Part shown: positions 1 to 64,000 of the stretch, piece by piece | How positions within the stretch are numbered: position 1 is the first letter of the stretch | How the letters are laid out: every line of letters begins with the position of its first letter | Source: an uncultured Clostridia bacterium | Lineage (GTDB): Bacteria > UBA6262 > WVXT01 | NCBI GenBank assembly: GCA_964403285.1 | Contig: CAYOFG010000002.1 | Location: 21,104 to 85,103 of the forward strand | Reading direction: 5' to 3' | DNA length: 64,000 bases | Translations under genes and position numbers: made by a program | Notes under the pieces: model-generated | What the model was told of the DNA's origin: nothing | The model's input: the letters and a program-made list of their open reading frames with translations, nothing else | Database searches by the model: none

Positions 1-365
1 CTATTAAAAGTAACCAAATCCTTGTACTGGGTCAGGTGACAAGGCCGGGGGCTTATCCGATGGAGGCGAACTTCACTGTCCTGGAAGCTATAGCCATAGC
101 AGGAAGTTATACGGAAAGCGCTGGCTTAAAGAGAGTTACTGTAACCCGACGGTCCCGGGAGAGAAGTCCCAAAGTGATAAAGGTAAATTTGAAGAAGGTT
201 ATAGCCAAAGGGGATAGAAATAGTGACGTTATCTTAGAACCAGGTGATATCGTTCATGTGCCAAAGAAAACATCGGCATGGACTATTTTCGACCGCTACT
301 TTATTGGGGGCGTATTACCAATAGTGGGTTTCGCTGTAATGATTGATACGATTACCAGAGATTGA
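1..365 (+). CDS. polysaccharide export protein, Wza-like (5'-truncated at window edge; C-terminal SLBB region)
   Basis: Reading frame is open from nt 3 with no stop. The 'ILVLGQVTRPGAYPME...ILEPGDIVHVPKK' pattern is typical of the soluble-ligand-binding beta-grasp repeats at the C-terminus of Wza/GumB exporters. It lies immediately upstream of the PCP and BY-kinase genes. Confidence 0.6.
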   Translation, partial: IKSNQILVLGQVTRPGAYPMEANFTVLEAIAIAGSYTESAGLKRVTVTRRSRERSPKVIKVNLKKVIAKGDRNSDVILEPGDIVHVPKKTSAWTIFDRYFIGGVLPIVGFAVMIDTITRD

Positions 366-415
366 AATTACTCGATTCCACATAAAGCTTGACACATTAG
401 AGAGGAACAAGAACA

Positions 416-1594
416 ATGGAAAATCTGGAAGAAAGAACTAGTAGCTTTCAGGAATTATTGCAGATTATATCTGCCAGAAGAGTCTTGATCATCGCGGGTT
501 TCCTGAGTGTTTTTGTAGTCACCACTATAGGAAGTTTTCGCATGGCGTCGGTCTATGAAATTTCTACTACGCTTATGGTAGAACCGGTAGAGGTATCTTA
601 TATTGAGAGTGGTTCCCTTTCTTACGGTGCCCGAGCAGCATTTATCGCTAATGAAAAAGAGATAATAAAGAGCCGAACTATTGCCGAAGAAGTTGTCAGA
701 CAACTTGGCTTACATGAGAGACTCGGTCCTCCATCTTTCCTTGGCATTCTACTTAACAAATTTTTTCAAACCAATCCCGGCCCTTTTGAAAAGACAGTTC
801 GTGGATTGCGGAAAAGCCTATTCGTGAGTTCAACCGGTGGCCCTAATATAATTGAGATTGGTTTAAATGACAAGGACCCCGTGGAGGGTGCTCGCATAGT
901 AAACACTGTGGCTCAGGTGTACATCGACTACAGATACCAGGCCTCGCTCATTAAGACTCGCGGCGCTTATAATTTCATTGCCGAGCAGGTCAAAATAGCC
1001 CAACAGAAACTCGGCAATTCTGACAGAGCCTTAAGAGAGTTCAAACAGAAAGAGAAAATGGCCGATTTACCATCGGAGACAGCTCATATTCTGGGTAGGC
1101 TATCAGCACTTGACGCTTCATTATCTGGCGAGTTGACTGAGTATTCTGAGAAGGACCCGCGAGTAGTACGTACTAAAGAAGAAATACGGAGACTCACTGC
1201 TAAACTTGAGAGTTTGCCACAAAAGGAACTGGAGCTGGCCCGGTTAGCCCGAGCGGTTAAGAGTAATGAAGAAATATATTTAATACTATTAAGAAAACTG
1301 GAAGACGCTCGCATCTCTGAAGTTGCTGAAATGCAAGGAATGGGAAGCGCAATGGTAATCGACCCCGCTGTCCCACCCCCTTATCCAATGAGGCGTAAAA
1401 GGGTAATGTTTATTCTCCTGGGAGGTATTATGAGTTTGGTATTCGGTATGGGAATGGCATTCTTTGCTGAATACAGGGATTCTTCTATGAGAACTTCTAA
1501 GGATATAGAAGAATCTTTGCACTCAAGAGTTCTGGGAATTATTCCTTCAACACCAAAAGAGATAAGAAAAACCTTTTTGGGTTTTAGACGCTAA
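416..1594 (+). CDS. polysaccharide co-polymerase / chain-length determinant protein (Wzz/Wzc N-terminal domain type)
   Basis: N-terminal TM helix (RVLIIAGFLSVFVVTTI). Long coiled-coil periplasmic region. C-terminal TM helix (VMFILLGGIMSLVFGMGMAFFAEY). Followed by a separately encoded BY-kinase-like ATPase, the split Wzc arrangement. Confidence 0.7.
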   Translation: MENLEERTSSFQELLQIISARRVLIIAGFLSVFVVTTIGSFRMASVYEISTTLMVEPVEVSYIESGSLSYGARAAFIANEKEIIKSRTIAEEVVRQLGLHERLGPPSFLGILLNKFFQTNPGPFEKTVRGLRKSLFVSSTGGPNIIEIGLNDKDPVEGARIVNTVAQVYIDYRYQASLIKTRGAYNFIAEQVKIAQQKLGNSDRALREFKQKEKMADLPSETAHILGRLSALDASLSGELTEYSEKDPRVVRTKEEIRRLTAKLESLPQKELELARLARAVKSNEEIYLILLRKLEDARISEVAEMQGMGSAMVIDPAVPPPYPMRRKRVMFILLGGIMSLVFGMGMAFFAEYRDSSMRTSKDIEESLHSRVLGIIPSTPKEIRKTFLGFRR

Positions 1595-1608
1595 AGGAGT
1601 AAATATAG

Positions 1609-2289
1609 ATGAATAAACGCATAAGGTATCACACATCATTAACTTTACCTGATGAGAAATCTCCCACCGGGGAATCTTACAGGGCTTTACGAACAAACAT
1701 TTTACGAACCACCCAGGATAAGTTGATGAAGGCAATTTTAATTACCAGTTCCAACCATTATGAGGGTAAGACTACCACGGCCATTAACTTAGCCTTAGCT
1801 ATGTCCGATGTTCCCGGGTATAAAACACTTTTAATCGATTCGGATTTGCGATTTCCAACTGTGCATGATAGATTAGGCCTGATGCAAAGTCCGGGGCTAA
1901 CCGAAATTCTGGAGGGAAGTGTAGGATTGGATTCAGAGATAATCGACACGGAAAAGGAAAATCTCAAAGTAATAACATCCGGGAATTTACCACACTATCC
2001 AGTAGAATTACTCGAATCAAAAAGATTAATGAACCTTATAACAGAGCTAAAATCACATTTTGACCTGATTCTCGTAGACTCTCCCCCGCTTATTCCATAT
2101 AGCGATGCAAGTGTGTTGAGTTCCCAGGTGGATGGAGTTTTACTTGTGGTCCAATCGGGTAGGACCCGCCGGGAGGATATCCAACAAGTGCACGCCACCT
2201 TACAGGATAATCAAGCTAAAGTATTAGGTATAGTGTTAAATAGGCAAAAACATTTTGTCCCTGATAGAATATATAAACGCCGGTTTTAG
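1609..2289 (+). CDS. BY-kinase-like P-loop ATPase (CpsD/CapB family, MinD/ParA fold)
   Basis: Walker A-like SNHYEGKTTT, Walker A' LLIDSDLRFP, Walker B LILVDSPP. The canonical PGEGKS glycine is replaced by Ser-x4-GKT, and the C-terminus (…DRIYKRRF) lacks a tyrosine cluster. Confidence 0.7.
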   Translation: MNKRIRYHTSLTLPDEKSPTGESYRALRTNILRTTQDKLMKAILITSSNHYEGKTTTAINLALAMSDVPGYKTLLIDSDLRFPTVHDRLGLMQSPGLTEILEGSVGLDSEIIDTEKENLKVITSGNLPHYPVELLESKRLMNLITELKSHFDLILVDSPPLIPYSDASVLSSQVDGVLLVVQSGRTRREDIQQVHATLQDNQAKVLGIVLNRQKHFVPDRIYKRRF

Positions 2290-2298
2290 AAATAATGT

Positions 2299-2351
2299 TG
2301 GAGTAGCTCCGATTTCATCGGAGCGTTTGGAGTAGCAGACCTTGGTCTGCG
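2299..2351. repeat. tandem hairpins of the GGAGTAGCAGAC-family element (terminator-like)
   Basis: gctccgat-ttca-atcggagc followed by gcagac-ctt-ggtctgc. Related copies occur at 14242-14295, 34893-34915, 39905-39946 and 5851-5894. Confidence 0.6.
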
Positions 2352-2356
2352 TTTAG

Positions 2357-2378
2357 AAAAAGTACCTGTCACTTTTTC
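2357..2378 (+). promoter_or_regulatory. conserved element AAAAAGTACCTGTCACTTTTTC immediately upstream of the RBS of the 1144-aa secreted protein gene
   Basis: Near-identical copies in the same orientation relative to the downstream gene occur at 54090-54106, 56956-56976 and 56992-57014. Each is followed within 0-20 nt by an SD-like sequence. Confidence 0.5.
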
Positions 2379-2402
2379 TTACTTTTTAAAAGGAGGTTTA
2401 GA

Positions 2403-5400
2403 ATGGTCAATCAAATGAGAAGGGTGGGGCGGTTTGGTATTTTATCTCTCTTCTTTGTTTTGGTATTTACAAATTCTGTCTGGGCAATATGGGTAGACGC
2501 CGATGGTTCAGGGAAGGAATCAATAAACATCTCCACTAATACTGGGAATTCTGAGTATCCTTCTCTTTATTTAGATAGTTCGAGGAATCCCCACATTGCC
2601 TGGTTTGATTCTACTGAAGTAGACGAGGAGATTTATTTTCTTAAATGGAATGGCACGGAATGGGTGGATGCTGATGGTTCAGGAAAGACATCCATAAACA
2701 TATCAAAGACTGTCGGAAGTTCTTATCAGCCTTCCCTTTGTTTGGATGGTTCGGGGAAGCCCCACATTGCCTGGAAAAATTATACCCCAGGAAACTATTA
2801 TGAGATCTATTATCTTAAATGGAATGGCTCAGAATGGGTAGATGCCGATGGCTGGGGTCAGGGCTCAATAAACATCTCCAATACCAGCACCGATTCTTTT
2901 CATGCTTCTCTTTGTTTAGACAGTTTGGGGAAGCCGCATATTGCCTGGTTTGAAGCTATTTCAGGGAATAGTGAGATTTATTATCTCCAGTGGAGTGGCA
3001 CATCTTGGGTAGATGCTGATGGTTCAGGAAAGGAAGGAATAAACATCTCCAATAATCCCGGGGATTCTAAAGACCCTGTTCTTTATTTAGATAGTTCAGG
3101 TAAACCTCACATTGCCTGGCATGACGATACTTCGGGAAATGAGGAGATTTATTATCTTAAATGGAATGGCTCAGAATGGGTGGATGCTGATGGTTCAGGA
3201 CAGGGAGAGATAAATGTATCAAAGAGACCCGGGGATTCCGGGTATGCCTCTCTTTGTTTAGATAGTTTGGATAATCCTCACATTGCCTGGTATGATTATG
3301 CTTCAGGAAAGAATGAGATTTACTATCTTAAATGGAATGGCATAGCCTGGGTAGATGCTGATGGTTCAGGACAGGGAGAGATAAATGTCTCCAATACTAC
3401 TGGGATTTCTAATTATCCTTCTCTTTATTTAGATGTTTCGGATAATCCTCACATTGCCTGGCACAATTCTTCCGGACTAAATGACATTTATTATCTTAAA
3501 TGGAATGGCATAGCCTGGGTAGATGCTGATGGTTCGGGAAAGGGAGAGATAAATATCTCAGCTAATGATGGGGATTCTAGCTATCCTTCCCTCTATTTAG
3601 ACGCTTCGGGAAATCCACATATTGCCTGGAAAGACAATACTTCAGGAAACTATGATATTTATTATCTCAAATGGAACGATGGACCTGTATTATCCTGGAC
3701 AGGAGAAACAAATTATAGTAACGATGGTTTACATCCTCAAACGGGCTATCGCGATACTGATTTTATTTACAGGGTAAAGTATATGGACGTGAATAACGAC
3801 GGACCAAAATCAGGTTATCCTAAGTTACATATTATGAAAGGCGGGTCAGAAATAGGCGTGTTTACCATGGACGAAGTAGATCCAGGAGATACGACTTATA
3901 GCAATGGGAAACTTTATACTTACACCAAAAGTGGATTAGTTGCATTAGGCGATGATTATACTTATTACTTTGAGGCAAAAGACATTTGGAATACTCCAGC
4001 AACTGGTGCACCAACTAGTTCTCAAGATGGTCCGGACGTTATAAACCGTGCTCCTACACTATCCTGGACGGAAGAAACGAATTATGCTTCTGATGGATTG
4101 GATCCCGAAGTTGGCCCTCGCGAGACGAGTTTTGTTTACAAGGTAAAATATACAGATGAGGACAACGACCTCCCGGCAGCAGGTTATCCTAAATTACATA
4201 TTAAGAAGGGTGGAACACCAATATCTGGAAGTCCATTTCCCATGAGTCCAGTAGATCTAGGAGATAATAATTACGCTGATGGGAAACTTTATGCTTACAC
4301 TAAAATCGGATTGGAACCGGGAACGGACTATACTTATTACTTTGAGGCAAATGACGTTTGGAACATTCCCGCAACAGGCGACCCCACCAATCCTGTTGAT
4401 GGGCCCGACGTCGCAAACATTCTTCCCACACTATCCTGGACAGGAGAAACGAATTATGCCTCTGACGGCTTGGACCCCGAAATTGGCCCTCGCGGGACTA
4501 GTTTTGTTTATAGAGTAAAGTATACAGACGAGGAGAACGACGCTCCGGCATCAGGTTATCCTGAGTTACATATTAGGAAGGGTGGGTTGGAGATAAGCGG
4601 AAGTCCGTTTACTATGGACGAGGTAAATTCAGGAGATAAGAATTACAATGATGGGAAACTCTATACCTACACCAAAAGTGGACTAACACCCGGAGAAAAT
4701 TACACTTATTACTTTGAGGCAAAAGACTTATGGGATGGTGTAGCAACAGGCGACCCAACGAATCCTGTTGACGCCCCGGACGTTACAAACATTGCTCCCA
4801 CATTATCCTGGACAGGAGAAACGAATTACACGAGTGATGGCTTGAATCCTGAAACCGGTTATCCTGATACTAATTTCACTTACCGGGTAATTTATGCAGA
4901 CACCGATAATGATGCTCCGGCATCAGGATATCCTAAATTACATATCAAGAAGGCCGGGAAAGAGATAAGCGGGAGTCCGTTTGCTATGAGCGAAGTAAAT
5001 GCAGGAGATAAAGATTACACTGATGGCAAGGTCTATGCCTCCGCCAAGAGTGGACTGGCACCAGGAGAGGATTATACTTATTACTTTGAAGCAAAAGACT
5101 TATGGGATGGTGCAGCAACGGGAGATCCAACCAATCCTCTTGCTGGACCTGACGTGGGAAACCTTGCTCCCACATTATCTTGGACGGGAGAGACAAATTA
5201 TACTGAGGATGGCTTGGACCCTGAAGTTGGCTCTCACTATACTGATTTCATTTACAGGGTAAAGTATGCGGACCCGAACAATGACGTTCCCGCATCAGGT
5301 TATCCCAGGTTGCATATCAAAAAGGGCGGGATAGAGATAGAAGGAAGCCCATTTACTATGCGCGAGGTAAATACGGGAGATAAGAATTACAGGGACGGCA

Positions 5401-5837
5401 AACTTTATACCTATACAAAGGGTAGATTACCAATGGGGATGGATTATACTTATCACTTCCAGGCAAAAGACTGCTGGAACAGTGTGGCAACAGGCGATCC
5501 GACCAGCGCCATTGATGCCCCGGACGTCCTTATCGGGTTCTCGGCAATAGGCGAAGTAAAGATTCAGGGAGGGGAAAACGGTTATGTTAATCCCCTGAAA
5601 GGCGAGGAAGCAGAGATCCATTTCTGGCCGAGCACTCAGGGAACAGTAAATGTTGAGATTTTTGATTTGATAGGACTGCTTGTCTGGGAAAAAAGTAAAG
5701 CTGTAACAGGAGCTCAAGATTCCATTAAATGGGATTGCAGAAACAATGAGAATGGTCTGGTGGCTTCGGGAATTTATGTTGTCTTTGTGAAAGGTCCGGG
5801 AATAAATGCTACCAAAAAAGTTGCAGTTATGAAATAA
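2403..5837 (+). CDS. large secreted repeat protein: signal peptide, 7 x ~55-aa repeats, 5 x ~120-aa repeats, C-terminal FlgD-Ig/T9SS-like sorting domain
   Basis: RBS aaaaggagg lies 7 nt upstream of the ATG. N-terminal signal peptide FGILSLFFVLVFTNSVWA. Repeat A motif: WVDADGSG..INIS..PSL.LD..G.PHIAW....EIYYLKWNG. Repeat B motif: PTLSWTGETNY.SDGLDPE...FVYRVKYTDEDND.P..GYPKLHIKKGG...YTYYFEAKD.W. C-terminus ...IKWDCRNNENGLVASGIYVVFVKG....KKVAVMK resembles the C-terminal domains of the beta-helix proteins downstream. Confidence 0.8.
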   Translation: MVNQMRRVGRFGILSLFFVLVFTNSVWAIWVDADGSGKESINISTNTGNSEYPSLYLDSSRNPHIAWFDSTEVDEEIYFLKWNGTEWVDADGSGKTSINISKTVGSSYQPSLCLDGSGKPHIAWKNYTPGNYYEIYYLKWNGSEWVDADGWGQGSINISNTSTDSFHASLCLDSLGKPHIAWFEAISGNSEIYYLQWSGTSWVDADGSGKEGINISNNPGDSKDPVLYLDSSGKPHIAWHDDTSGNEEIYYLKWNGSEWVDADGSGQGEINVSKRPGDSGYASLCLDSLDNPHIAWYDYASGKNEIYYLKWNGIAWVDADGSGQGEINVSNTTGISNYPSLYLDVSDNPHIAWHNSSGLNDIYYLKWNGIAWVDADGSGKGEINISANDGDSSYPSLYLDASGNPHIAWKDNTSGNYDIYYLKWNDGPVLSWTGETNYSNDGLHPQTGYRDTDFIYRVKYMDVNNDGPKSGYPKLHIMKGGSEIGVFTMDEVDPGDTTYSNGKLYTYTKSGLVALGDDYTYYFEAKDIWNTPATGAPTSSQDGPDVINRAPTLSWTEETNYASDGLDPEVGPRETSFVYKVKYTDEDNDLPAAGYPKLHIKKGGTPISGSPFPMSPVDLGDNNYADGKLYAYTKIGLEPGTDYTYYFEANDVWNIPATGDPTNPVDGPDVANILPTLSWTGETNYASDGLDPEIGPRGTSFVYRVKYTDEENDAPASGYPELHIRKGGLEISGSPFTMDEVNSGDKNYNDGKLYTYTKSGLTPGENYTYYFEAKDLWDGVATGDPTNPVDAPDVTNIAPTLSWTGETNYTSDGLNPETGYPDTNFTYRVIYADTDNDAPASGYPKLHIKKAGKEISGSPFAMSEVNAGDKDYTDGKVYASAKSGLAPGEDYTYYFEAKDLWDGAATGDPTNPLAGPDVGNLAPTLSWTGETNYTEDGLDPEVGSHYTDFIYRVKYADPNNDVPASGYPRLHIKKGGIEIEGSPFTMREVNTGDKNYRDGKLYTYTKGRLPMGMDYTYHFQAKDCWNSVATGDPTSAIDAPDVLIGFSAIGEVKIQGGENGYVNPLKGEEAEIHFWPSTQGTVNVEIFDLIGLLVWEKSKAVTGAQDSIKWDCRNNENGLVASGIYVVFVKGPGINATKKVAVMK

Positions 5838-5850
5838 GAAGACTGTAGCT

Positions 5851-5894
5851 GCAGAGCGATAGCTCTGCCAAGGAAAGCAAAGCTTGCGCTTTGC
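5851..5894. terminator. two consecutive stem-loops (gcagagc-gata-gctctgc; gcaaagc-ttgc-gctttgc) after the large repeat-protein gene
   Basis: Perfect 7-bp stems directly after the stop codon. Related to the GCAGAGC hairpin at 39929-39946. The T-tract is weak, so this may be an RNA-stability or processing element rather than an intrinsic terminator. Confidence 0.4.
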
Positions 5895-5932
5895 GGCTAC
5901 AAAAAAAGATAATGGTCTTGAAGGAGGTAAAG

Positions 5933-6835
5933 GTGAAAAAAATTCTTATTCTTTCTATTTTTCTGGTTCTGGTTCTGGCAAATGGTTTATGGGCAAAAGG
6001 AGCAGGGACATCCAGCGCGATTGTGCTCCAGCAGCCGATAGGCGCAAGAGCCTCGGGGATGGCAGAGGCTTATACTGCGGTGGGGGGAGAAATATGTGTC
6101 CTCCATTATAATCCAGCGAGCTTGATTTCTCTTCCTGGTCGAGAGGCTGCCTTCAGCTATCAGCGAGGCCTAGCCGATGATAGTTTTATGAGTCTTCTTT
6201 ATGGCCAGCCAACTTCTGTGGGAGTCTTCGCAGGGGCTTTCTCCTACTACACAGCGGGAGACATTGACCTGATCGACCTTGACGGAAATGAGTGGACGGC
6301 AAAGGCAGAGCAGGATTTTGTAATACTGGCTGGCTTTGCCCGCAAGTTTGTGGAGAATTTACCGATGGGCATAAACCTGAAGATAGTCTCCTCAAGACTC
6401 GTAGAAGTCAAGACGGGTACGGCTTTTGCAATAGATCTGGGAGGACTTTACTACACACCAATAGAAGGTCTGGCGGGAGGATTGGCGATTCGAAATTTGG
6501 GGACAACGCTTAAATTCCTCGATGAAAGTGATTCTCTTCCTTTGACAATTTCCGTTGGGGCTGCTTTTCAGAAGCATTTTGGCAGCCAGAAAATTTTACT
6601 GAGCGCAGATTTCCCTTTTTTGGTTTATGAACAGAAAGTTACTCCAGCAGTTGGTTTTGAGTTTGACTGGCGAGAGATGGTTCAGGGAAGAATTGGTTAT
6701 AAATTCAACATTGATGATACTGGACTTGCTCTGGGTATGGGATTCTCGTATCAGAGCTATTTCATTAACTATGCCTTTGGCCTGGCAGACAGGTTAGAAA
6801 ATGGACACCGGGTAAGTCTGGGCGTAAGATTTTAA
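5933..6835 (+). CDS. FadL-like outer-membrane beta-barrel protein (PorV / PorP-SprF / PorQ-like), partner of the upstream CTD protein
   Basis: GTG start at 5933 lies 5 nt after RBS aaggagg. Signal peptide KKILILSIFLVLVLANGLWA. N-terminal FadL-like motif GARASGMAEAYTAVGG...YNPASL. Ends in aromatic-rich beta-strands (…VSLGVRF). The 5891 ORF-track start would run through the upstream hairpins. Confidence 0.6.
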   Translation: MKKILILSIFLVLVLANGLWAKGAGTSSAIVLQQPIGARASGMAEAYTAVGGEICVLHYNPASLISLPGREAAFSYQRGLADDSFMSLLYGQPTSVGVFAGAFSYYTAGDIDLIDLDGNEWTAKAEQDFVILAGFARKFVENLPMGINLKIVSSRLVEVKTGTAFAIDLGGLYYTPIEGLAGGLAIRNLGTTLKFLDESDSLPLTISVGAAFQKHFGSQKILLSADFPFLVYEQKVTPAVGFEFDWREMVQGRIGYKFNIDDTGLALGMGFSYQSYFINYAFGLADRLENGHRVSLGVRF

Positions 6836-6849
6836 AATTAGGGGAAAAA

Positions 6850-8340
6850 TTGTATCTTTATGACTCTGGGATAAGTGACCGTTATAGAATTGGCTGGCCA
6901 GTGATTGTTATTCTGGGAGGAATAATCTGCGGATTTTTTATATTGTTCCTCACCCTACTTCCAGCCAGGTGGGGAGTGCTTGGCGCCATAGGAATAATGG
7001 TTCCCTTTATTGCCCTAATGACAGGAAATGAGAAGCGTTTCTTTTTGGCAATATTGGTGTTCGCTTTACCAATACAACTGGATATAACTATTGGATATAC
7101 GGGACATCTCGGGGGAGCAGCCGGATTCATAATATCGCTGTATGATATCACCCTTGCTATTCTATACATATTCTGGATTAGTGAATTTGTAAGAAATAAG
7201 AAGAGAATTAACTTTTTCCCCAGAATAAGCCTACCTTTCTTTTTCCTGGTTGGCATGGCTACATTATCAATGGCCAATGCTTCCTTCCCAAAATTGAGCT
7301 TGTTTGAGATAGTGCAAGTGCTCAAAATGTATCTGGGCTTCCTTTATATAGGAAATAATATCAAAAGCAGGAAAGAAATTCAATTTGTGATTGTTTTTTT
7401 GCTTTTAGGCCTTTTTTTAGAAAGTCTGCTTGGTCTTGCCCAATATAAGTTTGACCGCCCTCTTGTTCCCAGTGTATTGGGCGGGCCGGAAAAGGTGGGA
7501 TACATAAGACTTGGTGAGCCAATGTCCAGGATTTCGGGTACATGGGTATCTTACAATGATTTTGCCTGGTATCTCACATTTATGCTGCCTATCTCTCTGA
7601 GTCTACTCTTCTCCAGAATAAGGGGAAGCTATAAGATAATGTGTGGTTTAATATTAGTTGCCGGGATTGGTGCTCTGATATGCACTCTCTCCCGGGCAGG
7701 ATGGTATAGTTTTGTAGTAGCTGCTCTAATAGTATTATTATTGAATTTTTCAAAAACCAAAGGAAAAACAGGACTGAATAATTTTGCCACATCGATTGTC
7801 GCCATTCTAATTGTTATCTCCGTTATATTCACTGTGAACCCTCAATTCTTAAATATCGTCAATCGTCGAGTTGTTAGTGACGATTACGACGCTGCATATT
7901 CCCGCATCCCTCAAATGCAAGTAGCTTCGAACATAATAAGGGCTAATCCTCTCTTGGGTATAGGGATTAATAATTACACAGAAGTTATGGATCAGTATGA
8001 TACGACGGACGTTAAACTTACATCCATAACCCGACAGCAGGTGCACAATATATTCCTGCAAGTCGCGGCAGAAATGGGCGTCGCCGGCCTTGCCATTTTC
8101 ATCTGGCTCATATTTATGGTTTATAAAGAGGGCTTGAGTTACATTAGGTTCAGTGAAGATTCAATGTCAAACGTAGTTGTAGGTCTTATTGGGGGAATCA
8201 CGGCTTTTTTGATCCACGGCCTGGTAGATGCAGCATCTTTGGGAAACCATCTATTTCTTATATTCTGGTTTTTCACTGGCATGGTTATTGTAATAAAGAA
8301 AATTACATTGCAGGCAAAACCTTCTGTTGTGGGAGCTTAA
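6850..8340 (+). CDS. O-antigen polymerase/ligase family membrane protein (Wzy-like)
   Basis: At least 10 predicted TM helices. Large loop containing LSRAGWY, similar to the Wzy_C/O-antigen ligase signature. Positioned between the outer-membrane barrel and the flippase. The TTG start is uncertain. Confidence 0.55.
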   Translation: MYLYDSGISDRYRIGWPVIVILGGIICGFFILFLTLLPARWGVLGAIGIMVPFIALMTGNEKRFFLAILVFALPIQLDITIGYTGHLGGAAGFIISLYDITLAILYIFWISEFVRNKKRINFFPRISLPFFFLVGMATLSMANASFPKLSLFEIVQVLKMYLGFLYIGNNIKSRKEIQFVIVFLLLGLFLESLLGLAQYKFDRPLVPSVLGGPEKVGYIRLGEPMSRISGTWVSYNDFAWYLTFMLPISLSLLFSRIRGSYKIMCGLILVAGIGALICTLSRAGWYSFVVAALIVLLLNFSKTKGKTGLNNFATSIVAILIVISVIFTVNPQFLNIVNRRVVSDDYDAAYSRIPQMQVASNIIRANPLLGIGINNYTEVMDQYDTTDVKLTSITRQQVHNIFLQVAAEMGVAGLAIFIWLIFMVYKEGLSYIRFSEDSMSNVVVGLIGGITAFLIHGLVDAASLGNHLFLIFWFFTGMVIVIKKITLQAKPSVVGA

Positions 8341-8344
8341 GTGA

Positions 8345-9829
8345 ATGAACACAGTTAAGAGATTAGTCAAAAATACAGGGTTTGTACTATTGGCACAGGC
8401 TGCAGAACCGGTATGCTCCTTTATATTGGTATTATTCATTGCTCGTTCCTTAGATGTCTCTGGTCTGGGTAAGTTTTCTATTGCCATCTCTCTTTTCTTC
8501 ATTTTTCAGACTATCTCTTCTCTGGGTTTTTCCCACCTGATTACGAGAGAAGTTTCCCGCGACATATCAAAAGCAGGCAAATACTTAATTAACGCCTCTG
8601 TTGTGGGATTTCTCTTCTCAGTTCTGACAGCGGGAGCGATGTGTCTGGCAGGTTATCTATTGAATTATTCGGCAGATACTGCTTTAGCCATTTATATTCT
8701 CAGTCTTGCCTTGATACCTATAGTATTTTCTCTGGTTTGTCATTCTATATGTAGAGCTTTTGAAAGACTGGAATATGTTAGTATTCCGTTTATAACAGGC
8801 AATTTATTCAAAGTCGCGATTGGTTTGCTCATCTTATTTAAGGGCTATGGTTTAGTGGAATTAATGTTAGTAATCCTGGGGAGCTATCTTTTAGACTCGC
8901 TTATCAGTTTATACTTTGTTCTCAAGTGCACGGGAAGACTACTTTTCAAAATAGATTTTGGTTTTTGCAAATGGATTGTCAAAACCACTCCCACTTTTGC
9001 TCTTATTTTTATCTTTGCCACTCTTTATTGGAACGTGGATATCATTATGCTATCCAAAATTAAGGGGGCAACAGAAGTCGGTTTCTATAGCGCCGCTTAC
9101 AAATTAATGAATGTGTGGAAGATAATTCCCCTGGGTTACCTTATGGCATTACAACCCGTTATCTCCAGATTGTTTGAGTCTTCTTTAGAAAAATTTAGGA
9201 TAGCCTGCATCAACTCGATTAGATACCTATTTATGGTAATGTTGCCCATTGCTGTGGGAACTACACTCTTGAGCGACAATTTTATAGTTCTTTTCTTTAA
9301 GGAACGCTTTTTAGCTTCGGCAAATTCTTTGTCCATTCTCATCTGGACATTGGTTCCCTATACTATAAATATGACAATTGCTCATGCCTTGATTGCCAGT
9401 AATAATCAAAAGGTAAACTTACGCTCACTCCTTATTAGTATGATGTGCAATGTTACCTTGAATTTCTTATTAATACCGAGATTCAGTTACTCGGGCGCAG
9501 CTATGACAACCTTGATTTCAATCTGTATATTCCTGGGTTTACAATATGGATTTGTCTCTAAGAATCTATTTACACTCAACTTCTTTCATATTGCTGGAAA
9601 ACCGATTATTTCCGCAGCTTTGATGGGAATAACTATTTTGTTACTTAGACAGCTCAACCTGTTTCTTATAGTGCTCATTGCCACATTAGCTTACGTCTTG
9701 TTCTTATTAACACTCAGGCCATTCTCGGCAACCGACGTACAGCTTTTCCGGAGACTGTGGGAAAGAGATAAGGGATTGATTATATTACAAACTCAGAAAT
9801 CATCTGAGCACAATCCTTCAAAAGAATAA
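8345..9829 (+). CDS. wzx: polysaccharide flippase (Wzx/RfbX, MOP superfamily)
   Basis: N-terminal 'LVKNTGFVLLAQAAEPVCSFILVLFIARSL..GLGKFS' is typical of Wzx. About 14 TM helices throughout. Confidence 0.75.
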   Translation: MNTVKRLVKNTGFVLLAQAAEPVCSFILVLFIARSLDVSGLGKFSIAISLFFIFQTISSLGFSHLITREVSRDISKAGKYLINASVVGFLFSVLTAGAMCLAGYLLNYSADTALAIYILSLALIPIVFSLVCHSICRAFERLEYVSIPFITGNLFKVAIGLLILFKGYGLVELMLVILGSYLLDSLISLYFVLKCTGRLLFKIDFGFCKWIVKTTPTFALIFIFATLYWNVDIIMLSKIKGATEVGFYSAAYKLMNVWKIIPLGYLMALQPVISRLFESSLEKFRIACINSIRYLFMVMLPIAVGTTLLSDNFIVLFFKERFLASANSLSILIWTLVPYTINMTIAHALIASNNQKVNLRSLLISMMCNVTLNFLLIPRFSYSGAAMTTLISICIFLGLQYGFVSKNLFTLNFFHIAGKPIISAALMGITILLLRQLNLFLIVLIATLAYVLFLLTLRPFSATDVQLFRRLWERDKGLIILQTQKSSEHNPSKE

Positions 9830-9858
9830 ATATTCTGAAAAAAAGGAATCATTCAGTT

Positions 9859-10959
9859 ATGCGAATTGTTTTGTACGCATTTGACCATATTGAATATACC
9901 GTACAATTAGCGGAAGCATTATCAAGGTTGGCAGAGGTAATGCTTATGCTCCCCCAACATAAGGTGGAGTGGTTTACAGAAGTATTGGGAGATAATTTAA
10001 ATATGGAAACTTATCGTCAACCCAGGCTTCGCTATCCAACAAATCTATTAACATTATATGGGATAATTAAGAAAATAAATCGTTTTAATCCTGACATTGT
10101 ACACTTGCAGGGCGAACATCCCTGGCTCAACTTAATATTTCCATTGTTGAAGAAAAAATACCCTTTAGTTACCACAATCCACGATGTTGTGCTGCATGTT
10201 GGTGACACAAAATCCAGAAAAATTCCCGCATTCGTATATAAATTGTCTATGAAATACGCAGATGAAATAATTGTCCACGGTGACAAGTTAAAGAAGGAGA
10301 TGCTGGAAAAATCCGACAAATTAGATAGCAATGTCCACGTTTTGCCACGTGGTGTTAATTCCATTTATAAGAGATTTCTCAAGAATGAAGCAAAAGAGGA
10401 AGACAATTTGATTCTGTTCTTTGGTAGGATCTGGGAGTATAAAGGGTTACGATATTTAATTGAGGCAGAACCACTTATCACCGAGAAGATTCCTACGGCA
10501 AAAATATTGATAGCGGGCAAGGGCGAAGACTTTAGAAAATATACAAGAATGATGGTACATAAGGAAAAATTTATTATCCATAATCGGGTAATACCAAGCA
10601 ATATGGTAGGACAGTTATTCCAAAAGGCAAGTGTTGTTGTAGTTCCTTATATAGAGGCATCGCAAAGTGGAATAGTTCCCTTAGCCTATGCATTCAAAAA
10701 ACCGGTAGTGGCGACTGACGTGGGAAGTATTCCGGAAGTTGTGGAAGATGGAAGAACAGGTTATATTGTTCCTCCCAAAAACCCGGAGAAATTGGCAGAA
10801 GCTATAATTGACCTGCTGAGAGATAAAGAAAAGCGAAGAGAAATGGGCGAAAATGGTTATAAGAAAACAGAAAATGAACTCTCCTGGGATAATATCGCAG
10901 CAAAAACAATACAAGTATATAAGAAAGCACTTTGGGATAGACGGAGAAGGTCTCACTGA
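9859..10959 (+). CDS. glycosyltransferase family 4 (GT-B fold)
   Basis: C-terminal retaining GT4 signature …VVVPYIEASQSGIVPLAYAFKKPVVATDVGSIPEVVEDGRTGYIVPP… (E-X7-E region). Confidence 0.8.
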   Translation: MRIVLYAFDHIEYTVQLAEALSRLAEVMLMLPQHKVEWFTEVLGDNLNMETYRQPRLRYPTNLLTLYGIIKKINRFNPDIVHLQGEHPWLNLIFPLLKKKYPLVTTIHDVVLHVGDTKSRKIPAFVYKLSMKYADEIIVHGDKLKKEMLEKSDKLDSNVHVLPRGVNSIYKRFLKNEAKEEDNLILFFGRIWEYKGLRYLIEAEPLITEKIPTAKILIAGKGEDFRKYTRMMVHKEKFIIHNRVIPSNMVGQLFQKASVVVVPYIEASQSGIVPLAYAFKKPVVATDVGSIPEVVEDGRTGYIVPPKNPEKLAEAIIDLLRDKEKRREMGENGYKKTENELSWDNIAAKTIQVYKKALWDRRRRSH

Positions 10960-10980
10960 AGGCGGGAAAGGGATTCGAGT

Positions 10981-12357
10981 TTGCAGTCTAAAAAATTTAG
11001 AAAAGCATTATATAGTCTTTTTTTATCTTTTGTAGTCGTAGTATTGGCATTTGCCGGTGTCTATTTAGTAAGCATTTGCAGCATAAATCACGCGTATTAT
11101 CAGGCGTACAATACTAAAGATGTGGTTGCTTTACGTAAGTTTCCTTATCCTTACAAAGCTGCAATGACGATTTGTAGCGATATTGATGGAACTACAAGTA
11201 AAGAAGAATTCTTAGAAATTCAAAAATTTCTCAACACCAAAGAAGAAACCAGTATGGGAGAAGGGGTGGGATTAGAAATCGGTAATAGTTTTGTGATGTA
11301 TGCACCACCGACCTGCGCATTTTCGTACTTCTCGGGAAATCCAGAGAACGCTCAAATTATTAGGAAATATATTAATTCCGGGTATATAGATTTTATGCAC
11401 TCTTACGGAGAAAAAACAGATTTTACTCGAAAAGATGCGATAGAAGCAATAAAAGAATTAAATGATAATCAGTGCAAAGTTGATGTATGGGTTGACCACG
11501 CCACAACTGTAGACAACTTAGGTGATGATTTGACGTTTGGTTTAGGTGATCATTCTGACTCAAGTGCCTACCATTCTGACATTACATTAGCATATGGTAT
11601 AAAATTTGTCTGGCTGGGCAGAGTTACCACGGTTATTGGTCAGTCCGTACCTATAACCTTGAAGACATTTTCCTCAGTTTACGATTCTCGTCACCCTGTT
11701 GATTCTTTGAAAAATATGGTGAAAGAATTTGCCAAGAATGTCCTGGCTGTCTTTGGAAATAAGAAATACGCTATGCACAAGAGTTATAACCTTCTGAGAA
11801 TAGCAAAACTAAACGATGGTCAAAAAGTCTATGAATTCTTAAGGTTTGATAACTATTGGAAAGGAGTTGCAGAAGGCGCTACTTCTAAGCGCTTGGCGTA
11901 CGTAATTTCCAAACGGACTCTGGAGAGGTTAAAGAAAGTCGGTGGTTATATGATTGTTTATACCCACTTAGGGAAAAATTCTGATTGCCCAGAGGTAGTT
12001 GCAAAAGAAACACAAAATGCACTGCGGGATTTGGCGAGCGAATACGAAAGGGGAAATATTTATGTTACCACCACTTCCCGGCTGTTGAATTATTTTATTA
12101 ATCAGAAATATTTAAAATGGTCGTATGAGACTAAAGGTGAGGAAATGATTATTACCATCTTCAGCGTAGAAGATCCAGTTTTTGGCTCTTTCGTTCCGAC
12201 CATTAAAGATTTGCAGGGAATCACCTTTTATGTTCCCGCTAAGGATAAAATCCGGATTTATATAAATGATAGGGAGATAACAGACATTCGCAGGAACCCG
12301 CCCGATTTTATGGAAAGAGAAAGTGTAACAATTTGGAAAAGGGAGGAAAAGGCATGA
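10981..12357 (+). CDS. hypothetical membrane-anchored protein
   Basis: Single N-terminal TM helix (LYSLFLSFVVVVLAFAGVYLV) followed by a large soluble domain with no motif I recognise. Coding-like composition, tight spacing in the operon. Confidence 0.45.
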   Translation: MQSKKFRKALYSLFLSFVVVVLAFAGVYLVSICSINHAYYQAYNTKDVVALRKFPYPYKAAMTICSDIDGTTSKEEFLEIQKFLNTKEETSMGEGVGLEIGNSFVMYAPPTCAFSYFSGNPENAQIIRKYINSGYIDFMHSYGEKTDFTRKDAIEAIKELNDNQCKVDVWVDHATTVDNLGDDLTFGLGDHSDSSAYHSDITLAYGIKFVWLGRVTTVIGQSVPITLKTFSSVYDSRHPVDSLKNMVKEFAKNVLAVFGNKKYAMHKSYNLLRIAKLNDGQKVYEFLRFDNYWKGVAEGATSKRLAYVISKRTLERLKKVGGYMIVYTHLGKNSDCPEVVAKETQNALRDLASEYERGNIYVTTTSRLLNYFINQKYLKWSYETKGEEMIITIFSVEDPVFGSFVPTIKDLQGITFYVPAKDKIRIYINDREITDIRRNPPDFMERESVTIWKREEKA

Positions 12358-12488
12358 CAAAAAGTATCCTGTCTCCTTTCTTGACAAGAGAAAGCGTGAA
12401 AAAAAGTAGCCTGTCCCCTTTTTTGGTGGGTATTGTTGATGGTTCGTCAACAAGAGACGAGTCAGAACAATGGGAACAAATAAGCAGA

Positions 12489-14225
12489 ATGTGTTATGCA
12501 CTGGAAGTCTATGAATGGTACAAGCCTGAGATATATATAAAAGGACCTCTGGCTTTGGGTCAAGCAGACTACGGCATACTCAACAGAGATTTGCGGCCGG
12601 TTAATAATAAGGATGGCCGCTATACATTATTTTTTCATGGTGAGATATATAACTACAAAGACTTAAAAGATGAAATTGGGATAAGAGAATCTATTTCTGC
12701 TGCGAAACTTCTCTTATTACTTTACGAAAAATATAAGAATGACCTCATTTTCAAATTAAAAGGAGCTTTTAATATAATTATCTGGGACGGGAATGAAAGA
12801 AAATTAACCGTTATCAATGACCGGTACGGGCTACGGCCTATATATTATGCACGAGGTAAAAATAGACTATACCTGGCTTCAGAAGTGAAGGCAATTTTGG
12901 CGTGTAATGATGTTTCCAAAAATATTGACCACTCTGCCATTGCCAGCCTGTTCTTCTTTGGCTTCGTAATGGAAAACAAAACTTATTTTGAATCAATCAA
13001 ATTGCTGCCGCCTGCATCATTGTTAGTCCTTAAGAACAATGAAATTTCTATCTCTAATTATTGGGACTTCAATTTTTTAGACAGGGACAAGGGCAAAACT
13101 CAGGATTATTACGAACAAAAACTGGGAAGACTCATATTGCAGGCGATAGAAAGGCATACAGAAGACGGTGCCAGAATTACTGTTCCTTTGAGCGGTGGAT
13201 TGGATTCCCGGACTATTCTGGCGAGCATACCTAAGGAATATTATCCAATAAATACTGTTACCTTCGGAACAGAAGATATGAATGATGTCAAGATTGCCAG
13301 GCAGGTATCAGATGCATTAGGAGCTAATCATCATTATCTTGAGATCTCACCTCAAGACATTATTTGCAATGCGAAAAAGATAGTAAATATAACTGATGGA
13401 ATGATATCTTTTCTCCATTCTACGGGGAATATGAAACTTGAATTAATAAGAGATTACACCGATGTTTGCCTTGATGGAATGCAGCCCTTTGGCAGCTTTT
13501 TCAGTCCCTTTGCCATTTTCAAAAGCAAAGAGAAGTTATTAATTGCCGACTATCTTTTCCAGCCAATTGCCAAGGATTTGGCAAAGTCTCTTTTTATTCC
13601 TTCCTATTACAGAAAAATAAAGGATTATCCCAGAGAAATTATGGGAGATATTTCCCTCAAGTGTAAGTCCACATCTGCCAGTAGTATCATAGACTATTCT
13701 ATTGCTACGCAATATGTGCGGCGCTTTGTAAATTACGGCAATCTTGTTAAGAGAACCCACGTGGAGGTGAGAAGTCCTTTTTTTGATAATGACCTCGTTG
13801 ATTTCATCGTTAACACTCCCCCTCACGAAAGAAGATATCAATATCTATACACGCACACTTTTTCCCGGCTTTTTCCCAAACTGGCAAGAATCCCCTGGGA
13901 AAAGACGGGATTGCCTGTTGATGCAACCAATAGCTTTGCCAAAATGACTTTATCTTTGGTTAAGAAACGTTTGAAGAAAAAGATGGGCGGGGCTTCCTCA
14001 ATTAATCTCTTTGCCAAGTATACTCAATGGTCGAGGGAGAACGAAAATTTAATCACCTTTATCTGCAGCACGTTGTTGGATGGAAAAGGTTATAGTAGAA
14101 GTGTTCTGAATATTAAGACCGTGGAACGTATTCTCCAGGAACATATTAGAGGCAAATTTAATCATATGGAACTTATCTCCCGGCTTCTAACTTTTCAGTT
14201 GTGGAGTCGACTTTTTATTAATTAG
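12489..14225 (+). CDS. asnB: asparagine synthetase (glutamine-hydrolysing) family amidotransferase, AsnB/WbpS-like
   Basis: Class-II glutamine amidotransferases require Cys immediately after the initiator Met; MCYALEV... at 12489 provides this. Glutaminase motifs LALGQADYGILNRD and QPVNNKDGRYTLFFHGEIYNY. PP-loop ITVPLSGGLDSRTILA. The ORF-track start at 12333 adds 52 residues that would bury Cys2. Confidence 0.8.
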   Translation: MCYALEVYEWYKPEIYIKGPLALGQADYGILNRDLRPVNNKDGRYTLFFHGEIYNYKDLKDEIGIRESISAAKLLLLLYEKYKNDLIFKLKGAFNIIIWDGNERKLTVINDRYGLRPIYYARGKNRLYLASEVKAILACNDVSKNIDHSAIASLFFFGFVMENKTYFESIKLLPPASLLVLKNNEISISNYWDFNFLDRDKGKTQDYYEQKLGRLILQAIERHTEDGARITVPLSGGLDSRTILASIPKEYYPINTVTFGTEDMNDVKIARQVSDALGANHHYLEISPQDIICNAKKIVNITDGMISFLHSTGNMKLELIRDYTDVCLDGMQPFGSFFSPFAIFKSKEKLLIADYLFQPIAKDLAKSLFIPSYYRKIKDYPREIMGDISLKCKSTSASSIIDYSIATQYVRRFVNYGNLVKRTHVEVRSPFFDNDLVDFIVNTPPHERRYQYLYTHTFSRLFPKLARIPWEKTGLPVDATNSFAKMTLSLVKKRLKKKMGGASSINLFAKYTQWSRENENLITFICSTLLDGKGYSRSVLNIKTVERILQEHIRGKFNHMELISRLLTFQLWSRLFIN

Positions 14226-14241
14226 ATAGTTATTGGATATT

Positions 14242-14295
14242 GGAGTAGCAGGTTTTAACCTGCGTTTTAAGACGCAGACTAAAGTCTGCTACTCC
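14242..14295. terminator. double hairpin of the GGAGTAGCAGAC-family element between asnB-like and GT4 genes
   Basis: ggagtagcagg-ttttaa-cctgc, then gacgcagactaaagtctgctactcc (the reverse-complement copy of the 34893 element), forming a long composite stem. Confidence 0.5.
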
Positions 14296-14321
14296 TAAGT
14301 CATTAAGGCGGAATATAAAAG

Positions 14322-15299
14322 ATGAAGGTTTTGGTTATCAGCAATATGTATCCGGGAAAAAATTCTTACCTGGGAACCTTTATAAAACAACAAGTGGAAG
14401 ATATGGAAAATGAAGGTTTGCGCACGACAAAAGTGGTAAAGGATAGAAAAACTTATTCTGCCTATGTGCCTTTTATTTTGAAAAATATCTTTTATTTGCT
14501 TTTTGCTTCTTACGATATAATTCACGCATATTACGGATTTCACTCTGCTCTGTTTGCAGCAATCATAAAAAGAAGGCCTCTGATAATAACTTTTGTGGGA
14601 AGCGATGCATTAAAAGAACCTTCCCGCAATAAGGTGTATCGTATCCTGCAAAAATTTGTTATAGCACGGGCTGACCATATCATTGCTGTAAGTAGTAAGA
14701 TAAAAAATGTCCTTATTTCTGATTTGGGAGCAGACTCCAATAAGATATCAGTGATTACTTTTGGTATCGACTTTGACCTCTTTAAACCCTCGCCGCAGGA
14801 TAAAGTGAGAGAGAAATTGGGTTTTCCGTCTGATATGAAACTCGTTTTGTTTCCCAGTAATCCCCAGAGAATCGAAAAAAGATTCGACATCTTTAACAGA
14901 GCCGTAAAATTGCTGCAGGAAGAGAATCAAAATATTCTGCCCATAATCCTGAGTAATAACAGGCGCCCATATTCTGAGATTCCCTTGGTTATGAATGCTT
15001 GTGACGTATTAGTATTAACTTCTGACTCAGAAGGTTCCCCTACAGTAATAAAAGAGGCGTTAGCCTGCAACCTGCCTGTTGTCTCTGTTGACGTTGGCGA
15101 TGCGCGAGAGGTAATCAAAGATATTGCCAATTGCTACCTTTGCAAACAGGAGCCCGTTGATATTGCCGAAAGTATAAAATTAGTTCTGGATAAAAAGACA
15201 AGGAGTGCGGGAAGAGATAATATCAAACACTTATCATCAAAGAAAATTGCGACAAAAATAATAGAACTTTATACACAAATAACCCAGGGTATTTTATGA
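14322..15299 (+). CDS. glycosyltransferase family 4-like
   Basis: MKVLVISNMYPG start typical of GT4. C-terminal …TSDSEGSPTVIKEALACNLPVVSVDVGDAREVI…. Confidence 0.7.
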   Translation: MKVLVISNMYPGKNSYLGTFIKQQVEDMENEGLRTTKVVKDRKTYSAYVPFILKNIFYLLFASYDIIHAYYGFHSALFAAIIKRRPLIITFVGSDALKEPSRNKVYRILQKFVIARADHIIAVSSKIKNVLISDLGADSNKISVITFGIDFDLFKPSPQDKVREKLGFPSDMKLVLFPSNPQRIEKRFDIFNRAVKLLQEENQNILPIILSNNRRPYSEIPLVMNACDVLVLTSDSEGSPTVIKEALACNLPVVSVDVGDAREVIKDIANCYLCKQEPVDIAESIKLVLDKKTRSAGRDNIKHLSSKKIATKIIELYTQITQGIL

Positions 15300-16261
15300 A
15301 CACATTAATCACAGGAATTGCCGGTTTTACGGGAATCCATTTAGCAGAATACCTGTCGTCCCCGGATAGGCATAGCGACAATATAGATCTGTATGGCATT
15401 GATATTATAAGAGAGCTCGGCGAAGATGCCCAGCGCGTCTTAGAAAAAGTAGAGGTCCTCACTTGTGACATCCTGGATAAAGAAGAAACGAAAAATACTT
15501 TAGAGGAGATTGAACCCGATAGAATTTTTCACTTAGCAGGTTTGACCTTTGACCCAGATTCCCATCAGTCTCCGGAAAGATTCTATTCTACAAATGTTTT
15601 CGGGACTATCAACTTACTGGAGGGAGTTAAAGAACTGGGAATTAATCCCCTAATCCATATTGCTTGCTCCAGTGCTGAATATGGCTTGATACTGGAAAAT
15701 GAGAATCCGGTTATGGAAACTAACCATTTCCGGCCGATAAGCCCGTACGGAATAAGTAAACTTGCTCAAGATATGGTGGGATATCAATATTACAAAAATT
15801 ATGGATTAAGAATTGTTCGCACAAGAACTTTTAATATCACGGGACCGAGAGAGAAGGGAAATTTTGTATGTTCCAACTTTGCTCGCCAAATAGCGCTGAT
15901 TGAAAAGGGTAAACAAGAAGCGACAATTTATGTCGGTAACTTAGATAGTAAGAGAGATTTTGTGGATATTAGAGACGTGGTGAAGGCCTATTGGCTGGCA
16001 GTGGACAAAGGAATTTCAGGAGAAGTTTATAACCTTTGTTCAGGAAAGGCATATTCAATAGGCGAGATGTTAAACATTTTGTTACAGATGACAAAAGAGA
16101 ATATAATTATTAAGCAGGATGCTGAAAGAATGCGGCCATCCGACATTCCTTTACAGGTTGGCAGCTTCCAGAAATTTCACAAACAAACGGGCTGGGAACC
16201 TATCATATCTCTGCAAGAGACATTAAAGGATTTGCTCAACTATTGGCGAAGAAAAGTCTAA
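15296..16261 (+). CDS. NAD-dependent epimerase/dehydratase (extended SDR)
   Basis: TGIAGFTGIHLAEYL Rossmann motif. Catalytic YxxxK (SPYGISKLAQD). Start overlaps the previous stop (ATGA). Confidence 0.8.
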   Translation: MNTLITGIAGFTGIHLAEYLSSPDRHSDNIDLYGIDIIRELGEDAQRVLEKVEVLTCDILDKEETKNTLEEIEPDRIFHLAGLTFDPDSHQSPERFYSTNVFGTINLLEGVKELGINPLIHIACSSAEYGLILENENPVMETNHFRPISPYGISKLAQDMVGYQYYKNYGLRIVRTRTFNITGPREKGNFVCSNFARQIALIEKGKQEATIYVGNLDSKRDFVDIRDVVKAYWLAVDKGISGEVYNLCSGKAYSIGEMLNILLQMTKENIIIKQDAERMRPSDIPLQVGSFQKFHKQTGWEPIISLQETLKDLLNYWRRKV

Positions 16262-16281
16262 TAAACAAGGGGAAAGAATTT

Positions 16282-17271
16282 ATGGACTGGAAACGAAAAA
16301 CTGTTCTTGTAACTGGAGCTGGTGGATTTATTGGTAGCCATTTAACGGAAAAGTTAGTTGACTTAGGAGCGAAAGTCAAAGCTTTTGTCCGTTACAACTC
16401 CCGTAACGATTGGGGCTTAATACAAACTTTGCCTTCAGGTACGAAAGAGAAAATGGAAGTGATTATGGGTGATTTAAGAGATTCCGAAACCGTCAAAAGC
16501 GTGATGCAGGATGTTAATGTAGTTTTCCATCTGGGAGCTTTAATCGCTATTCCTTACTCCTATATTCATCCCAGAGAAGTGGTGGAAACGAATATTATGG
16601 GAACCTTAAATATTTTAAATGCGGCAAAAGAATACAAACCGGAAAAAATAATCCATACTTCTACGAGTGAAGTTTATGGAACAGCTCAATACGTACCCAT
16701 TGACGAGAAACATCCCCTGCAAGGGCAATCGCCGTATTCAGCCAGTAAAATAGGTGCGGATAAGCTTGCGGAAAGTTTTTACAGGTCGTATGACCTGCCA
16801 ATCAATACATTAAGACCATTTAACACTTATGGCCCACGACAGTCGGCAAGAGCGGTCGTTCCCACAATTATCACTCAAGCGCTGGCGCAAAACAAGGTTT
16901 TCCTTGGGTCTTTAGAGCCGACCAGGGATTTATCTTACGTTGACGATATAGTTGATGGCTTTATTAAAGCAGCGGAATCGGAAAAGTCTATTGGCGAAGT
17001 TATCAATATCGGTTCCGGTTTTGAGATTTCCATAAAGGATTTAGCAGATAAGATAATTTCCTTGATAGGAAAAAAGATAAAGATAATTTCCGATCCTGGA
17101 CGGATAAGACCACCAAAAAGCGAAGTGGAAAGATTAATGGCTGATAATTCTAAGGCAAAAGAGTTACTCGGTTGGAAACCCAAGGTTTCCTTGGACGAGG
17201 GTTTAAGAAAGACTGTGGACTGGTTTTCAAAATTTCAAAACAGATATAGACCAGATATCTACACCATTTAG
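16282..17271 (+). CDS. NAD-dependent epimerase/dehydratase (extended SDR; sugar-nucleotide 4,6-dehydratase/decarboxylase-like)
   Basis: ATG at 16282 lies 7 nt after RBS aagggga. VLVTGAGGFIGSHLTEKL Rossmann motif. Catalytic SPYSASKIGADKL. The 16243 start in the ORF track would overlap the previous gene. Confidence 0.8.
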   Translation: MDWKRKTVLVTGAGGFIGSHLTEKLVDLGAKVKAFVRYNSRNDWGLIQTLPSGTKEKMEVIMGDLRDSETVKSVMQDVNVVFHLGALIAIPYSYIHPREVVETNIMGTLNILNAAKEYKPEKIIHTSTSEVYGTAQYVPIDEKHPLQGQSPYSASKIGADKLAESFYRSYDLPINTLRPFNTYGPRQSARAVVPTIITQALAQNKVFLGSLEPTRDLSYVDDIVDGFIKAAESEKSIGEVINIGSGFEISIKDLADKIISLIGKKIKIISDPGRIRPPKSEVERLMADNSKAKELLGWKPKVSLDEGLRKTVDWFSKFQNRYRPDIYTI

Positions 17272-17279
17272 GGGGGAAT

Positions 17280-17993
17280 ATGGACGCAATTATCCTCGCA
17301 GGAGGCAAAGGAACGAGATTGGCACCATACACAACGATTTTCCCCAAACCATTAATGCCCATAGGAGATGTGCCTATTCTGGACGTAGTTTTGCGGCAAT
17401 TGAAGGGTTATGGATTTACCAAGGTAATTATTGCAGTAGGTTATCTGGCGGAACTTCTGGAGACCTATTTTGGGAACGGAAGCAAATATGGAATCGACAT
17501 TCAATATTCGCGCGAAAGTAAACCTCTGGGAACAGCAGGGCCTCTTTCTCTAATTGAGAATTTAACGAATCCCTTCCTGGTTATGAACGGGGATATTTTG
17601 ACGGCGCTTAATTATTCTACGCTTATCAATTATCATAAAAAGAAAGAGGCTATAGCCACAATTGCTATGCATAAGAGAACAGTTGATGTTGATTTTGGCG
17701 TCATTGAATTAAATTCGGATAGTGAAATTACCAATTACATTGAGAAGCCTAACTTAAATTATCTGGTGAGTATGGGGATTTATATCTTTGACACCAAGGT
17801 TCTGAAGTATATCAAGACGGATGAGAAATTAGATTTCCCGGATTTAGTAAGAAAGTTACTGAAAAATAACGAAAAGGTCATTGGCTACCCAAGTGAAGAC
17901 TACTGGTTAGATATCGGCCGCCATGATGATTATGAAAAAGCCATTGCCGAGTTTGAAAAAAATAAAAAGAAATTTCTGCCCGGTCAGTTTTAG
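17280..17993 (+). CDS. sugar-phosphate nucleotidyltransferase (glucose-1-P cytidylyl/thymidylyl/mannose-1-P guanylyl-transferase family)
   Basis: AIILAGGKGTRLAPYT...KPLMPIG signature (GxGTRL) of the NTP_transferase family. Confidence 0.75.
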   Translation: MDAIILAGGKGTRLAPYTTIFPKPLMPIGDVPILDVVLRQLKGYGFTKVIIAVGYLAELLETYFGNGSKYGIDIQYSRESKPLGTAGPLSLIENLTNPFLVMNGDILTALNYSTLINYHKKKEAIATIAMHKRTVDVDFGVIELNSDSEITNYIEKPNLNYLVSMGIYIFDTKVLKYIKTDEKLDFPDLVRKLLKNNEKVIGYPSEDYWLDIGRHDDYEKAIAEFEKNKKKFLPGQF

Positions 17994-18006
17994 GGATTGA
18001 AGGAAG

Positions 18007-19221
18007 ATGGAAACCACTCTCATAAGAGATATGGGAAAGAAAATCTATCACAAAATTCCTGCTTTTTTGCGCTGGTTTTTCTGGCCCATTAAGTTAGCAT
18101 TTAAACTTATCAATATCTCTAAATTGGATCTATGGATTATGAGTGGAGAAGAAATCACCAGCTACCAGAAGCTTTCCATTATTTACGCTGGTGAGGAAAT
18201 CAATAGAAATTACTTTGCAAAGCTCGCTTACGATAAATCTTTTAGTGAAAATTACCTAGGAAAAGTGTGGCTTTGGAAAATTTTCAAAGTAATTAGGGAA
18301 AAAGGTCATAATTACTCCTTAATGGTGGTTGCAGTGGATGGACCTTTCTGCACATTATTTGGAAGCGGGACCTATTTTAATATTCCATTCTGGGTGTCGA
18401 GTTTAACCAATATTTCTGCGGACAGTTCTTTGCTTACAAAAAGTGATAGTGCTAAGACCGACATAAGGAAAATAAGAAATAGCAAGCTTTCCTCTGAAAT
18501 AACACAAGACCGCTCTCAGTTTGATAACTTCTATTACAATATGTACAGGCCTTATATTGCTGCGGCCCATGGGGCTCGAGCTATCATCGTGGAACATGAT
18601 TGTATGAAAAACGAGTTTAAAAATAATGAGTTACTTCTCATCAAGAAAGGAAACGAATATATAGCAGGAACCCTGCTGGTTTATAAAAAAAGGCAATGCC
18701 GTCTTGTATATATGGGCGTAAAAGGTGGCAATTTTGATTATGTCAAAGATGGTGCCGTGGGTGCCATATTCCATTACGCAATTCATCGGTTCAAAGAAAA
18801 GGGCTATAAAGAAGTAGACTTTGGAGGTTCAAGAGCGTTCTTGAAAGACGGGGTGTTGCATTACAAGAAGAAGAGGGGTGCTTCGCGAATTTCTTATAGC
18901 TCTTGGCATGGTGGAATCTTTTTTGTTGAGCTATTAACCAACACGCCCGGATTGAAGGCGTTCCTCTTAAATAATCCCTTCATTTTTGTAGATAAGAGAA
19001 AAATCAACGGGGCGGTATTTGTTGATTGCGACCGTGGATTTTCCCAGGAAGAAATAGGCAGAATCTATAAAGATTATTACTTTGACGGTATGTCTAATCT
19101 TTATATTTATCACTTTGGAGATAATAGTAAGCGTCTACACGAGATACCAACATTACAATTCTCAGATAGAGACAGAGTAAGATTCTGCGCAGCAGAGAAA
19201 TTATTTAGAAAAGACCGGTAA
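18007..19221 (+). CDS. FemAB / GNAT (Acetyltransf_6)-like protein
   Basis: C-terminal region …GVKGGNFDYVKDGAVGAIFHYAIHRFKEKGYKEVDFGGS…LKDGVLHYKKKRGAS resembles the DfGGs…FKrkfG core of FemX/CelD-like aminoacyl/acyl transferases. Assigned by motif similarity only. Confidence 0.45.
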   Translation: METTLIRDMGKKIYHKIPAFLRWFFWPIKLAFKLINISKLDLWIMSGEEITSYQKLSIIYAGEEINRNYFAKLAYDKSFSENYLGKVWLWKIFKVIREKGHNYSLMVVAVDGPFCTLFGSGTYFNIPFWVSSLTNISADSSLLTKSDSAKTDIRKIRNSKLSSEITQDRSQFDNFYYNMYRPYIAAAHGARAIIVEHDCMKNEFKNNELLLIKKGNEYIAGTLLVYKKRQCRLVYMGVKGGNFDYVKDGAVGAIFHYAIHRFKEKGYKEVDFGGSRAFLKDGVLHYKKKRGASRISYSSWHGGIFFVELLTNTPGLKAFLLNNPFIFVDKRKINGAVFVDCDRGFSQEEIGRIYKDYYFDGMSNLYIYHFGDNSKRLHEIPTLQFSDRDRVRFCAAEKLFRKDR

Positions 19222-19279
19222 CCATGGCAATGGAGAAAGGATTGAAAAATCCTATCTAACACACCATAGGAAGAAGAGA

Positions 19280-19999
19280 TTGAGAATGTATATCAACCCC
19301 GAAAAATGTATTGGCTGTATGGAATGTATACCCTATTGTCCTGCGGGGGCAATAATAGCAACAGGAAACAAGTGTATAGTTGCTGAAGGTAGATGCTTTG
19401 AATGTTATGTTTGCCTTACATCGGGAATTTGTCCTGTAGATGCTTTTGAGAAAATCCCATTGAAATGGCCGAGAATACTAAGACATATCTTTAGTTCAGT
19501 GGCGATGATTCACAAAGGTACGGGAATAGACGGGAGAGGAACTGCGGAAATGAAGACTAACGACGTTACCGGACGTTATCGTCACGGCGAGGTAGGGTTT
19601 ACAGTGGATGTGGGGAGACCAGGCATAGGCACGACTTTTGAGGATATAGAAAAAATTTCTATGGCAGTTGCCAGAGTAGGTGTTGCATTTGAACAGATGA
19701 ACCCGCTCACAAAGTTTATGAAGGATAAAGTTAAAGGGATACTTAGAGATGATATAAAAAGAGAGCGAATCCTCTCATGTGTATTAGAATTCAAAACTGA
19801 GGATACTAAGACAGTCTCTGTTATAAATACTCTTAGGGAGGTTTCTAAGTTAGTTAATACAGTTTTTAGTGTGGGTTGTATTTGCAGGTGCAGACCTGAT
19901 GGCACGATACCTGTTAAAAATATGTTAGACGAAGCTGGCATCTTCTATCGACCAAACGGTAAGATTAACATTGGGCTGGGACGGCCATTGGCTCCTTAA
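19280..19999 (+). CDS. 4Fe-4S dicluster domain protein with uncharacterised C-terminal domain
   Basis: Two ferredoxin-type cysteine motifs: CIGCMECIPYCP and CFECYVCLTSGICP. Confidence 0.6.
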   Translation: MRMYINPEKCIGCMECIPYCPAGAIIATGNKCIVAEGRCFECYVCLTSGICPVDAFEKIPLKWPRILRHIFSSVAMIHKGTGIDGRGTAEMKTNDVTGRYRHGEVGFTVDVGRPGIGTTFEDIEKISMAVARVGVAFEQMNPLTKFMKDKVKGILRDDIKRERILSCVLEFKTEDTKTVSVINTLREVSKLVNTVFSVGCICRCRPDGTIPVKNMLDEAGIFYRPNGKINIGLGRPLAP

Positions 20000-20014
20000 C
20001 AAGGAAGGATATTT

Positions 20015-20662
20015 ATGACACACACATTGCATCGACAGGGAAGCGTAGAATCGCTAAAAGAGGATTATGTTGTACTTGTTATGGGAGAAGATATTCCCTT
20101 TGATATATATAGGAGGCGCCTGCAAAAAAGATTTCCTTATATCTATGAAATGGTTAAGAAAGTCCTTCTAAACTTCGGAATTCTTAAGCTACTAAGGATT
20201 ATTAGAAAAGCCAAGCCAACCGGGTCTTACAGAAGCCCCGTGTTTAATAACAAGAAAGAATTAACCAGTTATCTGAAAGAGTTAAAAGAAAGAAACATGG
20301 GAAAGTCTGTGGTCGTCTCCGGACTCTTTGACGAAGTTAACGATTGCCTGAAGGAGTTAAACTTATCTCCACATACTGTTCAATTCTCCCTGGGAACCTT
20401 TGGCAAAAAAGAGCTATTACCAAATAAAGAGATTCTGGAGATAACTACTATGTGCGGCCACCATATGATATCGCCAGGACTAGTAGAAAAACTGGCAAAC
20501 GATATAAAGAATGGAAGTATATCCCTCGAGGAAGCAACAGAAGTGATGAGTGAACAATGTGTTTGCGGGGTGTTTAACAAAGAGCGAACCTGTAAACTAA
20601 TGGAAACCCTGGTGAGTAAGTTATATTCACTTTCATTGAGCAAGACGGGAATGGCTTATTGA
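20015..20662 (+). CDS. hypothetical protein
   Basis: Operon context only; RBS aaggaagg upstream. No recognisable motif. Confidence 0.4.
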   Translation: MTHTLHRQGSVESLKEDYVVLVMGEDIPFDIYRRRLQKRFPYIYEMVKKVLLNFGILKLLRIIRKAKPTGSYRSPVFNNKKELTSYLKELKERNMGKSVVVSGLFDEVNDCLKELNLSPHTVQFSLGTFGKKELLPNKEILEITTMCGHHMISPGLVEKLANDIKNGSISLEEATEVMSEQCVCGVFNKERTCKLMETLVSKLYSLSLSKTGMAY

Positions 20663-20668
20663 ATTTAT

Positions 20669-21535
20669 GTGGAGATTTGGATGTTGTTAAAAGAAAAAAC
20701 AAAAAAAGTTAAGGAAAAAGAATACTTTCATAAATTATTTTCCAATCAGAGTAATATAGATTATTGGGAATCCATTTATGTCCGACAGGATTTCTCCGGA
20801 GTCTGTCTCAGGAGGAGAATGGCCCAGGCATTATCATGGTTAGATAACACAAATTTACCCCAAAATTCCAAAATTTTGGATGTTGGGTGCGGTGCGGGTG
20901 TGATGGCTAAGGAAGCTGCAAATAGAGGCTATGAAATTTTCGGAATGGACTACTCTTATAATATGATTAAAAAAGCTAAAACCATCTGTAACGTAAGTAC
21001 AAAATCCGGAATAATATTTTTCCAAGGAGATATAGAATCTTTGCCATTCAAAAGTTCAGTTTTTGATATGGTGTTGTGTTTGGGCGTAATTTCATATTTA
21101 AAATCCGAAAATAAAGCACTACATGAACTGTCAAGAGTTCTAAAACCTGACGGGACTTTGATTCTGAGTATCCTAAATAAATTTTCCTTAGCAAAGTTTC
21201 TGGACATATCAGTTCCTGTAAAACGAAGACTCCAAAGGATAGCGAGTAATAGAATTATGTCCTGGAAAAAGGAAACAGAAATCAAAAAAAGTGACTCTCC
21301 CATAAAAAGCTACTTTATTCCCAGTTTAAGAAAGGCACTGAAAACTGCTGGGTTTACAGAATTAGATTGCATAGCGGTTCAATACGGGCCGTTGACATTT
21401 TTTGGTCGAAAGGTTTTTCCCGATGAGTTTAACATAAATATAACTAATTTTTTAGAAAAATTTTCAAATATCCCTGTTATTATGTTTCTGGGGAATATGT
21501 GCTTATTTAGATTGAAAAAAGTGGTAGGAAAATAG
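20669..21535 (+). CDS. class I SAM-dependent methyltransferase
   Basis: Motif I ILDVGCGAGVMAKEAA. Post-I acidic residue (GMDYS). Motif II-like FDMVLCLGVISYL. Confidence 0.7.
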   Translation: MEIWMLLKEKTKKVKEKEYFHKLFSNQSNIDYWESIYVRQDFSGVCLRRRMAQALSWLDNTNLPQNSKILDVGCGAGVMAKEAANRGYEIFGMDYSYNMIKKAKTICNVSTKSGIIFFQGDIESLPFKSSVFDMVLCLGVISYLKSENKALHELSRVLKPDGTLILSILNKFSLAKFLDISVPVKRRLQRIASNRIMSWKKETEIKKSDSPIKSYFIPSLRKALKTAGFTELDCIAVQYGPLTFFGRKVFPDEFNINITNFLEKFSNIPVIMFLGNMCLFRLKKVVGK

Positions 21536-21569
21536 AAAAAGGGCAATTCCCGGAAAAGGAGGATGAAAA

Positions 21570-22883
21570 TTGGCTATAGGAACTGCGCCTTGCCTTCTAT
21601 ATTATTTGTGGAAAGTAAGAAAGGCTAAACGACTTAATCCATCTGAACTCGAAGAGTTGCAAAACAGAAAATTAAGAGCCATAGTTAAACACGCTTACAG
21701 AAATGTCCCTTATTACCATAAGTTATTCAATTCTGCCAAGGTAAGGCCGGAAGATATTAAGACAAAGGAGGACTTAGTCAAAATACCAATAACTACCAAA
21801 AAAATGCTACAGGAACTACCTATCAACCAGCGAGTTTCCCGTGGCGTAGACATAAATAAATGTATAAAGTGCAGGACAAGTGGCTCTACGGGAGAACCTC
21901 TGGATATATTTCTTAGCAAGAAAGAGTTGTGTTATAGAATTGCTATGCAAACCAGAGTCTACGGATTCAATTTAGCAGAGAAAAAAGTAAACATACTTGA
22001 CAGCACGCCTCTTCCTGCAGAAGGGTCGCCAGCAACGATTTTTAGAAAACTCAAGCAATGTTTGAATCATCTGGGATTATGGAGGAGGTATTACTTTTCA
22101 CTTTTCGAGGAACCTCACGAACTGGTATCAAAGTTATTAGAAATTAAACCTGATATTATAGAGACTCAGCCGTCGACGTTGAAGTTGATATCTGAATTTG
22201 TGAAGGAAAATAATGTCAGCGGGATTTCGCCTAAATCGATCTTCACCAGAGCAGAGCTGTTAAACAGAGAGGATAGAAAGCAAATAGAGACTGTATTTGG
22301 CGCCAAATTAACTGACCTTTACGGTGCTGTTGAATTCGGCATCATTGCCTGGGAGTGCGAAAAACATTCAGGATATCACATTAACAGTGACATTGTGCTG
22401 GTGGAGGCATTAAGAGATAATCAGCAAGTTTACGGAGAAGAGGGGGAAATGGTCTGCACTGATTTGATTAATTATACGATGCCTTTCATAAGATACGCTG
22501 TGGAAGATATAGTTACCCTGAGTAAAGAGGAACATAATTGCGGAAGTAATTTTCCCCTCATAAAGTTGATAGAGGGGAGGTCGAATGATTTCATAACTTT
22601 GCCTTCAGGCAAAATCATTTCTCCTATACCTCTCATAATTATCCTGGAGGAGATAGACGGAATTAGCCAATTCAGGCTGTTACAGGAAAACATAAACGCA
22701 TTTGATATCCAAATAGTCAAGGGGCGTAATTTCAAAGAGACCATTATAGAGGAAGTGAAGCGTGCATTAAGAGAAATACTGGGCAGAAACACTCGGATTA
22801 GTGTAAATATTGTGGATGAAATACCCAGAGAAAAATCGGGTAAGATACGGCCAATCGTGTCCAAGGTACCCATAAATCTTTAA
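21570..22883 (+). CDS. phenylacetate-CoA ligase / F390 synthetase / CapK-like adenylate-forming enzyme
   Basis: AMP-binding motif RTSGSTGEPL. Overall ~430-aa length and a C-terminal lysine region (EIPREKSGKIRPI) typical of PaaK-family enzymes. Confidence 0.7.
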   Translation: MAIGTAPCLLYYLWKVRKAKRLNPSELEELQNRKLRAIVKHAYRNVPYYHKLFNSAKVRPEDIKTKEDLVKIPITTKKMLQELPINQRVSRGVDINKCIKCRTSGSTGEPLDIFLSKKELCYRIAMQTRVYGFNLAEKKVNILDSTPLPAEGSPATIFRKLKQCLNHLGLWRRYYFSLFEEPHELVSKLLEIKPDIIETQPSTLKLISEFVKENNVSGISPKSIFTRAELLNREDRKQIETVFGAKLTDLYGAVEFGIIAWECEKHSGYHINSDIVLVEALRDNQQVYGEEGEMVCTDLINYTMPFIRYAVEDIVTLSKEEHNCGSNFPLIKLIEGRSNDFITLPSGKIISPIPLIIILEEIDGISQFRLLQENINAFDIQIVKGRNFKETIIEEVKRALREILGRNTRISVNIVDEIPREKSGKIRPIVSKVPINL

Positions 22884-22902
22884 GCGAAGTGAGGATTATT
22901 GG

Positions 22903-24120
22903 ATGAAAGACTTTAAAACTGAATTTGGTTCCCAGCTTATATGCAATATTATAGATAAGAAATTGGGTTTATTAGGATATATCGTCATAGATTCCGCGAT
23001 CAACGGGCACGCATGTGGTGGGCTAAAGATGTTACCCGATGTTTCTATTCCTGAACTGCAAGGTCTGGCGAGAGTAATGACTTTAAAATTTAGTTTTTTG
23101 GGAATGAGAGAAGGTGGAGCAAAGGCAGGAATAATTGGCGACTCATCTATGCCGGGTGAAGAAAAACTGGCTTTACTTAGAACTTTTGCAGAGAGCGCAA
23201 GTCCCCTGTTGAAAACCCGTGCTTACGTTCCTGCCTCTGATATGGGAACCACCAATGAGGAGATAAGATATATGCTGGAGTCGATAGGCTTAAAAATACC
23301 TCCCAGTAAGGTTCACAGAAAAGAAGAAGGAGGCTTTTATACCGGTTTTTCCGTTTTTGCCGGAGCCCTGGCAGCTGCAAAGCATATAAATTTAGACTTA
23401 TCTCAATCTACCCTTGCCGTAGAAGGTTTTGGAAAGGTAGGAAGTTCTGTAGCTAAAGTTTTCTGGCAAAGAGGAACAAAGGTGGTTGCCATATCAACGT
23501 CCAACGGAGCAATATACGACCCTGAGGGGTTAGATATAGATGGGTTGATGCAGATAAAAAATGAGGTTGGAGACGACGTAGTAAATGTCTATGGAAAAGG
23601 GAAAAAAATTGAAAAAAGCGAATTACTCACGCTGGATGTAGATATATTATCCCCTTGCGCAAGACATCATAGTATTAATCTAGAAAACGTAGAAAAAATA
23701 AGAGCTAAGATTATTTGTGCTGGCGCTAACATTCCCGTGACTTCTGAAGCGGAGAGAGTTTTATATCGCGAGAAAAAATTATACCTTCCAGATTTCATCA
23801 CAAATTGTGGAGGGATATTGGGGAGTAATATGGAAAACGCCGGGCTGAGTAATCAGTTCATTGAAAATTTTATCATTCAAGAAATCGGTAACAAAATATC
23901 AGAAATAATCGAAGCTTCCAGGAAAAAGAATATGAGCCCTGTGGAATTTGCTGAAATGGAAGCAGAAGAAAAATTTGCATGGATAAGAACGAAATCCAAG
24001 GAAAAAACGGTAAAAAACAGACTATTCAATATTGCTTTAAAAGTTTATAGAAAGAACTTAATACCGAAGTGGCTTGCTAAACTCTATGCGTCAAGACATT
24101 TTAGAACAAGGTTGGGTTAA
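22903..24120 (+). CDS. Glu/Leu/Phe/Val-family amino-acid dehydrogenase (leucine/phenylalanine dehydrogenase-like)
   Basis: Signatures GYIVIDSAINGHACGGLKM and GGAKAGIIGD (catalytic Lys region); ASDMGTT; dinucleotide fold LAVEGFGKVGSSVAKVF; DILSPCA, KIICAGANIP and PDFITNCGG all align with Bacillus LeuDH/PheDH. Confidence 0.7.
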   Translation: MKDFKTEFGSQLICNIIDKKLGLLGYIVIDSAINGHACGGLKMLPDVSIPELQGLARVMTLKFSFLGMREGGAKAGIIGDSSMPGEEKLALLRTFAESASPLLKTRAYVPASDMGTTNEEIRYMLESIGLKIPPSKVHRKEEGGFYTGFSVFAGALAAAKHINLDLSQSTLAVEGFGKVGSSVAKVFWQRGTKVVAISTSNGAIYDPEGLDIDGLMQIKNEVGDDVVNVYGKGKKIEKSELLTLDVDILSPCARHHSINLENVEKIRAKIICAGANIPVTSEAERVLYREKKLYLPDFITNCGGILGSNMENAGLSNQFIENFIIQEIGNKISEIIEASRKKNMSPVEFAEMEAEEKFAWIRTKSKEKTVKNRLFNIALKVYRKNLIPKWLAKLYASRHFRTRLG

Positions 24121-24154
24121 GCAAAGAACTGGTAATCAATAAGGAGCCAGGGAG

Positions 24155-25471
24155 ATGAAGATAAGTGTTTTCGGATTGGGGTACGTGGGATGTGTGTCCA
24201 GTGCCTGTCTGGCAGAGAATGGACATAAGGTTATGGGAGTGGATGTAAATCAGACTAAAGTGGATATTATAAATAGTGGAAAAAGTCCGGTCATAGAAAA
24301 AGATATAGATGAAATCATTAATAGGGTTGTAACGACTACGAAATTAATAGCTACAACAGACGTTAGAAAAGCAGTACAAAATTCTGAAATATCTATGATC
24401 TGTGTAGGTACACCAAGTAAGGAGAATGGTAGTCTGGATTTGAAATATGTTAAAAGAGTATGCGCGGAAATTGGCGCTGGCTTGCAGGAAAAAGATAGTT
24501 ATCATGTAGTAGTCGTCAGGAGCACTATGTTGCCGGGGAGTGTGGAGGGAGAAGTGATTCCCACCTTAGAGAAGACTTCCGGCAAGAAACCAGGAGCTGA
24601 CTTTGGAGTGTGCATGAATCCCGAGTTTATGCGAGAAGGCAGTTCGGTTTATGACTACTATCATCCCCCGATGATAGTTATTGGGGAGCTGGACAAGAGA
24701 AGTGGGGAGATTGTTCAACAGATCTACGCTGATATTGACGCTCCCGTTGTCAGGACATCGATAAAAGTAGCGGAGATGATAAAGTACGTAAATAATTCTT
24801 TTCACGGGCTTAAAGTATGTTTCGCCAATGAAATAGGGAATATATGCAAAAAACTGGGGATTGACAGTCATCAGGTAATGGAAATTTTTTGTCTGGATAC
24901 AAAACTCAACTTATCTCCGTATTATCTTAAACCAGGATTTGCTTTTGGAGGTTCGTGTCTTCCCAAGGACTTGCGAGCTTTGCTATATAAAGGTCAAAGA
25001 GAAGATTTAAGATTGCCACTCCTTAATTCTATCCTGGATAGCAACGAGAATCAAGTAAAGATGGGAATAAATTTAATAAAAAAGACAGGGAAGAAAAAGA
25101 TAGGAATTTTTGGGTTTAGCTTTAAGCCTGGCACCGATGACCTGCGAGAAAGTCCTATGGTGGAATTAACTGAGACTTTATTGGGGAAAGGCTATAAAAT
25201 TAGTATCTATGACAAAAATGTCTCCATCGCAAAAATTTTTGGCGCTAATAGACAGTATATTGAGAAAGAAATTCCTCACATATCATCCCTGATACGTTCG
25301 TCTATAGAAGAGGTTTTGAGTAATTCGGAAGTGTTAGTGATTGGAAATAACTCTAAGGAATTTAAGAAAATACCTGAGTTAATGCGAGAGGACCAAATAA
25401 TGATTGACCTGGCGAGAATCTTAGATGGAAAAAATGAAAAGAAAAGTAGATATCAGGGAATCTGCTGGTAA
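24155..25471 (+). CDS. nucleotide-sugar 6-dehydrogenase (UDP-glucose / UDP-N-acetylhexosamine dehydrogenase family)
   Basis: N-terminal MKISVFGLGYVGCVSSACLAENGHKVMGVD Rossmann motif. Catalytic cysteine motif GGSCLPKD. About 438 aa. Confidence 0.85.
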   Translation: MKISVFGLGYVGCVSSACLAENGHKVMGVDVNQTKVDIINSGKSPVIEKDIDEIINRVVTTTKLIATTDVRKAVQNSEISMICVGTPSKENGSLDLKYVKRVCAEIGAGLQEKDSYHVVVVRSTMLPGSVEGEVIPTLEKTSGKKPGADFGVCMNPEFMREGSSVYDYYHPPMIVIGELDKRSGEIVQQIYADIDAPVVRTSIKVAEMIKYVNNSFHGLKVCFANEIGNICKKLGIDSHQVMEIFCLDTKLNLSPYYLKPGFAFGGSCLPKDLRALLYKGQREDLRLPLLNSILDSNENQVKMGINLIKKTGKKKIGIFGFSFKPGTDDLRESPMVELTETLLGKGYKISIYDKNVSIAKIFGANRQYIEKEIPHISSLIRSSIEEVLSNSEVLVIGNNSKEFKKIPELMREDQIMIDLARILDGKNEKKSRYQGICW

Positions 25472-26648
25472 AATACTCATTATAGTGGAAAACCTTCCTG
25501 TTCCTTTTGACAGGAGAGTATGGTTAGAGGCCAATACTCTTACGGAAGAAGGTTATAAGGTCTCGGTGATATCACCCAGAGGGAAAAATGACCCCAAATA
25601 TGAAGTGCTGAATGGAATCAGTCTCTACCGCTATCCTATGCCACCTCCCACAAAGGGATTTCTCAGTTACTCCTGGGAGTTTACATATTGCTGGCTTATG
25701 ACTTTTTTCTTATCCATAAAGATACTTTTTAAGGAAGGATTCGACGTTATTCACGCGTGTAATCCTCCAGATACATTTTTTCTTTTAGGAGCATTTTATA
25801 AAGTGCTGGGTAAGAAATTTGTCTTTGACCAGCATGATTTGTGCCCCGAAGTTTATCAGGCAAGGTTCGGTTCAGCGAAAAGAAGATTGCTTATCAAAGG
25901 TTTACTATTTTTGGAAAAACTAACATATAGGACAGCTAACCTGGTAATCGCAACCAATGAGTCTTACAAAAAGATTGCCGTAGAAAGAGGGAAGGTGAAA
26001 AGAGAAGAGATTTTCGTCGTAAGAACCGGCCCAGATTTCCAAAGACTTAAAAGGTTGAAAACAGAGCCAGAGTTGAAAAGGGGAAGGAAATATATGGTCT
26101 GTTACCTGGGAGTAATGGGGCCTCAGGATGGGGTAGATTATCTTCTCCGTTCAGTAGAATTCATAACAGGAACCAACGGAAGAGACGACATTCTTTTTGT
26201 ATTGGTCGGGGGAGGGGATTCCTTTAGCGACTTAAAAAAGATGAGCATTGATTTGGGCGTGCAAAAGCATGTTCTATTTACGGGCAGAATTCCGGACGAA
26301 GAATTAATAAGATACCTTTCTACAGCAGATGTTTGCGTTGGCCCTGATCCAAAAAATGAACTCAACGATAAGTCAACGATGAATAAGATTATGGAATATA
26401 TGGCCATGGCCAAGCCAGTTGTCTCCTTTGACTTAAAGGAGGCACGTTTTTCGGCTCAGGATGCTGCCCTATACGCCAAGCCAAACGACACGGAAGATTT
26501 CGCTAACAAGATTTTAGAATTATTGAAGGATGAAAAAAAGAGACAACAGATGGGAGAATATGGAAGAAAACGAATCGAAGAAGAACTCTCCTGGAATCAT
26601 ACAAAGAAGGAATTAATAAAAGCATACGGAAAAGTATTTAATAACTAA
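25425..26648 (+). CDS. glycosyltransferase family 4 (WbuB-like)
   Basis: N-terminal ILIIVENLPVPFDRRV and C-terminal GT4 core. Start is likely at 25425 or 25434, either overlapping the 3' end of the dehydrogenase gene. Confidence 0.75.
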   Translation: MEKMKRKVDIRESAGKILIIVENLPVPFDRRVWLEANTLTEEGYKVSVISPRGKNDPKYEVLNGISLYRYPMPPPTKGFLSYSWEFTYCWLMTFFLSIKILFKEGFDVIHACNPPDTFFLLGAFYKVLGKKFVFDQHDLCPEVYQARFGSAKRRLLIKGLLFLEKLTYRTANLVIATNESYKKIAVERGKVKREEIFVVRTGPDFQRLKRLKTEPELKRGRKYMVCYLGVMGPQDGVDYLLRSVEFITGTNGRDDILFVLVGGGDSFSDLKKMSIDLGVQKHVLFTGRIPDEELIRYLSTADVCVGPDPKNELNDKSTMNKIMEYMAMAKPVVSFDLKEARFSAQDAALYAKPNDTEDFANKILELLKDEKKRQQMGEYGRKRIEEELSWNHTKKELIKAYGKVFNN

Positions 26649-26698
26649 ATGTCAAAAATGAATCATAAATAACAAATTTACGAAAGGGGTTGGTTGTT

Positions 26699-28147
26699 AT
26701 GATAAAAGAATATGAAGCATTTTTAAAGAAGTTGATGATATCTGCCGATTTGTTAATAATGGCTGTTTCTTTTATCTTGGCTTATTTCCTGCGGGCGAAT
26801 ATCTATTACTTCTATAAACTTGACTTATTCCCTTCAAAAGTGATAATGGGTACAATTTATCCCCTGGATAATTATTTGTGGCTACTGTTAATTATTCTTC
26901 CTGTATGGTATGCCTTGCTTAGTTTTCAAGGGCTTTATGAATCTTTTAGAACTAAGAGACTTACAGTAATAGTCTGGATTATTGTAAAGACAGGGTTTCT
27001 TGCTACTTTAATTACCGGAACTTTAATTTTTGTTCTTAAGCTTACCTATATTAGTAGAATCTTTATGTTTTTCTTTTCCGGCGTAGCTGTTAGCCTTTTA
27101 AGTTTAGAAAAGGCAATGCTAATTCAGAGCTTTAAGCACGCTCGCCCAGGAGAGGATAGTTATAAACACTTGTTGGTTGTGGGAACTGGAAAAAGAGCTG
27201 AAAAGTTTGTTCAGATGGTTAAACAACATCCCGAATGGGGTATAAAAATAGTTGGCATTGTAGATGATGAACCAGATAAAATAGGTGAGGAGGTCTCAGA
27301 CATCAAGGTCATTGGGCTATTAAAGGATGTTCCCGATATCCTCCATGAGAAAATAGTTGATGAAGTTGTATTCATTGTCCCCCGGTTATGGCTGAGCCGT
27401 ATTGAACAAAGTATATTAAGTTGTGAGAGAGAGGGGATAAAAGTATCTGTTGCCGTAGATCTATTTAATTTCAAAATTGGAAAGTTACAAGCAACGGACT
27501 TAGGAGGCATTCCTCTTATGCGCCTGGAGACAACCCCTGGTTCGCCGTGGGAGTTGTTTATAAAAAGGAGCCTTGATATCGTTGTCTCTTTGGTGGGATT
27601 AGTTCTTTTGGCGCCACTTCTCCTATTGATAGCAGTGGTTATCAAGTTGAATTCTCCTGGGTCACTATTTTTTAAGCAAGAACGAAACGGAATGAATGGG
27701 AGAAAATTTGGCTTGCTAAAATTTAGAAGTATGGTGGTTGGTGCCGAGGAGATGCAAGAAGATCTTCTTGCTTTAAACGAAATGGATGGTCCCGTTTTTA
27801 AGATTAAAGACGACCCACGAATGACAAAAATTGGCAAGTTCTTGCGTAAGACCAGTCTGGATGAGTTACCTCAATTAATCAATGTTTTGAAAGGCGATAT
27901 GAGCCTTGTCGGTCCTCGCCCACCCATCCCGGGAGAAGTCACTAACTACGAGACATGGCAAAGAAGAAGACTGAGTATGAGACCTGGCATAACTTGTTTT
28001 TGGCAAATTAGTGGGAGAAGTGAAATTGGTTTCGAAGAGTGGATGAAACTCGACTTGGAATATATTGATAATTGGTCCCTGGGGTTAGATTTCAAAATCC
28101 TGCTTAACACAATACCCGTTGTCCTCTTCGGGACGGGAGCAAGGTGA
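26699..28147 (+). CDS. undecaprenyl-phosphate sugar phosphotransferase (WbaP / bacterial sugar transferase, priming enzyme)
   Basis: Four or five N-terminal TM helices and a C-terminal catalytic domain (SLDIVVSLVGLVLLAPLLLLIAVVIKL…RNGMNGRKFGLLKFRSM…DELPQLINVLKGDMSLVGPRP). ATG at 26699 lies 9 nt after RBS aaagggg. Confidence 0.85.
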   Translation: MIKEYEAFLKKLMISADLLIMAVSFILAYFLRANIYYFYKLDLFPSKVIMGTIYPLDNYLWLLLIILPVWYALLSFQGLYESFRTKRLTVIVWIIVKTGFLATLITGTLIFVLKLTYISRIFMFFFSGVAVSLLSLEKAMLIQSFKHARPGEDSYKHLLVVGTGKRAEKFVQMVKQHPEWGIKIVGIVDDEPDKIGEEVSDIKVIGLLKDVPDILHEKIVDEVVFIVPRLWLSRIEQSILSCEREGIKVSVAVDLFNFKIGKLQATDLGGIPLMRLETTPGSPWELFIKRSLDIVVSLVGLVLLAPLLLLIAVVIKLNSPGSLFFKQERNGMNGRKFGLLKFRSMVVGAEEMQEDLLALNEMDGPVFKIKDDPRMTKIGKFLRKTSLDELPQLINVLKGDMSLVGPRPPIPGEVTNYETWQRRRLSMRPGITCFWQISGRSEIGFEEWMKLDLEYIDNWSLGLDFKILLNTIPVVLFGTGAR

Positions 28148-28279
28148 AATTCGGTACTGGGATTATGGCGTCAGAATATCCCGCCTTTAAACCCTCCTTT
28201 CAAAATTAACAAAATTTTGGAGTCCTCCCGAAAGGGAGGTTGAAAAAACAAACCCTTGTTTTCGCAAGGAGGTATGGAA

Positions 28280-29812
28280 ATGAGTGTTTCTAAAAATTTC
28301 TTCAAGTATTGCTTAGTATTTTCTTTAGTCCTGATAATTCCATTATGTATTCCAACTTTGGCGCAAGCAACCATCTATTATGTAGCACAAGATGGCAGCG
28401 ATAGTAATCCTGGAACGGAAACAGAGCCTTGGGCAAGTGTTGATAAAGCGGCAGATACAATGAAAGCTGGCGATACCGTTTATGTTAAACAAGGAACTTA
28501 TAGCGGATTTCAGGTATCCAGAAGCGGAACTGCTGGCAATTACATATCATATCTTGCCTACCCAGGAGCTACTCCAAAAATTGGGCAGATTTATTTTGGA
28601 GAAGGAGCAAGTTATAATAAATTTCACGGGTTTGAAATCACGTATCCCTCCGGAGGAGGGGTGCAAATGAACAATAATAATGACCATAACATGATATCAA
28701 ATTGCCACATTCATCATTGTAACCCAAGTGGAAGTTGTGGAGTGGATATAAGTGGTGGCAGTGATTTTAACATAATAGAAGATTGTATTATTCATGACGT
28801 CTACTATGCTGCTCACACGAGCGGAAGCACCAACAGAGGAAATGTCTTTCGCAGAAACATATGTTACAATATTTCTGATGATGGTTTTAATTTCTCTCCT
28901 TCTACCAAAGATACTCAGGTCATTGATAATGTTATTTATGACGTAGACTGGGATGGAAGTGGGGGAGCAGATGGTATCCACCTTTTCGAAGATGGGAGTG
29001 CAATTGTAAGGGGAAATTTAGTTTATCATGACCGTGCCGCGAGGGGCGGTGTCTTTTGGATTAACGGTGGAAGCAATCACATTATTGAAAATAACACGTT
29101 TGTCGGTCTTCCTGGTTTTACCACTGATTATGGCGGAATAATCTGGATTGAGGTAAATTCGAATGTTACTCTCAAGAATAATATCGGTTACTCAAGTAAC
29201 GGCTCAATAGGTGTGGTTACGGGGATAAATTCTTCTACGAATGATGATTACAATGACTGGTACAATTCTGTTAATAAATCGATGTGCGTGCGATACGGAG
29301 GGGAATGGAAATCTGTTTCTGAATATCAGAAGGAAGATGGTAGAGGACTCCATTCTATTTCCCTGAACCCAGAATTTGTAAATCCTGTAAGTGGTGAAAG
29401 TGGCGATTTTCACTTAAAGCCCGGGTCTCCTTGCGAAGGTACTGGCGAGAATGGGGCAGATATGGGAGCTTACGGCGTGGCAATACCTGACTCCAGTAAA
29501 GACGAGGGAAAGGCGGAGATCAAAGTCCTCAATCGCCCCAATCCCTTTCGTGCCGGCAAGGAAGCGACTCTAATACAATATGAACTCAGTCAACCTTCCA
29601 ATGTTATAATTACAATTTACAACCTCCTGGGTGAAGAAGTATGGCGTAAAAGTTATGAAGCGGGAGAAAACGGTGGCAGGGAAGATAACATCGTTCCCTG
29701 GGATGGAAAGAACGCCTCGGGAGAAGTGGTAGGAAATGGAGGCTATGTCTGCCGCATCTGGGTGGAAAAAGAAAATAGGTATGTGGTAAGGAAGATTGCT
29801 GTTGCCAAATAG
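28280..29812 (+). CDS. secreted right-handed parallel beta-helix protein (DUF1565/pectate-lyase-like fold) with C-terminal FlgD-Ig/T9SS-like sorting domain
   Basis: ATG at 28280 lies 7 nt after RBS aaggagg. Signal peptide MSVSKNFFKYCLVFSLVLIIPLCIPTLAQA. DUF1565-type start TIYYVAQDGSDSNPGTETEPW..ADTMKAGDTVYVKQGTY. Repeated N/H-rich beta-helix rungs. C-terminal NRPNPFRAGKEATLIQYEL…ITIYNLLGEEVW…WDGKNASGEVVGNGGYVCRIWV…RKIAVAK. Confidence 0.75.
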   Translation: MSVSKNFFKYCLVFSLVLIIPLCIPTLAQATIYYVAQDGSDSNPGTETEPWASVDKAADTMKAGDTVYVKQGTYSGFQVSRSGTAGNYISYLAYPGATPKIGQIYFGEGASYNKFHGFEITYPSGGGVQMNNNNDHNMISNCHIHHCNPSGSCGVDISGGSDFNIIEDCIIHDVYYAAHTSGSTNRGNVFRRNICYNISDDGFNFSPSTKDTQVIDNVIYDVDWDGSGGADGIHLFEDGSAIVRGNLVYHDRAARGGVFWINGGSNHIIENNTFVGLPGFTTDYGGIIWIEVNSNVTLKNNIGYSSNGSIGVVTGINSSTNDDYNDWYNSVNKSMCVRYGGEWKSVSEYQKEDGRGLHSISLNPEFVNPVSGESGDFHLKPGSPCEGTGENGADMGAYGVAIPDSSKDEGKAEIKVLNRPNPFRAGKEATLIQYELSQPSNVIITIYNLLGEEVWRKSYEAGENGGREDNIVPWDGKNASGEVVGNGGYVCRIWVEKENRYVVRKIAVAK

Positions 29813-31649
29813 AAAGCAGGCGAAGGTGGGAGAAAAGAGAGTTTTTAAAATATTCTGTATCTGGTTGTTAATTTTTGGGTTGCAGTGGCAATTTGTCAGG
29901 GTAGATAATTACTGCGGGATGCCCGATGACTATTTGCAATACGCGGTAAACGAAGTAGTAGTAACCGGCAGTGTCTATTATGTAGAAAAAGGTGGCAGTA
30001 ACAGTTGGGACGGTTCTCTTGAGCATCCCTGGCAGACCATTCAAAAAGCCGCCGATACTATGGTTGCTGGGGATACTGTCTACATTAAGGAAGGAGTTTA
30101 TACTGAAAGAGTCGTGGCTCAACAATCAGGCTCTCCTGAAAAATTTGTAACCTACATGGCATATCCCGGACATAAATCAGTTATAGACGCAGGCGGAACT
30201 GGAACGGCATTCAGTATCGTCGGGAAAAGTTACATAAAGATAGATAGTCTCGAGATAAAAAACGCTGGAGGCTGGGGAATACTTGTGGAAGATTCTACGA
30301 ACATTGAAATAAGAAATGTAAAAGTTTCTTACAGTAATTGGGAAAACATACAAATCAGAGGTGATTCCAGTCAGGTTCTTCTGGAAAACTGTGACGTCAG
30401 TCATAGCCAAAATTATTCTGGCATAGATATATATCAATATAATGGCCGTCCGCATCATGTGACAGTAAGGAACTGTACTGCCCATCATAATGAGCAATTT
30501 GCTGGCATAGGCAGTGAACAAGCAGATAATTTAATAATTGATTCAAATGTCTGTTATAACAATCGACTGGGTGTAGATATCGGAAGCGGAGACAAGAACA
30601 TTATTAGAAACAATACTGTTTACGACTGCGAAACTGGCATTGCTTTAAGCTCCAATGAAGATTCTGAGGTTTATGAAAATACTATTTACAATATTAAAAA
30701 TGAAGCAATTTATAGTTATTGCTTCAGTGTACACGGCGAAGCCCATACCAGAAATAAATGGTATAGAAATATAGTCTATAACTGTGGTTTTGGAATTTAC
30801 GAAAGCAAATGGGATAGGCAGCCAATTGAGGGGATTTCGTCAGACCATGAATTCTATAACAACCTTTTCTATGATATAGGAACCCACGGTACTTATCGCG
30901 TACCATTTTATTTCCAAGGTTCAACAGGCATTAAATTTCGTGACAACACTATCTATATGAATCCAAACTATGATGCAGTCCAATTCCTTCAAGGCGCCAT
31001 TAATTCAAAAATCGAAAATAACATTATAAGCATAAGTGGGGATAAATCTCCAATCATAATGGATAGTTCATCCAGTAGTGGTGCAGTAGTTGATTATAAC
31101 TGTTACCACAATAGGGCTGGTACTGTAGGTTCGGGGGAACATTCGATTGCTAAAGACCCAAAATTTGTTGATGTCCCGGGTCACGATTTCCATCTCCAAA
31201 AGACCTCCCCCTGCGTAGATGTTGGTGATCCTGCTACCGGTGCTGATTTCGACCTTGATGGTAGGCAGAGTCCCCAAGATGGTGATGGAGACGGAGACCC
31301 AATAGTTGATATGGGAGCTTATGAGTATCCAGGACCCAGTCCCCCTATCGAGGGAGTAGAAGTCCTCAATCGACCTAATCCGTTCCGTGCGGGTAAAGAA
31401 GAAACTCAGATAGAATATAATCTCAAGCAACTTTCCAATGTAACAATTACAATTTACGACCTCTTGGGTCAACAGGTCTGGCGTAAAAGTTATAGGGCAG
31501 GGGAAAACGGTGGCAGGGAAGTGAATAGCGTTCCCTGGGATGGGAAGAACGCCTCGGGAGAAGTGGTAGGAAATGGAAGCTATGTCTGCCGCATCTGGGT
31601 GGAAAAAGAAAATAGGTATGTGGTAAGGAAGATTGCTGTTGCTAAATAG
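29802..31649 (+). CDS. secreted beta-helix protein with same C-terminal sorting domain; N-terminal signal peptide and first mature residues homologous to the FadL-like barrel genes
   Basis: Probable TTG start at 29802, 7 nt after an aaggaag RBS embedded in the last codons of the upstream gene. Signal peptide NRKQAKVGEKRVFKIFCIWLLIFGLQWQFVRV, then DNYCGMPDDYLQY matching the barrel N-termini. Beta-helix core, a DGDGDGD calcium-like loop, then the sorting domain. Exact start codon is uncertain (29796/29802/29826). Confidence 0.65.
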   Translation: MPNRKQAKVGEKRVFKIFCIWLLIFGLQWQFVRVDNYCGMPDDYLQYAVNEVVVTGSVYYVEKGGSNSWDGSLEHPWQTIQKAADTMVAGDTVYIKEGVYTERVVAQQSGSPEKFVTYMAYPGHKSVIDAGGTGTAFSIVGKSYIKIDSLEIKNAGGWGILVEDSTNIEIRNVKVSYSNWENIQIRGDSSQVLLENCDVSHSQNYSGIDIYQYNGRPHHVTVRNCTAHHNEQFAGIGSEQADNLIIDSNVCYNNRLGVDIGSGDKNIIRNNTVYDCETGIALSSNEDSEVYENTIYNIKNEAIYSYCFSVHGEAHTRNKWYRNIVYNCGFGIYESKWDRQPIEGISSDHEFYNNLFYDIGTHGTYRVPFYFQGSTGIKFRDNTIYMNPNYDAVQFLQGAINSKIENNIISISGDKSPIIMDSSSSSGAVVDYNCYHNRAGTVGSGEHSIAKDPKFVDVPGHDFHLQKTSPCVDVGDPATGADFDLDGRQSPQDGDGDGDPIVDMGAYEYPGPSPPIEGVEVLNRPNPFRAGKEETQIEYNLKQLSNVTITIYDLLGQQVWRKSYRAGENGGREVNSVPWDGKNASGEVVGNGSYVCRIWVEKENRYVVRKIAVAK

Positions 31650-32928
31650 AAAGCAGGGGAAGGTGAGAGAAAAAACGGTTTTTGGAATATTTATTATTTG
31701 TTTATTAATTCTTGGGCTGAATTGGCAATTTGTTACAGCAGAGAATTACTACGGAATGCCTAACGACTATTTGCAGTACGGGGCAGGAGCGAGGTCTTTA
31801 GCCATGGGAGGAGCGTATGTAGCCCTGGCAGATGAGGCAAGTGGACCTTATTGGAATCCTGCAGGCTTAACACAGGTTGAGGAATACCAGTTCCTTTCTA
31901 TGTATGCTCCCTTCTTTGAACAGACTAGTTATAACTTCCTTTCTTATGTTAATCCACTGGGACGGCTGGGGAACGTGGCTATTTCCGATGTTTTTCTCTA
32001 TTCGGGAGGGTATGAAGAAGTTGATAAAGACGGAAACGTTCTGGGCGCGAATCAGTCAATATTCAATAATGCCATAATTATTTCTTATGCAAACAGAATT
32101 TATAGACACTTGTCCCTGGGAGCAAATTTGAAACTGATTCATGAGCGAGTGATGAAATATTCAGGGAACAGCCAGGGAATAGATTTGGGGATACTTTGTA
32201 AGCCTTTGGATGAACTGAGTATTGGCTTAGTAGTGCAAAATGTACTCCAGCCAAAGGTGACTCTGATAGATGAGCCTAACGTGTATGGTACAAATGTGAA
32301 AGGTGGTGTGGCATTGAAAACATACTATAACCGCCTAATACTGACCGCAGATATCAATAAGCTCGTTGACGAGAAAGCATATTTCTGTACAGGAGTAGAG
32401 TTTTCTCCCTGGGAGAAGGTTACGTCCTCTTCTTTGAAAAGAATAGATCTAAGGGCAGGAATCAACCATTTGCAATCATTTACCTGTGGAATAGGATTAA
32501 AGATAAATTTTTTCTCTCTGGATTACGCATTTAATATTCATAGGATAGGAAATCTCCACAAATTTGGCCTTACTTTTCGCTGGGGAAGTATCTATAAAGC
32601 GAGAGCCAGACCTGTTCTGGGGTCAGGAAACACTTATTGGGTTGGACCATCGGGGGAGCCCCTGAAATTTCTTATCGAAATGCCATCAATTACTATAGAA
32701 AAATGGACTCTGACGATAAAAGATGAAAAGGAGAAAATTGTGACGGCCTTCGAAACGACGAGGCATAGACCGAAAATTATCAGGTGGAATCTACGTGACC
32801 AGAAAGGAAAGTTGGTAAAGAACGGATATTATTACTACGAATTTAGCGTTATTTATAAAGATGGTAAAAAATGGATTGACAATGGAGAGATAAAGCTCCA
32901 GTATAAAGAAACATTGCCAAATCAATAA
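31639..32928 (+). CDS. FadL-like outer-membrane beta-barrel (PorV/PorP-SprF-like) with additional C-terminal FlgD-Ig-like domain
   Basis: TTG start lies 7 nt after an aaggaag RBS inside the upstream CTD codons. Signal peptide ending VTA|EN. YGMPNDYLQYGAGARSLAMGGAYVALADEASGPYWNPAGLT. Barrel ends in FGLTFRWGS. An extra ~100 aa (…IEKWTLTIKDEKEKIVTAF…IIRWNLRDQKGKLVKNGYYYYEFSVIY…) has an FlgD-Ig-like motif pattern. Confidence 0.6.
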   Translation: MLNRKQGKVREKTVFGIFIICLLILGLNWQFVTAENYYGMPNDYLQYGAGARSLAMGGAYVALADEASGPYWNPAGLTQVEEYQFLSMYAPFFEQTSYNFLSYVNPLGRLGNVAISDVFLYSGGYEEVDKDGNVLGANQSIFNNAIIISYANRIYRHLSLGANLKLIHERVMKYSGNSQGIDLGILCKPLDELSIGLVVQNVLQPKVTLIDEPNVYGTNVKGGVALKTYYNRLILTADINKLVDEKAYFCTGVEFSPWEKVTSSSLKRIDLRAGINHLQSFTCGIGLKINFFSLDYAFNIHRIGNLHKFGLTFRWGSIYKARARPVLGSGNTYWVGPSGEPLKFLIEMPSITIEKWTLTIKDEKEKIVTAFETTRHRPKIIRWNLRDQKGKLVKNGYYYYEFSVIYKDGKKWIDNGEIKLQYKETLPNQ

Positions 32929-32976
32929 TCCTGCCCTATAATCCCTGCCTTAAAACCCCTTTAAAATTTACAAAAA

Positions 32977-33016
32977 CTTAACAAAAACTTAACATTTTCT
33001 TAACATATACTTAACA
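32977..33016 (+). repeat. four direct copies of CTTAACA at exact 11-bp spacing (starts 32977, 32988, 32999, 33010)
   Basis: aaaaCTTAACAaaaaCTTAACAttttCTTAACAtataCTTAACAtc lies in an AT-rich intergenic region about 240 bp upstream of the 33253 beta-helix gene. One-helical-turn phasing suggests a protein-binding array. Confidence 0.6.
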
Positions 33017-33252
33017 TCATTGTGTTATACTTAGATTGTAGTAATCATAAGCTGTTCTGAAAACTGAATATTTTATGGCTCGATAAAGGCAAACCATTCG
33101 AAAGGGTGGGACGTAAAACCGCGGGTCCCCGATATATCAGGGACAGCCGGGTTACCGAAGCCAGCAAAGTAATAGATCCCTGGTTTTTCGAATGGAAAGC
33201 CAGGGTTTTCTATTTTATTAGCCATAAACGACTCTTCAAGGAAGGTAGTGCT

Positions 33253-34851
33253 ATGAGGGTTTCCAAAAAATTATTTAAATATCGTTTAGTGTTTTCCGTA
33301 GCCTTAATAGGTTTATTATGTATTTCAACCCGGGGACAAGCAACGACATATTACGTTGGGGAAAATGGCAGTGATACTAATCCTGGGACAGAAGCAAAGC
33401 CCTGGCTGACTGTTGATAAAGCTGCCGATACAATGGTTGCTGGCGATACTGTCTACATTAAACAAGGAACTTATAGCGGATTTATGGTATCCAGAAGCGG
33501 AACTGCCGATAATTACATATCATACCTTGCCTACCCGGGAGATACTCCCATAATTGGCCAAATATATTTTGGGAATGGAGCAAGCTATAACAAATTCTAT
33601 GGTTTTGAGATTACCTATCCCTCTGGCGGAGGGGTACAGATGAATCATAACAACGATTATAACATAGTATCAAATTGCCACATTCACCATTGTAATCCAG
33701 GTGGAAGTGTTGGAGTTGACTTAAGTGGTGGTAGTGATTTTAACATAGTAGAAGATTGTATTATTCATGATTGCTACTATGCTATTCACACAAGTGAAAG
33801 TACCAATAGAGGAAATATTTTCCGCAGAAATGTATGTTATAGGATTTCTGATGACGGTTTTAATTTTTCTCCTTCTACCGAAGATACACAGGTTATCAAT
33901 AACGTTATTTATGATGTAGGCTGGGACGGAAGCGGGGGAGCGGATGGTATTCATCTTTACGATGATGGGACCGCAATTGTAAGGGGAAATCTGGTTTACC
34001 TTGATAGTGATTCAACGGGAGGCGTCTTTTGGCTCCATGGGGGGACAAATCACGTTGTTGAAAATAACACATTTGTTGGTCTTCCTGGTTTTTCTACTGC
34101 TTATGGAGCGATAATCTGGCTGGAAATGGCTTCCAACGTTATTCTCAAAAATAATATTGGTTATTCAAGTGATGCTTCAATAGGTGTGGTCATGGGAATA
34201 GATTCTTCTACTAATGATGATTACAACGACTGGTATAATGCTTCTGATCCGTCAATGTGTGTGCGGTATGGAGGGGAATGGAAATCTGTTTCTGATTATC
34301 AGAGCCAGAATGTAAGGGGTTTGCATTGTATCTCTCAAGACCCAAGATTTATAGATTTTGCAAACCATGATTTTCACCTGCGGCCCGATTCTCCATGCAT
34401 AGGCACTGGTGAGAATGGAGTTGATATGGGAGCTTACGGAGCGGGAGAATCTGTTCCTGTTTACGAAGATCCGGAAGTTCCTGTTTACGAAGATCCGACA
34501 AAACCCGACTCTTCAGCCGAGAATCCACCAGAAACTGAATCCCAGAGCGATGGTGTGGATGGAGTCCACAATCAACCCAATCCTTTCCGCGCGGGTAGAG
34601 AGGAAACTCTTATAAAATATGGTTTAGAGCAATCTTCTAATGTAACAATTACTATTTACGACCTCCTCGGTCAAGAGGTATGGCAGGAGAATTATCGTTC
34701 AGGAGAAAACGGTGGTAGAGAAACGAATAGCGTGTCCTGGGATGGAAGAAACCTCTCGGGGAAAGTGGTGGCAAATGGAGGTTATTTCTGTCGCATCTGG
34801 GTGGAGAAAGAGAGAAGGCATATGTTGAGGAAGATTGCTGTCGCCAAATAA
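33253..34851 (+). CDS. secreted right-handed beta-helix protein (DUF1565-like), paralogue of 28280..29812, with C-terminal FlgD-Ig/T9SS-like sorting domain
   Basis: ATG at 33253 is preceded by RBS aaggaagg. Signal peptide MRVSKKLFKYRLVFSVALIGLLCISTRGQA. High identity to the 28280 gene throughout the beta-helix. The linker has PVYEDPEVPVYEDP repeats. C-terminal sorting domain ends RKIAVAK. The 33106 ORF-track start adds an unsupported 49-aa leader. Confidence 0.75.
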   Translation: MRVSKKLFKYRLVFSVALIGLLCISTRGQATTYYVGENGSDTNPGTEAKPWLTVDKAADTMVAGDTVYIKQGTYSGFMVSRSGTADNYISYLAYPGDTPIIGQIYFGNGASYNKFYGFEITYPSGGGVQMNHNNDYNIVSNCHIHHCNPGGSVGVDLSGGSDFNIVEDCIIHDCYYAIHTSESTNRGNIFRRNVCYRISDDGFNFSPSTEDTQVINNVIYDVGWDGSGGADGIHLYDDGTAIVRGNLVYLDSDSTGGVFWLHGGTNHVVENNTFVGLPGFSTAYGAIIWLEMASNVILKNNIGYSSDASIGVVMGIDSSTNDDYNDWYNASDPSMCVRYGGEWKSVSDYQSQNVRGLHCISQDPRFIDFANHDFHLRPDSPCIGTGENGVDMGAYGAGESVPVYEDPEVPVYEDPTKPDSSAENPPETESQSDGVDGVHNQPNPFRAGREETLIKYGLEQSSNVTITIYDLLGQEVWQENYRSGENGGRETNSVSWDGRNLSGKVVANGGYFCRIWVEKERRHMLRKIAVAK

Positions 34852-34865
34852 ATAGGTGTAGATAT

Positions 34866-35819
34866 ATGAAAAAGAGATGGCTGAAATCATCGGGAGTAGC
34901 AGACTTTAGTCTGCGTTTTCTTGTTTTGGTGTTAATTTTTGGTATGCATTGGCAACTTGCCCGGGCAGATAATTACTATGGAATGGCTAATGACTACTTG
35001 CAGTACGGAGCAGGAGCAAGGTCTTTAGCATTAGGGGGAGCATATGTGGCACTGGCAAATGAGGCGAGCGCGCCTTATTGGAACCCTGCAGGCTTGACAC
35101 AAATTAATAAAAACGAGTTCCTTGCCATGTATGCTCCCTTCTTTGAACAGACAAGTTATAACTTTGTTTCCTACGTTCATCCCCTTGGAAGACTGGGGAC
35201 TTTGGCTATTTCCGATGTTCTCTTCCATTCCGCAGGGTATGAAGAAGTTGACAATACGGGAAATGTAATTGGCAGGAATAAATCAATATTCAAGAATGCA
35301 GTAATCATCTCTTACGCGAATAAGATTCATAAACGTCTCTCTCTGGGAGCAAGTTTGAAACTGGTTCATGAGCGAGTGATGAGATATTCAGGGAATGGCC
35401 AGGGAATAGATTTGGGGATACTTTATCAGCCGTTAGACGCGCTGAATATCGGATTAGCCGTGCAAAATGTCTTGCAGCCGGAGATCACCCTAAGATACGA
35501 CGCCGATGTGTATGATATGAATTTTAAGGCCGGTGTGGCGCTGAAGACATTTTCTAACCACCTCATCCTGACTGCGGATGTCAATAAGCTCGTTGACGAG
35601 AAGGCGTACTACTGTGCCGGTTTGGAAGTTTCTCCCTGGGAGAAAATATCTTCGCCTTATTTGAAAAGAGTGGATTTGAGGGCAGGATTCAACCACTTGC
35701 AATCATTTACCTGTGGAATAGGATTGAAGATAAACTTTTTCACCGTGGATTATGCCTTTAGTCCTCATGACATGGGAAATCTACACAAATTTGCCCTTAC
35801 TTTTAGCTGGGGAAAATAG
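34866..35819 (+). CDS. FadL-like outer-membrane beta-barrel (PorV/PorP-SprF-like), partner of the upstream CTD protein
   Basis: Signal peptide MKKRWLKSSGVADFSLRFLVLVLIFGMHWQLARA|DN. DNYYGMANDYLQYGAGARSLALGGAYVALANEASAPYWNPAGLT. About 85% similar to the 31639 barrel without the extra domain. Confidence 0.6.
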   Translation: MKKRWLKSSGVADFSLRFLVLVLIFGMHWQLARADNYYGMANDYLQYGAGARSLALGGAYVALANEASAPYWNPAGLTQINKNEFLAMYAPFFEQTSYNFVSYVHPLGRLGTLAISDVLFHSAGYEEVDNTGNVIGRNKSIFKNAVIISYANKIHKRLSLGASLKLVHERVMRYSGNGQGIDLGILYQPLDALNIGLAVQNVLQPEITLRYDADVYDMNFKAGVALKTFSNHLILTADVNKLVDEKAYYCAGLEVSPWEKISSPYLKRVDLRAGFNHLQSFTCGIGLKINFFTVDYAFSPHDMGNLHKFALTFSWGK

Positions 35820-35954
35820 ATAACGCGCGAAAAGGAGCTGTTCAAAAAGACAATGCAAGTTGCACTAATCCTCATAATACTCCTTCTCATCGCTTTGTGC
35901 ATGGTAGGAAAATAAAGAAATCGAGTGGCTCAACTCAGGTAGTTAAGGTAGACG

Positions 35955-36005
35955 CAAATCCCGAATTTGCTTGAAATCAAAGCAATTCGGGATTTCTTAT
36001 TTTAT
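35955..36005 (+). terminator. Rho-independent terminator after the cassette region
   Basis: About 14-bp stem (caaatcccgaatttgc…gcaattcgggatttc) followed by the T-tract ttattttat. Confidence 0.6.
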
Positions 36006-36049
36006 GTGGGAAATTATGCCCCTTTAGAAGATTTGAGATAAAAAAATTC

Positions 36050-36077
36050 TTGACGAAATCTTGAAAGAAGGTATAAT
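36050..36077 (+). promoter_or_regulatory. sigma70-like promoter for tRNA-Arg
   Basis: TTGACG, 16-nt spacer, then TATAAT (36072-36077), about 55 nt upstream of the tRNA 5' end. Confidence 0.5.
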
Positions 36078-36133
36078 ATGAACAGGAAAACAATCAAATG
36101 TATATTCCAATCTGAAATAGAGAAGAAAAGAGT

Positions 36134-36210
36134 GCCCTCGTAGCTCAGATGGATAGAGCAGCGGTTTCCTAAACCGTTTGTCGGGAGTTCGAATCCCCCC
36201 GGGGGCACCA
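36134..36210 (+). tRNA. tRNA-Arg (anticodon CCU)
   Basis: Manual fold: acceptor stem GCCCUCG/CGGGGGC with one G-U pair; D-arm GCUC-AGAUGGAUA-GAGC; anticodon stem GCGGU/ACCGU with loop UUCCUAA; variable loop UUGUC; T-arm GGGAG-UUCGAAU-CCCCC. Encoded CCA at the 3' end. Confidence 0.85.
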
Positions 36211-36258
36211 ATTTTTGGTAGAATTTGCGCAAAATCTAAACTTTAAAGGGGTGAAATT

Positions 36259-36522
36259 ATGCCGGAAGAAAAGATTATTCCACAATTCAAAGAAGGATTA
36301 GTCGAGGAACCTGAGATTGAATTGTACAAAGAGATTTTACTCTCAGAAAAAGATGAATTAGAAAAGCTAAAGTTCAGGTTTCAAAGAAAGTGTTTTGAGG
36401 ATATTTTCAACAAACTGGAGAACATCAATTATGGCATACAACGTTCAGCCGAAGTTTTTGAGAATGCTGCTAATCAGCTGAAGGAATTACTCGAACATTT
36501 CAAAGGAATAGAAGAACTCTAA
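36259..36522 (+). CDS. hypothetical small acidic coiled-coil protein
   Basis: 87-aa ORF with RBS aaagggg upstream. No recognisable motif. Confidence 0.4.
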   Translation: MPEEKIIPQFKEGLVEEPEIELYKEILLSEKDELEKLKFRFQRKCFEDIFNKLENINYGIQRSAEVFENAANQLKELLEHFKGIEEL

Positions 36523-36587
36523 AAAACCAATTTGCTAAGTGAGATGGAGCTATGCTTTTGACCAAATAAAAAAGTTTAATTTTTCCC

Positions 36588-36629
36588 TTGACAAATTTCG
36601 TAATACTTATTATACTTGTATTGCAAGTA
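36588..36629 (+). promoter_or_regulatory. near-consensus sigma70 promoter (TTGACA-17-TATACT) with overlapping palindromic operator TACTTGtattgCAAGTA for the toxin-antitoxin operon
   Basis: -35 element at 36588-36593, -10 element at 36611-36616. A 6-bp-arm inverted repeat at 36613-36629 overlaps the -10, as is typical for autoregulated TA operons. Confidence 0.55.
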
Positions 36630-36668
36630 AAACAATGCCGGGCAGTCTAAATAAAGGTGGTGGAAAAG

Positions 36669-36884
36669 ATGCCTACAATCGCAGTAAGGCTCTCAAAGGG
36701 CGAGTCTAAAGCTTTAAATTCCGTTGTTAGGCTTACTGAAAGGACGAAAACATACATTTTAAAGGAAGCTCTTCACAGCTACCTTAAGGAGTATGTTGAC
36801 TATCAGATTGCACTTGATCGCCTGAATGATAAAGATGATGCTATTATCTCTACCAAAGAAATGAGGAAGTTAATTGGCATATAA
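36669..36884 (+). CDS. type II antitoxin, ribbon-helix-helix (CopG/RelB-like)
   Basis: MPTIAVRLSKGESKALNSVV… beta-strand-helix-helix N-terminus. Stop codon overlaps the toxin start. ATG at 36669 lies 9 nt after RBS aaaggtgg. Confidence 0.55.
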   Translation: MPTIAVRLSKGESKALNSVVRLTERTKTYILKEALHSYLKEYVDYQIALDRLNDKDDAIISTKEMRKLIGI

Positions 36885-37125
36885 GGTTATCTGGAAAAAA
36901 TCGGTTTCGAAAGACTTTAAAGAGATAACAGAAAAGCTACGAGGTAAATTGTTTGCTAAAATTGAGAAAGAACTATCTAAGCAACCTACACAAGGTGAAA
37001 AGCTACGGGGCAAGTTTGCAGGCCTTTATAAGCGTAGAATAGGGGATTATAGAGTAATTTATACAATAACTCCTCAAGGTGTTCTTGTCTTAAGAGTTCG
37101 ACATAGAAAAAATGCTTACAAATGA
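36874..37125 (+). CDS. type II toxin, RelE/ParE family
   Basis: 83 aa, basic. C-terminal …GDYRVIYTITPQGVLVLRVRHRKNAY matches the RelE/ParE core. Overlaps the antitoxin by 11 nt. Confidence 0.65.
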   Translation: MAYKVIWKKSVSKDFKEITEKLRGKLFAKIEKELSKQPTQGEKLRGKFAGLYKRRIGDYRVIYTITPQGVLVLRVRHRKNAYK

Positions 37126-37175
37126 ATTGATTCTTCCCGGGGCACCAGAAAAATTGTGCTGGATACCAATCATAG

Positions 37176-37832
37176 ATGATTGACCTTCACACACATTCAT
37201 TTTTTTCCGATGGTTCATTGATTCCTTCGGAACTTGTCTTTCGTGCCAAGAATAAAGGTTACGAAGCAATAGCTATTACCGACCACGTCGATATCTCCAA
37301 TCTCAACTTTGTTATTCCGCATATCGTTAAGGTCTCTTCAATTCTCACTATTGAGTATGAAATAGAGGTTATCCCGGGAGCGGAACTGACCTATGTTCCT
37401 CCTAATTTAATCTCCCGGGTTGCAGAGGAGTGCAGAGAACTGGGAGCAAAAATTATTTTGGTGCACGGAGAAACCACAGCGGAGCCTGTCCCCGCGGGCA
37501 CAAACCGGGCTGCCCTGGAAGGCATAATAGATATACTTTCCCATCCCGGGAAGATAAGTAGTGAGGAAGTAGACCTGGCAAAGGAGAAGAATGTCCTTCT
37601 TGAGATTACCTCCCGCAAGATACACTCTTCCACTAATCAACACGTGGGGAGTCTGGCGAAAAAGAGGGGAGCAAAGTTAATTTTTAATACTGATACGCAC
37701 GAGCCGGAGGACTTGCTTACTGACGAACAGGCTCTGAAAGTCGTTATAGAAGCAGGAATGGCGAAAGCAGATTTGAATCTTATGTTGGAAAACGCCAGGT
37801 CATTAATTAGTAAAGCGCTTAAAGGAACTTGA
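37176..37832 (+). CDS. PHP-domain metal-dependent phosphoesterase (histidinol-phosphatase-like)
   Basis: MIDLHTHSFFSDGS…AIAITDHVD… motif set of the polymerase/histidinol phosphatase family. Confidence 0.7.
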   Translation: MIDLHTHSFFSDGSLIPSELVFRAKNKGYEAIAITDHVDISNLNFVIPHIVKVSSILTIEYEIEVIPGAELTYVPPNLISRVAEECRELGAKIILVHGETTAEPVPAGTNRAALEGIIDILSHPGKISSEEVDLAKEKNVLLEITSRKIHSSTNQHVGSLAKKRGAKLIFNTDTHEPEDLLTDEQALKVVIEAGMAKADLNLMLENARSLISKALKGT

Positions 37833-38498
37833 ATGCCTCGTAAATGGGTAAAAGAAGAACTTAAAAAGGACCGTTTAGCAACCTGGGTGGAAAGGTCAGT
37901 TATCTGGGTCAATGAGAATAAGGAGAACGCTATAATTGGCGGAATAGTTATCCTTGCTATAGCAATTTTTATTCCCTTTTCCTTGTCTCGTCGCGCCAAG
38001 ATGAATGAACAAGCGTCTATCCTTTTGGCGAGAGGACAACAGGAACTTTTTGATAATCAGCTTGACAATGCTATCTCTTTTTATGACCAAGCATTAAGCC
38101 ACTCTGGCTCAAAGGCTACCCCCTTGGTCCTTCTCTATAAAGGTAATACTCTCTATAAAATGGCGAAGTATAGCGAAGCTACCTCTATTTATATGAGCTA
38201 TCTGGATAAATACGAAACCAGAAAGTTCACCCCTGAAGTCCTGATAAGCCTGGGCAATAGTCTGGAACAGGAAGGAAAATCCGATGAGGCTAAAGAAATT
38301 TACCAGAAATTTCTGGACAAGTTTCCCCAGCATTATCTCTTACCAGGGATTTACCAGGGCCTGGGGAGGTGCTATGAGAAACTGGGACAGAGAGATGAGG
38401 CAATCAAGATATACCAACAGATTTCCCAGTTCTACTCTGGCAGTATCTGGCAAACTATGGCTGAGGCGAAAATAAAAGCGTTGTCGCCTACGCCTTGA
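37833..38498 (+). CDS. membrane-anchored tetratricopeptide-repeat protein
   Basis: One N-terminal TM helix (AIIGGIVILAIAIFIPF) followed by TPR-like repeats (AISFYDQAL…, LYKMAKYSEATSIYMSYLDKY…, AKEIYQKFLDKFPQH…). Confidence 0.6.
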   Translation: MPRKWVKEELKKDRLATWVERSVIWVNENKENAIIGGIVILAIAIFIPFSLSRRAKMNEQASILLARGQQELFDNQLDNAISFYDQALSHSGSKATPLVLLYKGNTLYKMAKYSEATSIYMSYLDKYETRKFTPEVLISLGNSLEQEGKSDEAKEIYQKFLDKFPQHYLLPGIYQGLGRCYEKLGQRDEAIKIYQQISQFYSGSIWQTMAEAKIKALSPTP

Positions 38499-38589
38499 AC
38501 TCAATATAGGGCAGATTCTTTCGAGGGGAAGATTCAAGTTTTCTCTTGACTTTTTCCTCTTTTTTTTATATGGTATCTGAAATCATGCT

Positions 38590-38668
38590 GTCATTGCGAA
38601 CGAAGTGAAGTCCCGATTTATCGGGACCACGGGCTTCGCCCTCGCAACGACACTTCGGTTGAGATAAG
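38590..38668. repeat. GC-rich dispersed repeat copy (family shared with 44384-44600 and 63170-63560)
   Basis: gcgaacgaagtg is the reverse complement of cacttcgttcgc at ~44455. The cccgatttatcgggacc hairpin is shared with 63520-63541. gggcttcgccctcg is shared with 44384. Confidence 0.5.
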
Positions 38669-38678
38669 GAGAGAGCGT

Positions 38679-39860
38679 TTGAAACGGACAATTCTACTGG
38701 TTCTTCTTGTATCTTCCATCCTGCACATATCTCCTGGAGTTGGTCTGGCAGGCGTGAGAGTGGGAGAAGAAGTCAGGATAAGGATAGTTCCGGTAAGCAA
38801 TGGAGATGAAAGTTACGTCTATCAACGGACGAGATTGTTGATGGAAGGAGTATTAGCAGAAGGAATTACCATCGGGATAAAATTGCAATCGAGGGGTTTC
38901 TGGGGTGTGGATACTTCCACAGTAACCATTGAGGGATTAACTCGCAGGAATATGTTGCCCTGGATTGAAAATGCCTACGTAAGAGTTGATGAATTTTTTG
39001 GCCTTCCTTTGTACCTGTCTTTGGGAAGACAAACTCTCCAATACGGAGATGGGTTATTGGTTGATGATAACGCGTCAGGTTATGATGCCATTAAACTATC
39101 CGCCATTTTGCCCTGGGCGGTTGACTGCGAGCTAATGATGCTAAAACCAACAGAGGCCATTGGCGTTAGCCCTGATAACTGGAAAGAGAAGAACGCTTAT
39201 GGAGCGTTTATTAAGAGACGGTGGAAAGGGATTACTCCCCAAATTTCTGGTTTCTGGCAGAGAGATCGAACTATCGGAGTAGATAAGAACTTTGTGGGAT
39301 GCCAGGTGAGCGGACAACTGGGAAAGGAAGTCGATTATCGGGGTGGCGTAATCATTCAATCGGGAAAGGGGGGAGGAAGAGATTATAAAGGTTTAGCCTA
39401 CATATTAGGTGGAACCTTTGCAGCTGATACGAGATTTGGTAAAGGCATCGCTGTTTGTGAGTATCTCGTGGGTAGCGGAGAATTGGCACCGATTACAGGA
39501 AAAGATGAAAATTTCTCTTCCGACTACGCTCACCTTTCAGAAGAAGAGTACGGTGAATACTATATGGAAAATAGAAACGTGGTGAGACAGGGAGATACCG
39601 ATTATGCAATTACTAACTTGAAGATATTTAAATTGGGATTGTCTATATTTCCTCTCCCTGAATTGAAGACCGGATTTAACTATTTAATCTACAATTCTCC
39701 TAGTCCCAAAGGTAACATCGGAGATGAAGTGGACATTTCCGTTAAGCACTATTACTCAGAGAATCTTTCATTTCGCCTGGTGTATGGTATATTTATGCCG
39801 GGAAAGCTTGCTGAGGACGGTGCAAATAAAGTTATGGGAGAGGTGATGGTGAAATTCTAA
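38679..39860 (+). CDS. hypothetical secreted/outer-membrane protein
   Basis: Signal peptide MKRTILLVLLVSSILHISPGVGLA. Alternating beta-strand-like segments; C-terminal aromatic residue (…VMVKF). Confidence 0.45.
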   Translation: MKRTILLVLLVSSILHISPGVGLAGVRVGEEVRIRIVPVSNGDESYVYQRTRLLMEGVLAEGITIGIKLQSRGFWGVDTSTVTIEGLTRRNMLPWIENAYVRVDEFFGLPLYLSLGRQTLQYGDGLLVDDNASGYDAIKLSAILPWAVDCELMMLKPTEAIGVSPDNWKEKNAYGAFIKRRWKGITPQISGFWQRDRTIGVDKNFVGCQVSGQLGKEVDYRGGVIIQSGKGGGRDYKGLAYILGGTFAADTRFGKGIAVCEYLVGSGELAPITGKDENFSSDYAHLSEEEYGEYYMENRNVVRQGDTDYAITNLKIFKLGLSIFPLPELKTGFNYLIYNSPSPKGNIGDEVDISVKHYYSENLSFRLVYGIFMPGKLAEDGANKVMGEVMVKF

Positions 39861-39904
39861 TGCCCACCACTGGGATATCTTGTGGAGAACGCGAAACAAG
39901 TTTC

Positions 39905-39946
39905 GCTACTCCGAAGGACTCTGGAGTAGCAGAGCTTGCTCTGCTA
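39905..39946. terminator. double hairpin of GGAGTAGC family after the 38679 gene
   Basis: gctactcc-gaaggactct-ggagtagc followed by agcagagc-ttg-ctctgct. Confidence 0.5.
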
Positions 39947-39962
39947 AATTAAAGGAGGCAAA

Positions 39963-40487
39963 ATGAAAAAATTAGTAATTGGTCTGGCAACAGTGAGTAT
40001 TCTTTTCTGTTTGCCCCTCAGGGGAGAAGCGGTTAGTATGAAAAACAGATTAGGCGTCGGTTTTTCTGCTCTTTCACCTCTGGAGGGCTGGTCTGTCAGG
40101 TATTGGTTGACTGAGAAATTTGCTGTCAACCCGGTCATTGGCTTCCATTTGGAGACGGACAATAACCAATTTCTTCTGGGAGGAAGAGCGCTGTATAAGG
40201 CAAAAGACGAGGAGAGTGTGAATTTGTATTTGGGTGGAGAAATCGGTGGAGACTTAAGACAGAACGCAGATGATAATTTTTTGATAGGTCCATTTGCCGG
40301 CGTAGAGTATTTCATGATGCAGCTTCCCAATTTGGGTCTGGGAGCGGAAATTGGTCTATATTATCAAAGCGAGGCTTCGTCTTTCGCCACAGCTTATGGT
40401 CAGATTGTTGTACATTACTATTTTGGTGGCTCTAAAGAGGTTAAACAACCTGCCACAAAACCTGCCCAACCTGCTAAAAAGAAGTAA
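39963..40487 (+). CDS. small outer-membrane beta-barrel protein (OmpW/OmpA-like 8-strand type)
   Basis: RBS aaaggagg. Signal peptide MKKLVIGLATVSILFCLPLRGEA. Alternating hydrophobic beta-strands. Lys/Pro-rich tail. Confidence 0.5.
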   Translation: MKKLVIGLATVSILFCLPLRGEAVSMKNRLGVGFSALSPLEGWSVRYWLTEKFAVNPVIGFHLETDNNQFLLGGRALYKAKDEESVNLYLGGEIGGDLRQNADDNFLIGPFAGVEYFMMQLPNLGLGAEIGLYYQSEASSFATAYGQIVVHYYFGGSKEVKQPATKPAQPAKKK

Positions 40488-40489
40488 GA

Positions 40490-42691
40490 ATGCCTCAAAA
40501 TAATGTTCTCCATATTTCCTTTCTATGGCATATGCACCAGCCATATTATAAGGACCCCTTGGAAAATAAATTTGTTCTTCCCTGGGTGAGGCTTCACGCG
40601 ATTAAAGACTATTATGACATGGTGGCGTACTTAGATGACTTTCCCAAGATTTTTGTAAATTTCAATCTTGTCCCTTCCCTGATAGACCAAATAAACGATT
40701 ATGCCCAGAACAATTTGACTGACCAGTTTCTGGACCTTACTTTGAAACCCGCCAACAAGCTATCCCCGGAGGACAGGATTTTTATCCTCCAGAACTTCTT
40801 TACAGCAAATTGGGAAAATATGATTAAGCCTTTTCCCCGTTACTGGGACCTTCTGTCCCAGAGGGGGAAATATGTGGCTACAGAAGAGTTGGAAGGGATC
40901 CAGAGAAGGTTCAGCGCACAGGACTTTTTAGATTTACAGTTGCTTTTCAACCTTTGTTGGATTGACCCCTACATAAGAAGGCAAGACCCTGAACTTGGGA
41001 AATTGGAGAAGAAAGAGAGGAGATTTACTGAGGAAGAGAAGAGATTGGTCATAGATAAGCAACTGGAAATAATTAAGAAAGTGATTGGTAAGTATCGAGA
41101 GAAACAGGAACAGGGTCAGATTGAAATTTCCGTTACTCCTTATTACCACCCCATTTTGCCTCTTCTGATTGACATTGAGGCAGCGAAGATGGCCACTCCT
41201 GAAATCGCCCTGCCCAAAGAAGAGTTTCGCCATAGGGAAGACGCCAAAACTCAAATTGAACGAGCGGTTGCCTGTTATGAGAAATTTTTCGGCAGGAGAC
41301 CAAAGGGAATGTGGCCCGCCGAGGGCGCGGTCTCAGAAGCAATCGTCCCTTTAATTTCCCAGGCAGGAATAGATTGGATCGCCACTGATGAGGATATTCT
41401 GGCATCATCAATAGGTGATTCTCCCCATAAGGCTGATATACTTTATAAACCATATCGGTTCAGCACGGACAACAGTTCCATAAAAATTGTTTTCCGAAAC
41501 AGGAAACTGTCCGATCTAATCGGTTTCACCTACGCAGATGTTCCACCCGATGAGGCGGTGAGACATTTTATGCAGGAACTTCACAATATTCATAAGCGAG
41601 TAAGCCACTTCCCCGGGCCCCATCTGGTGACTATTATACTTGATGGGGAGAACTGCTGGGAATATTATAGGAATGACGGCCGGGACTTTCTCCAAGAGCT
41701 TTATCGAGCAATTAGTAATGATTCTTTATTAGAATCGACAACAATTGGTAAATTTATAGAAAATTATCCGGAGCCAGTCTCTTTACCCAAACTATGGAGT
41801 GGTTCCTGGATAAATCGCAATTTTGGTGTCTGGATTGGTCACGAGGAGGATAATCTTGCCTGGAACTATCTCGCCAGGACTCGCAAAATGTTAGCCCACT
41901 TTGAGGAAAAAAATCAGGAGAAATATAAAGAGGCTATAGAGAAAGCGAAAGAAGAGATATATGCTGCCGAAGGCAGTGATTGGAACTGGTGGTATGGAGA
42001 TGAACATCGCTCAGCAAATAGTGTCGATTTCGATAATCTTTATCGAAAGCACTTGATGAATGTATATACTTTTCTTGGTCAAAAAGTGCCGGATTGGCTG
42101 CATATCGCCATTTCCGGTCACGAGAAACCACGTCCCAAGCGCGAGCCTGCCGACTTCATAAATCCCATATTGGACGGCAAAGTAACCAATTATTTTGAAT
42201 GGCAGGGAGCGGGACAGTACGAGGTCTCGGAGACGATAGGACCGATGCACCGTCGAGGAAACATCATAAGAAGTTTCTTTTACGGATTCGACCTGAACAA
42301 TTTTTATCTGCGTATTGACACAAATATGCAACTTTCTTATGAAAATTTAAAAGACCTCACAATCAAAATCAATTTCTCCAAGGAATCTCCCCAACAGGCA
42401 AGCATTCAAATGAACCAGGATGGAAATCTTGCTTTTTCTCTTTTTGATATAGTCCAGGCAGAGGATGGGGAGAATTATCAAAAGTTGAAAGATTTGACTT
42501 CTGTGAGTTATCAAAAAATCATAGAATTGAGTATACCTTTTGTTGATTTGAGAGCCAAAGTTGGTCAGGCGATAGAGATCGTAGTCGTTTTAGAGCGAAA
42601 CAATGTGGAACTTGAAAGATGGCCTTTCCATGGAACGATAACTTTTCTTGTCCCGGGAGAGGATTTTTCACTCCAGTACTGGTCGGTTTGA
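40490..42691 (+). CDS. glycoside hydrolase family 57 protein (alpha-glucan-active; branching enzyme/amylopullulanase-like) with C-terminal extension
   Basis: N-terminal HISFLWHMHQPYY (GH57 conserved region I) and downstream GH57-like acidic motifs. 733 aa. Confidence 0.7.
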   Translation: MPQNNVLHISFLWHMHQPYYKDPLENKFVLPWVRLHAIKDYYDMVAYLDDFPKIFVNFNLVPSLIDQINDYAQNNLTDQFLDLTLKPANKLSPEDRIFILQNFFTANWENMIKPFPRYWDLLSQRGKYVATEELEGIQRRFSAQDFLDLQLLFNLCWIDPYIRRQDPELGKLEKKERRFTEEEKRLVIDKQLEIIKKVIGKYREKQEQGQIEISVTPYYHPILPLLIDIEAAKMATPEIALPKEEFRHREDAKTQIERAVACYEKFFGRRPKGMWPAEGAVSEAIVPLISQAGIDWIATDEDILASSIGDSPHKADILYKPYRFSTDNSSIKIVFRNRKLSDLIGFTYADVPPDEAVRHFMQELHNIHKRVSHFPGPHLVTIILDGENCWEYYRNDGRDFLQELYRAISNDSLLESTTIGKFIENYPEPVSLPKLWSGSWINRNFGVWIGHEEDNLAWNYLARTRKMLAHFEEKNQEKYKEAIEKAKEEIYAAEGSDWNWWYGDEHRSANSVDFDNLYRKHLMNVYTFLGQKVPDWLHIAISGHEKPRPKREPADFINPILDGKVTNYFEWQGAGQYEVSETIGPMHRRGNIIRSFFYGFDLNNFYLRIDTNMQLSYENLKDLTIKINFSKESPQQASIQMNQDGNLAFSLFDIVQAEDGENYQKLKDLTSVSYQKIIELSIPFVDLRAKVGQAIEIVVVLERNNVELERWPFHGTITFLVPGEDFSLQYWSV

Positions 42692-42704
42692 AAATCTGTA
42701 ATTG

Positions 42705-42814
42705 TTAGTGTAGGGCTTTACCCCGTTAGAAATTCCCTCAGGAGAATTTGTAACATCCATTTCTAACGGGGTTTATGCCCGTAATTTGTAATTTGAAATT
42801 CGTAATTTGTAGTG
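42705..42814. repeat. left copy of an inverted repeat (partner 47961-48010) interrupted by a nested 13-bp-arm palindromic mini-element (42721-42773)
   Basis: tagtgtagggcttta … tgcccgtaatttgtaatttg matches the reverse complement of 47966-48000. The inserted ccccgttagaaat…atttctaacgggg forms a perfect hairpin. Confidence 0.6.
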
Positions 42815-42821
42815 AAGGGAG

Positions 42822-43028
42822 GTGAGAATCATGTCAGGTTGGGCATTCTGGCTTGTGGTAATCCTTTTAGCAGTACTTCTGATTATGGGTGCAGTATTTG
42901 CTCTCAGAGAGTTCCGAAAGAATAAGAAATTTGGTAGTGTTATCCTTCACTATATCCTTTTGGTAGTGCTCACGATGATTGTCCTAAAACTACTTTTCGC
43001 TGTTTTTGCCTTTGCAGTTAATGTTTAG
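42822..43028 (+). CDS. small two-TM membrane protein (hypothetical)
   Basis: RBS gaagggagg. 68 aa, highly hydrophobic. Confidence 0.35.
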   Translation: MRIMSGWAFWLVVILLAVLLIMGAVFALREFRKNKKFGSVILHYILLVVLTMIVLKLLFAVFAFAVNV

Positions 43029-43067
43029 GGTAAACTGGCCGTTTGTCAACCCTAAAGGCTAAAAAAG

Positions 43068-43345
43068 GGCTAAATTTCGCCTTTTCAGGCCCTTTTTCTA
43101 AAATACTGGTAGGAAAATACCTACCAATCCATTTTGTGCCCTTCTGGACTTCTCCTATGGAAAAAGAACTTGATGAACTCAAAGAACTTCACCAATTCTA
43201 CCTATACCATCATTACAAAACCGCACAGATAGCCAGGGAGCTGGGAGTTAGCAGAAGGACAGTACAGCGCTGGTTCAGCGGAAAGGCTAGACCCAATGAC
43301 GAAAAACTAAACCAGATAAGGAAATTACTTGGTAAAAAAGGATGA
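43068..43345 (+). repeat. direct repeat copy 1 (~280 bp, ~90% identical to 45213-45555) containing a small HTH gene
   Basis: Alignable from ggctaaatttcgcc through the HTH ORF. Copy 2 carries a ~58-bp insertion in the leader. Confidence 0.7.
43157..43345 (+). CDS. small helix-turn-helix DNA-binding protein (copy 1)
   Basis: MEKELDELKELHQFYLYHHYKTAQIARELGVSRRTVQRWFSG… is a classic HTH (ELGVSRRTVQRW). Confidence 0.5.
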   Translation: MEKELDELKELHQFYLYHHYKTAQIARELGVSRRTVQRWFSGKARPNDEKLNQIRKLLGKKG

Positions 43346-43659
43346 AAGAATTATTATATGCTTATATCGGATATATTACCTTTAATTTTAGAGGGTTTTA
43401 GAAGCTGTTTACAGTATAATTGGATATAAAACCCCTATTTTATATCCAGTTTAAGATTCTTCCTTTAGCTCTTTTTTCTACGTGGGTGTATTTCCACAAA
43501 TTCTATAGTTAGAAATAAACGGGTACTTCGCAAAAAATACCAAATTGGAGGCATAGCCGAAGTAGTTCGGATATAAATAGTTATGTGACATTTGCCTTCG
43601 TCCACGACATTCGCAAAAGATAAATATTAATAGATAAAGTAGAAAGTGGGAGGCGAATA

Positions 43660-44382
43660 ATGGGATTAGCAAAACCAATCGAGAAATACGAAAAGCAGGT
43701 TCTTAATTCATTAGGATGGGAATATAAGGGACTCAAGTGGTGTGAACTTGGGAACCAAAGAACTTATAAAAACGAGGTTGCTAAAGAGATATATTTATCT
43801 CTTGGAGTAGAACATATCTCCATAGATATAAATTGTGAAGATGGGGCCCTACCAATAGATTTAGATAAGCCTGTACCATTTATTTTCCTAGGTCAATTTG
43901 ATGTAATAACCAACTATGGAACCATAGACCATGTCAACAATCAATATCAAGTTTTTAAAAATGTACATGATATGTGTAAAAAAGGTGGAATCATGATTCA
44001 TGCTTTCCCGCTCAAAGGGCATTGGCCAAAACATTGTAGATATTATTATTCTGAAGTTTTTGTGAAAGGATTAGCAAATGCGTGCAATTATCGGATAATT
44101 AATTATACCATCCTAGATAAAGATGTTTGCAAGACCCCTAATAATTTAATAGCAGTCACTTTTAAGAAGGAAAATACAGGCATTTCTACAAATAACAAAT
44201 TTATTTCTAAGGAAGAATTTTACCAAATTGGTGGCATAATAGACACTGGTGCTTTGGAATGTACAGGAGACTATACTCGTAAAGATTACAATCTTTTTAT
44301 TTCTGTGGCTAAAAAATTACCATCACCAATAAGTAGGATAGGTAAAAAATTTATTAGAAAGTTGGCACAATATTTAAAATAA
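43660..44382 (+). CDS. hypothetical protein in AT-rich insert (possible methyltransferase-like fold)
   Basis: RBS gggagg. 240 aa. Local GC clearly lower than the flanks. Weak motif I-like segment (CELGNQ…) only. Confidence 0.4.
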   Translation: MGLAKPIEKYEKQVLNSLGWEYKGLKWCELGNQRTYKNEVAKEIYLSLGVEHISIDINCEDGALPIDLDKPVPFIFLGQFDVITNYGTIDHVNNQYQVFKNVHDMCKKGGIMIHAFPLKGHWPKHCRYYYSEVFVKGLANACNYRIINYTILDKDVCKTPNNLIAVTFKKENTGISTNNKFISKEEFYQIGGIIDTGALECTGDYTRKDYNLFISVAKKLPSPISRIGKKFIRKLAQYLK

Positions 44383-44383
44383 T

Positions 44384-44600
44384 GTGGGCTTCGGCAAACG
44401 CATCGTCGCTTCGCTCCTCGCCCTCACTTCGTTCGGGTCATATAACACGGGCTATACGGTTCACTTCGTTCGCTCAAATCGGCTATCGCCGACTTCGTAT
44501 AGCCCGAGAACGTTAACCGACTGTCGCAAAAGTAAGGCTTTTGCGACACGGGGAACGGCGAGGAGAGAAGGGCAGTGACGAGGATGTGAAAGAGGGGTTT
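44384..44600. repeat. GC-rich dispersed repeat copy
   Basis: cgcttcgctc and cacttcgttcgc x2; ctcaaatcggc is comparable to 63170-63560. Sharp GC jump directly after the AT-rich gene. Confidence 0.5.
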
Positions 44601-45212
44601 GAAGTTTTGCGACGTTGAAAAGAGATTCTAAACGAAATACTAGGGGACAATAAGCACTAAAGATACATCAAAGAAATAAAAAAATCAAAAAAGACTTGAC
44701 AAGGTTCATCATAGAAGGCTGAATAACGAGAAAAGTTAAAACGTATATGGATAAGTTGATTCAGTCGAATATAAGGAAGTCTTTGAAGGTCGCTGCCGAA
44801 GAAAACCTGAAGGTACCTGATAACCTTATCGAAGTTGTCGATGAAGAGCCCGGCGACGCAATCGTTTCCTTTGTCTCGGAGAAACTTGCCAAAGTTGCCT
44901 TGCAACCGATTCTCTGGTTTTACCGAAACTCTTCCCATGAGTTGCAATGGCCTCGGCAATCATTCTTTGGCCTCTATTCAATCAGAAACGCCATTCGAGG
45001 CATCTTTCTCGGCTTGCGCTTTATACAAGCTGGCCACCTGCTTCGAGAAAAACCGCTTTCTCGCTGCGTCAGTATTCTACTACTATACTTCATCGTTTCA
45101 TTTGCTTAACTCGTTTTTGGCCCTACATAGTCGTGTTATAATCGAGGAAGTTCTTGGACCTGCGAAAGTACTAAACCGATCAAGAAAGCTAAAGGCGTAA
45201 AGCCTGAAAGAA

Positions 45213-45555
45213 GGCTAAATTTCGCCTTTTAAGCCGCTTTTTCTAAAAAACTGGTAAATTGATACCTGCCAATCCATTTTGTGCCCTTCTGGAGTCCTCC
45301 CGACAGGGGGAAAACCTGCCGATGAAATCGGGGGGAACTCCACAACTGGCTTCTCCTATGGAAAAAGAACTTGATGAACTCAAACAACTTCACCAATTCT
45401 ACCTATACCATCATTACAAAACCGGGGACATAGCCAAGGAGCTGGGAGTCAGCAGAAGGACAGTGCAGCGCTGGTTCAGCGGAAAGGCTAGACCCACTGA
45501 CGAAAAACTGAACCAGATAAGGAAATTACTAAATAGAGAAAGACGCAGGTCTTAA
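45213..45555 (+). repeat. direct repeat copy 2 containing second HTH gene
   Basis: See 43068-43345. Confidence 0.7.
45358..45555 (+). CDS. small helix-turn-helix DNA-binding protein (copy 2)
   Basis: MEKELDELKQLHQFYLYHHYKTGDIAKELGVSRRTVQRWFSGKARPTDEKLNQIRKLL…. Confidence 0.5.
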   Translation: MEKELDELKQLHQFYLYHHYKTGDIAKELGVSRRTVQRWFSGKARPTDEKLNQIRKLLNRERRRS

Positions 45556-46263
45556 AACCAGCTAAATTGCCTTCCTTAAATGTCGCACCTATACATATAA
45601 TCAATATTATGTTAACTTTGCCCTGAAAATATGTATTAAACTACATTATTAAGTTTAATCTAAAAAATCTTTAATTACAGCAATAAACAAACGAATATTT
45701 ATAATTTACTTAAAATATGCCTAAAATCTACATAAAAATCTTTTTTTTTCGAAATGATTTGTGTTAACGGGAGGATTTCTTTCTTCCTGGTAGGACTTCT
45801 CGAGAAGGTGGCAGTACTTTTTGGGAAGAATGAGGAGACGCTCCCTCTACCAAAAAACGGGATTACTCACCCAAGCCTCCGGCCTTCTCCAGGCAAGTAC
45901 TGCATGCTTGGAGGATCTCTTCCTTGTGCAGCTCGTACTCTTTCCTTATCCTCTGGATCATATCGGTTCTTCCAGAGGATATGGCAAAGCAACAGGAAAG
46001 GCAGGTACTTTTATTTAACAATGGGCACCTGATTGTCTTCTCTACATCTTTTTGGCAGATTGCACACTCTTCTGGCATAGCTTTCCCTCTTTTGGGGCTT
46101 TTTGCTTCTCGCCTCTGGAATCTTTGCTATTGTACCACAAAAACGGCCAAAATGCACGAAAAATACGATACTTATATCGCTAAAAGCATTTCCGGTTTTC
46201 CAGGAGCCACTCACTCGTTAGGGTTTCGCTTTTACCCCGGTAAATTGTAACTCCTAACGGGTT

Positions 46264-47901
46264 TTAGGCCCGTTTTACTTTCCGAACGACTATTACTCCC
46301 TCCCTGACCATAAAAATGGCTAAAATAAGCAAAATCGAGCCAATTATGGCTAACAGGTAGTTCTGATTTTTGATAAAGCCGCGGACCTGGTATATTAAAG
46401 CACCGGTAGTGGTAAGTAGAACAAAAATCCCCGGGTAAATTGTATATTTTGTGGGTTTCTTCATCGCCCAAAGGTAAATGGTAACTACCAACAGAGCCAA
46501 TGCCGCTACCAGTTGATTCGAAGCCCCAAAAATTGGCCAGATTGCCTTCCAGTTGCCAAATGCTAAGTATCCTGCGAAGAAAATGACAACTGCTGTAGAA
46601 AAATAGCGGTTCTGGAATATTTTCCATTTCAAACCTTCACCGAGCAACTCCTCTGTTATATACCGGTTAACCCTTGCAGCAGTATCTAAAGTGGTCATTA
46701 CAAAACTATTGAGCATAACCATAGCAACTAATGAGCCGAAAGTTGCGCCCAGAAGAGGTGCCGCTATCTGACCAAAACCTATGGCAAAAGTCACAATCCA
46801 GTTTCCGCCCTTAATTAATTCTGGATAGACCAATCCTTCCCGTCCGGCTCCTCCCGTCCAGTAAAGACCAGCGGCTACAGCAAGAAGAGCCAGGCTGGCC
46901 AGAACACCTTCCAGAATCATTCCTCCATAGGCGACTTTCTTGGCATCTGTCTCATTTGCCAATTGCTTGGATGTTGTTCCACTGGCAATCAGTGAATGGA
47001 ATCCTGAAATTGCTCCACAGGCGATGATTACAAATAGCATTGGCCAGAGGTTACCTTCACTGCCTGACCACTTAATGAACGCAGGAGTGTGCATACTGGG
47101 ATGGGAAAAGAACAGTCCTAGATAGCCAAGGATTAGTCCGAAAAATAGAATAAAGGAGGATAGATAGTCTCTCGGTTGGAGTAGAATATTTACAGGAGTA
47201 ATAGAAGCCACATACGAGTAGACCAATAATACAGCTATCCAAATTTCTGTGCTACCTTTTAACGCGAGAGATATAGGATAATAGTAGCCCAGAACCAGAA
47301 GGCCTCCCAGTAAAGCCAGACCTATAACCGTGGCAACTACCCGGTTTATCTTCCATTTGTAAATCATCAGTCCAGCAAGAATGGCAACCAAAATAAGGCC
47401 AAAGGTAGGTATTACTATCCTCGGCTCGTTAACCAGAGTTGCGCTGGTAACAGCGGCAAATACTGCCACCACCAGAACGAGGCTTAGCCACAGGAAAGTA
47501 GCGAATAGCATTTTTGCCCGATGACCCATTGTAGACTCGGCAAGATCGCTAATTGACTTGCCCCTATTCCTTATAGAGCCCATCAAACAGAAAAAGTCGT
47601 GAACCCCGCCCATAAATATGGAACCTATTAGTATCCATAGGAGAGCGGGAAACCATCCCCAAATGGCTATTGCAATCACCGGTCCGATAATTGGTCCCGC
47701 CCCGGCAATACTGGCAAAATGGTGTCCAAAGAGAATTGTCCAGTGCTTTGCCGGTACATAATCTATTCCATCTGTCCTTTCCACTGCTGGGGTCTTTCTC
47801 CCGGGATCAATATCCCAAAGTTTCTCCATAATTTTTCCGTAAAATTTATATCCGCACCACAAAAGAATAACCGCAAATATAGCTACCATTAAAGAGTTCA
47901 T
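46264..47901 (-). CDS. cstA: carbon starvation protein A family transporter
   Basis: N-terminal …KHWTILFGHHFASIAGAGPIIGPVIAIAIWGWFPALLWILIGSIFMGGVHDF… is the CstA signature. About 16 TM helices. Confidence 0.85.
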   Translation of the reverse strand: MNSLMVAIFAVILLWCGYKFYGKIMEKLWDIDPGRKTPAVERTDGIDYVPAKHWTILFGHHFASIAGAGPIIGPVIAIAIWGWFPALLWILIGSIFMGGVHDFFCLMGSIRNRGKSISDLAESTMGHRAKMLFATFLWLSLVLVVAVFAAVTSATLVNEPRIVIPTFGLILVAILAGLMIYKWKINRVVATVIGLALLGGLLVLGYYYPISLALKGSTEIWIAVLLVYSYVASITPVNILLQPRDYLSSFILFFGLILGYLGLFFSHPSMHTPAFIKWSGSEGNLWPMLFVIIACGAISGFHSLIASGTTSKQLANETDAKKVAYGGMILEGVLASLALLAVAAGLYWTGGAGREGLVYPELIKGGNWIVTFAIGFGQIAAPLLGATFGSLVAMVMLNSFVMTTLDTAARVNRYITEELLGEGLKWKIFQNRYFSTAVVIFFAGYLAFGNWKAIWPIFGASNQLVAALALLVVTIYLWAMKKPTKYTIYPGIFVLLTTTGALIYQVRGFIKNQNYLLAIIGSILLILAIFMVREGVIVVRKVKRA

Positions 47902-47960
47902 TTATACACCTTCCACAATTTCTATATTTATAGTAAATTTCTGAACTCTTGTCAATTAAA

Positions 47961-48010
47961 CTACAAATTACAAATTACGGGCATAAAGCCCTACACTACA
48001 AATACGAATC
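47961..48010. repeat. right copy of inverted repeat (partner 42705-42814)
   Basis: Reverse complement reads gattcgtatttgtagtgtagggctttatgcccgtaatttgtaatttgtag. Confidence 0.6.
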
Positions 48011-50875
48011 TTAGAACGTTGGTCCCAGAGAAAAATAGAATTTTCCTGTGAATTTATCCGTCCGCCAGCCATAATCTAACCTGAGTGTAAAGGGAAACAT
48101 TTGCATGAGGAAAGTGTTTATTCTCAACCCTATTCCAATTGTGTTTTTTATATCTGAAATTCCCTTTATCTCCTCAGGTTCGTTCCAGGCTGCTCCGGAA
48201 TCGGTAAAAAGAGCAAGTTGCAGGTTCTTTAGATATATCTCCGGCCAGAGAAGTCTGAATCTCCAATTTATTTCCGGAAAGAGCATAAACCTCCACTCAG
48301 CGTTAACCAGGGCTAACCTGCTGCCAGAGAAAGCACCCTTAGAAAGGCCGCGTAACTTACTCTCTCCCCCGAGGGAGGACTCTTCTCTATCTTTTCCCTG
48401 GCTCAACATTCCCAGAAATCTAAATGCTAAAATATTGCGTTCAGATAATTTGAAATATTTCCTGGCATCGAGTATATACTTTGTATAATCGAAATCTCCA
48501 TCAAGCGCTTTAAAGGCTTGATAGACCGAGAAATTGGCCCGGCTACCGCTCATTATGTCCAGAATCTTCCCCTCCGTTGTATCCCTCACCAGAGAAAGAG
48601 CAACGCCGTTCTCCCTGGTTCTGATATTATCTCCATTCCACTCTCGCTTAGATTCAGTAATTAGTCCCAGGTCTACCCGCCGGAAACGGTCAAAAGGATA
48701 ACTGACCACCATCTCTTCGGCAAATTCACTGGTGCGGACTGTATTATTATCGCTCTCAGATTCGCGTCTCATCTTTCCATAAGCAAAAAAACCTAAACTG
48801 GGTCGCCACCTTTGATAAATATAGCCTACTCCATAGTTTAACCAATCGTATTCGGAAGCGTACTCCACTACAAGAGTCATCATGTGGTTTCCCAGGAGAT
48901 CGCTTGCCTGCCAGTATCCAGCCGTATACAGACCTTCTGTTGTGGAGTAAAAAAGCAAAGGAAAGATGAGATCCGTAGAGGCTTTAAATCTATAGGGATG
49001 AATCCTGGTCACGGGAGAAGGATAGGGGCTTATGATTGGCTCCGTGGGCTCTTGAGGCAATTGGGCTATCGCTATTCCTTCTTTCCCTCCCTTCAATTTT
49101 TTTACAAACACCTCTTCTTGAGGTAATTCTCCACAGTAAATGTTCATCTCTCCATTCCGATAAGAAACGAAAAGTAGATGTCTTCCGTCGGGAGATATTT
49201 CCGGAGTAAAGACTCCTACTTTGACATTGGTCAATTGGAAAATGTCTAATTCCAGATTCTCATCCTGAATTTCTCTTTCGAGGCCCCTCACGTCCATGCG
49301 GTAAATGTTATAAATCCCTGCATAATCGCCAATGTAGATAATACTATCACCATCGGGTGCCCAGGAAGGGTCCATCTCATCACTGGGAGTAGAAGTTAAT
49401 TGAGTAATGGCCAGAGTTTCCACATCCAAAAGAAAGAGATCTTTCTGTTTCTCTCTTTCCGAGACATAGACAATCTTCTTATCGTCAGGGGAAAAAACAG
49501 GATAATCGTCATCGCACTCGTCGCTGGTTAATCTCTCCAGGTTCTTGCCATTGGCATCCACTAAGTAGAGGTCGTTTATACCTCCTTCCATTCCCACAAA
49601 AACAATCTTATCCCCTTGGTGGGAAAAACAAGGAGATTTTAGAACTTTCAGAGGCAGACGAAGTTTCTTCAGTTTATTTTTTTTGAGATTAATTATGTAA
49701 AGATAATCCTTCTCTTTTTTCTCTCCTGCAAAAACAATCTTTTCTCCATCCGGAGACCAGGAGAGAGCGTGTCCTTCAGAGTGGATAACATCCAGACTTC
49801 TCCCGATGCGCGATTTTAGAATCGATTCCTGACTTGTTCCATCAACATTCATCACAAACAGGTCGCCATATCCATTGCGGGTAGAAATAAAAGTTATTCT
49901 CTTTCCGTCGGGTGAGAAGACTGGATTAGTATTAAACTCGGCATTTTCTGTAAGTTTCTTTCCATAAGTTTCGGCTTCTTCCTTTCCTTCTGCTTCTACT
50001 GTATATTTTTCTTTCATATATTTCTGCCATTTTGTGTCAAAGCTACCTAAGTCAGTATCTATTGTGCGCATAAAAACCCCGTTTATGTCCAGACTCTCCC
50101 GCAGATTCTTAATCAATTTAGGAACTTTATCTTCTCCATACTCTTCTGCCAAAAAACTGATTGCACTGTGCCCCTCCTGGTAAGCTAAGGAGATCTGGTG
50201 CATTTTCAAATGATTGAAACTGTGTAACTTACCCAGGGGAATTATCATATCGGAAATAACAACATCTCTCAAGAGCATATGGTCATAAGTTTCCCATTCT
50301 TCTCTACCCTCATACTCTGCCAATCCTTCAATTATCCACAAGGGATAGAAGACAAATCTCATCAGACTGGCCGATTTCCAGAATCCACCATACCAGATAT
50401 TGAACATTGCAATATGGGTGAACTCATGAGTAATCACATGCTCCAGCTCCTTATCCGAACCTGTCACGGGAATTACAAACCTGTTCTTATAGGGCTCAGA
50501 GAATCCACCGACGCCCTCACCAGTATCAGCAATGTTATTCTGCTCAAAGTGGTTATGTGTCATGTATAAGAAGAAAGGTGTTTTCTTTGCTATACTGATA
50601 TTTAAGTCATCGGTAACTTTTTCGTAAGCTTTTTCCAGCATCTTGCTTATTTTAGGGACTACATGTCTCGCTTCAGGATAATGGTGAATTTGGAAATGTT
50701 CGGTTTCTGCAATATGCCAGGTCTGTTGATCAACGATTACCTTGTTCTTACCGAAGGAGACGTCTGAATAGGATAGAGGATTTCTCAAAAAAAGCAGGCA
50801 GAACGAAAGGCAAGCAAAGAGAAGAAATTTTTTTTTCAGGTTATTCTTCATTTTCTGAATTGTCCAATTTTTCAC
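48011..50875 (-). CDS. multidomain outer-membrane protein: peptidase_MA-like zinc metalloprotease domain + TolB-like PD40 beta-propeller repeats + C-terminal Omp85 (bacterial surface antigen) beta-barrel
   Basis: Signal peptide. HEFTHIAM (HExxH) … EGLAEYEG (Peptidase_MA_2-type third ligand). Multiple PD40-like repeats (PVFSPDGKRITFISTRNGYGDLFVMN, YPVFSPDDKKIVYVS, DPSWAPDGDSIIYIG, TPEISPDGRHLLFVSYRNGEMNIY). C-terminal …GGESKLRGL…LALFTDSGAAWNE…RLDYGW…FSLGPTF ending in Phe. Confidence 0.7.
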   Translation of the reverse strand: MKNWTIQKMKNNLKKKFLLFACLSFCLLFLRNPLSYSDVSFGKNKVIVDQQTWHIAETEHFQIHHYPEARHVVPKISKMLEKAYEKVTDDLNISIAKKTPFFLYMTHNHFEQNNIADTGEGVGGFSEPYKNRFVIPVTGSDKELEHVITHEFTHIAMFNIWYGGFWKSASLMRFVFYPLWIIEGLAEYEGREEWETYDHMLLRDVVISDMIIPLGKLHSFNHLKMHQISLAYQEGHSAISFLAEEYGEDKVPKLIKNLRESLDINGVFMRTIDTDLGSFDTKWQKYMKEKYTVEAEGKEEAETYGKKLTENAEFNTNPVFSPDGKRITFISTRNGYGDLFVMNVDGTSQESILKSRIGRSLDVIHSEGHALSWSPDGEKIVFAGEKKEKDYLYIINLKKNKLKKLRLPLKVLKSPCFSHQGDKIVFVGMEGGINDLYLVDANGKNLERLTSDECDDDYPVFSPDDKKIVYVSEREKQKDLFLLDVETLAITQLTSTPSDEMDPSWAPDGDSIIYIGDYAGIYNIYRMDVRGLEREIQDENLELDIFQLTNVKVGVFTPEISPDGRHLLFVSYRNGEMNIYCGELPQEEVFVKKLKGGKEGIAIAQLPQEPTEPIISPYPSPVTRIHPYRFKASTDLIFPLLFYSTTEGLYTAGYWQASDLLGNHMMTLVVEYASEYDWLNYGVGYIYQRWRPSLGFFAYGKMRRESESDNNTVRTSEFAEEMVVSYPFDRFRRVDLGLITESKREWNGDNIRTRENGVALSLVRDTTEGKILDIMSGSRANFSVYQAFKALDGDFDYTKYILDARKYFKLSERNILAFRFLGMLSQGKDREESSLGGESKLRGLSKGAFSGSRLALVNAEWRFMLFPEINWRFRLLWPEIYLKNLQLALFTDSGAAWNEPEEIKGISDIKNTIGIGLRINTFLMQMFPFTLRLDYGWRTDKFTGKFYFSLGPTF

Positions 50876-52571
50876 TGATTATTTCCCCCAGAGTCGTTTC
50901 CGGAATTTCCTGTTCAATATACTTTTCCATCTCCGCTCTTTCCTGGGCCTTGATATATTCTTTAATGGACAAATCGATTATCATCTGCTGGGGATCGACT
51001 CTAATAATTCTTGCCCAAACTCTATCTCCTACCTTTAAAACCTCTTTTATATCTTCAATTTTTGCCTTAGCCGCCTGGGAAATATGAATTAGTCCTTTGA
51101 TACCCGGTTCCAATTCTACAAAAGCACCAAAATTGGTCAGATGCACGACTTTACCTTGAATATTACTTCCCACAAAATACTTCTCATACGGATTCTTCGA
51201 TTTCTGTTTTAATCCCAGAGATATTTTTTCAGCCTGAACATTTATTTCCAGAACCACTGCTTCCACTTGATCGCCCACCTTAAGCACCTGCCCAGGGTGT
51301 CTCAGTCTTTTTGTCCAGGAAATATCTGAAACATGGATCAACCCTTCGATTCCCTCTTCTAATTTGACAAAAGCGCCGAAAGGCGCCAGATGCGTAATAG
51401 TTCCAGTGAGTCTTGTCCCTGGTGGATACTTCTCTTTTGCCTGAGCCCAGGGATTGGGTTGTATCTGTTTCAATCCAATAGATAATTTCCTCTTTTCTTC
51501 ATTTATACTGAGCACTCTAACTTTTACCACGTCCCCCACTTTCAATACTTCCCGCGGATGCCTTATTCTCTCCGTCCAGGACATCTCCGAGACATGAATC
51601 AAGCCTTCTATTCCCGGTTCCAGTTCAACAAAGGCACCGTAAGGAAGAATTCCAGTTACCTTACCTGTGGGAGTTGAATCAACAGGATATTTCTCTCGAA
51701 TATTTTCCCAGGGATGAGGCTCTAACTGTTTCAATCCCAATGAAATCTGCTCTTTCTCCCGGTTGAAAGCGAGCACTTTGGCGTCCAACTGTTCGCCAAC
51801 CTTCAAAGCATCTTCTACCCTCTCCAGACGACCCCAAGTTATGTCGCCTATGTGCAGGAGTCCATCGATTCCACCCAGATCAATGAAAGCGCCAAACTTG
51901 GTGATATTCTTTACAGTACCCTTCAATACGTCTCCCACAGCTATTCTATTTAACAACTCTTCCCTCTTTTTCTTTACCTCATCCTCAATTACTAATCTCC
52001 AGGAGACGACGATATTCCTCTTTGGTTTGAATTCGATTACTCTTAAAGGAACCACCTGGCCAATAACGCTATCCAGGTCTTTTACCGGAGGATAGCCAAC
52101 TTGCGAGGCAGGCATAAAAGCTTCAGCAAGACCCTTTCCTTCTTCCAGAATAGAATCAGGGCCTCCCAGATCCACCATCATACCTCCCCTAATTTTCTTG
52201 ACTATTTTGCCCAATATTTCCCTCTGTGTGGTGTAGGCATCGCGAATTCTATCCCAGGTCTTTGCCATTTCCGCCTTATTCAAAGAGATGACAGGTCGCC
52301 CGAAGCCATCTTCTCTTTTTTCCAGAAAGACTTCAATTTTATCGCCAACTTTTACCTTTAATTTCCCGGAAGGAGTGGCTACGTCTTCTCTTTTAATGAT
52401 TCCCTCAGTCTTCAAGCCCACATCGACTAATAAAGATTCGCCTTTTACCTGGACAACCTTCCCGGTAACGATTTTCCCCTCCCTGATTTTGTCAAGGTCG
52501 TCCAATAACTTTTCCATCTTAGAGTCGGGCTTAGAATTATGGTAATTTTTCTCTTTTGGCGTATCCATCAT
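50841..52571 (-). CDS. rpsA: 30S ribosomal protein S1
   Basis: Six S1-domain repeats with recurring GxVxG…G.FV.L…GL.H.S motifs. N-terminal start ambiguous (52571 or 52517). Confidence 0.85.
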   Translation of the reverse strand: MMDTPKEKNYHNSKPDSKMEKLLDDLDKIREGKIVTGKVVQVKGESLLVDVGLKTEGIIKREDVATPSGKLKVKVGDKIEVFLEKREDGFGRPVISLNKAEMAKTWDRIRDAYTTQREILGKIVKKIRGGMMVDLGGPDSILEEGKGLAEAFMPASQVGYPPVKDLDSVIGQVVPLRVIEFKPKRNIVVSWRLVIEDEVKKKREELLNRIAVGDVLKGTVKNITKFGAFIDLGGIDGLLHIGDITWGRLERVEDALKVGEQLDAKVLAFNREKEQISLGLKQLEPHPWENIREKYPVDSTPTGKVTGILPYGAFVELEPGIEGLIHVSEMSWTERIRHPREVLKVGDVVKVRVLSINEEKRKLSIGLKQIQPNPWAQAKEKYPPGTRLTGTITHLAPFGAFVKLEEGIEGLIHVSDISWTKRLRHPGQVLKVGDQVEAVVLEINVQAEKISLGLKQKSKNPYEKYFVGSNIQGKVVHLTNFGAFVELEPGIKGLIHISQAAKAKIEDIKEVLKVGDRVWARIIRVDPQQMIIDLSIKEYIKAQERAEMEKYIEQEIPETTLGEIISEKLDNSENEE

Positions 52572-52591
52572 CTACTTCTCGTTGCCCCTTT

Positions 52592-53437
52592 TTACTTCCT
52601 TAATTTTTTCACTACACTCTTAATTATCCAATCGGGAGTAGAAGTGCCCGAAGTTACTCCTACTATTTCCCTTTTATTGAACCAACCGGCTCTCAATTCC
52701 TCGGGCGATTCTATATGGTAAGCAGGCGTAATCTTCTTGCAGATGTTGTAAAGTCTGGTAGTGTTGGCACTATTCTTACCGCCAATTACAATCACGAGAT
52801 CTGCCTTTTCCGCCAACCCCTTCGCCTCCCTCTGGCGCTGGGAAGTCTCTTTGCAAATAGTGTTATGTATTTTGGGTTTCTTAATCTTTGCCCTTAATCT
52901 TTTCACAATCTTCTCGAAGCTTTCCACCGCTTGCGTAGTCTGGCTGATGACTCCTACTTTATTGTTTGTTTTAATCTTTTCTACATCTCCTGGGGTCTCC
53001 ACTACAGAAGCTTCGCCATTGGCAAAAGACAGCAAGGAAATTACTTCAGGATGAGACTTTTGTCCAACGATTACTACGTGGTAACCTATATCATGTAATC
53101 TCTTTGCCAACAATTGGGCCCGTTTAACGAACGGACAGGTAGCATCTATTAATTTAAGTCCCATTTTTTTTATTTTCTTTAATGTATATTGAGGTAACCC
53201 ATGAGAAGGGACAATGAGAGTTCCCGTCTCAATCTGATTCAACCTTGAGATAATTTTTATTCCCCGCCTTTCCAGGCGTTCAACTTCCTGAGGATTATGA
53301 ATTAGTGGCCCTAAAGTATACACTGGGCTGGTGACGTTTCCCTTCCTATTATCTCTTGTGGGTATACTTTGCACCAGAGAGATAGCTCTCCTTACTCCCG
53401 AACAAAACCCCAACTTCTTAGCAAAAATAAGTCGCAT
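52592..53437 (-). CDS. ispH: 4-hydroxy-3-methylbut-2-enyl diphosphate reductase
   Basis: MRLIFAKKLGFCSGVRRAI… with conserved Cys residues (C12, ATCPFV, NTIC) of IspH/LytB. Confidence 0.85.
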   Translation of the reverse strand: MRLIFAKKLGFCSGVRRAISLVQSIPTRDNRKGNVTSPVYTLGPLIHNPQEVERLERRGIKIISRLNQIETGTLIVPSHGLPQYTLKKIKKMGLKLIDATCPFVKRAQLLAKRLHDIGYHVVIVGQKSHPEVISLLSFANGEASVVETPGDVEKIKTNNKVGVISQTTQAVESFEKIVKRLRAKIKKPKIHNTICKETSQRQREAKGLAEKADLVIVIGGKNSANTTRLYNICKKITPAYHIESPEELRAGWFNKREIVGVTSGTSTPDWIIKSVVKKLRK

Positions 53438-53468
53438 CTCTTAAATCCCAAATTACCAATTACCAATT

Positions 53469-54077
53469 TCAAATTTCATATTGGTATTGTCCTTCTCGGT
53501 CTAACTTCATTATTCCTTCCATTACTTTGTGGGCGAAATCGCGGTAACAAGATTTTTCAACTTCCCCTTCTTGGTTTATTTCGAAATATATCGGCGCCCC
53601 AAAACGAACAGTTACTCTGGGAAAAACTTTTATCCTGTGAGTATTCACCACCAAGGTAGGAACCACAGGGAGTTTGGTCTTGTGCGCTATCCAGGCAATC
53701 CCGGACTGAGGAGGTTTCAGGCGCCCTCCTTTTCCCCGACCACCTTCAGGAAAGACCACCAGGGTCTTCCCCTCATTCAAAACTTTAAGTGCCTTTCTGA
53801 AAGCAGCTATGTCTATTTTTCTTCTCTCTACAGGAAAAGTATGTATCATTTTGAGGAGCGTTCCGAAAATCGGGAATCTGAAGAGTTGTCTTTTTGCCAT
53901 AAAGTAGACTTTGTAACTATCAATTGCTGCAGCCACCAGGGGAGGATCCCAATAACTGGCATGATTGGGAGCAATAATAGCTCCTCCTTGCGGAATATTT
54001 ATCCTTCCTTCAATTCGAAAATGGAACAGGAGTTTAGCTGTCAACCAGGTTAGCCAATAACCCAAAACATACCACAC
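53469..54077 (-). CDS. plsC: 1-acyl-sn-glycerol-3-phosphate acyltransferase
   Basis: HxxxxD acyltransferase motif (NHASYWD), FPEGGR and PVVP motifs. GTG start. Confidence 0.75.
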   Translation of the reverse strand: MWYVLGYWLTWLTAKLLFHFRIEGRINIPQGGAIIAPNHASYWDPPLVAAAIDSYKVYFMAKRQLFRFPIFGTLLKMIHTFPVERRKIDIAAFRKALKVLNEGKTLVVFPEGGRGKGGRLKPPQSGIAWIAHKTKLPVVPTLVVNTHRIKVFPRVTVRFGAPIYFEINQEGEVEKSCYRDFAHKVMEGIMKLDREGQYQYEI

Positions 54078-54089
54078 GGCATACCTCTT

Positions 54090-54106
54090 AAAAAAGTGAC
54101 AGGTAC
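54090..54106 (-). promoter_or_regulatory. copy of AAAAAGTACCTGTCACTTTTTT element directly upstream of plsC RBS
   Basis: Minus-strand reading: …GTACCTGTCACTTTTTTaagaggtatgccGTG(plsC). Confidence 0.5.
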
Positions 54107-54111
54107 AATAT

Positions 54112-54774
54112 TTATTGAATTTTTTTCAGGATAAATTCTACTACTTCTTTCTTACTCATATCCGTAGAGTCTATGACTATAGCGTCGGAAGCTATCTTCA
54201 AGGGAGCTACTCCTCGCGTGCGGTCCCGCCTGTCTCGAGAACGAATTGCTTTTTCCAGTTCCGCCAGGTCCCCTTTCTCCCCTCTCGTTTTCAGTTCTTT
54301 ATATCTCCTCAAAGCCCTCTCTTTAATAGATGCATCCAGGTAGAATTTGTAATCTGCTTTGGGAAAGACTATAGTGCCTATATCCCTGCCTTCCATTACA
54401 ATTCCACCCGAAGAACCCAGTATCCTCTGAATTTTTACCAGCTCCTTCCTCACCTCAGGGATTGTAGCTAAGATGCTGGCACCTTCAGTTACTCTCTTGC
54501 TCCTTATTTTATTGGTGACATCTTTCCCATCCAAATGGATTCTTACCGTTCCAGCTCTATTCTTCAACTCTATTTTGGTATATTTTACCATGTTAATCAA
54601 TTCTTCTTTAGCTCTCAAATCTATCTTTTTTCTAAATGTTTTCCAGCTTATTGCTCTATACATAGCACCCGTATCAACATAATTATAACCCAACTTTCTA
54701 CTGACAATTTTGGCAATTGTTGTCTTTCCTGCCCCTGCTGGTCCATCGATAGTAATAACGGCTCTTCTCTTCAC
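54112..54774 (-). CDS. cmk: cytidylate kinase
   Basis: ITIDGPAGAGKTTIAK P-loop; …YVDTGAMYRA… typical Cmk. Confidence 0.85.
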   Translation of the reverse strand: MKRRAVITIDGPAGAGKTTIAKIVSRKLGYNYVDTGAMYRAISWKTFRKKIDLRAKEELINMVKYTKIELKNRAGTVRIHLDGKDVTNKIRSKRVTEGASILATIPEVRKELVKIQRILGSSGGIVMEGRDIGTIVFPKADYKFYLDASIKERALRRYKELKTRGEKGDLAELEKAIRSRDRRDRTRGVAPLKIASDAIVIDSTDMSKKEVVEFILKKIQ

Positions 54775-54790
54775 CAGATTCCCACCATGC

Positions 54791-56077
54791 CTATTCTACC
54801 ATTCTATTCAGAATATCCATAAATCGAGGGAATGAGGTATCAATACAGTCCACATCGTTTATGGTAGTCTCACCGTCAGCAATCAGACCGGCAATCGTTA
54901 GTGCCATGGCCATACGGTGGTCACCAAAACTATTAACCGAACTACCTACCAATCTCTTCCCTCCGGAAATCACCATTCCGTCCCTCTTTTCTCTTATCGA
55001 AGCTCCCATTTGCGAGAGTTGGGAAACTACGTTGCCTATGCGATCACTCTCTTTTACTCTCAGCTCCTGAGCATCGCTGATTTCAGTTACGCCCTCAGCT
55101 TGAGTTGCCGCCACAGCCAACACGGGTATTTCGTCCAGGATTCGGGGTATCAACTCGCCTCCTATTTCAGTACTTCTCAGGCCGCTACTTTTTACAGTAA
55201 CGTCAGCCACTGGCTCTCCGCAAAGCTCATGGACATTCTCAATTACAATGTCGGCTCCCATCTTCTTAAGGATATCTATGATGCCCGTGCGCGTGGGATT
55301 AATTCCCACTCCCTTTATCCTGATTTGGGAATTTTGTAAAAGAAGACAGGCAACAATAAAGAAGGCTGCGGAAGAGATATCTCCGGGAATGGTAATCGGT
55401 CTTGCCTCTAATTCCGAGACTCCTTCAATAGATACAGTCCTTCCTTTGGTTTCAACAGGAGCACCTAAGTATTTTAACATCCGTTCTGTATGGTCCCTCG
55501 ACGGGGAAGGTTCGGTTAGCCTCGTCCTCCCCTCAGCATATAGTCCTGCCAGAAGAACACAGGATTTCACCTGGGCACTGGCAACAGGAGAATGGTAATC
55601 GATGGGATGTAATTTCTGCCCCACAATGGTTATGGGTGGATGGTTGTCGTCAGGGCTACTTATCTTTGCTCCCATCTCCTTCAAGGGGAGGATGATTCTT
55701 CTCATGGGTCTCTTCTGGAGAGACTCATCACCGGTCATTGTGGAAGAGAAATCCTGCCCGGCAAGAATTCCGCTAAGAAGTCTTATAGTAGTTCCCGAAT
55801 TGCCGACATCTATAACCTCTTGGGCCGACGACAATCCCTTCAATCCTCGCCCATGTACGGTTAATTCTCCCTCTGAGCGTTCTTTTATTTCTATCCCCAG
55901 CTTGAGAAAAGCGTTTAATGTGTTCCGGCAGTCAAGGCAATCCGAAAATCCCTTAACTCTGGTTTCTCTCCGGGCGATGCTACCCAGCATAATAGCGCGG
56001 TGAGAAATAGATTTGTCTCCGGGTAAGGAAATTTCTCCTTTAACTGTCTTCTTTCTTTTTACCTTTATCTTTTTCAT
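54791..56077 (-). CDS. aroA: 3-phosphoshikimate 1-carboxyvinyltransferase (EPSP synthase)
   Basis: LPGDKSISHRAIMLGSIA and downstream EPSP synthase motifs (…NSGTTIRLL…, …DHRMAMA…). Confidence 0.85.
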   Translation of the reverse strand: MKKIKVKRKKTVKGEISLPGDKSISHRAIMLGSIARRETRVKGFSDCLDCRNTLNAFLKLGIEIKERSEGELTVHGRGLKGLSSAQEVIDVGNSGTTIRLLSGILAGQDFSSTMTGDESLQKRPMRRIILPLKEMGAKISSPDDNHPPITIVGQKLHPIDYHSPVASAQVKSCVLLAGLYAEGRTRLTEPSPSRDHTERMLKYLGAPVETKGRTVSIEGVSELEARPITIPGDISSAAFFIVACLLLQNSQIRIKGVGINPTRTGIIDILKKMGADIVIENVHELCGEPVADVTVKSSGLRSTEIGGELIPRILDEIPVLAVAATQAEGVTEISDAQELRVKESDRIGNVVSQLSQMGASIREKRDGMVISGGKRLVGSSVNSFGDHRMAMALTIAGLIADGETTINDVDCIDTSFPRFMDILNRMVE

Positions 56078-56079
56078 AT

Positions 56080-56979
56080 TTACGACCCGATTAATTTTCT
56101 CCTCGCCAGTCTACCCTTGTCAAACAGGTCTTGAAGCTCTTTTGTCCTTTTCTTCTCAATTGATTTTTTGAATTTTTCCAGATATCTTACCATTGAGTTG
56201 ATGCTTCCTGAAATCGCTTTACTATTAGACAGACAGATATCTATCCACATTTCGGGACTGCTGGCTGCAATTCTGGTCATATCTGAGATACTTCCCGCAA
56301 TGACTCTACTCGCTCGAGGGTCTTCCTTATGAACTTTACCCATAAGACCGGCTAATGTGAACGCCAGCACGTGGGGTAAGTGGCTCGTATAAGCTACGAG
56401 ATAATCGTGTTCCTCGGGTTCAAGCAAAAGAATTCTCGCTCCCATCCTTTTCCAGAGGTTCTTGACTACCTTAACTGCTTTTCCGCCACTCTTATCTCCC
56501 GGAGTCAAAATGCACATGGTGCCTGAGAAGATATCAGCCCTGGCATTTCTGACACCTTGCTTCTCTGAACCCGCCATCGGGTGACCACCAATGAAAGAGA
56601 CCTTCGGCCTTTTCCCCTTACCGGAAGATTTTGCGAGAATCTCCTCGACTTCCTTAACTACATTTTCTTTTGTACTTCCTACATCAGTCACAACGCAGCC
56701 ATCTTTTAAATGGGGTAATATTCTCTTAACGATGAGAGAAATTTTGCCCACAGGCGTAGCAACCATAACTATGTCTGAATCTTTAACCCCTGTTGCAAAA
56801 TCCGTAGTGTAGCTATCGATAGCGCCCAGTCTTTTTGCCTCTTTTAGCTTATGTATATGGCGACCGATTCCTATTACTTGCCGGGCGAGTCTCTTTTTTC
56901 TTAGCGCCAAGCCGAAAGACCCGCCAATCAAACCCACGCCAATTATACTCACCTTAAAAAGTGACAGGTACTTTTTCAT
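56080..56979 (-). CDS. tyrA: prephenate/arogenate dehydrogenase
   Basis: VSIIGVGLIGGSFGLAL Rossmann motif and PDH core (…GGHPMAGSE…). The first 8 codons coincide with a copy of the conserved AAAAAGTACCTGTCAC element. Confidence 0.8.
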   Translation of the reverse strand: MKKYLSLFKVSIIGVGLIGGSFGLALRKKRLARQVIGIGRHIHKLKEAKRLGAIDSYTTDFATGVKDSDIVMVATPVGKISLIVKRILPHLKDGCVVTDVGSTKENVVKEVEEILAKSSGKGKRPKVSFIGGHPMAGSEKQGVRNARADIFSGTMCILTPGDKSGGKAVKVVKNLWKRMGARILLLEPEEHDYLVAYTSHLPHVLAFTLAGLMGKVHKEDPRASRVIAGSISDMTRIAASSPEMWIDICLSNSKAISGSINSMVRYLEKFKKSIEKKRTKELQDLFDKGRLARRKLIGS

Positions 56980-57014
56980 TTCACTGTTCCCAAAAAAGTG
57001 ACAGGTACTTTTTT
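56956..57014 (-). promoter_or_regulatory. two tandem copies of the AAAAAGTACCTGTCACTTTTT element at the tyrA 5' end (one upstream of the ATG, one inside codons 2-8)
   Basis: Copy at 56992-57014 (intergenic, between the DAHP synthase stop and the tyrA ATG) and copy at 56956-56976 (encodes KKYLSLFK). Confidence 0.5.
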
Positions 57015-58026
57015 ATAGATTTCTGCCTATTGTACGGGCAAGCTTCTTTAGTTCTTGCATTAAGCTGGCAAAATTTTCTGGCAGGAGAGACTGTCTTCCG
57101 TCGGATAGGGCGTGTTCCGGGTCGGAATGTACTTCGATAATCAGACCATCGGCTCCGCAAGCAATTGCTGCTTTGGACATCGAACCCACAAAATTGCGCA
57201 CGCCAGTCCCGTGCGAAGGGTCGACAATTACCGGCAGATGGCTCCATGCTTTTATAGCCGGAATTGCGTTTAGATCCAACGTAAACCTGGTGGCGCTCTC
57301 GAAAGTCCTGATTCCACGCTCGCAGAGAATCACGTTTGAATTTCCATTGGTAACAATGTATTCAGCGGACATCAACCATTCTTCGATTGTCGTAGCTATG
57401 CCTCGCTTAAGTAGTATTGGCTTTTTACTTTTGCCCGCTTCTTTCAAAAGCTCGAAATTCTGAACATTGCGGGCTCCAATCTGGATGATGTCTGCATAGC
57501 GGGAAACCAGCTCTACCTGTTCTATATTCATAGCCTCGGTAACTACCAAGAGGCCCGTTGCCTTTTTGGCCTTGGCTAAATACTTCAGTCCTCTCTCCCC
57601 CAATCCCTGAAAGGAATAGGGAGAAGTTCTCGGTTTGAAAGCCCCTCCACGGAGAATCTTTGCTCCTGCCTTCTTCACGCTATTGGCAATAGAGATAAGG
57701 AGGTCTTCCTTCTCCACCGAGCAGGGTCCTGCCATAACCACTATATCTTTTCCACCTATGGAGACATCACCAATCTTAACTATCGTATCTTCTTTCTTAA
57801 ATTCCCTGCTCACCAGCTTGTAAGGTTTAGAAATGGGAGTGATCGACTCCACAGTAAATAACCCTTCAAACACCTCTCTGGCAGCTATAGCGTTCTCACC
57901 AATCACTCCAATTACCGTTCTCTCAGCACCCCTGGAAATATGGGCTCGAAATCCCAACTCTTCTATCTTTTTGACCAACTCTTCAACCCCTTGCTTTGTG
58001 GTCCCTGGTTTCAGTGTTAGGAACAT
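57013..58026 (-). CDS. 3-deoxy-7-phosphoheptulonate (DAHP) synthase, type I-beta with N-terminal ferredoxin-like regulatory domain
   Basis: About 70-aa N-terminal regulatory domain (…[20 protein letters not shown]…) followed by a KDO8PS-like catalytic core (…GARNVQNF…, …LKRG…, …DPSHGTG…). Confidence 0.8.
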
Positions 58027-59114
58027 TTGTCCATAACCTCCCTTAGGGCATTAATGAATCGCCTGTTTTGCTGGGGCAGACCTATGGTTACCCTGATAAA
58101 TTCTGGTAAATCGTATTCAACCATAGCTCTCACAATTATTCCCTTCTTCAATAATTTTTTAAACACATTTTGTCCATTACCTACCTTGAGTAGAATATGG
58201 TTAGCCACCGAGGGAACGAATTCAATACCCATCTTCCCCAGATTGTCTTCCATGTGTTTTCTTTCCTTGCCAACTAATTCACGACTCCGCCTAATGTGAG
58301 TCTCATCGGAAAGGCTTGCCTGAGCTGCTATCTGAGCCAGCGAATTGGTATTGAAGGGAGGTCTAATCCTCTCCATAAAGCCAATCAATTCAGATTTCCC
58401 TATTCCATAGCCAATCCGCAAACCTGCCAGACCGTAAATCTTAGAAAAAGTGCGCAACACAATTACCATCTTCCCGCGCTTAATATAAGGAAGAGTCTTA
58501 GGATAATCTTTTCTGGTCACATATTCCCTGTAGGCCTCATCAAATACCACCACTATCTCTTCCGGCAGACCATCCATAAATTTTTCTACTTCCTCTTCTG
58601 TAACATAAGTTCCTGTAGGATTGTTAGGGTTGGCTACAAACACTATTTTCGTCCTTTCCGTTATTGCCTTCTTCATTGCTTCCAGGTCATGGGTAAAATT
58701 TTTCATGGGGACTCTTTTGATCTGACAGCCCATCAGTTCTCCCGCCATCTCGTAGCGAATGAAGGCATGCTTAGAGACCACAATTTCATCAACGGGGTCC
58801 AAAAAAGTTTTCCCGATGATTTCGATTATTTCATCCGTTCCGCTACCAAGGATAATATTTTCTGCCTTCACCCTTAGCCTTCTGGCTAAGACCTTCTTCA
58901 AATAGAAACCACTCCCATCGGGATAAAGGTTCACTCGATTAAGAGACCTCTTCATGGCACTGACTGCCCGAGGGGAAGGCCCTAGAGGATTCTCATTGGA
59001 AGCCAGTTTATCCACTCTGGTAAGACCTAATTCTCTTTTCACTTCCTCGATCGGCTTGCCAGGAAGATAGGGTTGGAAATCTAATACGTTTTTTCTCACA
59101 AGTTTTTCAATCAT
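58017..59114 (-). CDS. hisC: histidinol-phosphate / aromatic aminotransferase (class II PLP)
   Basis: …[12 protein letters not shown]… and …[13 protein letters not shown] (PLP-lysine region); embedded in the aromatic amino-acid operon. Confidence 0.8.
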
Positions 59115-59132
59115 TTAAAGTTTCCTCCAAAA

Positions 59133-60197
59133 TCACTCGCTTCGTGGATAAGAACCCAATATTTTAAGAAGTAGACATTCTTTTTCTAGTTGCTGCAAAG
59201 CCCGTTTCACATTTTCCTCTTCAACGTGTCCTACGAAGTCGACAAAGAATATATACTCCCAGGCTCGGAGCTTGGTTGGTCTGGACTCTATTTTCGTCAG
59301 GTTAATATTATTTTTCCGAAAAGGAATTAGCATATCGTGAAGCGCCCCCACCCTATCCTTTATGGAGAAAAGAACCGAGGTCTTGTCCTGTCCACTTTTT
59401 CCCGGGAAACTTTTACCTATGACCAGAAAGCGGGTATAATTTTGCACATTATCCTCAATACCTTCGGCAATTATTTTCAAATCGTACAGGGAGGCTGCAA
59501 GCCGGGAAGCTATTGCTCCACTCTCAGAGTCTTTCTCTGCCATCTCCGCTGCCCTGGCAGTGGAAGACGTCTCCACTAATTCGGCATTAGGTAGGTTGTC
59601 TTCAATCCAATTTCTGGACTGAGCAATTGCCTGGGGATGAGAATAGATTCTCTTTATTTCCCCAAGCTCACGTGCCCGGGAAAGAAGATTATGAGATATT
59701 TCCAGAAGTAATTCAGAACAAATCTTCAATTCCGAACCGACGAACATATCCAAAGTATGATTGATTACCCCTTCAGTCGAGTTCTCAATGGGCACGACTC
59801 CGTAATCGGAGCGACCCTTTTCCACCTCGGAGAAAACATCGGCTATACTCTTGGCAGGAATGAAGTCGGCATATTTGCCAAAATTCTTGACTGCTGCTAA
59901 GTGGGTGAAAGTAGCCGGGGGTCCCAGATAAGCTACTCTCAATTTCTTCTGGATAGACCGGGAAACATTCAATATTTCCTGGAAGATTCCTCTCAATGCT
60001 TCACTGGGGAGAGGCCCTTTGTTCTTCTTGAGGAGTCTTTCTACGATCTTCTTTTCCCGATGGGGAGCATAGAATTCCTGTTTTGCCTTTGCTTTCAATT
60101 TTGCAATTTCCCGCACTGCTCTTGTTCTCTGGTTTAACAATTCCAAAATCTTGTTATCTACTTCATCAATTTTTTCCCTTAAATTTTTTAAATCCAT
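59133..60197 (-). CDS. pheA: bifunctional chorismate mutase / prephenate dehydratase
   Basis: N-terminal CM_2 helix pair (LREKIDEVDNKILELLNQRTRAVREIAKLK), PDT domain (VAYLGPPATFTHLAA…TRF) and C-terminal ACT domain. Confidence 0.85.
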   Translation of the reverse strand: MDLKNLREKIDEVDNKILELLNQRTRAVREIAKLKAKAKQEFYAPHREKKIVERLLKKNKGPLPSEALRGIFQEILNVSRSIQKKLRVAYLGPPATFTHLAAVKNFGKYADFIPAKSIADVFSEVEKGRSDYGVVPIENSTEGVINHTLDMFVGSELKICSELLLEISHNLLSRARELGEIKRIYSHPQAIAQSRNWIEDNLPNAELVETSSTARAAEMAEKDSESGAIASRLAASLYDLKIIAEGIEDNVQNYTRFLVIGKSFPGKSGQDKTSVLFSIKDRVGALHDMLIPFRKNNINLTKIESRPTKLRAWEYIFFVDFVGHVEEENVKRALQQLEKECLLLKILGSYPRSE

Positions 60198-60215
60198 GAG
60201 CCATTCCTCCCATCT

Positions 60216-60749
60216 TTATCCGCTTGCCGGTGGTTTTATCTCCTCCAGGCTGGGGATTTCGGATAAATCTTTTAACCCAAAATAGCGCAGGAACTCCTGA
60301 GACGTTGCATATAGAATTGGGCGACCCGGCAACTTTTTCCTTCCTGAAATTCTAACCAATCTTTTTTCTAAAAGTGTCCTCAACACATAGGAAGCATCAA
60401 CGCCCCTTATATTTTCTATTTCTCCCCGCGTAACGGGCTGTTTGTAAGCGACAATCGAGAGCGTCTCCAGAGCAGGCAGTGAGAGTTGAAAAGTAGTCTG
60501 CAATTTATAAAGTTTCCTCACCCAGTTGGAGAATTCGCCCCGGGTACAAATCTGGTATCCCTGGGCAATGTTCAGAACTTGCAGCCCGCTATTTCTTAGC
60601 TCGTATTCTTTTTGCAAATCTTCAATAGCCTCTTTTATCTCGTCGAAGCTTCCGCTTTCCATAATTTCTGCCAGTTTTTCTATACTCAATGGTTTATCAG
60701 AAAAAAATAGAAGGCACTCTATTATGTTTTTTAGTTCTTCTTTTTCCAT
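60216..60749 (-). CDS. scpB: segregation and condensation protein B
   Basis: Two winged-helix repeats typical of ScpB (…IIECLLFFSDKPLSIEKLAEI…, …VAYKQPVTRGEIENIRGV…). Confidence 0.8.
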   Translation of the reverse strand: MEKEELKNIIECLLFFSDKPLSIEKLAEIMESGSFDEIKEAIEDLQKEYELRNSGLQVLNIAQGYQICTRGEFSNWVRKLYKLQTTFQLSLPALETLSIVAYKQPVTRGEIENIRGVDASYVLRTLLEKRLVRISGRKKLPGRPILYATSQEFLRYFGLKDLSEIPSLEEIKPPASG

Positions 60750-60754
60750 TGTCC

Positions 60755-61489
60755 TTATGCCGCCAGTTCCCCTTTTGCCTTGTATATCCTTATATCTGCA
60801 AATGGTCTTGCCTGGCGAGCAAAAACCATTTTCAATCGGACTAATTCTAAAAGGGCTAAGAAAGTCACTATTAGAAGTCTCTTCGTCGTCTGTCCAGAAA
60901 ATATCGCCTCAAAATTGATAAATCTCTTATTTTCCAGAAGGCTCAGGATTTCTTGAATTCGGTCTTCAACCTTGATATCTTCTTGAATTATTTCCCGTAC
61001 TTCTTTTTCCACCCGAAATGCCACTCGCTGGAAGGCATCCATGAGATCAAAAAGTGTAGCTTCAATGGTATAATCTTCGTCCTGGGGAATCAAAGGAAGA
61101 CGCCCGTATATACCCTTTTGAATTACCTCTCTCTCTTTCAATATACTGGCTGCCTCCTTAAATTTCTCATACTCCATGAGTCTGGCTGCCAATGCCGCCC
61201 GGGGATCTTCGAGCTCTTCCTCCTCAACTGTTTCTATGGAGGGAAGTAACATTCTCGATTTTATGTGGATTAAGGTAGAAGCCATTACCAGAAACTCTCC
61301 TGCAAAATCGAGGTTAAGTTTTCTGAAAAGTTTTATGTAGTTTAAATAATCGGCTGTAATCTCTGCTATGGGAATATTGAAGATATCCAGGTCGTTTTTC
61401 TTAACCAGGTGTAACAATAAATCAAGCGGGCCCTCAAATACTTCCAATCTCACCTTGTAATCCGTCCCGCTATCCTTTTTATAATCCAA
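60755..61489 (-). CDS. scpA: segregation and condensation protein A (kleisin)
   Basis: …FEGPLDLLLHLVKKNDLDIFNIPIAEIT… N-terminal ScpA signature. Confidence 0.8.
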   Translation of the reverse strand: MDYKKDSGTDYKVRLEVFEGPLDLLLHLVKKNDLDIFNIPIAEITADYLNYIKLFRKLNLDFAGEFLVMASTLIHIKSRMLLPSIETVEEEELEDPRAALAARLMEYEKFKEAASILKEREVIQKGIYGRLPLIPQDEDYTIEATLFDLMDAFQRVAFRVEKEVREIIQEDIKVEDRIQEILSLLENKRFINFEAIFSGQTTKRLLIVTFLALLELVRLKMVFARQARPFADIRIYKAKGELAA

Positions 61490-62483
61490 TTGCTTCTCTC
61501 ACTTCCTTAAGGGTCTCTTGAGTAATCTTCTGAGCACTGAGACGACCCTGTTCGAGGATCCTGGTGACCTCCTCCGGATTCGCTTCCAAATCTTTCCTCT
61601 TTGCCTGTATCGATTTCAACCTCTCTATTAGAGCTTCGCCCAAAATCTTCTTACAGGCCACGCAGCCTATTTTCCCACTTCTGCAATCAGCAGTTATTGA
61701 ATCCATCTTTGGGGAACTAAAAATCTTATGTAAGCCATATACTGTGCATACGTCGGGATGTCCGGGGTCGTTGGTTCTAATCCGGCTAGGGTCAGTAATC
61801 ATAGATCCTACTTTTTCCCGAATGACCTGCGGAGGATCCGACAGGAAAATGCAATTGTCATAACTTTTACTCATCTTCCGACCATCGGCTCCTAAAAGTT
61901 TTGGCACCTTAGTAAGAAGAGCCTGTGGCTCGGGAAAGATATTCTTATATAAGAAATTGAAACGCCGAGCAATCTCCCGGCACAGTTCCAGATGGGGCAG
62001 TTGGTCCTCACCCACAGGCACAGCGTCTGCTTTGTAGACCAAAATGTCTGCTGCCTGCAGAACAGGGTAACCCAAAAACCCGTAAGTAGAAAGGTTCTTA
62101 TCCTTCAATTCCTGTTGTTGCTGCTTATAAGTAGGGCACCTTTCCAGCCAGCTTAAAGGAATAAACATAGAGAGTAAAAGATGTAGTTCCGCGTGCTCCA
62201 GAACGCGGGACTGCACAAACATTGTACATTTTTTAGGGTTGAGACCTACAGATATCCAATCAATAACCATCTCTTTGATATTGGTTCTAATCTCTGAAGG
62301 GTCTTCGTATTCTGTCGTTAGAGCATGCCAGTCTGCTACCATGTAGAAACATTCATATTCATCCTGCAGTGCTGCCCAATTGGCAAGCGCTCCCACAAGA
62401 TGTCCCACGTGTAACTTTCCGCTGGGACGCATTCCGCTTAAAATTCTTTTCTTCGCCATTTCTAAAATCCCCTTCCTACCCAC
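61479..62483 (-). CDS. trpS: tryptophan--tRNA ligase
   Basis: HIGH-type motif (KLHVGHLVGAL) and KMSKS; 334 aa class-I TrpRS. Confidence 0.85.
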   Translation of the reverse strand: MGRKGILEMAKKRILSGMRPSGKLHVGHLVGALANWAALQDEYECFYMVADWHALTTEYEDPSEIRTNIKEMVIDWISVGLNPKKCTMFVQSRVLEHAELHLLLSMFIPLSWLERCPTYKQQQQELKDKNLSTYGFLGYPVLQAADILVYKADAVPVGEDQLPHLELCREIARRFNFLYKNIFPEPQALLTKVPKLLGADGRKMSKSYDNCIFLSDPPQVIREKVGSMITDPSRIRTNDPGHPDVCTVYGLHKIFSSPKMDSITADCRSGKIGCVACKKILGEALIERLKSIQAKRKDLEANPEEVTRILEQGRLSAQKITQETLKEVREAIGL

Positions 62484-63148
62484 AAAAAGAGTAGACTATA
62501 AAGGAACTGGACGATGGGTATAATTATCGCCCAGAGTAATCCTGTCAAAAGTAAGAAAAAGATAATAATAAAACCGAAAGAACGAATCGCCTCATATTTC
62601 ATAGCTATCTGGGTTGGCAATAATCCCGAGAGAATTTGTGAACCATCCAGTGGGGGAATGGGAAGGAGATTGAAAACTGCAAGTAAAAGATTAATCAGAA
62701 CGCTGAACAGGAGAATTACCATTATGGAATTCTTTATCTCCCCCATAGGTAAGTAACTGAACGTCCAGACCATAAAGGAAGAGGCAATAGCCAATCCTAT
62801 ATTGGAAAGAGGACCGGATGCTCCCACTCTCACCAGATCCGCTCGCAAATTGTTGAAATTGAGCGGATTGATAGGAACAGGCTTAGCCCAACCGATAACG
62901 AATGAGGAACGAGAAATAATTAGAAGGAGAGGAAAAATTATTGTCCCGATAGGATCGATATGTGGTAGGGGATTCAACGTTATTCTTCCGGCATTTCTTG
63001 CGGTATCATCTCCGCAGCGAGAAGCCATCCATGCATGAGCACATTCATGAATAACAATTGCAAAAAAGAAAATAACCAGAGCTACAGGAAGAGGAATCAT
63101 TCGCAAGACAAGAGAAGGATTCCTCACTATCTGTTGAAGCGTAATCAT
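62462..63148 (-). CDS. site-2 protease family zinc metalloprotease (peptidase M50-like)
   Basis: HECAHAW (HExxH) within a TM helix and a downstream NLLPIPPLDG (LDG) motif; multiple TM helices. Confidence 0.7.
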   Translation of the reverse strand: MITLQQIVRNPSLVLRMIPLPVALVIFFFAIVIHECAHAWMASRCGDDTARNAGRITLNPLPHIDPIGTIIFPLLLIISRSSFVIGWAKPVPINPLNFNNLRADLVRVGASGPLSNIGLAIASSFMVWTFSYLPMGEIKNSIMVILLFSVLINLLLAVFNLLPIPPLDGSQILSGLLPTQIAMKYEAIRSFGFIIIFFLLLTGLLWAIIIPIVQFLYSLLFLWVGRGF

Positions 63149-63169
63149 GCACCAATCGGTGAGTTAAAC

Positions 63170-63560
63170 TACACTCACTCGGGTTGTCTCACCTCCTTTC
63201 GCTTTGCTTCAGTCGGTGACCCGCCTGCTCACCGACTCGCAGGCGTCGCTAACACATTCCTCCTTATTCGTCGGAACAGCGGTCCGGTGCGCTCACCATC
63301 TCGCGCCCGCGCCTTTCCCTCGCTTCGCTCGGTCGTTGCTCCTTATTCGTCGCAACCGGCGCCCCTCCTTTCACTTCGCTCAATCCGGCCGGGGTTCTCA
63401 CCATCTCGAACCCGTCGCCAGACTTATCGCTCCTTACTCGTCGCGACGGCGACCCTTTCGCTTTGCTTCAGTCGGTGATCTGCCCCGAGTTACTCTCGGG
63501 ACGTCGCCAGACTTGGCCCGATTTATTCATCGGGACCCTCCTTTATCACGGCGGTTACCA
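63170..63560. repeat. ~400-bp GC-rich intergenic region built from internally repeated sub-motifs; member of dispersed GC-rich repeat family
   Basis: Sub-motifs cctttcgctttgcttcagtcggtga x2, ctccttattcgtcg x3, ctcaccatctcg x2 and cgtcgccagactt x2. The cccgatttattcatcgggacc hairpin is shared with 38610. GC content is far above the flanks. Plus-strand ORFs across it have repeat-driven composition only. Confidence 0.55.
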
Positions 63561-63588
63561 TATTCGTCCTTTTAAATTATTAATTTTA

Positions 63589-64000
63589 TCAATCTTTAGG
63601 GAAATTGTCAATTACAAACTTCGTCTCAGAAGACAGGCTTTTCACAATTCCATCAAGTTTGGCCCAGAGCAATTCCTGCAATATCTTCTTAAATAAGGGA
63701 CCCTGTTTATATCCCATCTTTTTAAGTCTATCGCCAGTAGTACGAATACTCACCTTGCGCATTCTGGTCAGATATTGGTAGATTCTCCTTTCAACCAATC
63801 TACTCCTGGCTTTTAAAACAATAAATACAAGCACTTCTATAGGTAATCCTTGCACCGTTCGATAGAGGAAGCTTGGCTTCAATTCTGATTTTTTGAGCCT
63901 TCTTATGACTTCTATTAAACTCTCTCTTCCCCTGACTATTTTCCTACTCTGTTCCCTGGAGAATCCAAAATTCTTGCAGAGATTTTTCACCTCTAAGATA
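63589..64000 (-). CDS. 3' portion of a gene running off the window (hypothetical; possibly C-terminal region of a tRNA nucleotidyltransferase/poly(A) polymerase-family protein)
   Basis: Open frame continues to the window edge on the minus strand. Basic, helical C-terminal region; assignment is weak. Confidence 0.3.
   Translation of the reverse strand, partial: ILEVKNLCKNFGFSREQSRKIVRGRESLIEVIRRLKKSELKPSFLYRTVQGLPIEVLVFIVLKARSRLVERRIYQYLTRMRKVSIRTTGDRLKKMGYKQGPLFKKILQELLWAKLDGIVKSLSSETKFVIDNFPKD

Follow-up and report, generated by a model that had tools for sequence, protein, structure and literature searches.

PorZ, which binds anionic polysaccharide and has the barrel PorQ as its anchor, consists of two seven-bladed propellers and an uncleaved C-terminal sorting domain (CTD) (PMC8545088, PMC12365241). 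Cargo proteins with a type B CTD have linked cognate PorP/SprF barrels; both secretion and anchoring at the surface depend on such a barrel, and several cargo/barrel pairs are present per genome (PMC12618676, PMC9143113). BNR_4-type heads have been flagged as putative adhesive domains in cluster 16 of the fibrillar adhesins (Monzon et al. 2022, PMC9210967).

We analyzed a 1144-aa secreted protein encoded within a polysaccharide locus on a 64-kb stretch of DNA (hereafter, the window). Comparison with the described systems revealed several characteristic features: (i) as in the PorZ-PorQ and PorU-PorV pairs of Porphyromonas gingivalis, a propeller and a putative T9SS-type CTD go with a PorV/PorQ-family barrel, the barrel gene here being adjacent and inside the polysaccharide locus; (ii) as in SprB-SprF of Flavobacterium johnsoniae and PG1035-PorP of P. 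gingivalis, the cargo gene adjoins its own outer-membrane barrel gene; and (iii) as in cluster 16 fibrillar adhesin-like proteins, an N-terminal propeller overlapping BNR_4 is followed by a tandem Ig-like stalk and a putative surface anchor, a likeness of architecture. Each resemblance has its exceptions. Unlike PorZ, the protein has one propeller instead of two and an inserted stalk of five modules; moreover, the barrel gene lies in cis, a single locus contains three such pairs, and the host is probably not a member of Bacteroidota. In contrast to SprB-SprF and PG1035-PorP, the CTD appears type-A-like (TIGR04183), and the barrels are members of PorV/PorQ and not of PorP/SprF. In model organisms one PorV is common to all type A CTDs, whereas here the barrels are adjacent to their cargo. 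Finally, unlike in cluster 16, the stalk falls into none of the stalk families that carry a name, a T9SS-type CTD is the putative anchor, and the gene is within an EPS locus. The PorZ equivalog model (NF052228) did not match the 1144-aa protein in the NCBIfam scan (E <= 1), and the resemblance is architectural; thus, we treat PorZ as an analogy and not as a homolog.

Layout of the gene and its product

The ORF and the delineated units bear out the initial annotation: a signal peptide precedes two families of repeats, and a CTD ends the secreted product. The following features were assigned.

2403..5837, + strand: whole gene for the secreted repeat protein, 1144 aa (ORF listing)
2403..2483, + strand: Sec signal peptide, residues 1-27 (MVNQMRRVGRFGILSLFFVLVFTNSVWA, followed by IW; read from sequence)
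2484..3680, + strand: predicted seven-bladed beta-propeller head, residues 28-426, 7 x 57-aa units (BNR_4, AlphaFold2, Foldseek)
3681..4049, + strand: stalk module B1, residues 427-549 (unit delineation, alignment)
4050..4421, + strand: stalk module B2, residues 550-673 (unit delineation, alignment)
4422..4793, + strand: stalk module B3, residues 674-797, the modelled unit (AlphaFold2, Foldseek)
4794..5165, + strand: stalk module B4, residues 798-921 (unit delineation, alignment)
5166..5546, + strand: stalk module B5, residues 922-1048 (unit delineation, alignment)
5547..5834, + strand: predicted CTD, residues 1049-1144, T9SS type-A-like/FlgD-Ig-like (TIGR04183, PF18962, identity to other CTDs of the locus)

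The signal peptide is followed by seven units of ~57 aa (residues 28-426), five units of ~124 aa (427-1048), and the 96-aa CTD, schematically AAAAAAA-BBBBB-C. An identical protein is present in a public collection, on a contig of 91.5 kb. Inspection of the signal peptide by eye revealed a basic n-region, a hydrophobic core, and a cleavage-type site between VWA and I; no lipobox cysteine was seen in it.

Tandem Repeats Finder detected 6.9 copies of a 171-nt period at 2489-3676 and 4.9 copies of a 372-nt period at 3691-5505, each with 74% matches. Protein identity is 51-73% among the 57-aa units and 62-75% among the 124-aa units. The nucleotide identity between units, initially put at about 75-85%, was measured as 70-83% with a mean of 74%. 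The longest exact repeat inside the gene is 44 nt.

The source is of the metagenome type and tandem repeats are prone to mis-assembly, so the repeat count or even the entire ORF could be an artefact of assembly or annotation. We consider this extremely improbable, given the modest DNA identity of the units, the shortness of the longest exact repeat, the frame that stays open over 3.4 kb, an orthologue (P0008) that was assembled independently and also has the 7+5 layout, and the same layout in more than 20 orthologues from independent assemblies. In addition, each unit is closest to the same-position unit of the nearest orthologue and not to its neighbors within the protein. By this measure the repeats are old, and the suggestion that their turnover is ongoing was overstated.

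The propeller head

The shorter repeat had been described as a 55-aa unit that matches no nameable family. It belongs to Pfam BNR_4 (PF15892), with a score of 74.8 bits for the whole protein against a gathering cut-off of 27.3, distributed across 6 stretches; orthologues score 80-102 bits. In this protein and two orthologues, the best stretch corresponds to one blade (model positions about 212-266 of 272). No canonical Asp-box (SxDxGxTW) was found by a regular-expression search of the entire protein for [ST]xDxGxx[WFY]; the actual blade motif is IYYLKWNGxxWVDADGSGxxxINxS...SLxLD...PHIAW.

The periodicity of beta-propeller blades noted for this unit was supported by the AlphaFold2 model (pLDDT 88.3, pTM 0.90, 7 x 3-4 strands), for which the best Foldseek matches are seven-bladed PL42, GH145, PL25, and PL24 enzymes and PLL lectins (E 1e-11 to 1e-9). 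Unit 1 lacks the first strand, and a spare 'YDIYYLKWND' sits after unit 7; joining the two ends of the array restores a perfect 57-aa unit, with the last blade closed by the N-terminal strand. Because the ends jointly rebuild one full unit, a closed propeller is indicated rather than an open array. All relatives carry 7, 14 or 21 copies of the 57-aa unit, as expected if the propeller must close. The proposed expansion and contraction of repeats does not apply to this unit; the copy number of the 124-aa unit does differ between related genomes. As modelled, the N-terminal head is a closed propeller with seven blades and falls into the BNR_4/sialidase clan.

The best structural neighbors of the propeller all bind or act on sugars. 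The same fold is found in PL42 FoRham1 and GH145 BT3686, in the PL24 and PL25 ulvan lyases, and in the PLL/PHL lectins of Photorhabdus, and BNR_4 is common to the 1144-aa protein and carbohydrate-active seven-bladed propellers. Hence, the head could be an enzyme like those of PL42, GH145, PL24 or PL25, acting as a lyase or hydrolase that trims or releases the locus polysaccharide, comparable to the glycanases of many EPS operons, with the Ig-like modules positioning the enzyme on the polymer. The named enzymes are among the best Foldseek matches, and those of PL42 and PL25 belong to BNR_4; however, the identity to these proteins is 10-15% with TM-scores of 0.5-0.6. The known enzymes have a single asymmetric His/His/Tyr/Arg site, whereas the blades here are 51-73% identical repeats with seven-fold periodic conservation. 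The invariant residues of the propeller recur in all blades (24 close and 36 total homologues). Besides motif positions and the closing strand, no blade-specific residue is conserved at >=90% in the 24 close homologues, and a conserved His, Arg or Tyr confined to one blade was not found among the 24 close or 36 total homologues; this search for a catalytic set is an indirect one, made by conservation among homologues. Near-identical blades lacking a catalytic set make the propeller resemble lectins more than enzymes, and the strict seven-fold periodicity of its conservation makes a multivalent lectin the probable role.

The stalk modules

AlphaFold2 folds module B3 as an all-beta sandwich (pLDDT 98.0, pTM 0.91), in agreement with the Ig-like character suggested for the longer repeat. 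The initial statement that this unit matches no nameable family is correct for Pfam and NCBIfam, none of whose models matched it; nevertheless, a solved homologue exists. Foldseek aligned B3 with the Paenibacillus GH9 xanthanase PspXan9 (6FHJ; E 1.2e-6, TM 0.73, 28% identity, rmsd 2.4 Å over 122 columns), the similar region being residues ~809-921, and hmmsearch with the 124-aa profile matched residues 822-916 of the same structure (E 4.8e-9). The profile also matches the xanthanases of P. xanthanilyticus and P. sepulcri (E 2.7e-14 to 2.7e-16). The homologous module precedes CBM84 in PspXan9 (6FHJ/6FHN) and corresponds to 'beta3' in the paper on Cohnella CspXan9. In xanthanases the beta3-like module is a single or double enzyme accessory, whereas here it forms tandem stalk arrays. 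A confident match to a known family, which the initial annotation had named as a refutation, was obtained for one of the two repeats, the 57-aa unit being BNR_4 and the 124-aa unit having no named family. In our view, the 1144-aa protein departs only modestly from surface adhesins already known and is not the product of two unrecognizable repeat families.

Two types of assignment were considered for the 124-aa unit and rejected. The named Ig-like families (Filamin, PKD, Big_2, fn3, Cadherin) gave no score above cut-off: the whole protein scored 26.1 with Filamin (PF00630; cut-off 26.9), owing to short matches to the GSPF motif, and among 83 single units searched against Pfam none was significant (best E 0.005), with any one family matching at most 4 of the 83. 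The xanthan-binding CBM84 is the module after the beta3-like one and is common to GH9 xanthanase and PL8 xanthan lyase; in P. xanthanilyticus, this common module makes up the C-terminal 136 aa of the xanthanase and shares 41% identity with residues 799-931 of the lyase, whereas the module homologous to the 124-aa unit comes before it (857-958) and has no counterpart in the lyase.

The 124-aa family comprises about 3,500 representative clusters, carries no name, and has the Paenibacillus xanthanase module as its sole solved member. It is frequent among the surface proteins of uncultivated bacteria, those of the Elusimicrobia type included. A comparison of related proteins, which the initial annotation had called for, revealed 1, 4, 5 or 6 copies in orthologues with the head constant at seven blades. 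The unit also stands behind unrelated heads (Kelch, RCC1, peptidases C1 and S8, MAM, beta-helix), and up to 50 copies are present in giant proteins with the same CTD. Because copies vary under a constant head, unrelated heads precede them, and long arrays end in the CTD, we assign the unit a stalk role.

The origin of the module bears on the possible enzymatic role of the propeller as well. The homologous module belongs to a polysaccharide-degrading xanthanase, and deletion of beta2+beta3 in a related xanthanase lowers activity 17-fold. Against this, three beta-helix, pectate-lyase-like CTD proteins encoded at the locus are better candidates for glycan processing, and we consider an enzymatic propeller unlikely.

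The putative sorting domain and the cargo/barrel modules

The other genes of the locus that are relevant here are as follows.

36..365, + strand: Wza-type SLBB fragment (Pfam)
416..1594, + strand: Wzz/GNVR co-polymerase (Pfam)
1609..2289, + strand: BY-kinase-type ATPase (Pfam)
5891..6835, + strand: PorV/PorQ-family outer-membrane beta-barrel, proposed dock of the CTD (NCBIfam NF033709 PorV_fam, 145.1 bits)
6850..8340, + strand: Wzy_C polymerase/ligase-type protein (Pfam)
8345..9829, + strand: Wzx-type flippase (Pfam)
26690..28147: WbaP/EPS-type priming transferase
28256..32928, + strand: second cargo/barrel module overall (NCBIfam; CTD and barrel identities)
28256..29812 and 29796..31649, + strand: beta-helix (pectate-lyase-like) CTD proteins of module 2
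31633..32928, + strand: PorV/PorQ-family barrel of module 2 (PorV_fam, 118.5 bits)
33106..35819, + strand: third cargo/barrel module overall (NCBIfam; CTD and barrel identities)
33106..34851, + strand: beta-helix CTD protein of module 3
34866..35819, + strand: PorV/PorQ-family barrel of module 3 (PorV_fam, 126.6 bits)

The tail scores 23.2 bits with TIGR04183 (cut-off 23, a margin of 0.2) and 19.1 bits with PF18962 (cut-off 27). Over 90 aa it shares 31-33% identity with the CTDs of three further proteins encoded at the locus; one of these CTDs reaches 28.1 bits. These similarities suggest a T9SS type-A-like CTD.

The gene had been placed between the BY-kinase and Wzy genes. The kinase is indeed upstream, whereas the gene directly downstream encodes the barrel, with Wzy after it. 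The barrel scores 145.1 bits with NF033709 against a cut-off of 90; with the equivalog models it scores 69 for PorV (cut-off 250) and 86 for PorQ (cut-off 220). Its true start is probably a few codons within the ORF. Overlooked in the initial annotation, this adjoining barrel offers the main hint of the way in which the protein is presented at the surface.

In total, four CTD proteins and three PorV/PorQ-family barrels are encoded at the locus. Modules 2 and 3 share 73% identity between their barrels and 71-84% between their cargo CTDs; between module 1 and modules 2/3, the CTDs are 31-33% and the barrels 26% identical. Judged from these sequence identities, CTDs and barrels co-vary across the three modules of the window. 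Distant relatives with the same domains have no PorV-like neighbor gene. No gene for the T9SS core (SprA/Sov, PorK/L/M/N, PorU sortase) was found within the window.

Four CTD proteins next to a WbaP/EPS-type priming transferase are also what one might see if the CTD were a cleaved type A signal. A PorU-like sortase would then link the protein covalently to the locus polysaccharide, as in the A-LPS paradigm, the barrels would be shuttles, and the locus would encode an anchor glycan plus its cargo. Porphyromonas links its type A CTD cargo to A-LPS and no longer anchors cargo when wbaP is mutated. We find such an arrangement quite unlikely here, since (i) the window contains no PorU-like sortase, the PorU model matching only via the CTD region, (ii) the presence of three private, co-varying barrels alongside four cargoes is more in line with dedicated partners than with one general shuttle, all type A CTDs of Flavobacterium using one PorV, and (iii) the export genes are of the Wza/Wzc type and not of the LPS ligase route.

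Conservation of the locus and proposed function

The upstream order Wza-Wzz-kinase is kept in four other contigs (L004-L007), and the downstream order of Wzy_C and flippase in three of them (L004, L005, L007). A 300-aa gene lies directly 3' of the orthologue in all four; it has a weak PorV match in Pfam in L004 and L007, and no Pfam match is recorded in L005 and L006. The position of the gene inside the export/polymerase core, from kinase to Wzy, is kept across 60-74% protein divergence.

The reading that we favor, at about even chances, is that of a fibrillar adhesin-like surface protein, barrel-anchored and glycan-binding, that is a fixed accessory of the Wzx/Wzy-type capsule/EPS locus of an uncultivated bacterial lineage. 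After Sec export, the CTD would guide the protein through the outer membrane or onto it, where it would remain docked on the neighboring barrel, by analogy with PorZ on PorQ and PorU on PorV in Porphyromonas. The five modules would form a rod of roughly 20 nm holding the propeller off the membrane. The propeller might bind the polysaccharide made by the locus and tether, organize or hand on the glycan (cf. PorZ and the anionic polysaccharide of A-LPS). The initial idea of an adhesin or polysaccharide-binding surface protein tied to the glycan locus is probably right.

The same layout is that of fibrillar adhesins in general (PMC9210967). The same head and stalk are found in many genomic contexts without EPS genes, and GGDEF proteins are encoded upstream in two orthologous loci. 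These observations would suit a general adhesin for external targets (other cells, particles, foreign glycans) that is located in an EPS locus only for biofilm co-regulation. In that case, the protein would be an ordinary large repeat adhesin. However, the exact kinase-to-Wzy position is conserved more tightly than co-regulation alone needs, and the PorZ precedent is binding of the cell's own polysaccharide; we therefore rate a general adhesin as rather unlikely.

If the glycan-binding accessory role is true, the protein is a candidate capsule/EPS tether or organizer, a kind of component that is poorly known outside model organisms. The stalk analysis, if correct, provides a name and a fold for a large family absent from Pfam and NCBIfam and links it to an uncharacterized xanthanase module.

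More tentatively, in this lineage outside Bacteroidota every type-A-like CTD protein may have its own private, co-evolving PorV/PorQ-family barrel, encoded by a neighboring gene, as a permanent anchor, with the propeller protein as a PorZ-like polysaccharide handler and capsule/EPS assembly coupled to display; we consider this possible but doubtful. It would extend to type A the cognate-barrel rule of type B CTDs and PorP/SprF, and such display could operate even without a full T9SS. If true, it supplies a testable rule, namely that type-A-like sorting tails pair with private PorV/PorQ-family barrels inside a polysaccharide locus, and extends type IX secretion models past Bacteroidota. The next-nearest matches of the host S1 protein are at most 55% identical, and those named by phylum (Eisenbacteria, Marinimicrobia, Myxococcales) about 44-45%, which suggests that the host probably falls outside Bacteroidota.

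Gene structure and integrity of the repeat arrays

The open reading frame at 2403..5837 (+) encodes 1144 amino acids arranged as follows:

Residues 1-27: signal peptide, putative cleavage site between SVWA and IW
Residues 28-426: seven A units of ~57 aa each
Residues 427-1048: five B units of ~124 aa each
Residues 1049-1144: C-terminal tail (CTD) of 96 aa

Tandem Repeats Finder detected two corresponding arrays in the DNA, one with a 171-nt period in 6.9 copies (2489-3676) and the other with a 372-nt period in 4.9 copies (3691-5505), each with 74% matches. At the protein level the A units are 51-73% and the B units 62-75% identical to each other, and DNA identity between units is 70-83% (mean 74%), slightly lower than the 75-85% given in the initial annotation. 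Mis-assembly of the array, which had been considered a risk, is very unlikely given this divergence, the length of the longest exact repeat inside the gene (44 nt), and the layout common to more than 20 independently assembled orthologues. A promoter and terminator scan yielded counts not above those of shuffled sequence and did not inform the operon structure. The full protein produced only chance fibronectin matches when compared with PDB sequences.

The A units form a seven-bladed propeller

The A unit had been described as unrecognizable; however, the protein matches Pfam BNR_4 (PF15892) in six stretches with a score of 74.8 bits against a cut-off of 27.3, and the best stretch shown corresponds to one blade of the model (positions ~212-266 of 272). 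The suggestion that the A unit is a beta-propeller blade is supported by the AlphaFold2 model built from 36 homologues (pLDDT 88.3, pTM 0.90), which has seven blades. The first A unit lacks its first strand, and a spare segment, YDIYYLKWND, follows the seventh unit; joined together, these ends make a perfect unit. Such joining of the first and last repeats is the classic closure of beta-propellers. The A runs contain 7, 14 or 21 units in all of 120 relatives, without the expansion and contraction proposed previously; thus, the A copy number is set by the propeller fold.

In the PDB, the top Foldseek matches of the model are sugar-cleaving or sugar-binding propellers with seven blades: FoRham1 (a PL42 rhamnose-glucuronate lyase), GH145 BT3686, the PL25 and PL24 ulvan lyases, and the Photorhabdus PLL/PHL lectins (E 1e-11 to 1e-9, TM 0.5-0.6, identity just 10-15%). 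FoRham1 and the PL25 lyases also belong to BNR_4. With lyases among these relatives, the studied protein could be an EPS-trimming enzyme. However, each invariant propeller residue recurs in all seven blades, and no blade-specific conserved residue able to form a single active site was found among the 24 close or the 36 total homologues. This pattern of conservation favors a multivalent lectin-type head over a lyase. Neither a canonical Asp-box nor DxDxDG calcium loops occur in the protein.

The B units belong to a large family of Ig-like, probable stalk modules

No Pfam or NCBIfam family matched the B unit. Filamin was sub-threshold for the whole protein (26.1 against a cut-off of 26.9), and 83 single B units from many proteins gave no significant match to any Pfam family; Filamin, PKD, fn3 and Big were thus rejected, all being under the cut-off for both the whole protein and the single units. 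The AlphaFold2 model of one B unit, based on an alignment of the 83 units, is an all-beta sandwich (pLDDT 98), and the Foldseek runners-up are generic Ig-like domains, in agreement with the proposed Ig-like module. The claim that the B unit resembles no known family holds for Pfam and NCBIfam but not for solved structures, since Foldseek and a profile search both identified one specific relative, the Paenibacillus GH9 xanthanase PspXan9 (6FHJ/6FHN). The Foldseek match to 6FHJ has E 1.2e-6, TM 0.73 and 28% identity, and the B profile matches 6FHJ residues 822-916 with E 4.8e-9; the 6FHJ fragment used as a query against the protein collection returned no matches.

The B profile detected 3,459 proteins at E <= 0.001, 1,974 of them at E <= 1e-10, among 1.84 billion cluster representatives. 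Some of these proteins carry up to 50 copies. The B units are preceded by various heads (Kelch, RCC1, peptidases C1 and S8, MAM, beta-helix) and mostly come before a CTD of the same kind as in the window protein. As anticipated, their number varies among related genomes, with 1, 4, 5 or 6 copies in orthologues whose head is constant. The many unrelated heads, the CTD that follows, and the variable count with a constant head fit a stalk or spacer module.

The units are up to 84% identical to the same-position units of the nearest orthologues and at most 75% identical to neighbors in their own protein. The units are positionally orthologous with those of P0008, an orthologue with the same 7+5 layout, and of the orthologues P0002 and P0003, which excludes recent amplification or concerted evolution. 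Thus, rather than being in the ongoing flux that had been suggested, the array is old, with occasional gain or loss. Some orthologues (P0002, P0003, P0004, P0006 and P0025) have an extra ~100-aa domain inserted after the final B unit, ahead of the CTD (e.g., P0002 residues 1183-1287; locus L007, 7535..11683); this domain is similar to BACON_2 and HYDIN/VesB-like Ig domains and is missing from the window protein.

Because PspXan9 carries the xanthan-binding CBM84, we tested whether the B unit is this module. The P. xanthanilyticus xanthanase has the order CelD_N-GH9-...-[B-like 857-958]-[C-terminal 136 aa], and the adjacent PL8 xanthan lyase has only the last xanthanase module in common (41% identity) and no B-like module. 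By its published definition, CBM84 is the module that such xanthanases share with the xanthan lyases (PMC10881899). Since the lyase-shared module comes after the B homologue, the B unit is not CBM84 and corresponds to the module preceding it, named 'beta3' (PMC11002231). When beta2+beta3 were removed from the N-terminus of the Cohnella xanthanase, its activity fell 17-fold (PMC11002231).

Two side observations concern these enzymes. The 1878-aa GH9 enzyme of Paenibacillus sepulcri (L002 2206..7842) has B-like modules at 212-303 and 1264-1358, which flank the catalytic domain and match the published beta2-beta3 duplication of the Cohnella enzyme, and four CBM6/CBM35 modules. Ni et al. 2023 made a 'PspCBM84' construct whose forward primer encodes DGRVYT and whose reverse primer ends at ...ALGN (PMC10049358). 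DGRVYT aligns midway along the B-like module, near residue 876 of PDB 6FHJ chain A, where there is no module boundary, and ...ALGN falls inside the last module of the P. xanthanilyticus homologue (L001 3418..6702). Judged from these alignments, the published construct may straddle two structural modules.

The CTD and its proposed cognate barrel

The CTD barely passes the cut-off of TIGR04183, the T9SS type A sorting domain (23.2 bits against 23), and fails that of the Pfam model (19.1 against 27). By sequence it is clearly homologous to the C-terminal ends of three pectate-lyase-like beta-helix proteins further along the locus (31-33% identity over 90 aa). The gene directly downstream (5891..6835) is not the Wzy gene that had been reported there but encodes a protein of the PorV/PorQ family of outer-membrane barrels (NF033709, 145 bits against a cut-off of 90). 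Two additional modules of CTD cargo followed by a barrel are located at the far end of the polysaccharide locus (28256..35819):

28256..29812: beta-helix pectate-lyase-like cargo with CTD, module 2
29796..31649: beta-helix pectate-lyase-like cargo with CTD, module 2
31633..32928: PorV/PorQ-family barrel 2, module 2
33106..34851: beta-helix pectate-lyase-like cargo with CTD, module 3
34866..35819: PorV/PorQ-family barrel 3, module 3

Barrel 2 shares 73% identity with barrel 3, and the CTDs of their cargoes are 71-84% identical, whereas the CTD of the studied protein is 31-33% identical to these CTDs and the barrel at 5891..6835 is 26% identical to barrels 2 and 3. Thus, at the level of sequence identity, CTDs co-vary with barrels from module to module.

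The order Wza, Wzz/GNVR, BY-kinase, studied gene and 300-aa gene is kept in four other metagenome contigs, with orthologues of the studied protein 60-74% identical. Wzy, flippase and glycosyltransferase genes follow in three contigs, and the fourth ends one gene past the 300-aa gene. For two of the four contigs this 300-aa gene has a weak PorV match, and for the remaining two it has no Pfam match on record. A PorV-like neighbor is missing beside more distant relatives in the Elusimicrobia-type genomes examined. In one of them (GCA_028718185.1), the distant relative P0028 (B units and CTD) is followed by a 570-aa protein (L008 8688..10400) with CsgG, LpoB and faint Toluene_X (FadL-like) matches in place of the PorV-like barrel; it may be a different outer-membrane partner.

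Proposed function

The domain anatomy, family relations and conserved genomic pairing are established, and from them we infer the following function: (i) after Sec export, the CTD would take the protein to the cell surface and keep it bound to the barrel from the neighboring gene, (ii) the five Ig-like modules would form a rod of roughly 20 nm, an Ig-like domain measuring ~4 nm per module, that holds the propeller out beyond the membrane, and (iii) the propeller would use repeated sites to bind the locus polysaccharide or another glycan.

In function, the nearest precedent is PorZ, which has two seven-bladed propellers and an uncleaved CTD; the PorQ barrel serves as its anchor, and its propellers bind anionic polysaccharide of A-LPS (PMC8545088, PMC12365241). 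PorU-PorV offers a parallel, and a cognate barrel encoded in cis is reminiscent of the type B CTD/PorP-SprF pairs (PMC12618676, PMC9143113). Less probably, the CTD could be cleaved and the protein covalently attached to the locus glycan. With its head, stalk and anchor, the protein is laid out like fibrillar adhesins, for which a BNR_4-type head was flagged earlier (PMC9210967), and it could, again less probably, be a general adhesin merely co-regulated with the EPS genes. It joins known kinds, namely BNR_4-clan propellers, Ig-like stalks and T9SS-type cargo. It goes somewhat beyond them in that the stalk domain represents a large family without a name in the libraries searched, and in that one Wzx/Wzy polysaccharide locus contains three pairings of type-A-like CTD genes with private PorV/PorQ-family barrels that co-vary with them.

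Host and other features of the window

Ribosomal protein S1 of the window is 80-98% identical to metagenome sequences only, with the next-nearest at <=55%; identity to Eisenbacteria and Myxococcales is ~44-45%, among the few matches with a phylum-level name and listed identity. The host lineage is uncultivated and probably not Bacteroidota.

The ORF at 10981..12357 (458 aa), between glycosyltransferase and asparagine-synthase-like genes, has no Pfam or NCBIfam match, and its position is conserved in orthologous loci (L005 12031..13395, L007 16900..18276). GGDEF (diguanylate cyclase) genes are located just upstream of two orthologous polysaccharide loci (L006 196..2133, L007 2606..3529), which hints at c-di-GMP control. 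Gene orientation flips from + to - at ~44000..46300, and cumulative GC skew has its maximum at ~44 kb, being positive to the left and negative to the right; this could mark a convergence like that at a replication terminus, or no more than coding-strand bias. The 953-aa protein at 48011..50875 (-) is an unusual fusion of TolB-like beta-propeller repeats (TIGR02800, 171 bits, under the cut-off) and a C-terminal Omp85-family barrel region, with a weak flagellinolysin-like HExxH match.

Follow-up and report, generated by a model that had tools for sequence, protein, structure and literature searches.

The seven closely packed genes described here, which lie within a Wzx/Wzy exopolysaccharide locus of an uncultured Clostridia bacterium (GCA_964403285.1), could form an amino-acid tailoring cassette of the polymer, in which the ligation step would create an amide on the carboxylate of a uronic acid; this is a tentative reading, which we place a little short of an even chance. 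The conserved core of the block is a triad consisting of a methyltransferase, an amino-acid dehydrogenase of the ELFV family and a CapK-like ligase, and this triad recurs with its genes rearranged, at 35-50% identity, in glycan loci of bacteria and in others that look archaeal.

The block and its surroundings

The window, that is, the whole stretch of DNA analysed, spans 64,000 nucleotides (CAYOFG010000002.1:21104-85103), and its relevant features are collected in Table 1. The domain labels come from Pfam and NCBIfam profile searches, CapK_C being taken from precomputed Pfam.

Table 1. Features of the locus, with positions counted from the first letter of the window
Feature	Position	Strand	Main evidence
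AsnB-like glutamine amidotransferase	12333..14225	+	Pfam GATase_7 and Asn_synthase; TIGR01536 E 9e-57, under cutoff
SDR epimerase/reductase, nucleotide-sugar supply arm	15296..16261	+	GDP_Man_Dehyd E 6e-67
LegB-like NDP-HexNAc 4,6-dehydratase	16243..17271	+	TIGR04180 471.4 bits, cutoff 475
ORF1-ORF7 block	17280-24120	+	seven closely packed genes in a Wzx/Wzy exopolysaccharide locus
ORF1, sugar-1-phosphate nucleotidyltransferase	17280..17993	+	PF00483 NTP_transferase E 1e-48
ORF2, 404-aa soluble protein	18007..19221	+	sub-threshold Acetyltransf_6 match alone
ORF3, Fe-S subunit	19280..19999	+	eight Cys, two CxxCxxCxxxC-type motifs; Fer4 E 7e-8
ORF4, partner subunit of ORF3	20015..20662	+	family-less in Pfam and NCBIfam
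ORF5, class I SAM-dependent methyltransferase	20669..21535	+	Methyltransf_11 E 1e-24
ORF6, PaaK/CapK-like adenylate-forming ligase	21570..22883	+	PF27533 CapK_C, precomputed for identical protein
ORF7, ELFV-family amino-acid dehydrogenase, distinct subfamily	22903..24120	+	ELFV_dehydrog E 2e-46; ELFV_dehydrog_N E 1e-17
Nucleotide-sugar 6-dehydrogenase (uronic-acid maker)	24155..25471	+	TIGR03026 428 bits, over cutoff

An earlier note on this DNA had described a contiguous, same-strand block lying between sugar-nucleotide genes and a UDP-sugar dehydrogenase, and the description holds: all seven ORFs were found there on the + strand, preceded by two SDR sugar-nucleotide enzymes and followed by the nucleotide-sugar 6-dehydrogenase matching TIGR03026, a GT4 and an initiating phosphoglycosyltransferase, and the surroundings of the block in the window comprise Wzz, a BY-kinase, Wzy, Wzx, GT4s and the said phosphoglycosyltransferase. 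Five of its labels (the 2x[4Fe-4S] protein, the protein of unknown type, the SAM methyltransferase, the PaaK/CapK-like enzyme and the ELFV dehydrogenase) are likewise borne out by Pfam and NCBIfam; the NTP_transferase gene at 17280-17993 lies within the coordinates of that note and is absent from its title. The intergenic gaps from ORF1 to ORF7 measure 13, 58, 15, 6, 34 and 19 nt, there is no enrichment of terminator-like sites across the region, and all the block genes are real, each having full-length homologues on other contigs at 65-92% identity.

With regard to the sugar-nucleotide genes, every NCBIfam match of the SDR epimerase/reductase and all the NCBIfam equivalogs on ORF1 fall under their cutoffs, and ORF1 is most simply assigned to the two upstream SDRs; a distantly related NTP_transferase also stands at the head of the methyltransferase-ELFV cassette in L087, L088 and L100. 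Between the ELFV gene and the 6-dehydrogenase gene that follows it there are 34 nt; L007, L091, L092 and L093 show this succession at similar spacing, and in L002, which additionally has an ATP-grasp gene together with an Orn/DAP-type decarboxylase, the two genes are farther apart. AsnB-like genes recur as partners of the cassette, with 9 loci (L006, L112, L115 and L154 among them) having one close to the ELFV gene, and the enzyme probably amidates a carboxylate.

The enzymes of the block

ORF7 shares with the hexameric glutamate dehydrogenases (GDHs) and with the Leu, Phe, Val and Trp dehydrogenases both Pfam domains (PF00208 and PF02812, with 159.5 and 64.5 bits against thresholds of 23.4 and 25.3), the catalytic Lys74, the α-carboxylate Lys62, Asp113 and the dinucleotide-binding GxGxxG; it differs from them in a conserved basic/hydrophobic C-terminal tail of ~45 aa and in a context that is biosynthetic instead of belonging to central metabolism, and compared with the GDH of T. 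maritima it is without ~30 N-terminal residues. A bona fide GDH is recognized by the Lys of the GP(x)KGG motif, which binds the γ-carboxylate of glutamate. In the alignment to the T. maritima enzyme, GPAKGG becomes GHACGG, with MTLK, GGAKAG and the Asp preserved; in the 22 members of the ELFV subfamily, K62, K74, D113, N276 and G303-G304 are invariant, and the position of the GDH lysine (Cys38 in ORF7) is occupied by C, S, Y, H, A, N, T or F, never by K. All the NCBIfam models for GDH, LeuDH and TrpDH remain far under cutoff on ORF7 (the best GDH equivalogs give 159.8 against 620 and 159.9 against 750, and the TrpDH ScyB 88 against 600 bits). The label "Leu/Phe-type" given earlier is inaccurate, since among solved structures the hexameric GDHs come nearest and the LeuDH and PheDH chains of the PDB score lower.

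ORF6 finds its best PDB and NCBIfam relatives in PaaK (4r1l, E 1e-20), AjiA1 and a "PaaK-like ligase," and conserves the ANL motifs intact (TSGSTG at 103, YGAVE at 251, GRSND at 336 and GK at 424). The PaaK model TIGR02155 matches with E 6e-33 and 114 bits, far under its cutoff of 646.3, so that assignment as a PaaK equivalog, a phenylacetate-CoA ligase, was rejected; the DVU_1553 family of AMP-dependent CoA ligases gives 142.6 bits for a cutoff of 300. In about 20 loci the CapK gene lies at 250 nt or less from the ELFV gene.

ORF5 is a UbiE/BioC-like protein of 288 aa, over threshold for Methyltransf_11 and Methyltransf_25 (87.4 and 78.4 bits), whose top NCBIfam match is the DVU_1556 family methyltransferase, with 80.6 bits where the cutoff is 155. 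In at least 14 loci the gene immediately preceding the ELFV gene encodes a methyltransferase and frequently overlaps it, its stop covering the ELFV start in L087, L088, L089, L097-L099, L117 and others. Outside the close clade these methyltransferases are diverse (22-57 bits against ORF5), and they may not all share one role.

ORF3, whose true start is probably 19286, is composed of an N-terminal 2x[4Fe-4S] ferredoxin domain, with the two motifs and the fold of the bacterial type, followed by a conserved C-terminal α/β domain of ~180 aa for which the Pfam and NCBIfam search returned no family. ORF4 gave no fold match, and its invariant residues C147, C182, C184, H120 and H149 might bind a metal or a cluster; for the pair as such there is no Pfam family, no structural relative and no solved relative. 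ORF3 and ORF4 are two halves of one widespread enzyme, since of the 77 loci with an ORF4 homologue 71 have the two side by side, and some proteins are fusions of both. The family of the pair, common among anaerobic bacteria and archaea, comprises 682 clusters at 50% identity and extends through Asgard archaea, Bathyarchaeia, Dehalococcoidia and sulfate reducers. Elsewhere the pair is found in 2-oxo/2-hydroxy-acid loci, where its neighbors are D-2-hydroxyacid dehydrogenase, HMGL-like synthase, HpcH/HpaI aldolase, LarA and aldehyde:ferredoxin oxidoreductase, together with TctABC and DctM transporters and GntR-FCD regulators, from which one might speculate that the pair acts on a 2-oxo- or 2-hydroxy-acid precursor.

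ORF2 had been proposed to be a FemAB/GNAT-like protein, a label that closer inspection did not bear out: the Acetyltransf_6 match (PF13480) has E 3e-3 and 18.1 bits for a gathering score of 22, the PDB sequence search gave no match, and hhalign against one L088 protein annotated as Acetyltransf_6 yielded a probability of 0.1. Nor is the gene conserved: L008, L090, L093 and L002 lack it, and L092 and L096 have two copies. It is dispensable and cannot be the obligatory transferase. It may be a GNAT/FemAB-like accessory enzyme that varies among relatives.

Recurrence of the triad in glycan loci

Linkage was counted in a non-redundant set of 32 loci, each 8 kb or longer and with an ELFV match of at least 300 bits. 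Glycan genes are present in 23 of these, compared with only 2 of 11 loci carrying more distant ELFVs; the ELFV gene is accompanied by a methyltransferase in 20, by CapK in 17 and by a B12-radical-SAM enzyme in 5, and by at least one of the three in 28. Neither of the refuting outcomes set in the earlier note, housekeeping functions and a lack of conservation with glycan loci in relatives, came about; as for the six genes singled out at that time as a unit, it is the triad that is conserved in their place.

An ordinary glutamate dehydrogenase, phenylacetate-CoA ligase and ferredoxin brought together by chance would be a further explanation, in keeping with the GDHs as best solved relatives of ORF7 and with the name "glutamate dehydrogenase" that some sources give to its homologues. 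However, this is effectively refuted by the conserved co-occurrence with glycan genes, by scores of ~160 bits for GDH cutoffs of 620-750 and 114 for the PaaK cutoff of 646, and by the absence, throughout the subfamily, of the glutamate side-chain lysine, so that ORF7 is not a housekeeping GDH.

Another explanation, which we consider unlikely, is that the decoration of the glycan requires CapK and ELFV alone, with or without ORF2, and that ORF3-ORF4 and the methyltransferase were acquired separately as a metabolic insertion that does nothing for the polymer, such as a redox enzyme of organic-acid metabolism and a sugar O-methyltransferase, the latter being frequent in polysaccharide loci. This would agree with L091, L092 and L095, where the nucleotidyltransferase, ORF2, CapK, ELFV and Ugd are found without the three genes, and with the 71 loci with adjacent ORF3-ORF4, which come from genomes of anaerobes and nearly all of which are free of glycan genes; as most pairs sit outside glycan loci, their role here could indeed be unrelated to an amino acid. 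Against it, ORF3, ORF4, methyltransferase, CapK and ELFV are reunited, in a different order and at 38-60% identity, in L006 and L023, and partly in L129, some of these contigs being binned as Bathyarchaeia; the overlapping methyltransferase is the commonest neighbor of the ELFV subfamily; and other lineages place another Fe-S enzyme at the position of ORF3-ORF4 (radical SAM/SPASM in L088, B12-radical SAM in L106-L135). Furthermore, the three genes are jointly present in the window, L007, L008, L090 and L093 and jointly absent from L091, L092 and L095. The Fe-S protein and the "unknown" had been listed as separate decoration genes; they are instead halves of one enzyme, located mostly outside glycan loci, and in close relatives they are gained or lost along with the methyltransferase.

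A proposed route and its precedents

The only relative genetically tested in a polysaccharide pathway is VpsH of V. cholerae, a PaaK/CapK-like protein (the first genetic assignment for the CapK-like type, in 2026) that is genetically required for the addition of glycine to L-GulNAcA on a lipid-linked disaccharide and dispensable for the assembly of the repeat unit, and for which its authors raised ATP-dependent activation of the carboxylate, leading to an amide, only as a possibility (PMC13463779). The likeness consists of a PaaK/CapK-like protein inside a Wzx/Wzy locus that also makes a uronic acid, and the comparison with ORF6 is founded on this and on the adjacent 6-dehydrogenase. In contrast, VpsH deals with a common proteinogenic amino acid for which no dedicated synthesis genes are reported, whereas the partners coupled to ORF6 are an ELFV dehydrogenase, a methyltransferase and an Fe-S enzyme.

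The tailoring cassette that we tentatively prefer could operate as follows: (i) judging by their families, ORF1, the LegB-like dehydratase and the second SDR would supply an NDP-6-deoxy-hexose(NAc), and the downstream 6-dehydrogenase a nucleotide-uronic acid; (ii) to judge from its sequence, the ELFV enzyme would use NAD(P)H and ammonia to turn some 2-oxo acid, though not 2-oxoglutarate, into the corresponding amino acid; (iii) the SAM methyltransferase, whose gene shows translational coupling to that of the dehydrogenase in many relatives, may, as gene linkage suggests, methylate the acid or the amino acid, on C, N or O; (iv) more speculatively, the ORF3-ORF4 iron-sulfur enzyme would work on the 2-oxo- or 2-hydroxy-acid precursor; (v) and finally, by analogy with VpsH, the CapK-like ligase would adenylate a carboxylate and form an amide without a separate transferase, the favored amide being one between the carboxylate of the repeat unit's uronic acid and the amino group of the newly made amino acid. 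As accessories, ORF2 might carry out a second acyl or aminoacyl transfer and the AsnB-like amidotransferase the amidation of the leftover carboxylate. The substrate, like the direction in which the ligation would run, is inferred.

The ligation could also run in the opposite direction, a possibility that we find rather doubtful: the CapK-like enzyme would adenylate the free amino, 2-oxo or 2-hydroxy acid, perhaps via a CoA thioester, and the acyl group would be passed to a hydroxyl or amine of the sugar by ORF6 itself or by a GNAT-type ORF2. Small free acids are activated by the characterized enzymes of the PaaK family, PaaK and AjiA1 are the best relatives of ORF6, and PaaK-like ligases such as NatL2 form esters or amides without CoA; the adjacency of ELFV and CapK would suit the passage of the product of one to the other, weak Acetyltransf_6 matches appear in ORF2 and 5 of its 7 homologues (that is, 6 of 8, the best with E 1.3e-3 and all sub-threshold), and in the archaeal-looking L006 and L087, which bear the same triad, there is no uronic-acid dehydrogenase within ~20 kb, so that in them the acceptor may differ or be encoded elsewhere. 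Nevertheless, many loci that are identical in other respects lack ORF2, and none of the stricter tests upheld its GNAT assignment; the locus holds no aminotransferase of the DegT type by which an amino-sugar acceptor could be made, and the sole genetic precedent in polysaccharides adds the amino acid to a uronic-acid residue. Since chemistry of the VpsH type needs no separate transferase, activation of the free acid is not favored. Of the earlier proposal that a non-standard amino acid is made, possibly methylated, activated and attached, the sequence of operations stands as a reasonable summary in view of the methyltransferase and CapK counts, and the direction of activation is not the one favored.

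ATP-grasp amidoligases link an amine or amino acid by an amide to a capsular uronic acid, as in the formation of the HS:2 glucuronamide of Campylobacter jejuni; the outcome would be the same as with a CapK-like ligase, although they belong to another superfamily and proceed through an acyl-phosphate, not an acyl-adenylate. The pathways of β-methyl amino acids, with SgvM and a transaminase, follow the common logic of methylating a 2-oxo acid and then aminating it, with the methyltransferase gene tightly coupled to the aminating enzyme (PMC10502145); here the amination would fall to a dehydrogenase, not a transaminase, and C-methylation is one of three possibilities. SgvM is described as a two-domain α-keto-acid C-methyltransferase of 338 aa, with its zinc held by two His (PMC10502145); ORF5, of 288 aa and the Methyltransf_11/25 type, is probably not an enzyme of this kind. 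The DVU_1553 and DVU_1556 families are named after neighboring genes of one Desulfovibrio locus, a neighborhood that hints at a parallel pairing of ligase and methyltransferase.

Amino-acid substituents alter the charge, antigenicity and matrix properties of polysaccharides, and the enzymes that install them are mostly uncharacterized; this would be the first polysaccharide locus known to us with its own arm for amino-acid synthesis. The methyltransferase-ELFV-CapK triad offers a signature by which such decorations can be sought in bacteria and archaea that are uncultured, the ELFV subfamily, with its variable side-chain pocket, may serve as a source of natural reductive aminases, and a first functional handle is gained on the uncharacterized ORF3-ORF4 pair. 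This pair could even be an unrecognized two-subunit, sometimes fused, family of Fe-S enzymes of 2-oxo/2-hydroxy acids, recruited together with the methyltransferase, ELFV and CapK to make a methylated non-proteinogenic amino acid locally and attach it to a polysaccharide, a proposal that we regard as rather doubtful; if true, the recruited cassette would represent a decoration chemistry undescribed for any glycan.

The exopolysaccharide locus and its seven-gene block

A Wzx/Wzy-type exopolysaccharide (EPS) locus fills the first 36 kb of the window, entirely on the + strand, and within it the seven ORFs of the block are present, as the earlier note had described them, as tightly packed genes of the same strand. 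The intergenic gaps are of 13, 58, 15, 6, 34 and 19 nt, and in promoter and terminator scans of the block terminator-like sites were not enriched and no internal boundary was found; given these short gaps and the lack of enrichment, the block reads as part of a single predicted transcription unit. All of its proteins appear soluble.

Coordinates of the features of the window
Feature	Position (nt)	Strand	Remark
Wzz/GNVR chain-length protein	416-1594	+	
BY-kinase ATPase	1609-2289	+	
PorV-like	5891-6835		
Wzy-like polymerase	6850-8340	+	
Wzx flippase	8345-9829	+	
GT4 glycosyltransferases (three)	starts 9859, 14322, 25425	+	
458-aa ORF	10981-12357	+	
AsnB-like amidotransferase	12333-14225	+	
SDR sugar-nucleotide enzyme	15296-16261	+	
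SDR sugar-nucleotide enzyme, LegB-like	16243-17271	+	LegB 4,6-dehydratase model 471.4 bits, cutoff 475
Seven-ORF block	17280-24120	+	
ORF1	17280-17993	+	NTP_transferase
ORF2	18007-19221	+	weak Acetyltransf_6 match
ORF3	19280-19999	+	two ferredoxin motifs, then ~180 residues without family
ORF4	20015-20662	+	no Pfam/NCBIfam match
ORF5	20669-21535	+	class I SAM methyltransferase
ORF6	21570-22883	+	PaaK/CapK-like
ORF7	22903-24120	+	ELFV, both domains
Nucleotide-sugar 6-dehydrogenase	24155-25471	+	TIGR03026, 428 bits
Initiating polyprenyl glycosylphosphotransferase	26690-28147	+	TIGR03025, 431 bits
Secreted beta-helix paralogues (from 28256)	28256-29812, 29796-31649, 33106-34851	+	FlgD_ig/CHU_C-type C-terminal domains
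UPF0164-like	31633-32928, 34866-35819	+	3' of second and third beta-helix genes
c-di-GMP-I-GGC riboswitch	33079-33160	+	RF03167, 71.8 bits, gathering score 59
tRNA gene	36134-36207	+	RF00005, 61.8 bits

The names that the note had proposed for ORF3 to ORF7 hold: the 2x[4Fe-4S] protein ORF3 carries eight Cys in its ferredoxin motifs, ORF4 is rightly called an unknown by Pfam and NCBIfam, the SAM methyltransferase ORF5 is of class I, the PaaK/CapK-like ORF6 has all the ANL motifs, with CapK_C on record for an identical protein, and ORF7 is an ELFV dehydrogenase. The FemAB/GNAT name of ORF2 has to be regarded as a guess, since its Acetyltransf_6 score (E 3e-3, 18.1 bits) lies below the gathering score of 22, no match was found among PDB sequences, and an hhalign profile comparison with an Acetyltransf_6-annotated protein of one ELFV locus (L088) was negative; weak Acetyltransf_6 matches are likewise found in six of eight ORF2 homologues.

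Elsewhere in the locus, a GT4 and the AsnB-like gene flank the 458-aa ORF, which has a single N-terminal hydrophobic segment and found no match in Pfam or NCBIfam searches. The window encodes a PorV-like protein and T9SS-type features of a diderm, and the genes of 28256-35819 (+), together with the PorV-like one, amount to T9SS-like machinery for secretion in a diderm, linked to the EPS locus. The riboswitch lies at the start of the third beta-helix gene and overlaps its listed start, so that the true start codon must be downstream of the aptamer; this suggests that c-di-GMP controls a secreted pectate-lyase-like protein beside the EPS locus. Shortly 3' of the last UPF0164-like gene, the tRNA gene may mark where the locus is bounded. 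Further on, cumulative GC skew peaks at about 44000-46000 and gene orientation passes from + to -, the ORFs from 46264 being on the - strand. At this point of convergence there may be a switch like that of a replication terminus, or simply two gene blocks that run towards each other.

The dehydrogenase subfamily and its neighbours

Among solved structures, those closest to ORF7 are of hexameric glutamate dehydrogenases (GDHs), with T. maritima 1b26 at E 5e-43. Aligned residue by residue, ORF7 has GHACGG where the GDH motif is GPAKGG, and MTLK, GGAKAG and the aspartate of PASD are retained; among 22 members of the subfamily (42-82% identity) K62, K74, D113, N276 and G303-G304 are invariant, and where a GDH has its glutamate-binding Lys they carry C, S, Y, H, A, N, T or F, never K. 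On all the NCBIfam GDH and TrpDH models ORF7 reaches at most a quarter of the cutoff, and the C-terminal tail of the subfamily is conserved, basic/hydrophobic and contains one invariant Pro. The roles of these residues in ELFV enzymes are established, and their pattern would mean a working dehydrogenase that anchors the alpha-carboxylate, with a different and lineage-variable side-chain pocket; in other words, ORF7 is predicted to be catalytically intact and not glutamate-specific, and so not a GDH.

A profile scan of metagenome contigs with this subfamily gave 80 loci, to which look-ups of single homologues added more, and neighbours were clustered over 82 non-redundant ELFV loci. A class I methyltransferase is near the ELFV gene in 36 of the 82, its median position being directly upstream and many of its stops overlapping the ELFV start, and a CapK-like ligase in 28, at most 250 nt away in about 20. 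Then come GT4 (16), GT2 (14), SDRs (12), NTP_transferase (11), ORF3 and ORF4 (10 each), AsnB-like and B12-binding radical SAM enzymes (9 each), the 6-dehydrogenase and GFO/IDH/MocA oxidoreductases (6 each) and ORF2 (5), all of these counts being lower bounds because many metagenome loci are short. Where the locus is of at least 8 kb and the ELFV protein scores at least 300 bits, recognisable glycan genes occur in 23 of 32 loci, and at least one of methyltransferase, CapK or B12-binding radical SAM enzyme in 28, whereas only 2 of 11 loci with more distant ELFVs have glycan genes; the association with glycan loci therefore extends to relatives. What is conserved is the triad methyltransferase-ELFV-CapK, and not the six-gene block that the earlier note had in mind. 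For example, L087 has NT-MT-ELFV-CapK (NT, NTP_transferase; MT, methyltransferase) flanked by GT2 and GT4 genes, L088 has NT-radical SAM/SPASM-MT-ELFV, and L006 and L023, the latter binned as Bathyarchaeia, have ORF4, MT, ORF3, CapK and ELFV reordered, at 38-60% identity and both with GT2 genes.

One branch of the subfamily, at about 39-46% identity (L106, L107, L117, L118, L125, L126, L128, L135, L138), neighbours a B12-binding radical SAM enzyme, an HMGL-like synthase, a PALP enzyme and a nitroreductase, in some loci also CapK (L128) or GT genes (L117). This company looks suited to making a non-proteinogenic amino acid with an extended chain or a C-methyl group.

Close relatives, at 65-92% identity, were compared by gene content. 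The set NT-ORF2-ORF3-ORF4-MT-CapK-ELFV of the window is found again in L007, and without ORF2 in L008, L090 and L093; NT-ORF2-CapK-ELFV, without ORF3, ORF4 and MT, is followed by the 6-dehydrogenase gene in L091 and ends the locus in L095. Two ORF2 paralogues accompany CapK, ELFV and the 6-dehydrogenase in L092, which also lacks ORF3, ORF4 and MT, and ORF3, ORF4, CapK and ELFV in L096; in L002 the methyltransferase is broken, and there are an extra CapK, an Orn/DAP-type decarboxylase and an ATP-grasp enzyme. From this pattern, ORF3, ORF4 and the methyltransferase would have been gained or lost jointly, ORF2 being optional. The paralogue pairs (L092:2626-3834 and 5312-6520; L096:493-1704 and 2085-3425) hint at a repeated action of ORF2-type proteins, or at two substrates for them. 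ORF3, ORF4 and ORF7 have counterparts of more than 80% identity (P0005, P0009, P0014, P0123, P0124; loci L007, L008) in bins assigned to Clostridia, Elusimicrobiota, 'bacterium' and Candidatus Lokiarchaeia; either the whole locus has recently moved by horizontal transfer, or the contigs have been mis-binned.

The ORF3-ORF4 pair in other contexts

Homologues of ORF4 numbered 734 in a word-indexed search and 682 clusters at 50% identity in an exhaustive one, and a profile scan of one genome per species gave 355 relatives. In 71 of the 77 examined genome loci with an ORF4 homologue, ORF3 and ORF4 lie side by side in one orientation, and in several proteins (P0474, P0483) both are present at full length as a fusion, with 31-36% identity over all of ORF3; from adjacency and fusion, the two would form one enzyme.

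Away from glycan loci, its company varies among lineages. In Bathyarchaeia, a divergent D-2-hydroxyacid dehydrogenase precedes ORF3-ORF4-polyferredoxin-ThiS-aldehyde:ferredoxin oxidoreductase, and in Asgard archaea the order is MFS-ORF3-ORF4-P5CR-like-DUF1028-Zn-ADH. In Dehalococcoidia, Thermodesulfobacteriota, Bacillota and Synergistales, the pair, often in two or three tandem copies, is accompanied by GntR-FCD regulators, TctC/TctA or DctM transporters, LarA-like racemases, HpcH/HpaI aldolases and HMGL-like synthases. To judge from context alone, the substrates would be 2-oxo/2-hydroxy carboxylic acids, and the ferredoxin domain suggests redox chemistry. With the predicted model of ORF3 as query, a fold search gave no more than ferredoxins and generic ACT-like sandwiches; among PDB sequences, profiles of ORF3 and ORF4 matched only ferredoxin domains or nothing; and ORF4 was found fused only to ORF3 or to a polyferredoxin, never to a catalytic domain from which its chemistry could be read. 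Five loci of Dehalococcoidia and deltaproteobacterial MAGs (L056, L057, L077, L081, L083) have two or three tandem pairs by TctC/TctA transporters and GntR regulators, which looks like a paralogue expansion for different organic-acid substrates.

A candidate route of amino-acid decoration

If these elements are put together, the ELFV enzyme would reductively aminate a 2-oxo acid, the coupled methyltransferase would methylate this acid or the resulting amino acid, ORF3-ORF4 would prepare or modify the oxo/hydroxy-acid precursor, and the CapK-like ligase would join the product to the glycan. In other lineages the slot of ORF3-ORF4 is occupied by a radical SAM/SPASM or B12-radical SAM enzyme, which suggests a lineage-specific tailoring of a similar precursor. 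A carboxylate that is left over is probably amidated by the AsnB-like enzyme, which recurs as a neighbour. For ORF1 the simplest role is that of nucleotidyltransferase in the LegB-like dehydratase arm, and a closer tie to MT-ELFV is possible, given that a distantly related NTP_transferase heads these genes in L087, L088 and L100.

As for the direction of ligation, the adenylation motifs of ORF6 are intact, and the carboxylate activated could belong to either partner. Activation of a uronic acid, which the enzyme encoded next to the block would make, judging from its sequence, followed by amide formation with the amino acid, is favoured for three reasons: (i) the PaaK/CapK-like VpsH of Vibrio cholerae is genetically required for the addition of glycine onto the GulNAcA of the lipid-linked VPS disaccharide, ATP-dependent carboxylate activation being offered by its authors as a possibility (PMC13463779); (ii) the 6-dehydrogenase gene lies directly 3' of the ELFV gene in the window, L007 and L091-L093; (iii) and finally, no aminotransferase creating an amino-sugar acceptor was found in the EPS locus. 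The main rival is the reverse direction of the earlier note, in which the ligase activates the free acid. The ELFV enzyme might in principle stand in for the missing sugar aminotransferase and aminate the 4-keto product of the LegB-like dehydratase, but the invariance of the Lys that binds the alpha-carboxylate across the subfamily makes this unlikely. A product of the favoured type exists in archaea too, where threonine-amidated uronic acids occur in N-glycans (PMC11407970).

Uronic acids of polysaccharides are already known to be amidated with amino acids, and a CapK-like enzyme that amidates a uronic acid has genetic support in Vibrio. In M. maripaludis, the CapK/F390-synthetase-like AglU attaches threonine to a mannuronic acid, and the CapK of S. 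aureus type 1 is linked with taurine. It is a tentative and rather doubtful proposition that the Fe-S enzyme belongs to a new family and that the glycan bears a methylated amino acid of non-proteinogenic kind. What would be new here is a dedicated amino-acid supply arm within a glycan locus, with a distinct ELFV subfamily and a recruited, uncharacterised pair of Fe-S enzyme genes.

Follow-up and report, generated by a model that had tools for sequence, protein, structure and literature searches.

We put at roughly 60% the probability that the DNA described here carries paralogous cassettes, each pairing a cargo protein with a cognate anchor or shuttle barrel that binds the cargo's C-terminal sorting-type tail (CTD), set in an exopolysaccharide (EPS) locus and served by a translocon encoded elsewhere. 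The window, by which we mean the whole 64-kb stretch that was analysed, comes from an uncultivated bacterium that is a deep-branching, unclassified diderm. Its nearest named rpsA relatives (~45% identity) include Eisenbacteria, which we take to be an FCB-affiliated group.

There are four cargo genes (cargo 0, bh1, bh2 and bh3) and three barrel genes in the window, and all seven ORFs are present on the + strand. The first-pass annotation had noted that three of the cargos are directly followed by a barrel gene, and this is the case, with 53 nt between the cargo stop and barrel 1, 13 nt before barrel 2 and 14 nt before barrel 3. It had also proposed one barrel per cargo, which stands for three of the four; bh1 has no barrel gene directly downstream, and in bh2 a barrel leader survives as a fossil. 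The EPS biosynthesis and export locus (36..28147, + strand) contains cargo 0 and barrel 1 and is followed by bh1. This locus encodes a Wza-like fragment, a chain-length determinant, a BY-kinase, Wzy_C and a Wzx-type flippase, together with glycosyltransferases, sugar-nucleotide enzymes and an initiating Bac_transf. Downstream of the cassettes, also on the + strand, are a TPR protein (37833-38498) and an Alginate_exp-like porin (38679-39860), and this gene order (37833..39860) is kept in relatives.

All four cargos have a Sec-type signal peptide. Cargo 0 (2403..5837, + strand) is a secreted protein of 1144 aa with BNR_4-like propeller repeats (74.8 bits in the HMM scan), five ~110-aa repeats and a diverged CTD at ~5586-5834, where the CTD HMM matches residues 1062-1144. 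The other three are beta-helix proteins on the same strand. bh1 (28280..29812) is 510 aa long from its ATG, in an ORF that opens at TTG 28256, and combines a signal peptide, a Pel9A/PL9-like right-handed beta-helix (Beta_helix 56.2 bits) and a CTD at ~29525-29809. bh2 (29826..31649) is a NosD/beta-helix protein (Beta_helix 79.9 bits, NosD 69.1 bits) with its CTD at ~31362-31646; its ORF opens at TTG 29796 and GTG 29826 is the likely start, which gives 617 or 607 aa from 29796 or 29826, respectively. bh3 (33253..34851) has 532 aa, with a PL9-like beta-helix, a disordered linker at residues 398-435 and a CTD at ~34564-34848, and shares 77% identity with bh1 in the passenger. We rejected GTG 33106 as the start of bh3 because a riboswitch occupies 33079-33160.

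The cargo had previously been assigned to DUF1565, but the scores of 12.8-19.4 are under the threshold of 20.3 and we dropped this assignment in favor of a Pel9A/PL9-like one. With the Pel9A-like model PF22842 (cut-off 25.2 bits), bh1 (34.0) and bh3 (35.6) score above the cut-off and bh2 (21.9) under it. The AF2 model of bh3 (pLDDT 84) has as its best Foldseek matches Pel9A (1ru4) and a PL9 rhamnogalacturonan lyase (5olr), at only 18-19% identity, and it also matches PL6 lyases and, lower down, the mannuronan C5-epimerases AlgE4 and AlgE6 and the V. cholerae matrix lyase RbmB. On these scores and this predicted fold, bh1-bh3 are polysaccharide-lyase-like (PL9-type) beta-helix passengers and putative sugar-cutting enzymes.

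The ~90-aa tail that the first-pass annotation described on all four secreted proteins is indeed there, with the motif PNPFRAGKE...ITIYDLLGQ.VW...WDGKNASGEVVGNGGYVCRIWV...RKIAVAK. The tails of bh1-3 are 71-84% identical to one another, and that of cargo 0 is a diverged version, 33-37% identical to them. The same annotation had linked the tails to FlgD-Ig and type IX secretion (T9SS) domains, a link that holds up near threshold. For PF13860 FlgD_ig (cut-off 27 bits) the scores are 23.2 (bh1), 30.4 (bh2), 29.0 (bh3) and 13.7 (cargo 0); for TIGR04183 (cut-off 23 bits) they are 18.0, 28.1, 22.7 and 23.2 in the same order, so that two of the four are above it. With PF18962 (cut-off 27 bits) there is no listed match for bh1, and bh2 (15.8), bh3 (15.6) and cargo 0 (19.1) are all under the cut-off. 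NCBIfam models for PorU, PorZ and the T9SS-dependent M6-like protease match the tails too, with their CTD end; PDB sequence matches to FlgD reach an E value of only 0.2-1.3. In the bh3 model, residues 438-531, after the disordered linker, form a 7-strand beta-sandwich. Foldseek matched PorZ (5m11) to this model over 106 columns at 24% identity and E 2.4e-5, a match that we take to be to the PorZ CTD domain. In related loci, 67 of 72 matches to the CTD HMM are C-terminal. Taken together, the profile scores, which lie near the curated cut-offs, and the model make the tails predicted beta-sandwiches of a T9SS-type-A-like or FlgD-Ig-like kind.

The three barrels are members of the PorV/PorQ family on the + strand. 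Barrel 1 (5891..6835) has 314 aa. Barrel 2 (31663..32928) has a C-terminal FlgD-Ig-like domain of ~110 aa (~32584-32925); its ORF opens at TTG 31633, giving 431 or 421 aa from 31633 or 31663, and a homologue (P0065) begins at MREKTVF. Barrel 3 (34866..35819) is a 14-strand barrel of 317 aa and lacks the Ig extension. Barrels 2 and 3 are 73% identical and share the N-terminus GARSLAMGGAYVA...YWNPAGL; barrel 1 is 28-29% identical to them. The WNPAGL motif that had been ascribed to all three is thus found in two, with barrel 1 having the diverged form GARASGMAEAYTA...HYNPASL.

All three pass the 90-bit cut-off of the PorV/PorQ subfamily model NF033709 (145.1, 118.5 and 126.6 bits for barrels 1, 2 and 3). 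None reaches the equivalog cut-offs for PorV (NF033710, 34-69 bits against 250) or PorQ (NF033711, 73-86 against 220), or that of PorV2 (NF052325, 33-90 against 325). Barrel 1 is the nearest to canonical PorV, with 69 bits for NF033710 and 25.4 bits for Pfam PF19572 PorV, the latter under the cut-off of 27. A search with PF11751 PorP_SprF, which the first-pass annotation had suggested, gave no match at E ≤ 0.1 for the three barrels. As candidates for generic FadL (PF03349, cut-off 29.7 bits) they were rejected: barrel 2 has 11.9 bits, barrel 3 has 20.5 and barrel 1 has no listed match. The AF2 model of barrel 3 (pLDDT 87.8) has a 14-strand FadL fold with an N-terminal plug region, and its best Foldseek matches are PorV from the substrate-bound F. 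johnsoniae translocon, 8gl6_F (TMq 0.73, E 4e-12) and 6h3i_F (TMq 0.71, E 4e-11); FadL, TodX and TbuX are significant but poorer (TMq 0.55-0.59). Many PorV-like members of this barrel family have a C-terminal Ig-like or TPR extension. The extensions of the homologous barrels in L003, L004, L006 and L008 match the CTD HMM. We believe that the Ig-like domain of barrel 2 is probably periplasmic because the barrel has an even number of strands.

Tails and barrels diverge together, with cargo 0 and barrel 1 distant and the bh1-3 tails and barrels 2 and 3 similar, and the tail-to-barrel junction was duplicated as a single unit. The leader and first mature residues of bh2 (..NYCGMPDDYLQY) are a copy from a barrel gene, a relic barrel leader, and DNA 29703-29946 is 87% identical to 31540-31783. 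This chimera of barrel leader and beta-helix is also found in P0300, P0306 and P0353. Relatives whose barrels are as little as 64% identical (L001, L086) retain the layout of bh1, bh2 and barrel followed by bh3 and barrel; another relative, L083, has a split barrel and a different gene after bh3.

We surveyed the pairing in 80 loci of other GTDB species with a homologous barrel, at ~12-21 kb per locus. Of 70 genes directly upstream of the barrel, 30 have a CTD tail, compared with 24 of the 459 genes in other places (Fisher test, odds ratio 13.6, p 1.3e-15). The two genes thus occur together in a strongly conserved way outside the window. Elusimicrobiota often have the pair, which is found in FCPU426 and Firestonebacteria as well. 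Goldbacteria and Poribacteria have the barrel with the upstream CTD gene rare or absent (0 of 19 in Poribacteria). Homologous barrels were also found in Ignavibacteria, Calditrichota, Zixibacteria, KSB1, Marinimicrobia and Bacteroidota. The upstream cargos elsewhere are varied and of surface type, with Big_1/invasin, CARDB, fn3 and NosD+LamG domains. None of the nine that were scanned matched Peptidase_C25, and the NCBIfam PorU model had no match in the two scanned with it.

In the reading that we prefer, the cargo, which is exported by Sec, would cross the outer membrane via a translocon encoded elsewhere. Its tail would then dock on the loops of its own barrel, which would take up the cargo and keep it on the cell surface, where the enzymes may trim or remodel EPS that the surrounding locus produces. 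The precedents for such a model are PorV with type A CTDs, PorV-PorU and PorQ-PorZ in the attachment complex, and PorP/SprF with type B cargo. PorV (LptO; F. johnsoniae and P. gingivalis; 6H3I, 8GL6) resembles the window barrels in its 14-strand FadL fold, its NF033709 model and its partners with a C-terminal beta-sandwich tail. PorV, however, is a single shuttle that serves every type A cargo and acts at the SprA translocon, whereas the window has several barrels, each beside one cargo and each under the equivalog cut-offs, and neither SprA nor PorU was seen there. PorU-PorV and PorZ-PorQ of P. gingivalis are stable one-to-one pairs of a CTD-retaining protein and a barrel (PMC11285876, PMC12365241), and the PorU and PorZ models match the window tails at their CTD end; the partners of the barrels described here differ in being predicted polysaccharide-active or adhesin-like proteins, where PorU is a sortase and PorZ an A-LPS carrier. 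The comparison with sprB-sprF in the first-pass annotation was apt: a genetic link between type B cargo and cognate PorP/SprF shuttles is reported, in contrast to type A CTDs, which all go via a single PorV (PMC12618676). The genetic logic is the same in F. johnsoniae, where the cargo gene adjoins a dedicated shuttle or anchor gene (PMC12618676, PMC9143113), but the window barrels do not match PF11751, the tails are type A or FlgD-Ig-like rather than type B, and the host is outside Bacteroidota.

Cassette 3 has regulatory elements of its own. A promoter-like site, TTGCCA-17-TATAAT, lies at 32914..32942 (+ strand; 11 of 12 consensus matches in a consensus scan only). It is followed on the same strand by a c-di-GMP-I-GGC riboswitch aptamer at 33079..33160, which matches RF03167 with 71.8 bits (gathering score 59; E 4.8e-15) over model positions 1-80 of 80 and lies 93 nt upstream of ATG 33253. 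An intrinsic-terminator-like hairpin of 12 bp with a T tract comes next (33178..33215, + strand; folding z-score -4.1) and is likely the expression platform of the riboswitch. Four relatives have kept the aptamer together with the hairpin and T tract, and the position of the riboswitch is conserved in L001/L002, L083 and L086. The first-pass annotation does not mention this c-di-GMP-class riboswitch and terminator (33079-33215). In Elusimicrobiota we found 15 c-di-GMP-I-class aptamers in 13 loci, just upstream of the barrel gene or of the small CTD gene preceding it.

RF03167 belongs to the clan of the c-di-GMP-I (GEMM-I) riboswitches of surface and matrix genes; we know of no experimentally established ligand for the GGC variant. 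From the promoter-like site, the riboswitch and the terminator we infer that surface display of bh3 may be coupled to c-di-GMP, the biofilm/planktonic second messenger. The platform might be an OFF switch with expression at low ligand, judging from one possible 8-9 bp antiterminator. In our literature search, no paper connected this riboswitch class with PorV-family barrels or with T9SS-type cargo.

What moves the cargo across the outer membrane could be a canonical T9SS or the TPR-ExbB-ExbD-linked apparatus that the closest relatives encode beside barrels of this subfamily. If another part of the genome held a full canonical T9SS (SprA/Sov, PorK/L/M/N, PorU etc.), the barrels would be extra PorV/PorQ paralogues of it with no new mechanism, which we consider unlikely. 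The barrels and tails do belong to T9SS-associated families, and both the Eisenbacteria among the rpsA relatives and the homologous barrels in Bacteroidota and in Ignavibacteria through Marinimicrobia fit it. However, no core T9SS family had a match among the window ORFs scanned (a set that leaves out several housekeeping ORFs at 53-63 kb), in agreement with the first-pass annotation, and the neighbors in other loci are TPR-ExbB-ExbD or FliG-like genes rather than T9SS genes. The single PorV used by all characterised type A CTDs (PMC12618676) also speaks against it, as do barrels in Elusimicrobiota, FCPU426, Firestonebacteria, Goldbacteria and Poribacteria, which are outside the FCB phyla for which T9SS genes are listed, the genes being stated to be absent from other phyla (PMC11285876). 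The other alternative of the first-pass annotation, a self-contained system, is quite improbable in our judgment. In it the PorV-like barrel, with or without TPR-ExbB-ExbD-TonB-like partners, would serve as the export route and no SprA-type translocon would be needed. This idea draws on conserved operons in L003, L004, L008 and L084 with the order giant CTD protein, barrel with Ig domain, TPR and MotA/ExbB, followed by two ExbD genes in L003, L004 and L084 (TonB_C is on record in L084 only). It also draws on Elusimicrobiota, where the barrel under riboswitch control carries fused TPR repeats and has a FliG_M/FliG_C protein encoded after it, and on the fetched loci whose genes were scanned (~12-21 kb each), where no T9SS genes were seen. 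But, going by established FadL and PorV structures, a plugged 14-strand barrel of this fold is too narrow for cargo that is a folded beta-helix or 1900 aa long. In addition, ExbBD is absent beside the window cassettes, and only ~12-21 kb per locus is in view.

Two further explanations place the proteins elsewhere or separate them. AlgG and AlgL are periplasmic enzymes that act on nascent polymer, and the beta-helix enzymes might do the same as part of a periplasmic EPS-modification scaffold, with the Ig-like tail serving only as a protein-protein adaptor that holds them at the barrel's periplasmic face and at the TPR/AlgE-like export pore. We regard this as very unlikely, even with the position of the genes in an EPS locus, the TPR protein and Alginate_exp-like porin downstream, AlgE4 and AlgE6 among the fold matches, and an Ig-like domain in barrel 2 that is homologous to the tails and probably periplasmic. 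The tail sequence resembles T9SS export signals and the bh3 model has its PorZ-CTD-like match, other lineages have as partner cargos giant adhesin-like proteins of a type usual on the cell surface, and PorV binds CTDs by its extracellular loops (PMC10994853). The barrels could lastly be FadL-type transporters of hydrophobic compounds with no relation to the genes beside them, an explanation already disfavored and one that we find barely credible. They share a fold superfamily and the N-terminal NPA-type motif region with FadL, TodX, TbuX and Treponema UPF0164, with weak sequence matches to PF03349 and UPF0164 and significant fold matches to the first three. Yet they are under the PF03349 cut-off and nearer to PorV in fold; we know of no link between FadL proteins and CTD cargo. 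The 13.6-fold enrichment of the adjacency across phyla and the duplication of the tail-to-barrel junction as one unit also count against coincidence.

The pairing of CTD cargo with a PorV-like barrel recurs in phyla without known type IX secretion. It is possible, although we hold this only tentatively and think it doubtful as it stands, that the pair is the core of a surface-display system distinct from canonical T9SS, widespread outside Bacteroidota, controlled by c-di-GMP riboswitches, and powered by TPR-ExbB-ExbD-TonB-like or FliG-like partners rather than by SprA/GldKLMN. Such a system would be related to type IX secretion as its sibling or its precursor, and if this is true, Elusimicrobiota, FCPU426, Firestonebacteria and the source lineage would be among the lineages that have it.

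All of the cargo and barrel genes are on the plus strand, in or directly after an exopolysaccharide (EPS) locus that domain scans placed at 36 to ~28150 of the same strand. This locus encodes a Wza-like export fragment, a chain-length determinant, a BY-kinase, Wzy_C, a Wzx-type flippase, several GT4 glycosyltransferases, an Asn-synthase-like amidotransferase, sugar-nucleotide enzymes, UDP-glucose dehydrogenase and the initiating Bac_transf (26690-28147, +). The chain-length determinant and the BY-kinase have partial matches to the XrtA/PEP-CTERM-type EPS models (TIGR03027, TIGR03007 and TIGR03018); 36-2289, 6850-8340 and 12333-14225 are the stretches with these matches, the amidotransferase and Wzy_C. 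We identified no exosortase or PEP-CTERM protein with the EPS locus; proteins with a C-terminal sorting-type domain (CTD, here the tail) are embedded there instead. Cargo 0 (2403-5837) is paired with barrel 1 (5891-6835), and the beta-helix cargos bh1 (28280-29812) and bh2 (29796-31649) are followed by barrel 2 (31633-32928, or from an alternative start at 31663), bh3 (33253-34851) and barrel 3 (34866-35819). The gaps from cargo gene to barrel gene are 53, 13 and 14 nt.

Genes for a tRNA, a ParE-type toxin, a PHP protein, a TPR protein, an Alginate_exp-like porin and a GH57 enzyme lie 3' of the cassettes. The tRNA gene (36134-36207, 61.8 bits) and the toxin gene (36874-37125) separate cassette 3, which is bh3 with barrel 3, from the PHP, TPR and AlgE-like genes, and in relatives the corresponding position is taken by a PemK toxin. 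The minus-strand half of the window is housekeeping (rpsA, ispH, aroA and others). Among these genes, 48011-50875 (-) encodes a 954-aa protein with the unusual combination of Peptidase_MA_2, PD40/TolB-like beta-propeller repeats and a C-terminal Omp85-family barrel.

The three barrels all pass the NCBIfam PorV/PorQ subfamily model (118.5, 126.6 and 145.1 bits, cut-off 90), and none reaches the equivalog cut-offs of PorV, PorQ or 'PorV2'. Profile searches gave no match to PorP/SprF for the window barrels. For FadL (PF03349), barrels 2 and 3 scored below threshold and barrel 1 was not listed. The model of barrel 3 (pLDDT 87.8, about 14 strands) is nearest to Flavobacterium johnsoniae PorV as solved in the T9SS translocon (TMq 0.73 for 8gl6_F and 0.71 for 6h3i_F), compared with 0.55-0.59 for FadL, TodX and TbuX. 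The first-pass annotation had called these barrels FadL-like, which holds for the related fold, but the family is that of PorV/PorQ. Barrel 2 has an extra C-terminal domain of ~110 aa, as do most homologues of ~435 aa, and the tail HMM matches the C-terminal extension of related barrels. Because the number of strands is even, this extra domain should be periplasmic.

Each of the four cargos has a Sec-type signal peptide and a ~90-aa end domain that scores around the curated cut-offs of the FlgD_ig and T9SS type A models. Against PF13860 (FlgD_ig, cut-off 27) the tails of bh1, bh2, bh3 and cargo 0 scored 23.2, 30.4, 29.0 and 13.7 bits; against TIGR04183 (cut-off 23) they scored 18.0, 28.1, 22.7 and 23.2 bits; and against PF18962 (cut-off 27) bh1 was not listed and the other three scored 15.8, 15.6 and 19.1 bits. 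Of the tails originally described as FlgD-Ig/T9SS-like, those of bh2 and cargo 0 pass TIGR04183, those of bh2 and bh3 pass PF13860, and none passes PF18962. At their CTD end, the NCBIfam models for PorU, PorZ and a T9SS-dependent M6-like protease match the tails as well. A sequence search of the PDB with the tail alone gave marginal matches to C5a peptidase and FlgD (E 0.16-1.3), so a structural comparison was needed. The AlphaFold model of bh3 (pLDDT 84) has a right-handed beta-helix, a disordered linker (residues 398-435) and a C-terminal beta-sandwich. Foldseek aligned this model with PorZ (5m11) over 106 columns at 24% identity (E 2.4e-5), which we take to be the predicted sandwich lying on the PorZ CTD.

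The best Foldseek matches of the bh3 model were PL9 lyases (Pel9A 1ru4, rhamnogalacturonan lyase 5olr), followed by PL6 lyases and, further down, AlgE epimerases and the Vibrio cholerae matrix lyase RbmB. A DUF1565 label for the beta-helix cargos did not survive (12.8-19.4 against a threshold of 20.3); the supported labels are Pel9A-like (PF22842) and Beta_helix (PF13229). Cargo 0 has a different passenger, with BNR_4-like propeller repeats and then five repeats of ~110 aa. The passengers of bh1 and bh3 are 77% identical and bh2 is 34-37% identical to either, yet the tails of bh1-bh3 are 71-84% identical despite the divergent bh2 passenger. Tail and barrel diverge together: the tail of cargo 0 is 33-37% identical to the other tails and barrel 1 is 28-29% identical to the other barrels, while barrels 2 and 3 are 73% identical.

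The cassettes contain a direct repeat of 244 bp with 87% DNA identity. One copy (29703-29946) covers the end of the bh1 tail, the stop codon, the spacer and the start of bh2; the other (31540-31783) covers the end of the bh2 tail, the stop, the spacer and the start of barrel 2. Therefore bh2 opens with a barrel-gene leader and the mature residues that come first after it, and the similarity ends immediately past ..NY(Y/C)GMP(N/D)DYLQY. The repeat is evidence for recombination between cassettes. It makes bh2 a chimera with a barrel-derived signal peptide, and the leader is the fossil of a barrel lost by recombination; three metagenomic homologues have the same chimera. Given this fossil leader, the ancestral state was probably one barrel per cargo. 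The one-to-one arrangement first proposed is present in three pairs and is likely ancestral, but there are now four cargos for three barrels.

We found more than 500 barrel homologues in metagenomes. Relatives with as little as 64% barrel identity (L001 and L086) preserve the order Bac_transf, bh1, bh2, barrel, riboswitch, bh3, barrel, which is partly decayed in locus L083. In the latter (GCA_012974965.1), the barrel 5' of the riboswitch is broken into two pieces, of 169 and 242 aa (206-1446), and bh3 is followed by a 1.3-kb gap and a 635-aa protein with a faint porin match, not a PorV-like barrel. By rpsA, the organism belongs to its own clade of at least 80% identity, labelled just 'bacterium' at NCBI; the next match is at 55%, and then come matches at ~45% (Eisenbacteria, Vicinamibacteria, Thermodesulfobacteriota).

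We took a census of CTD genes next to barrels, with one genome per GTDB species and tails detected by an HMM iterated from those of the window. The 80 loci returned came from Elusimicrobiota, Poribacteria, FCPU426, Goldbacteria, Firestonebacteria, Zixibacteria, KSB1, Calditrichota, Ignavibacteria, Marinimicrobia, Bacteroidota and unclassified MAGs. A tail-ending ORF lay on the same strand within 400 nt upstream of 37 of 84 barrels, and downstream of 6. In a non-overlapping gene set, the upstream slot held a tail gene for 30/70 barrels compared with 24/459 other genes (OR 13.6, p 1.3e-15). By taxon, this was the case for 13 of 21 barrels in Elusimicrobiota and 0 of 19 in Poribacteria. The upstream cargos are diverse (Big_1/invasin, CARDB, fn3, NosD+LamG) and many are longer than 1800 aa. 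The genes porU and porV are neighbours in Bacteroidota, which raised the suspicion that PorU accounts for the large CTD proteins encoded 5' of barrels in FCB loci. We rejected this, as none of the nine scanned had Peptidase_C25, and those of L049 and L078 had no NCBIfam PorU match.

Cassette 3 is preceded by a full-length c-di-GMP-I-GGC aptamer (33079-33160; Rfam, 71.8 bits, gathering score 59), which had been overlooked at first. A sequence scan gave a strong promoter-like site upstream (32914-32942), and 3' of the aptamer there is a terminator-like 12-bp hairpin with a T tract (33178-33215), then a Shine-Dalgarno-like AAGGAAGG and the ATG at 33253. The position of the aptamer rules out GTG 33106 as the bh3 start. 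Aptamer and terminator are kept at the same place in four relatives (L001/L002, L083, L086). Minimum-free-energy folding always retained the terminator; the antiterminator of CGAAGCCAG, the P1 3' strand, with CUGGUUUUUCG in the terminator 5' arm formed only when the terminator 3' arm was blocked. As the antiterminator needs that block, this suggests only weakly that the platform may be a ligand-induced OFF switch. We know of no proof of which ligand the GGC variant binds. At 32960-33015, 3' of the promoter-like site and 5' of the aptamer, (C)TTAACA occurs four to five times at ~11-nt spacing (aaaacttaacaaaaacttaacattttcttaacatatacttaacatca), and may be a regulator-binding array.

Using a covariance model built from four aptamers, with confirmation by Rfam at the gathering threshold, we found 15 c-di-GMP-I or -GGC aptamers, some in tandem, in 13 Elusimicrobiota loci. 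Each closely precedes the PorV-like barrel gene, or a small CTD gene that is followed by the barrel. Aptamers ~100 nt upstream of the barrel gene were recorded in L013, L015, L016, L018, L019, L020, L023 (5788-5866), L025, L032, L040, L046, L047, L054 and L065. L013 likewise has an aptamer upstream of its barrel, and in L014 (2618-2713, -) one is 5' of a minus-strand CTD gene. The riboswitch-controlled Elusimicrobiota barrels are fused to TPR repeats. The next gene encodes a conserved ~660-aa protein with TPR repeats and both FliG domains, FliG_M and FliG_C, each above cut-off at 83.6 bits for one and 38.6 bits for the other (L023 7622-9595; L018 7596-9614), followed by a conserved 700-760-aa protein without a family match.

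The barrel+Ig subfamily nearest the window has a conserved operon in L003 (same lineage, 79% identity; 498-12896), L004 (209-7105), L008 (1-10969) and L084/85 (L084 4297-16958). A giant CTD protein (1800-1980 aa) is followed by the PorV-like barrel+Ig, a TPR protein (650-1007 aa) and MotA/ExbB. ExbD-ExbD comes next in L003, L004 and L084/85, and a TonB_C protein is on record solely in L084/85. This order points to a proton-motive-force motor linked to the subfamily.

By analogy, we believe that each tail would dock on its cognate barrel, and that the barrel would collect the cargo and hold it at the surface. Three kinds of pairing are the basis: PorV with type A CTDs (PMC10994853, PMC5562754), the PorU-PorV and PorZ-PorQ pairs (PMC11285876, PMC12365241), and type B cargo with cognate PorP/SprF shuttles (PMC12618676). 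Enzymes of the bh1-3 type might then remodel the polysaccharide of their own locus, and display of bh3 might respond to a cyclic-dinucleotide signal. We rejected chance adjacency of cargo and barrel because of the duplicated tail-barrel junction and the enrichment of CTD genes upstream. Plain FadL transport would give the barrels a role as generic transporters, and although the fold is related, we rejected it on the sub-threshold PF03349 scores and the better match to the PorV fold.

The translocon may be a canonical T9SS encoded elsewhere in the genome or an ExbBD-linked apparatus like the operon of the close relatives. Among the window ORFs scanned, which were those other than several housekeeping ORFs at 53-63 kb, no core T9SS family was matched, and the statement that the window has no such genes is borne out to that extent. 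We also weighed a role of cargos and barrels as a periplasmic scaffold.

Family membership is not new, since 'PorV/PorQ family protein' and 'T9SS type A sorting domain-containing protein' are names that the NCBI pipeline already gives to such proteins. Descriptions of type IX secretion restrict it to Bacteroidota and some FCB relatives and have a single general PorV serve all type A cargo (PMC11285876, PMC12618676). T9SS genes are reported absent from non-FCB phyla, and species without them also lack predicted CTD proteins (PMC11285876), a statement with which the Elusimicrobiota and FCPU426 loci sit uneasily. The present loci depart from this picture in that single cargos have dedicated PorV-family barrels, which are duplicated in tandem, the cargo-barrel pair recurs in phyla beyond the FCB group, barrel or cargo genes are repeatedly under c-di-GMP-class riboswitches, and the barrel is joined to ExbB/ExbD motor genes in close relatives. 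In the literature we found nothing on cargo-dedicated tandem PorV-family barrels conserved well outside FCB phyla, on c-di-GMP-class riboswitch control of such barrels (in Elusimicrobiota or generally) or c-di-GMP riboswitches with T9SS, on linkage of the barrels to ExbB/ExbD or FliG-like genes, or on PorV-like proteins outside Bacteroidota, PorV2, or T9SS in Elusimicrobia or Poribacteria.

If these genomes have a normal T9SS elsewhere, the finding shrinks to riboswitch-controlled, cargo-specific PorV paralogues, which would be new but modest. If the docking is real, the pair would be a simple and testable two-gene model for CTD recognition by a barrel and would bear on the origin of the T9SS shuttle module. 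It would also connect c-di-GMP directly with the way in which uncultivated bacteria display giant adhesins and matrix-remodelling enzymes on their surface.
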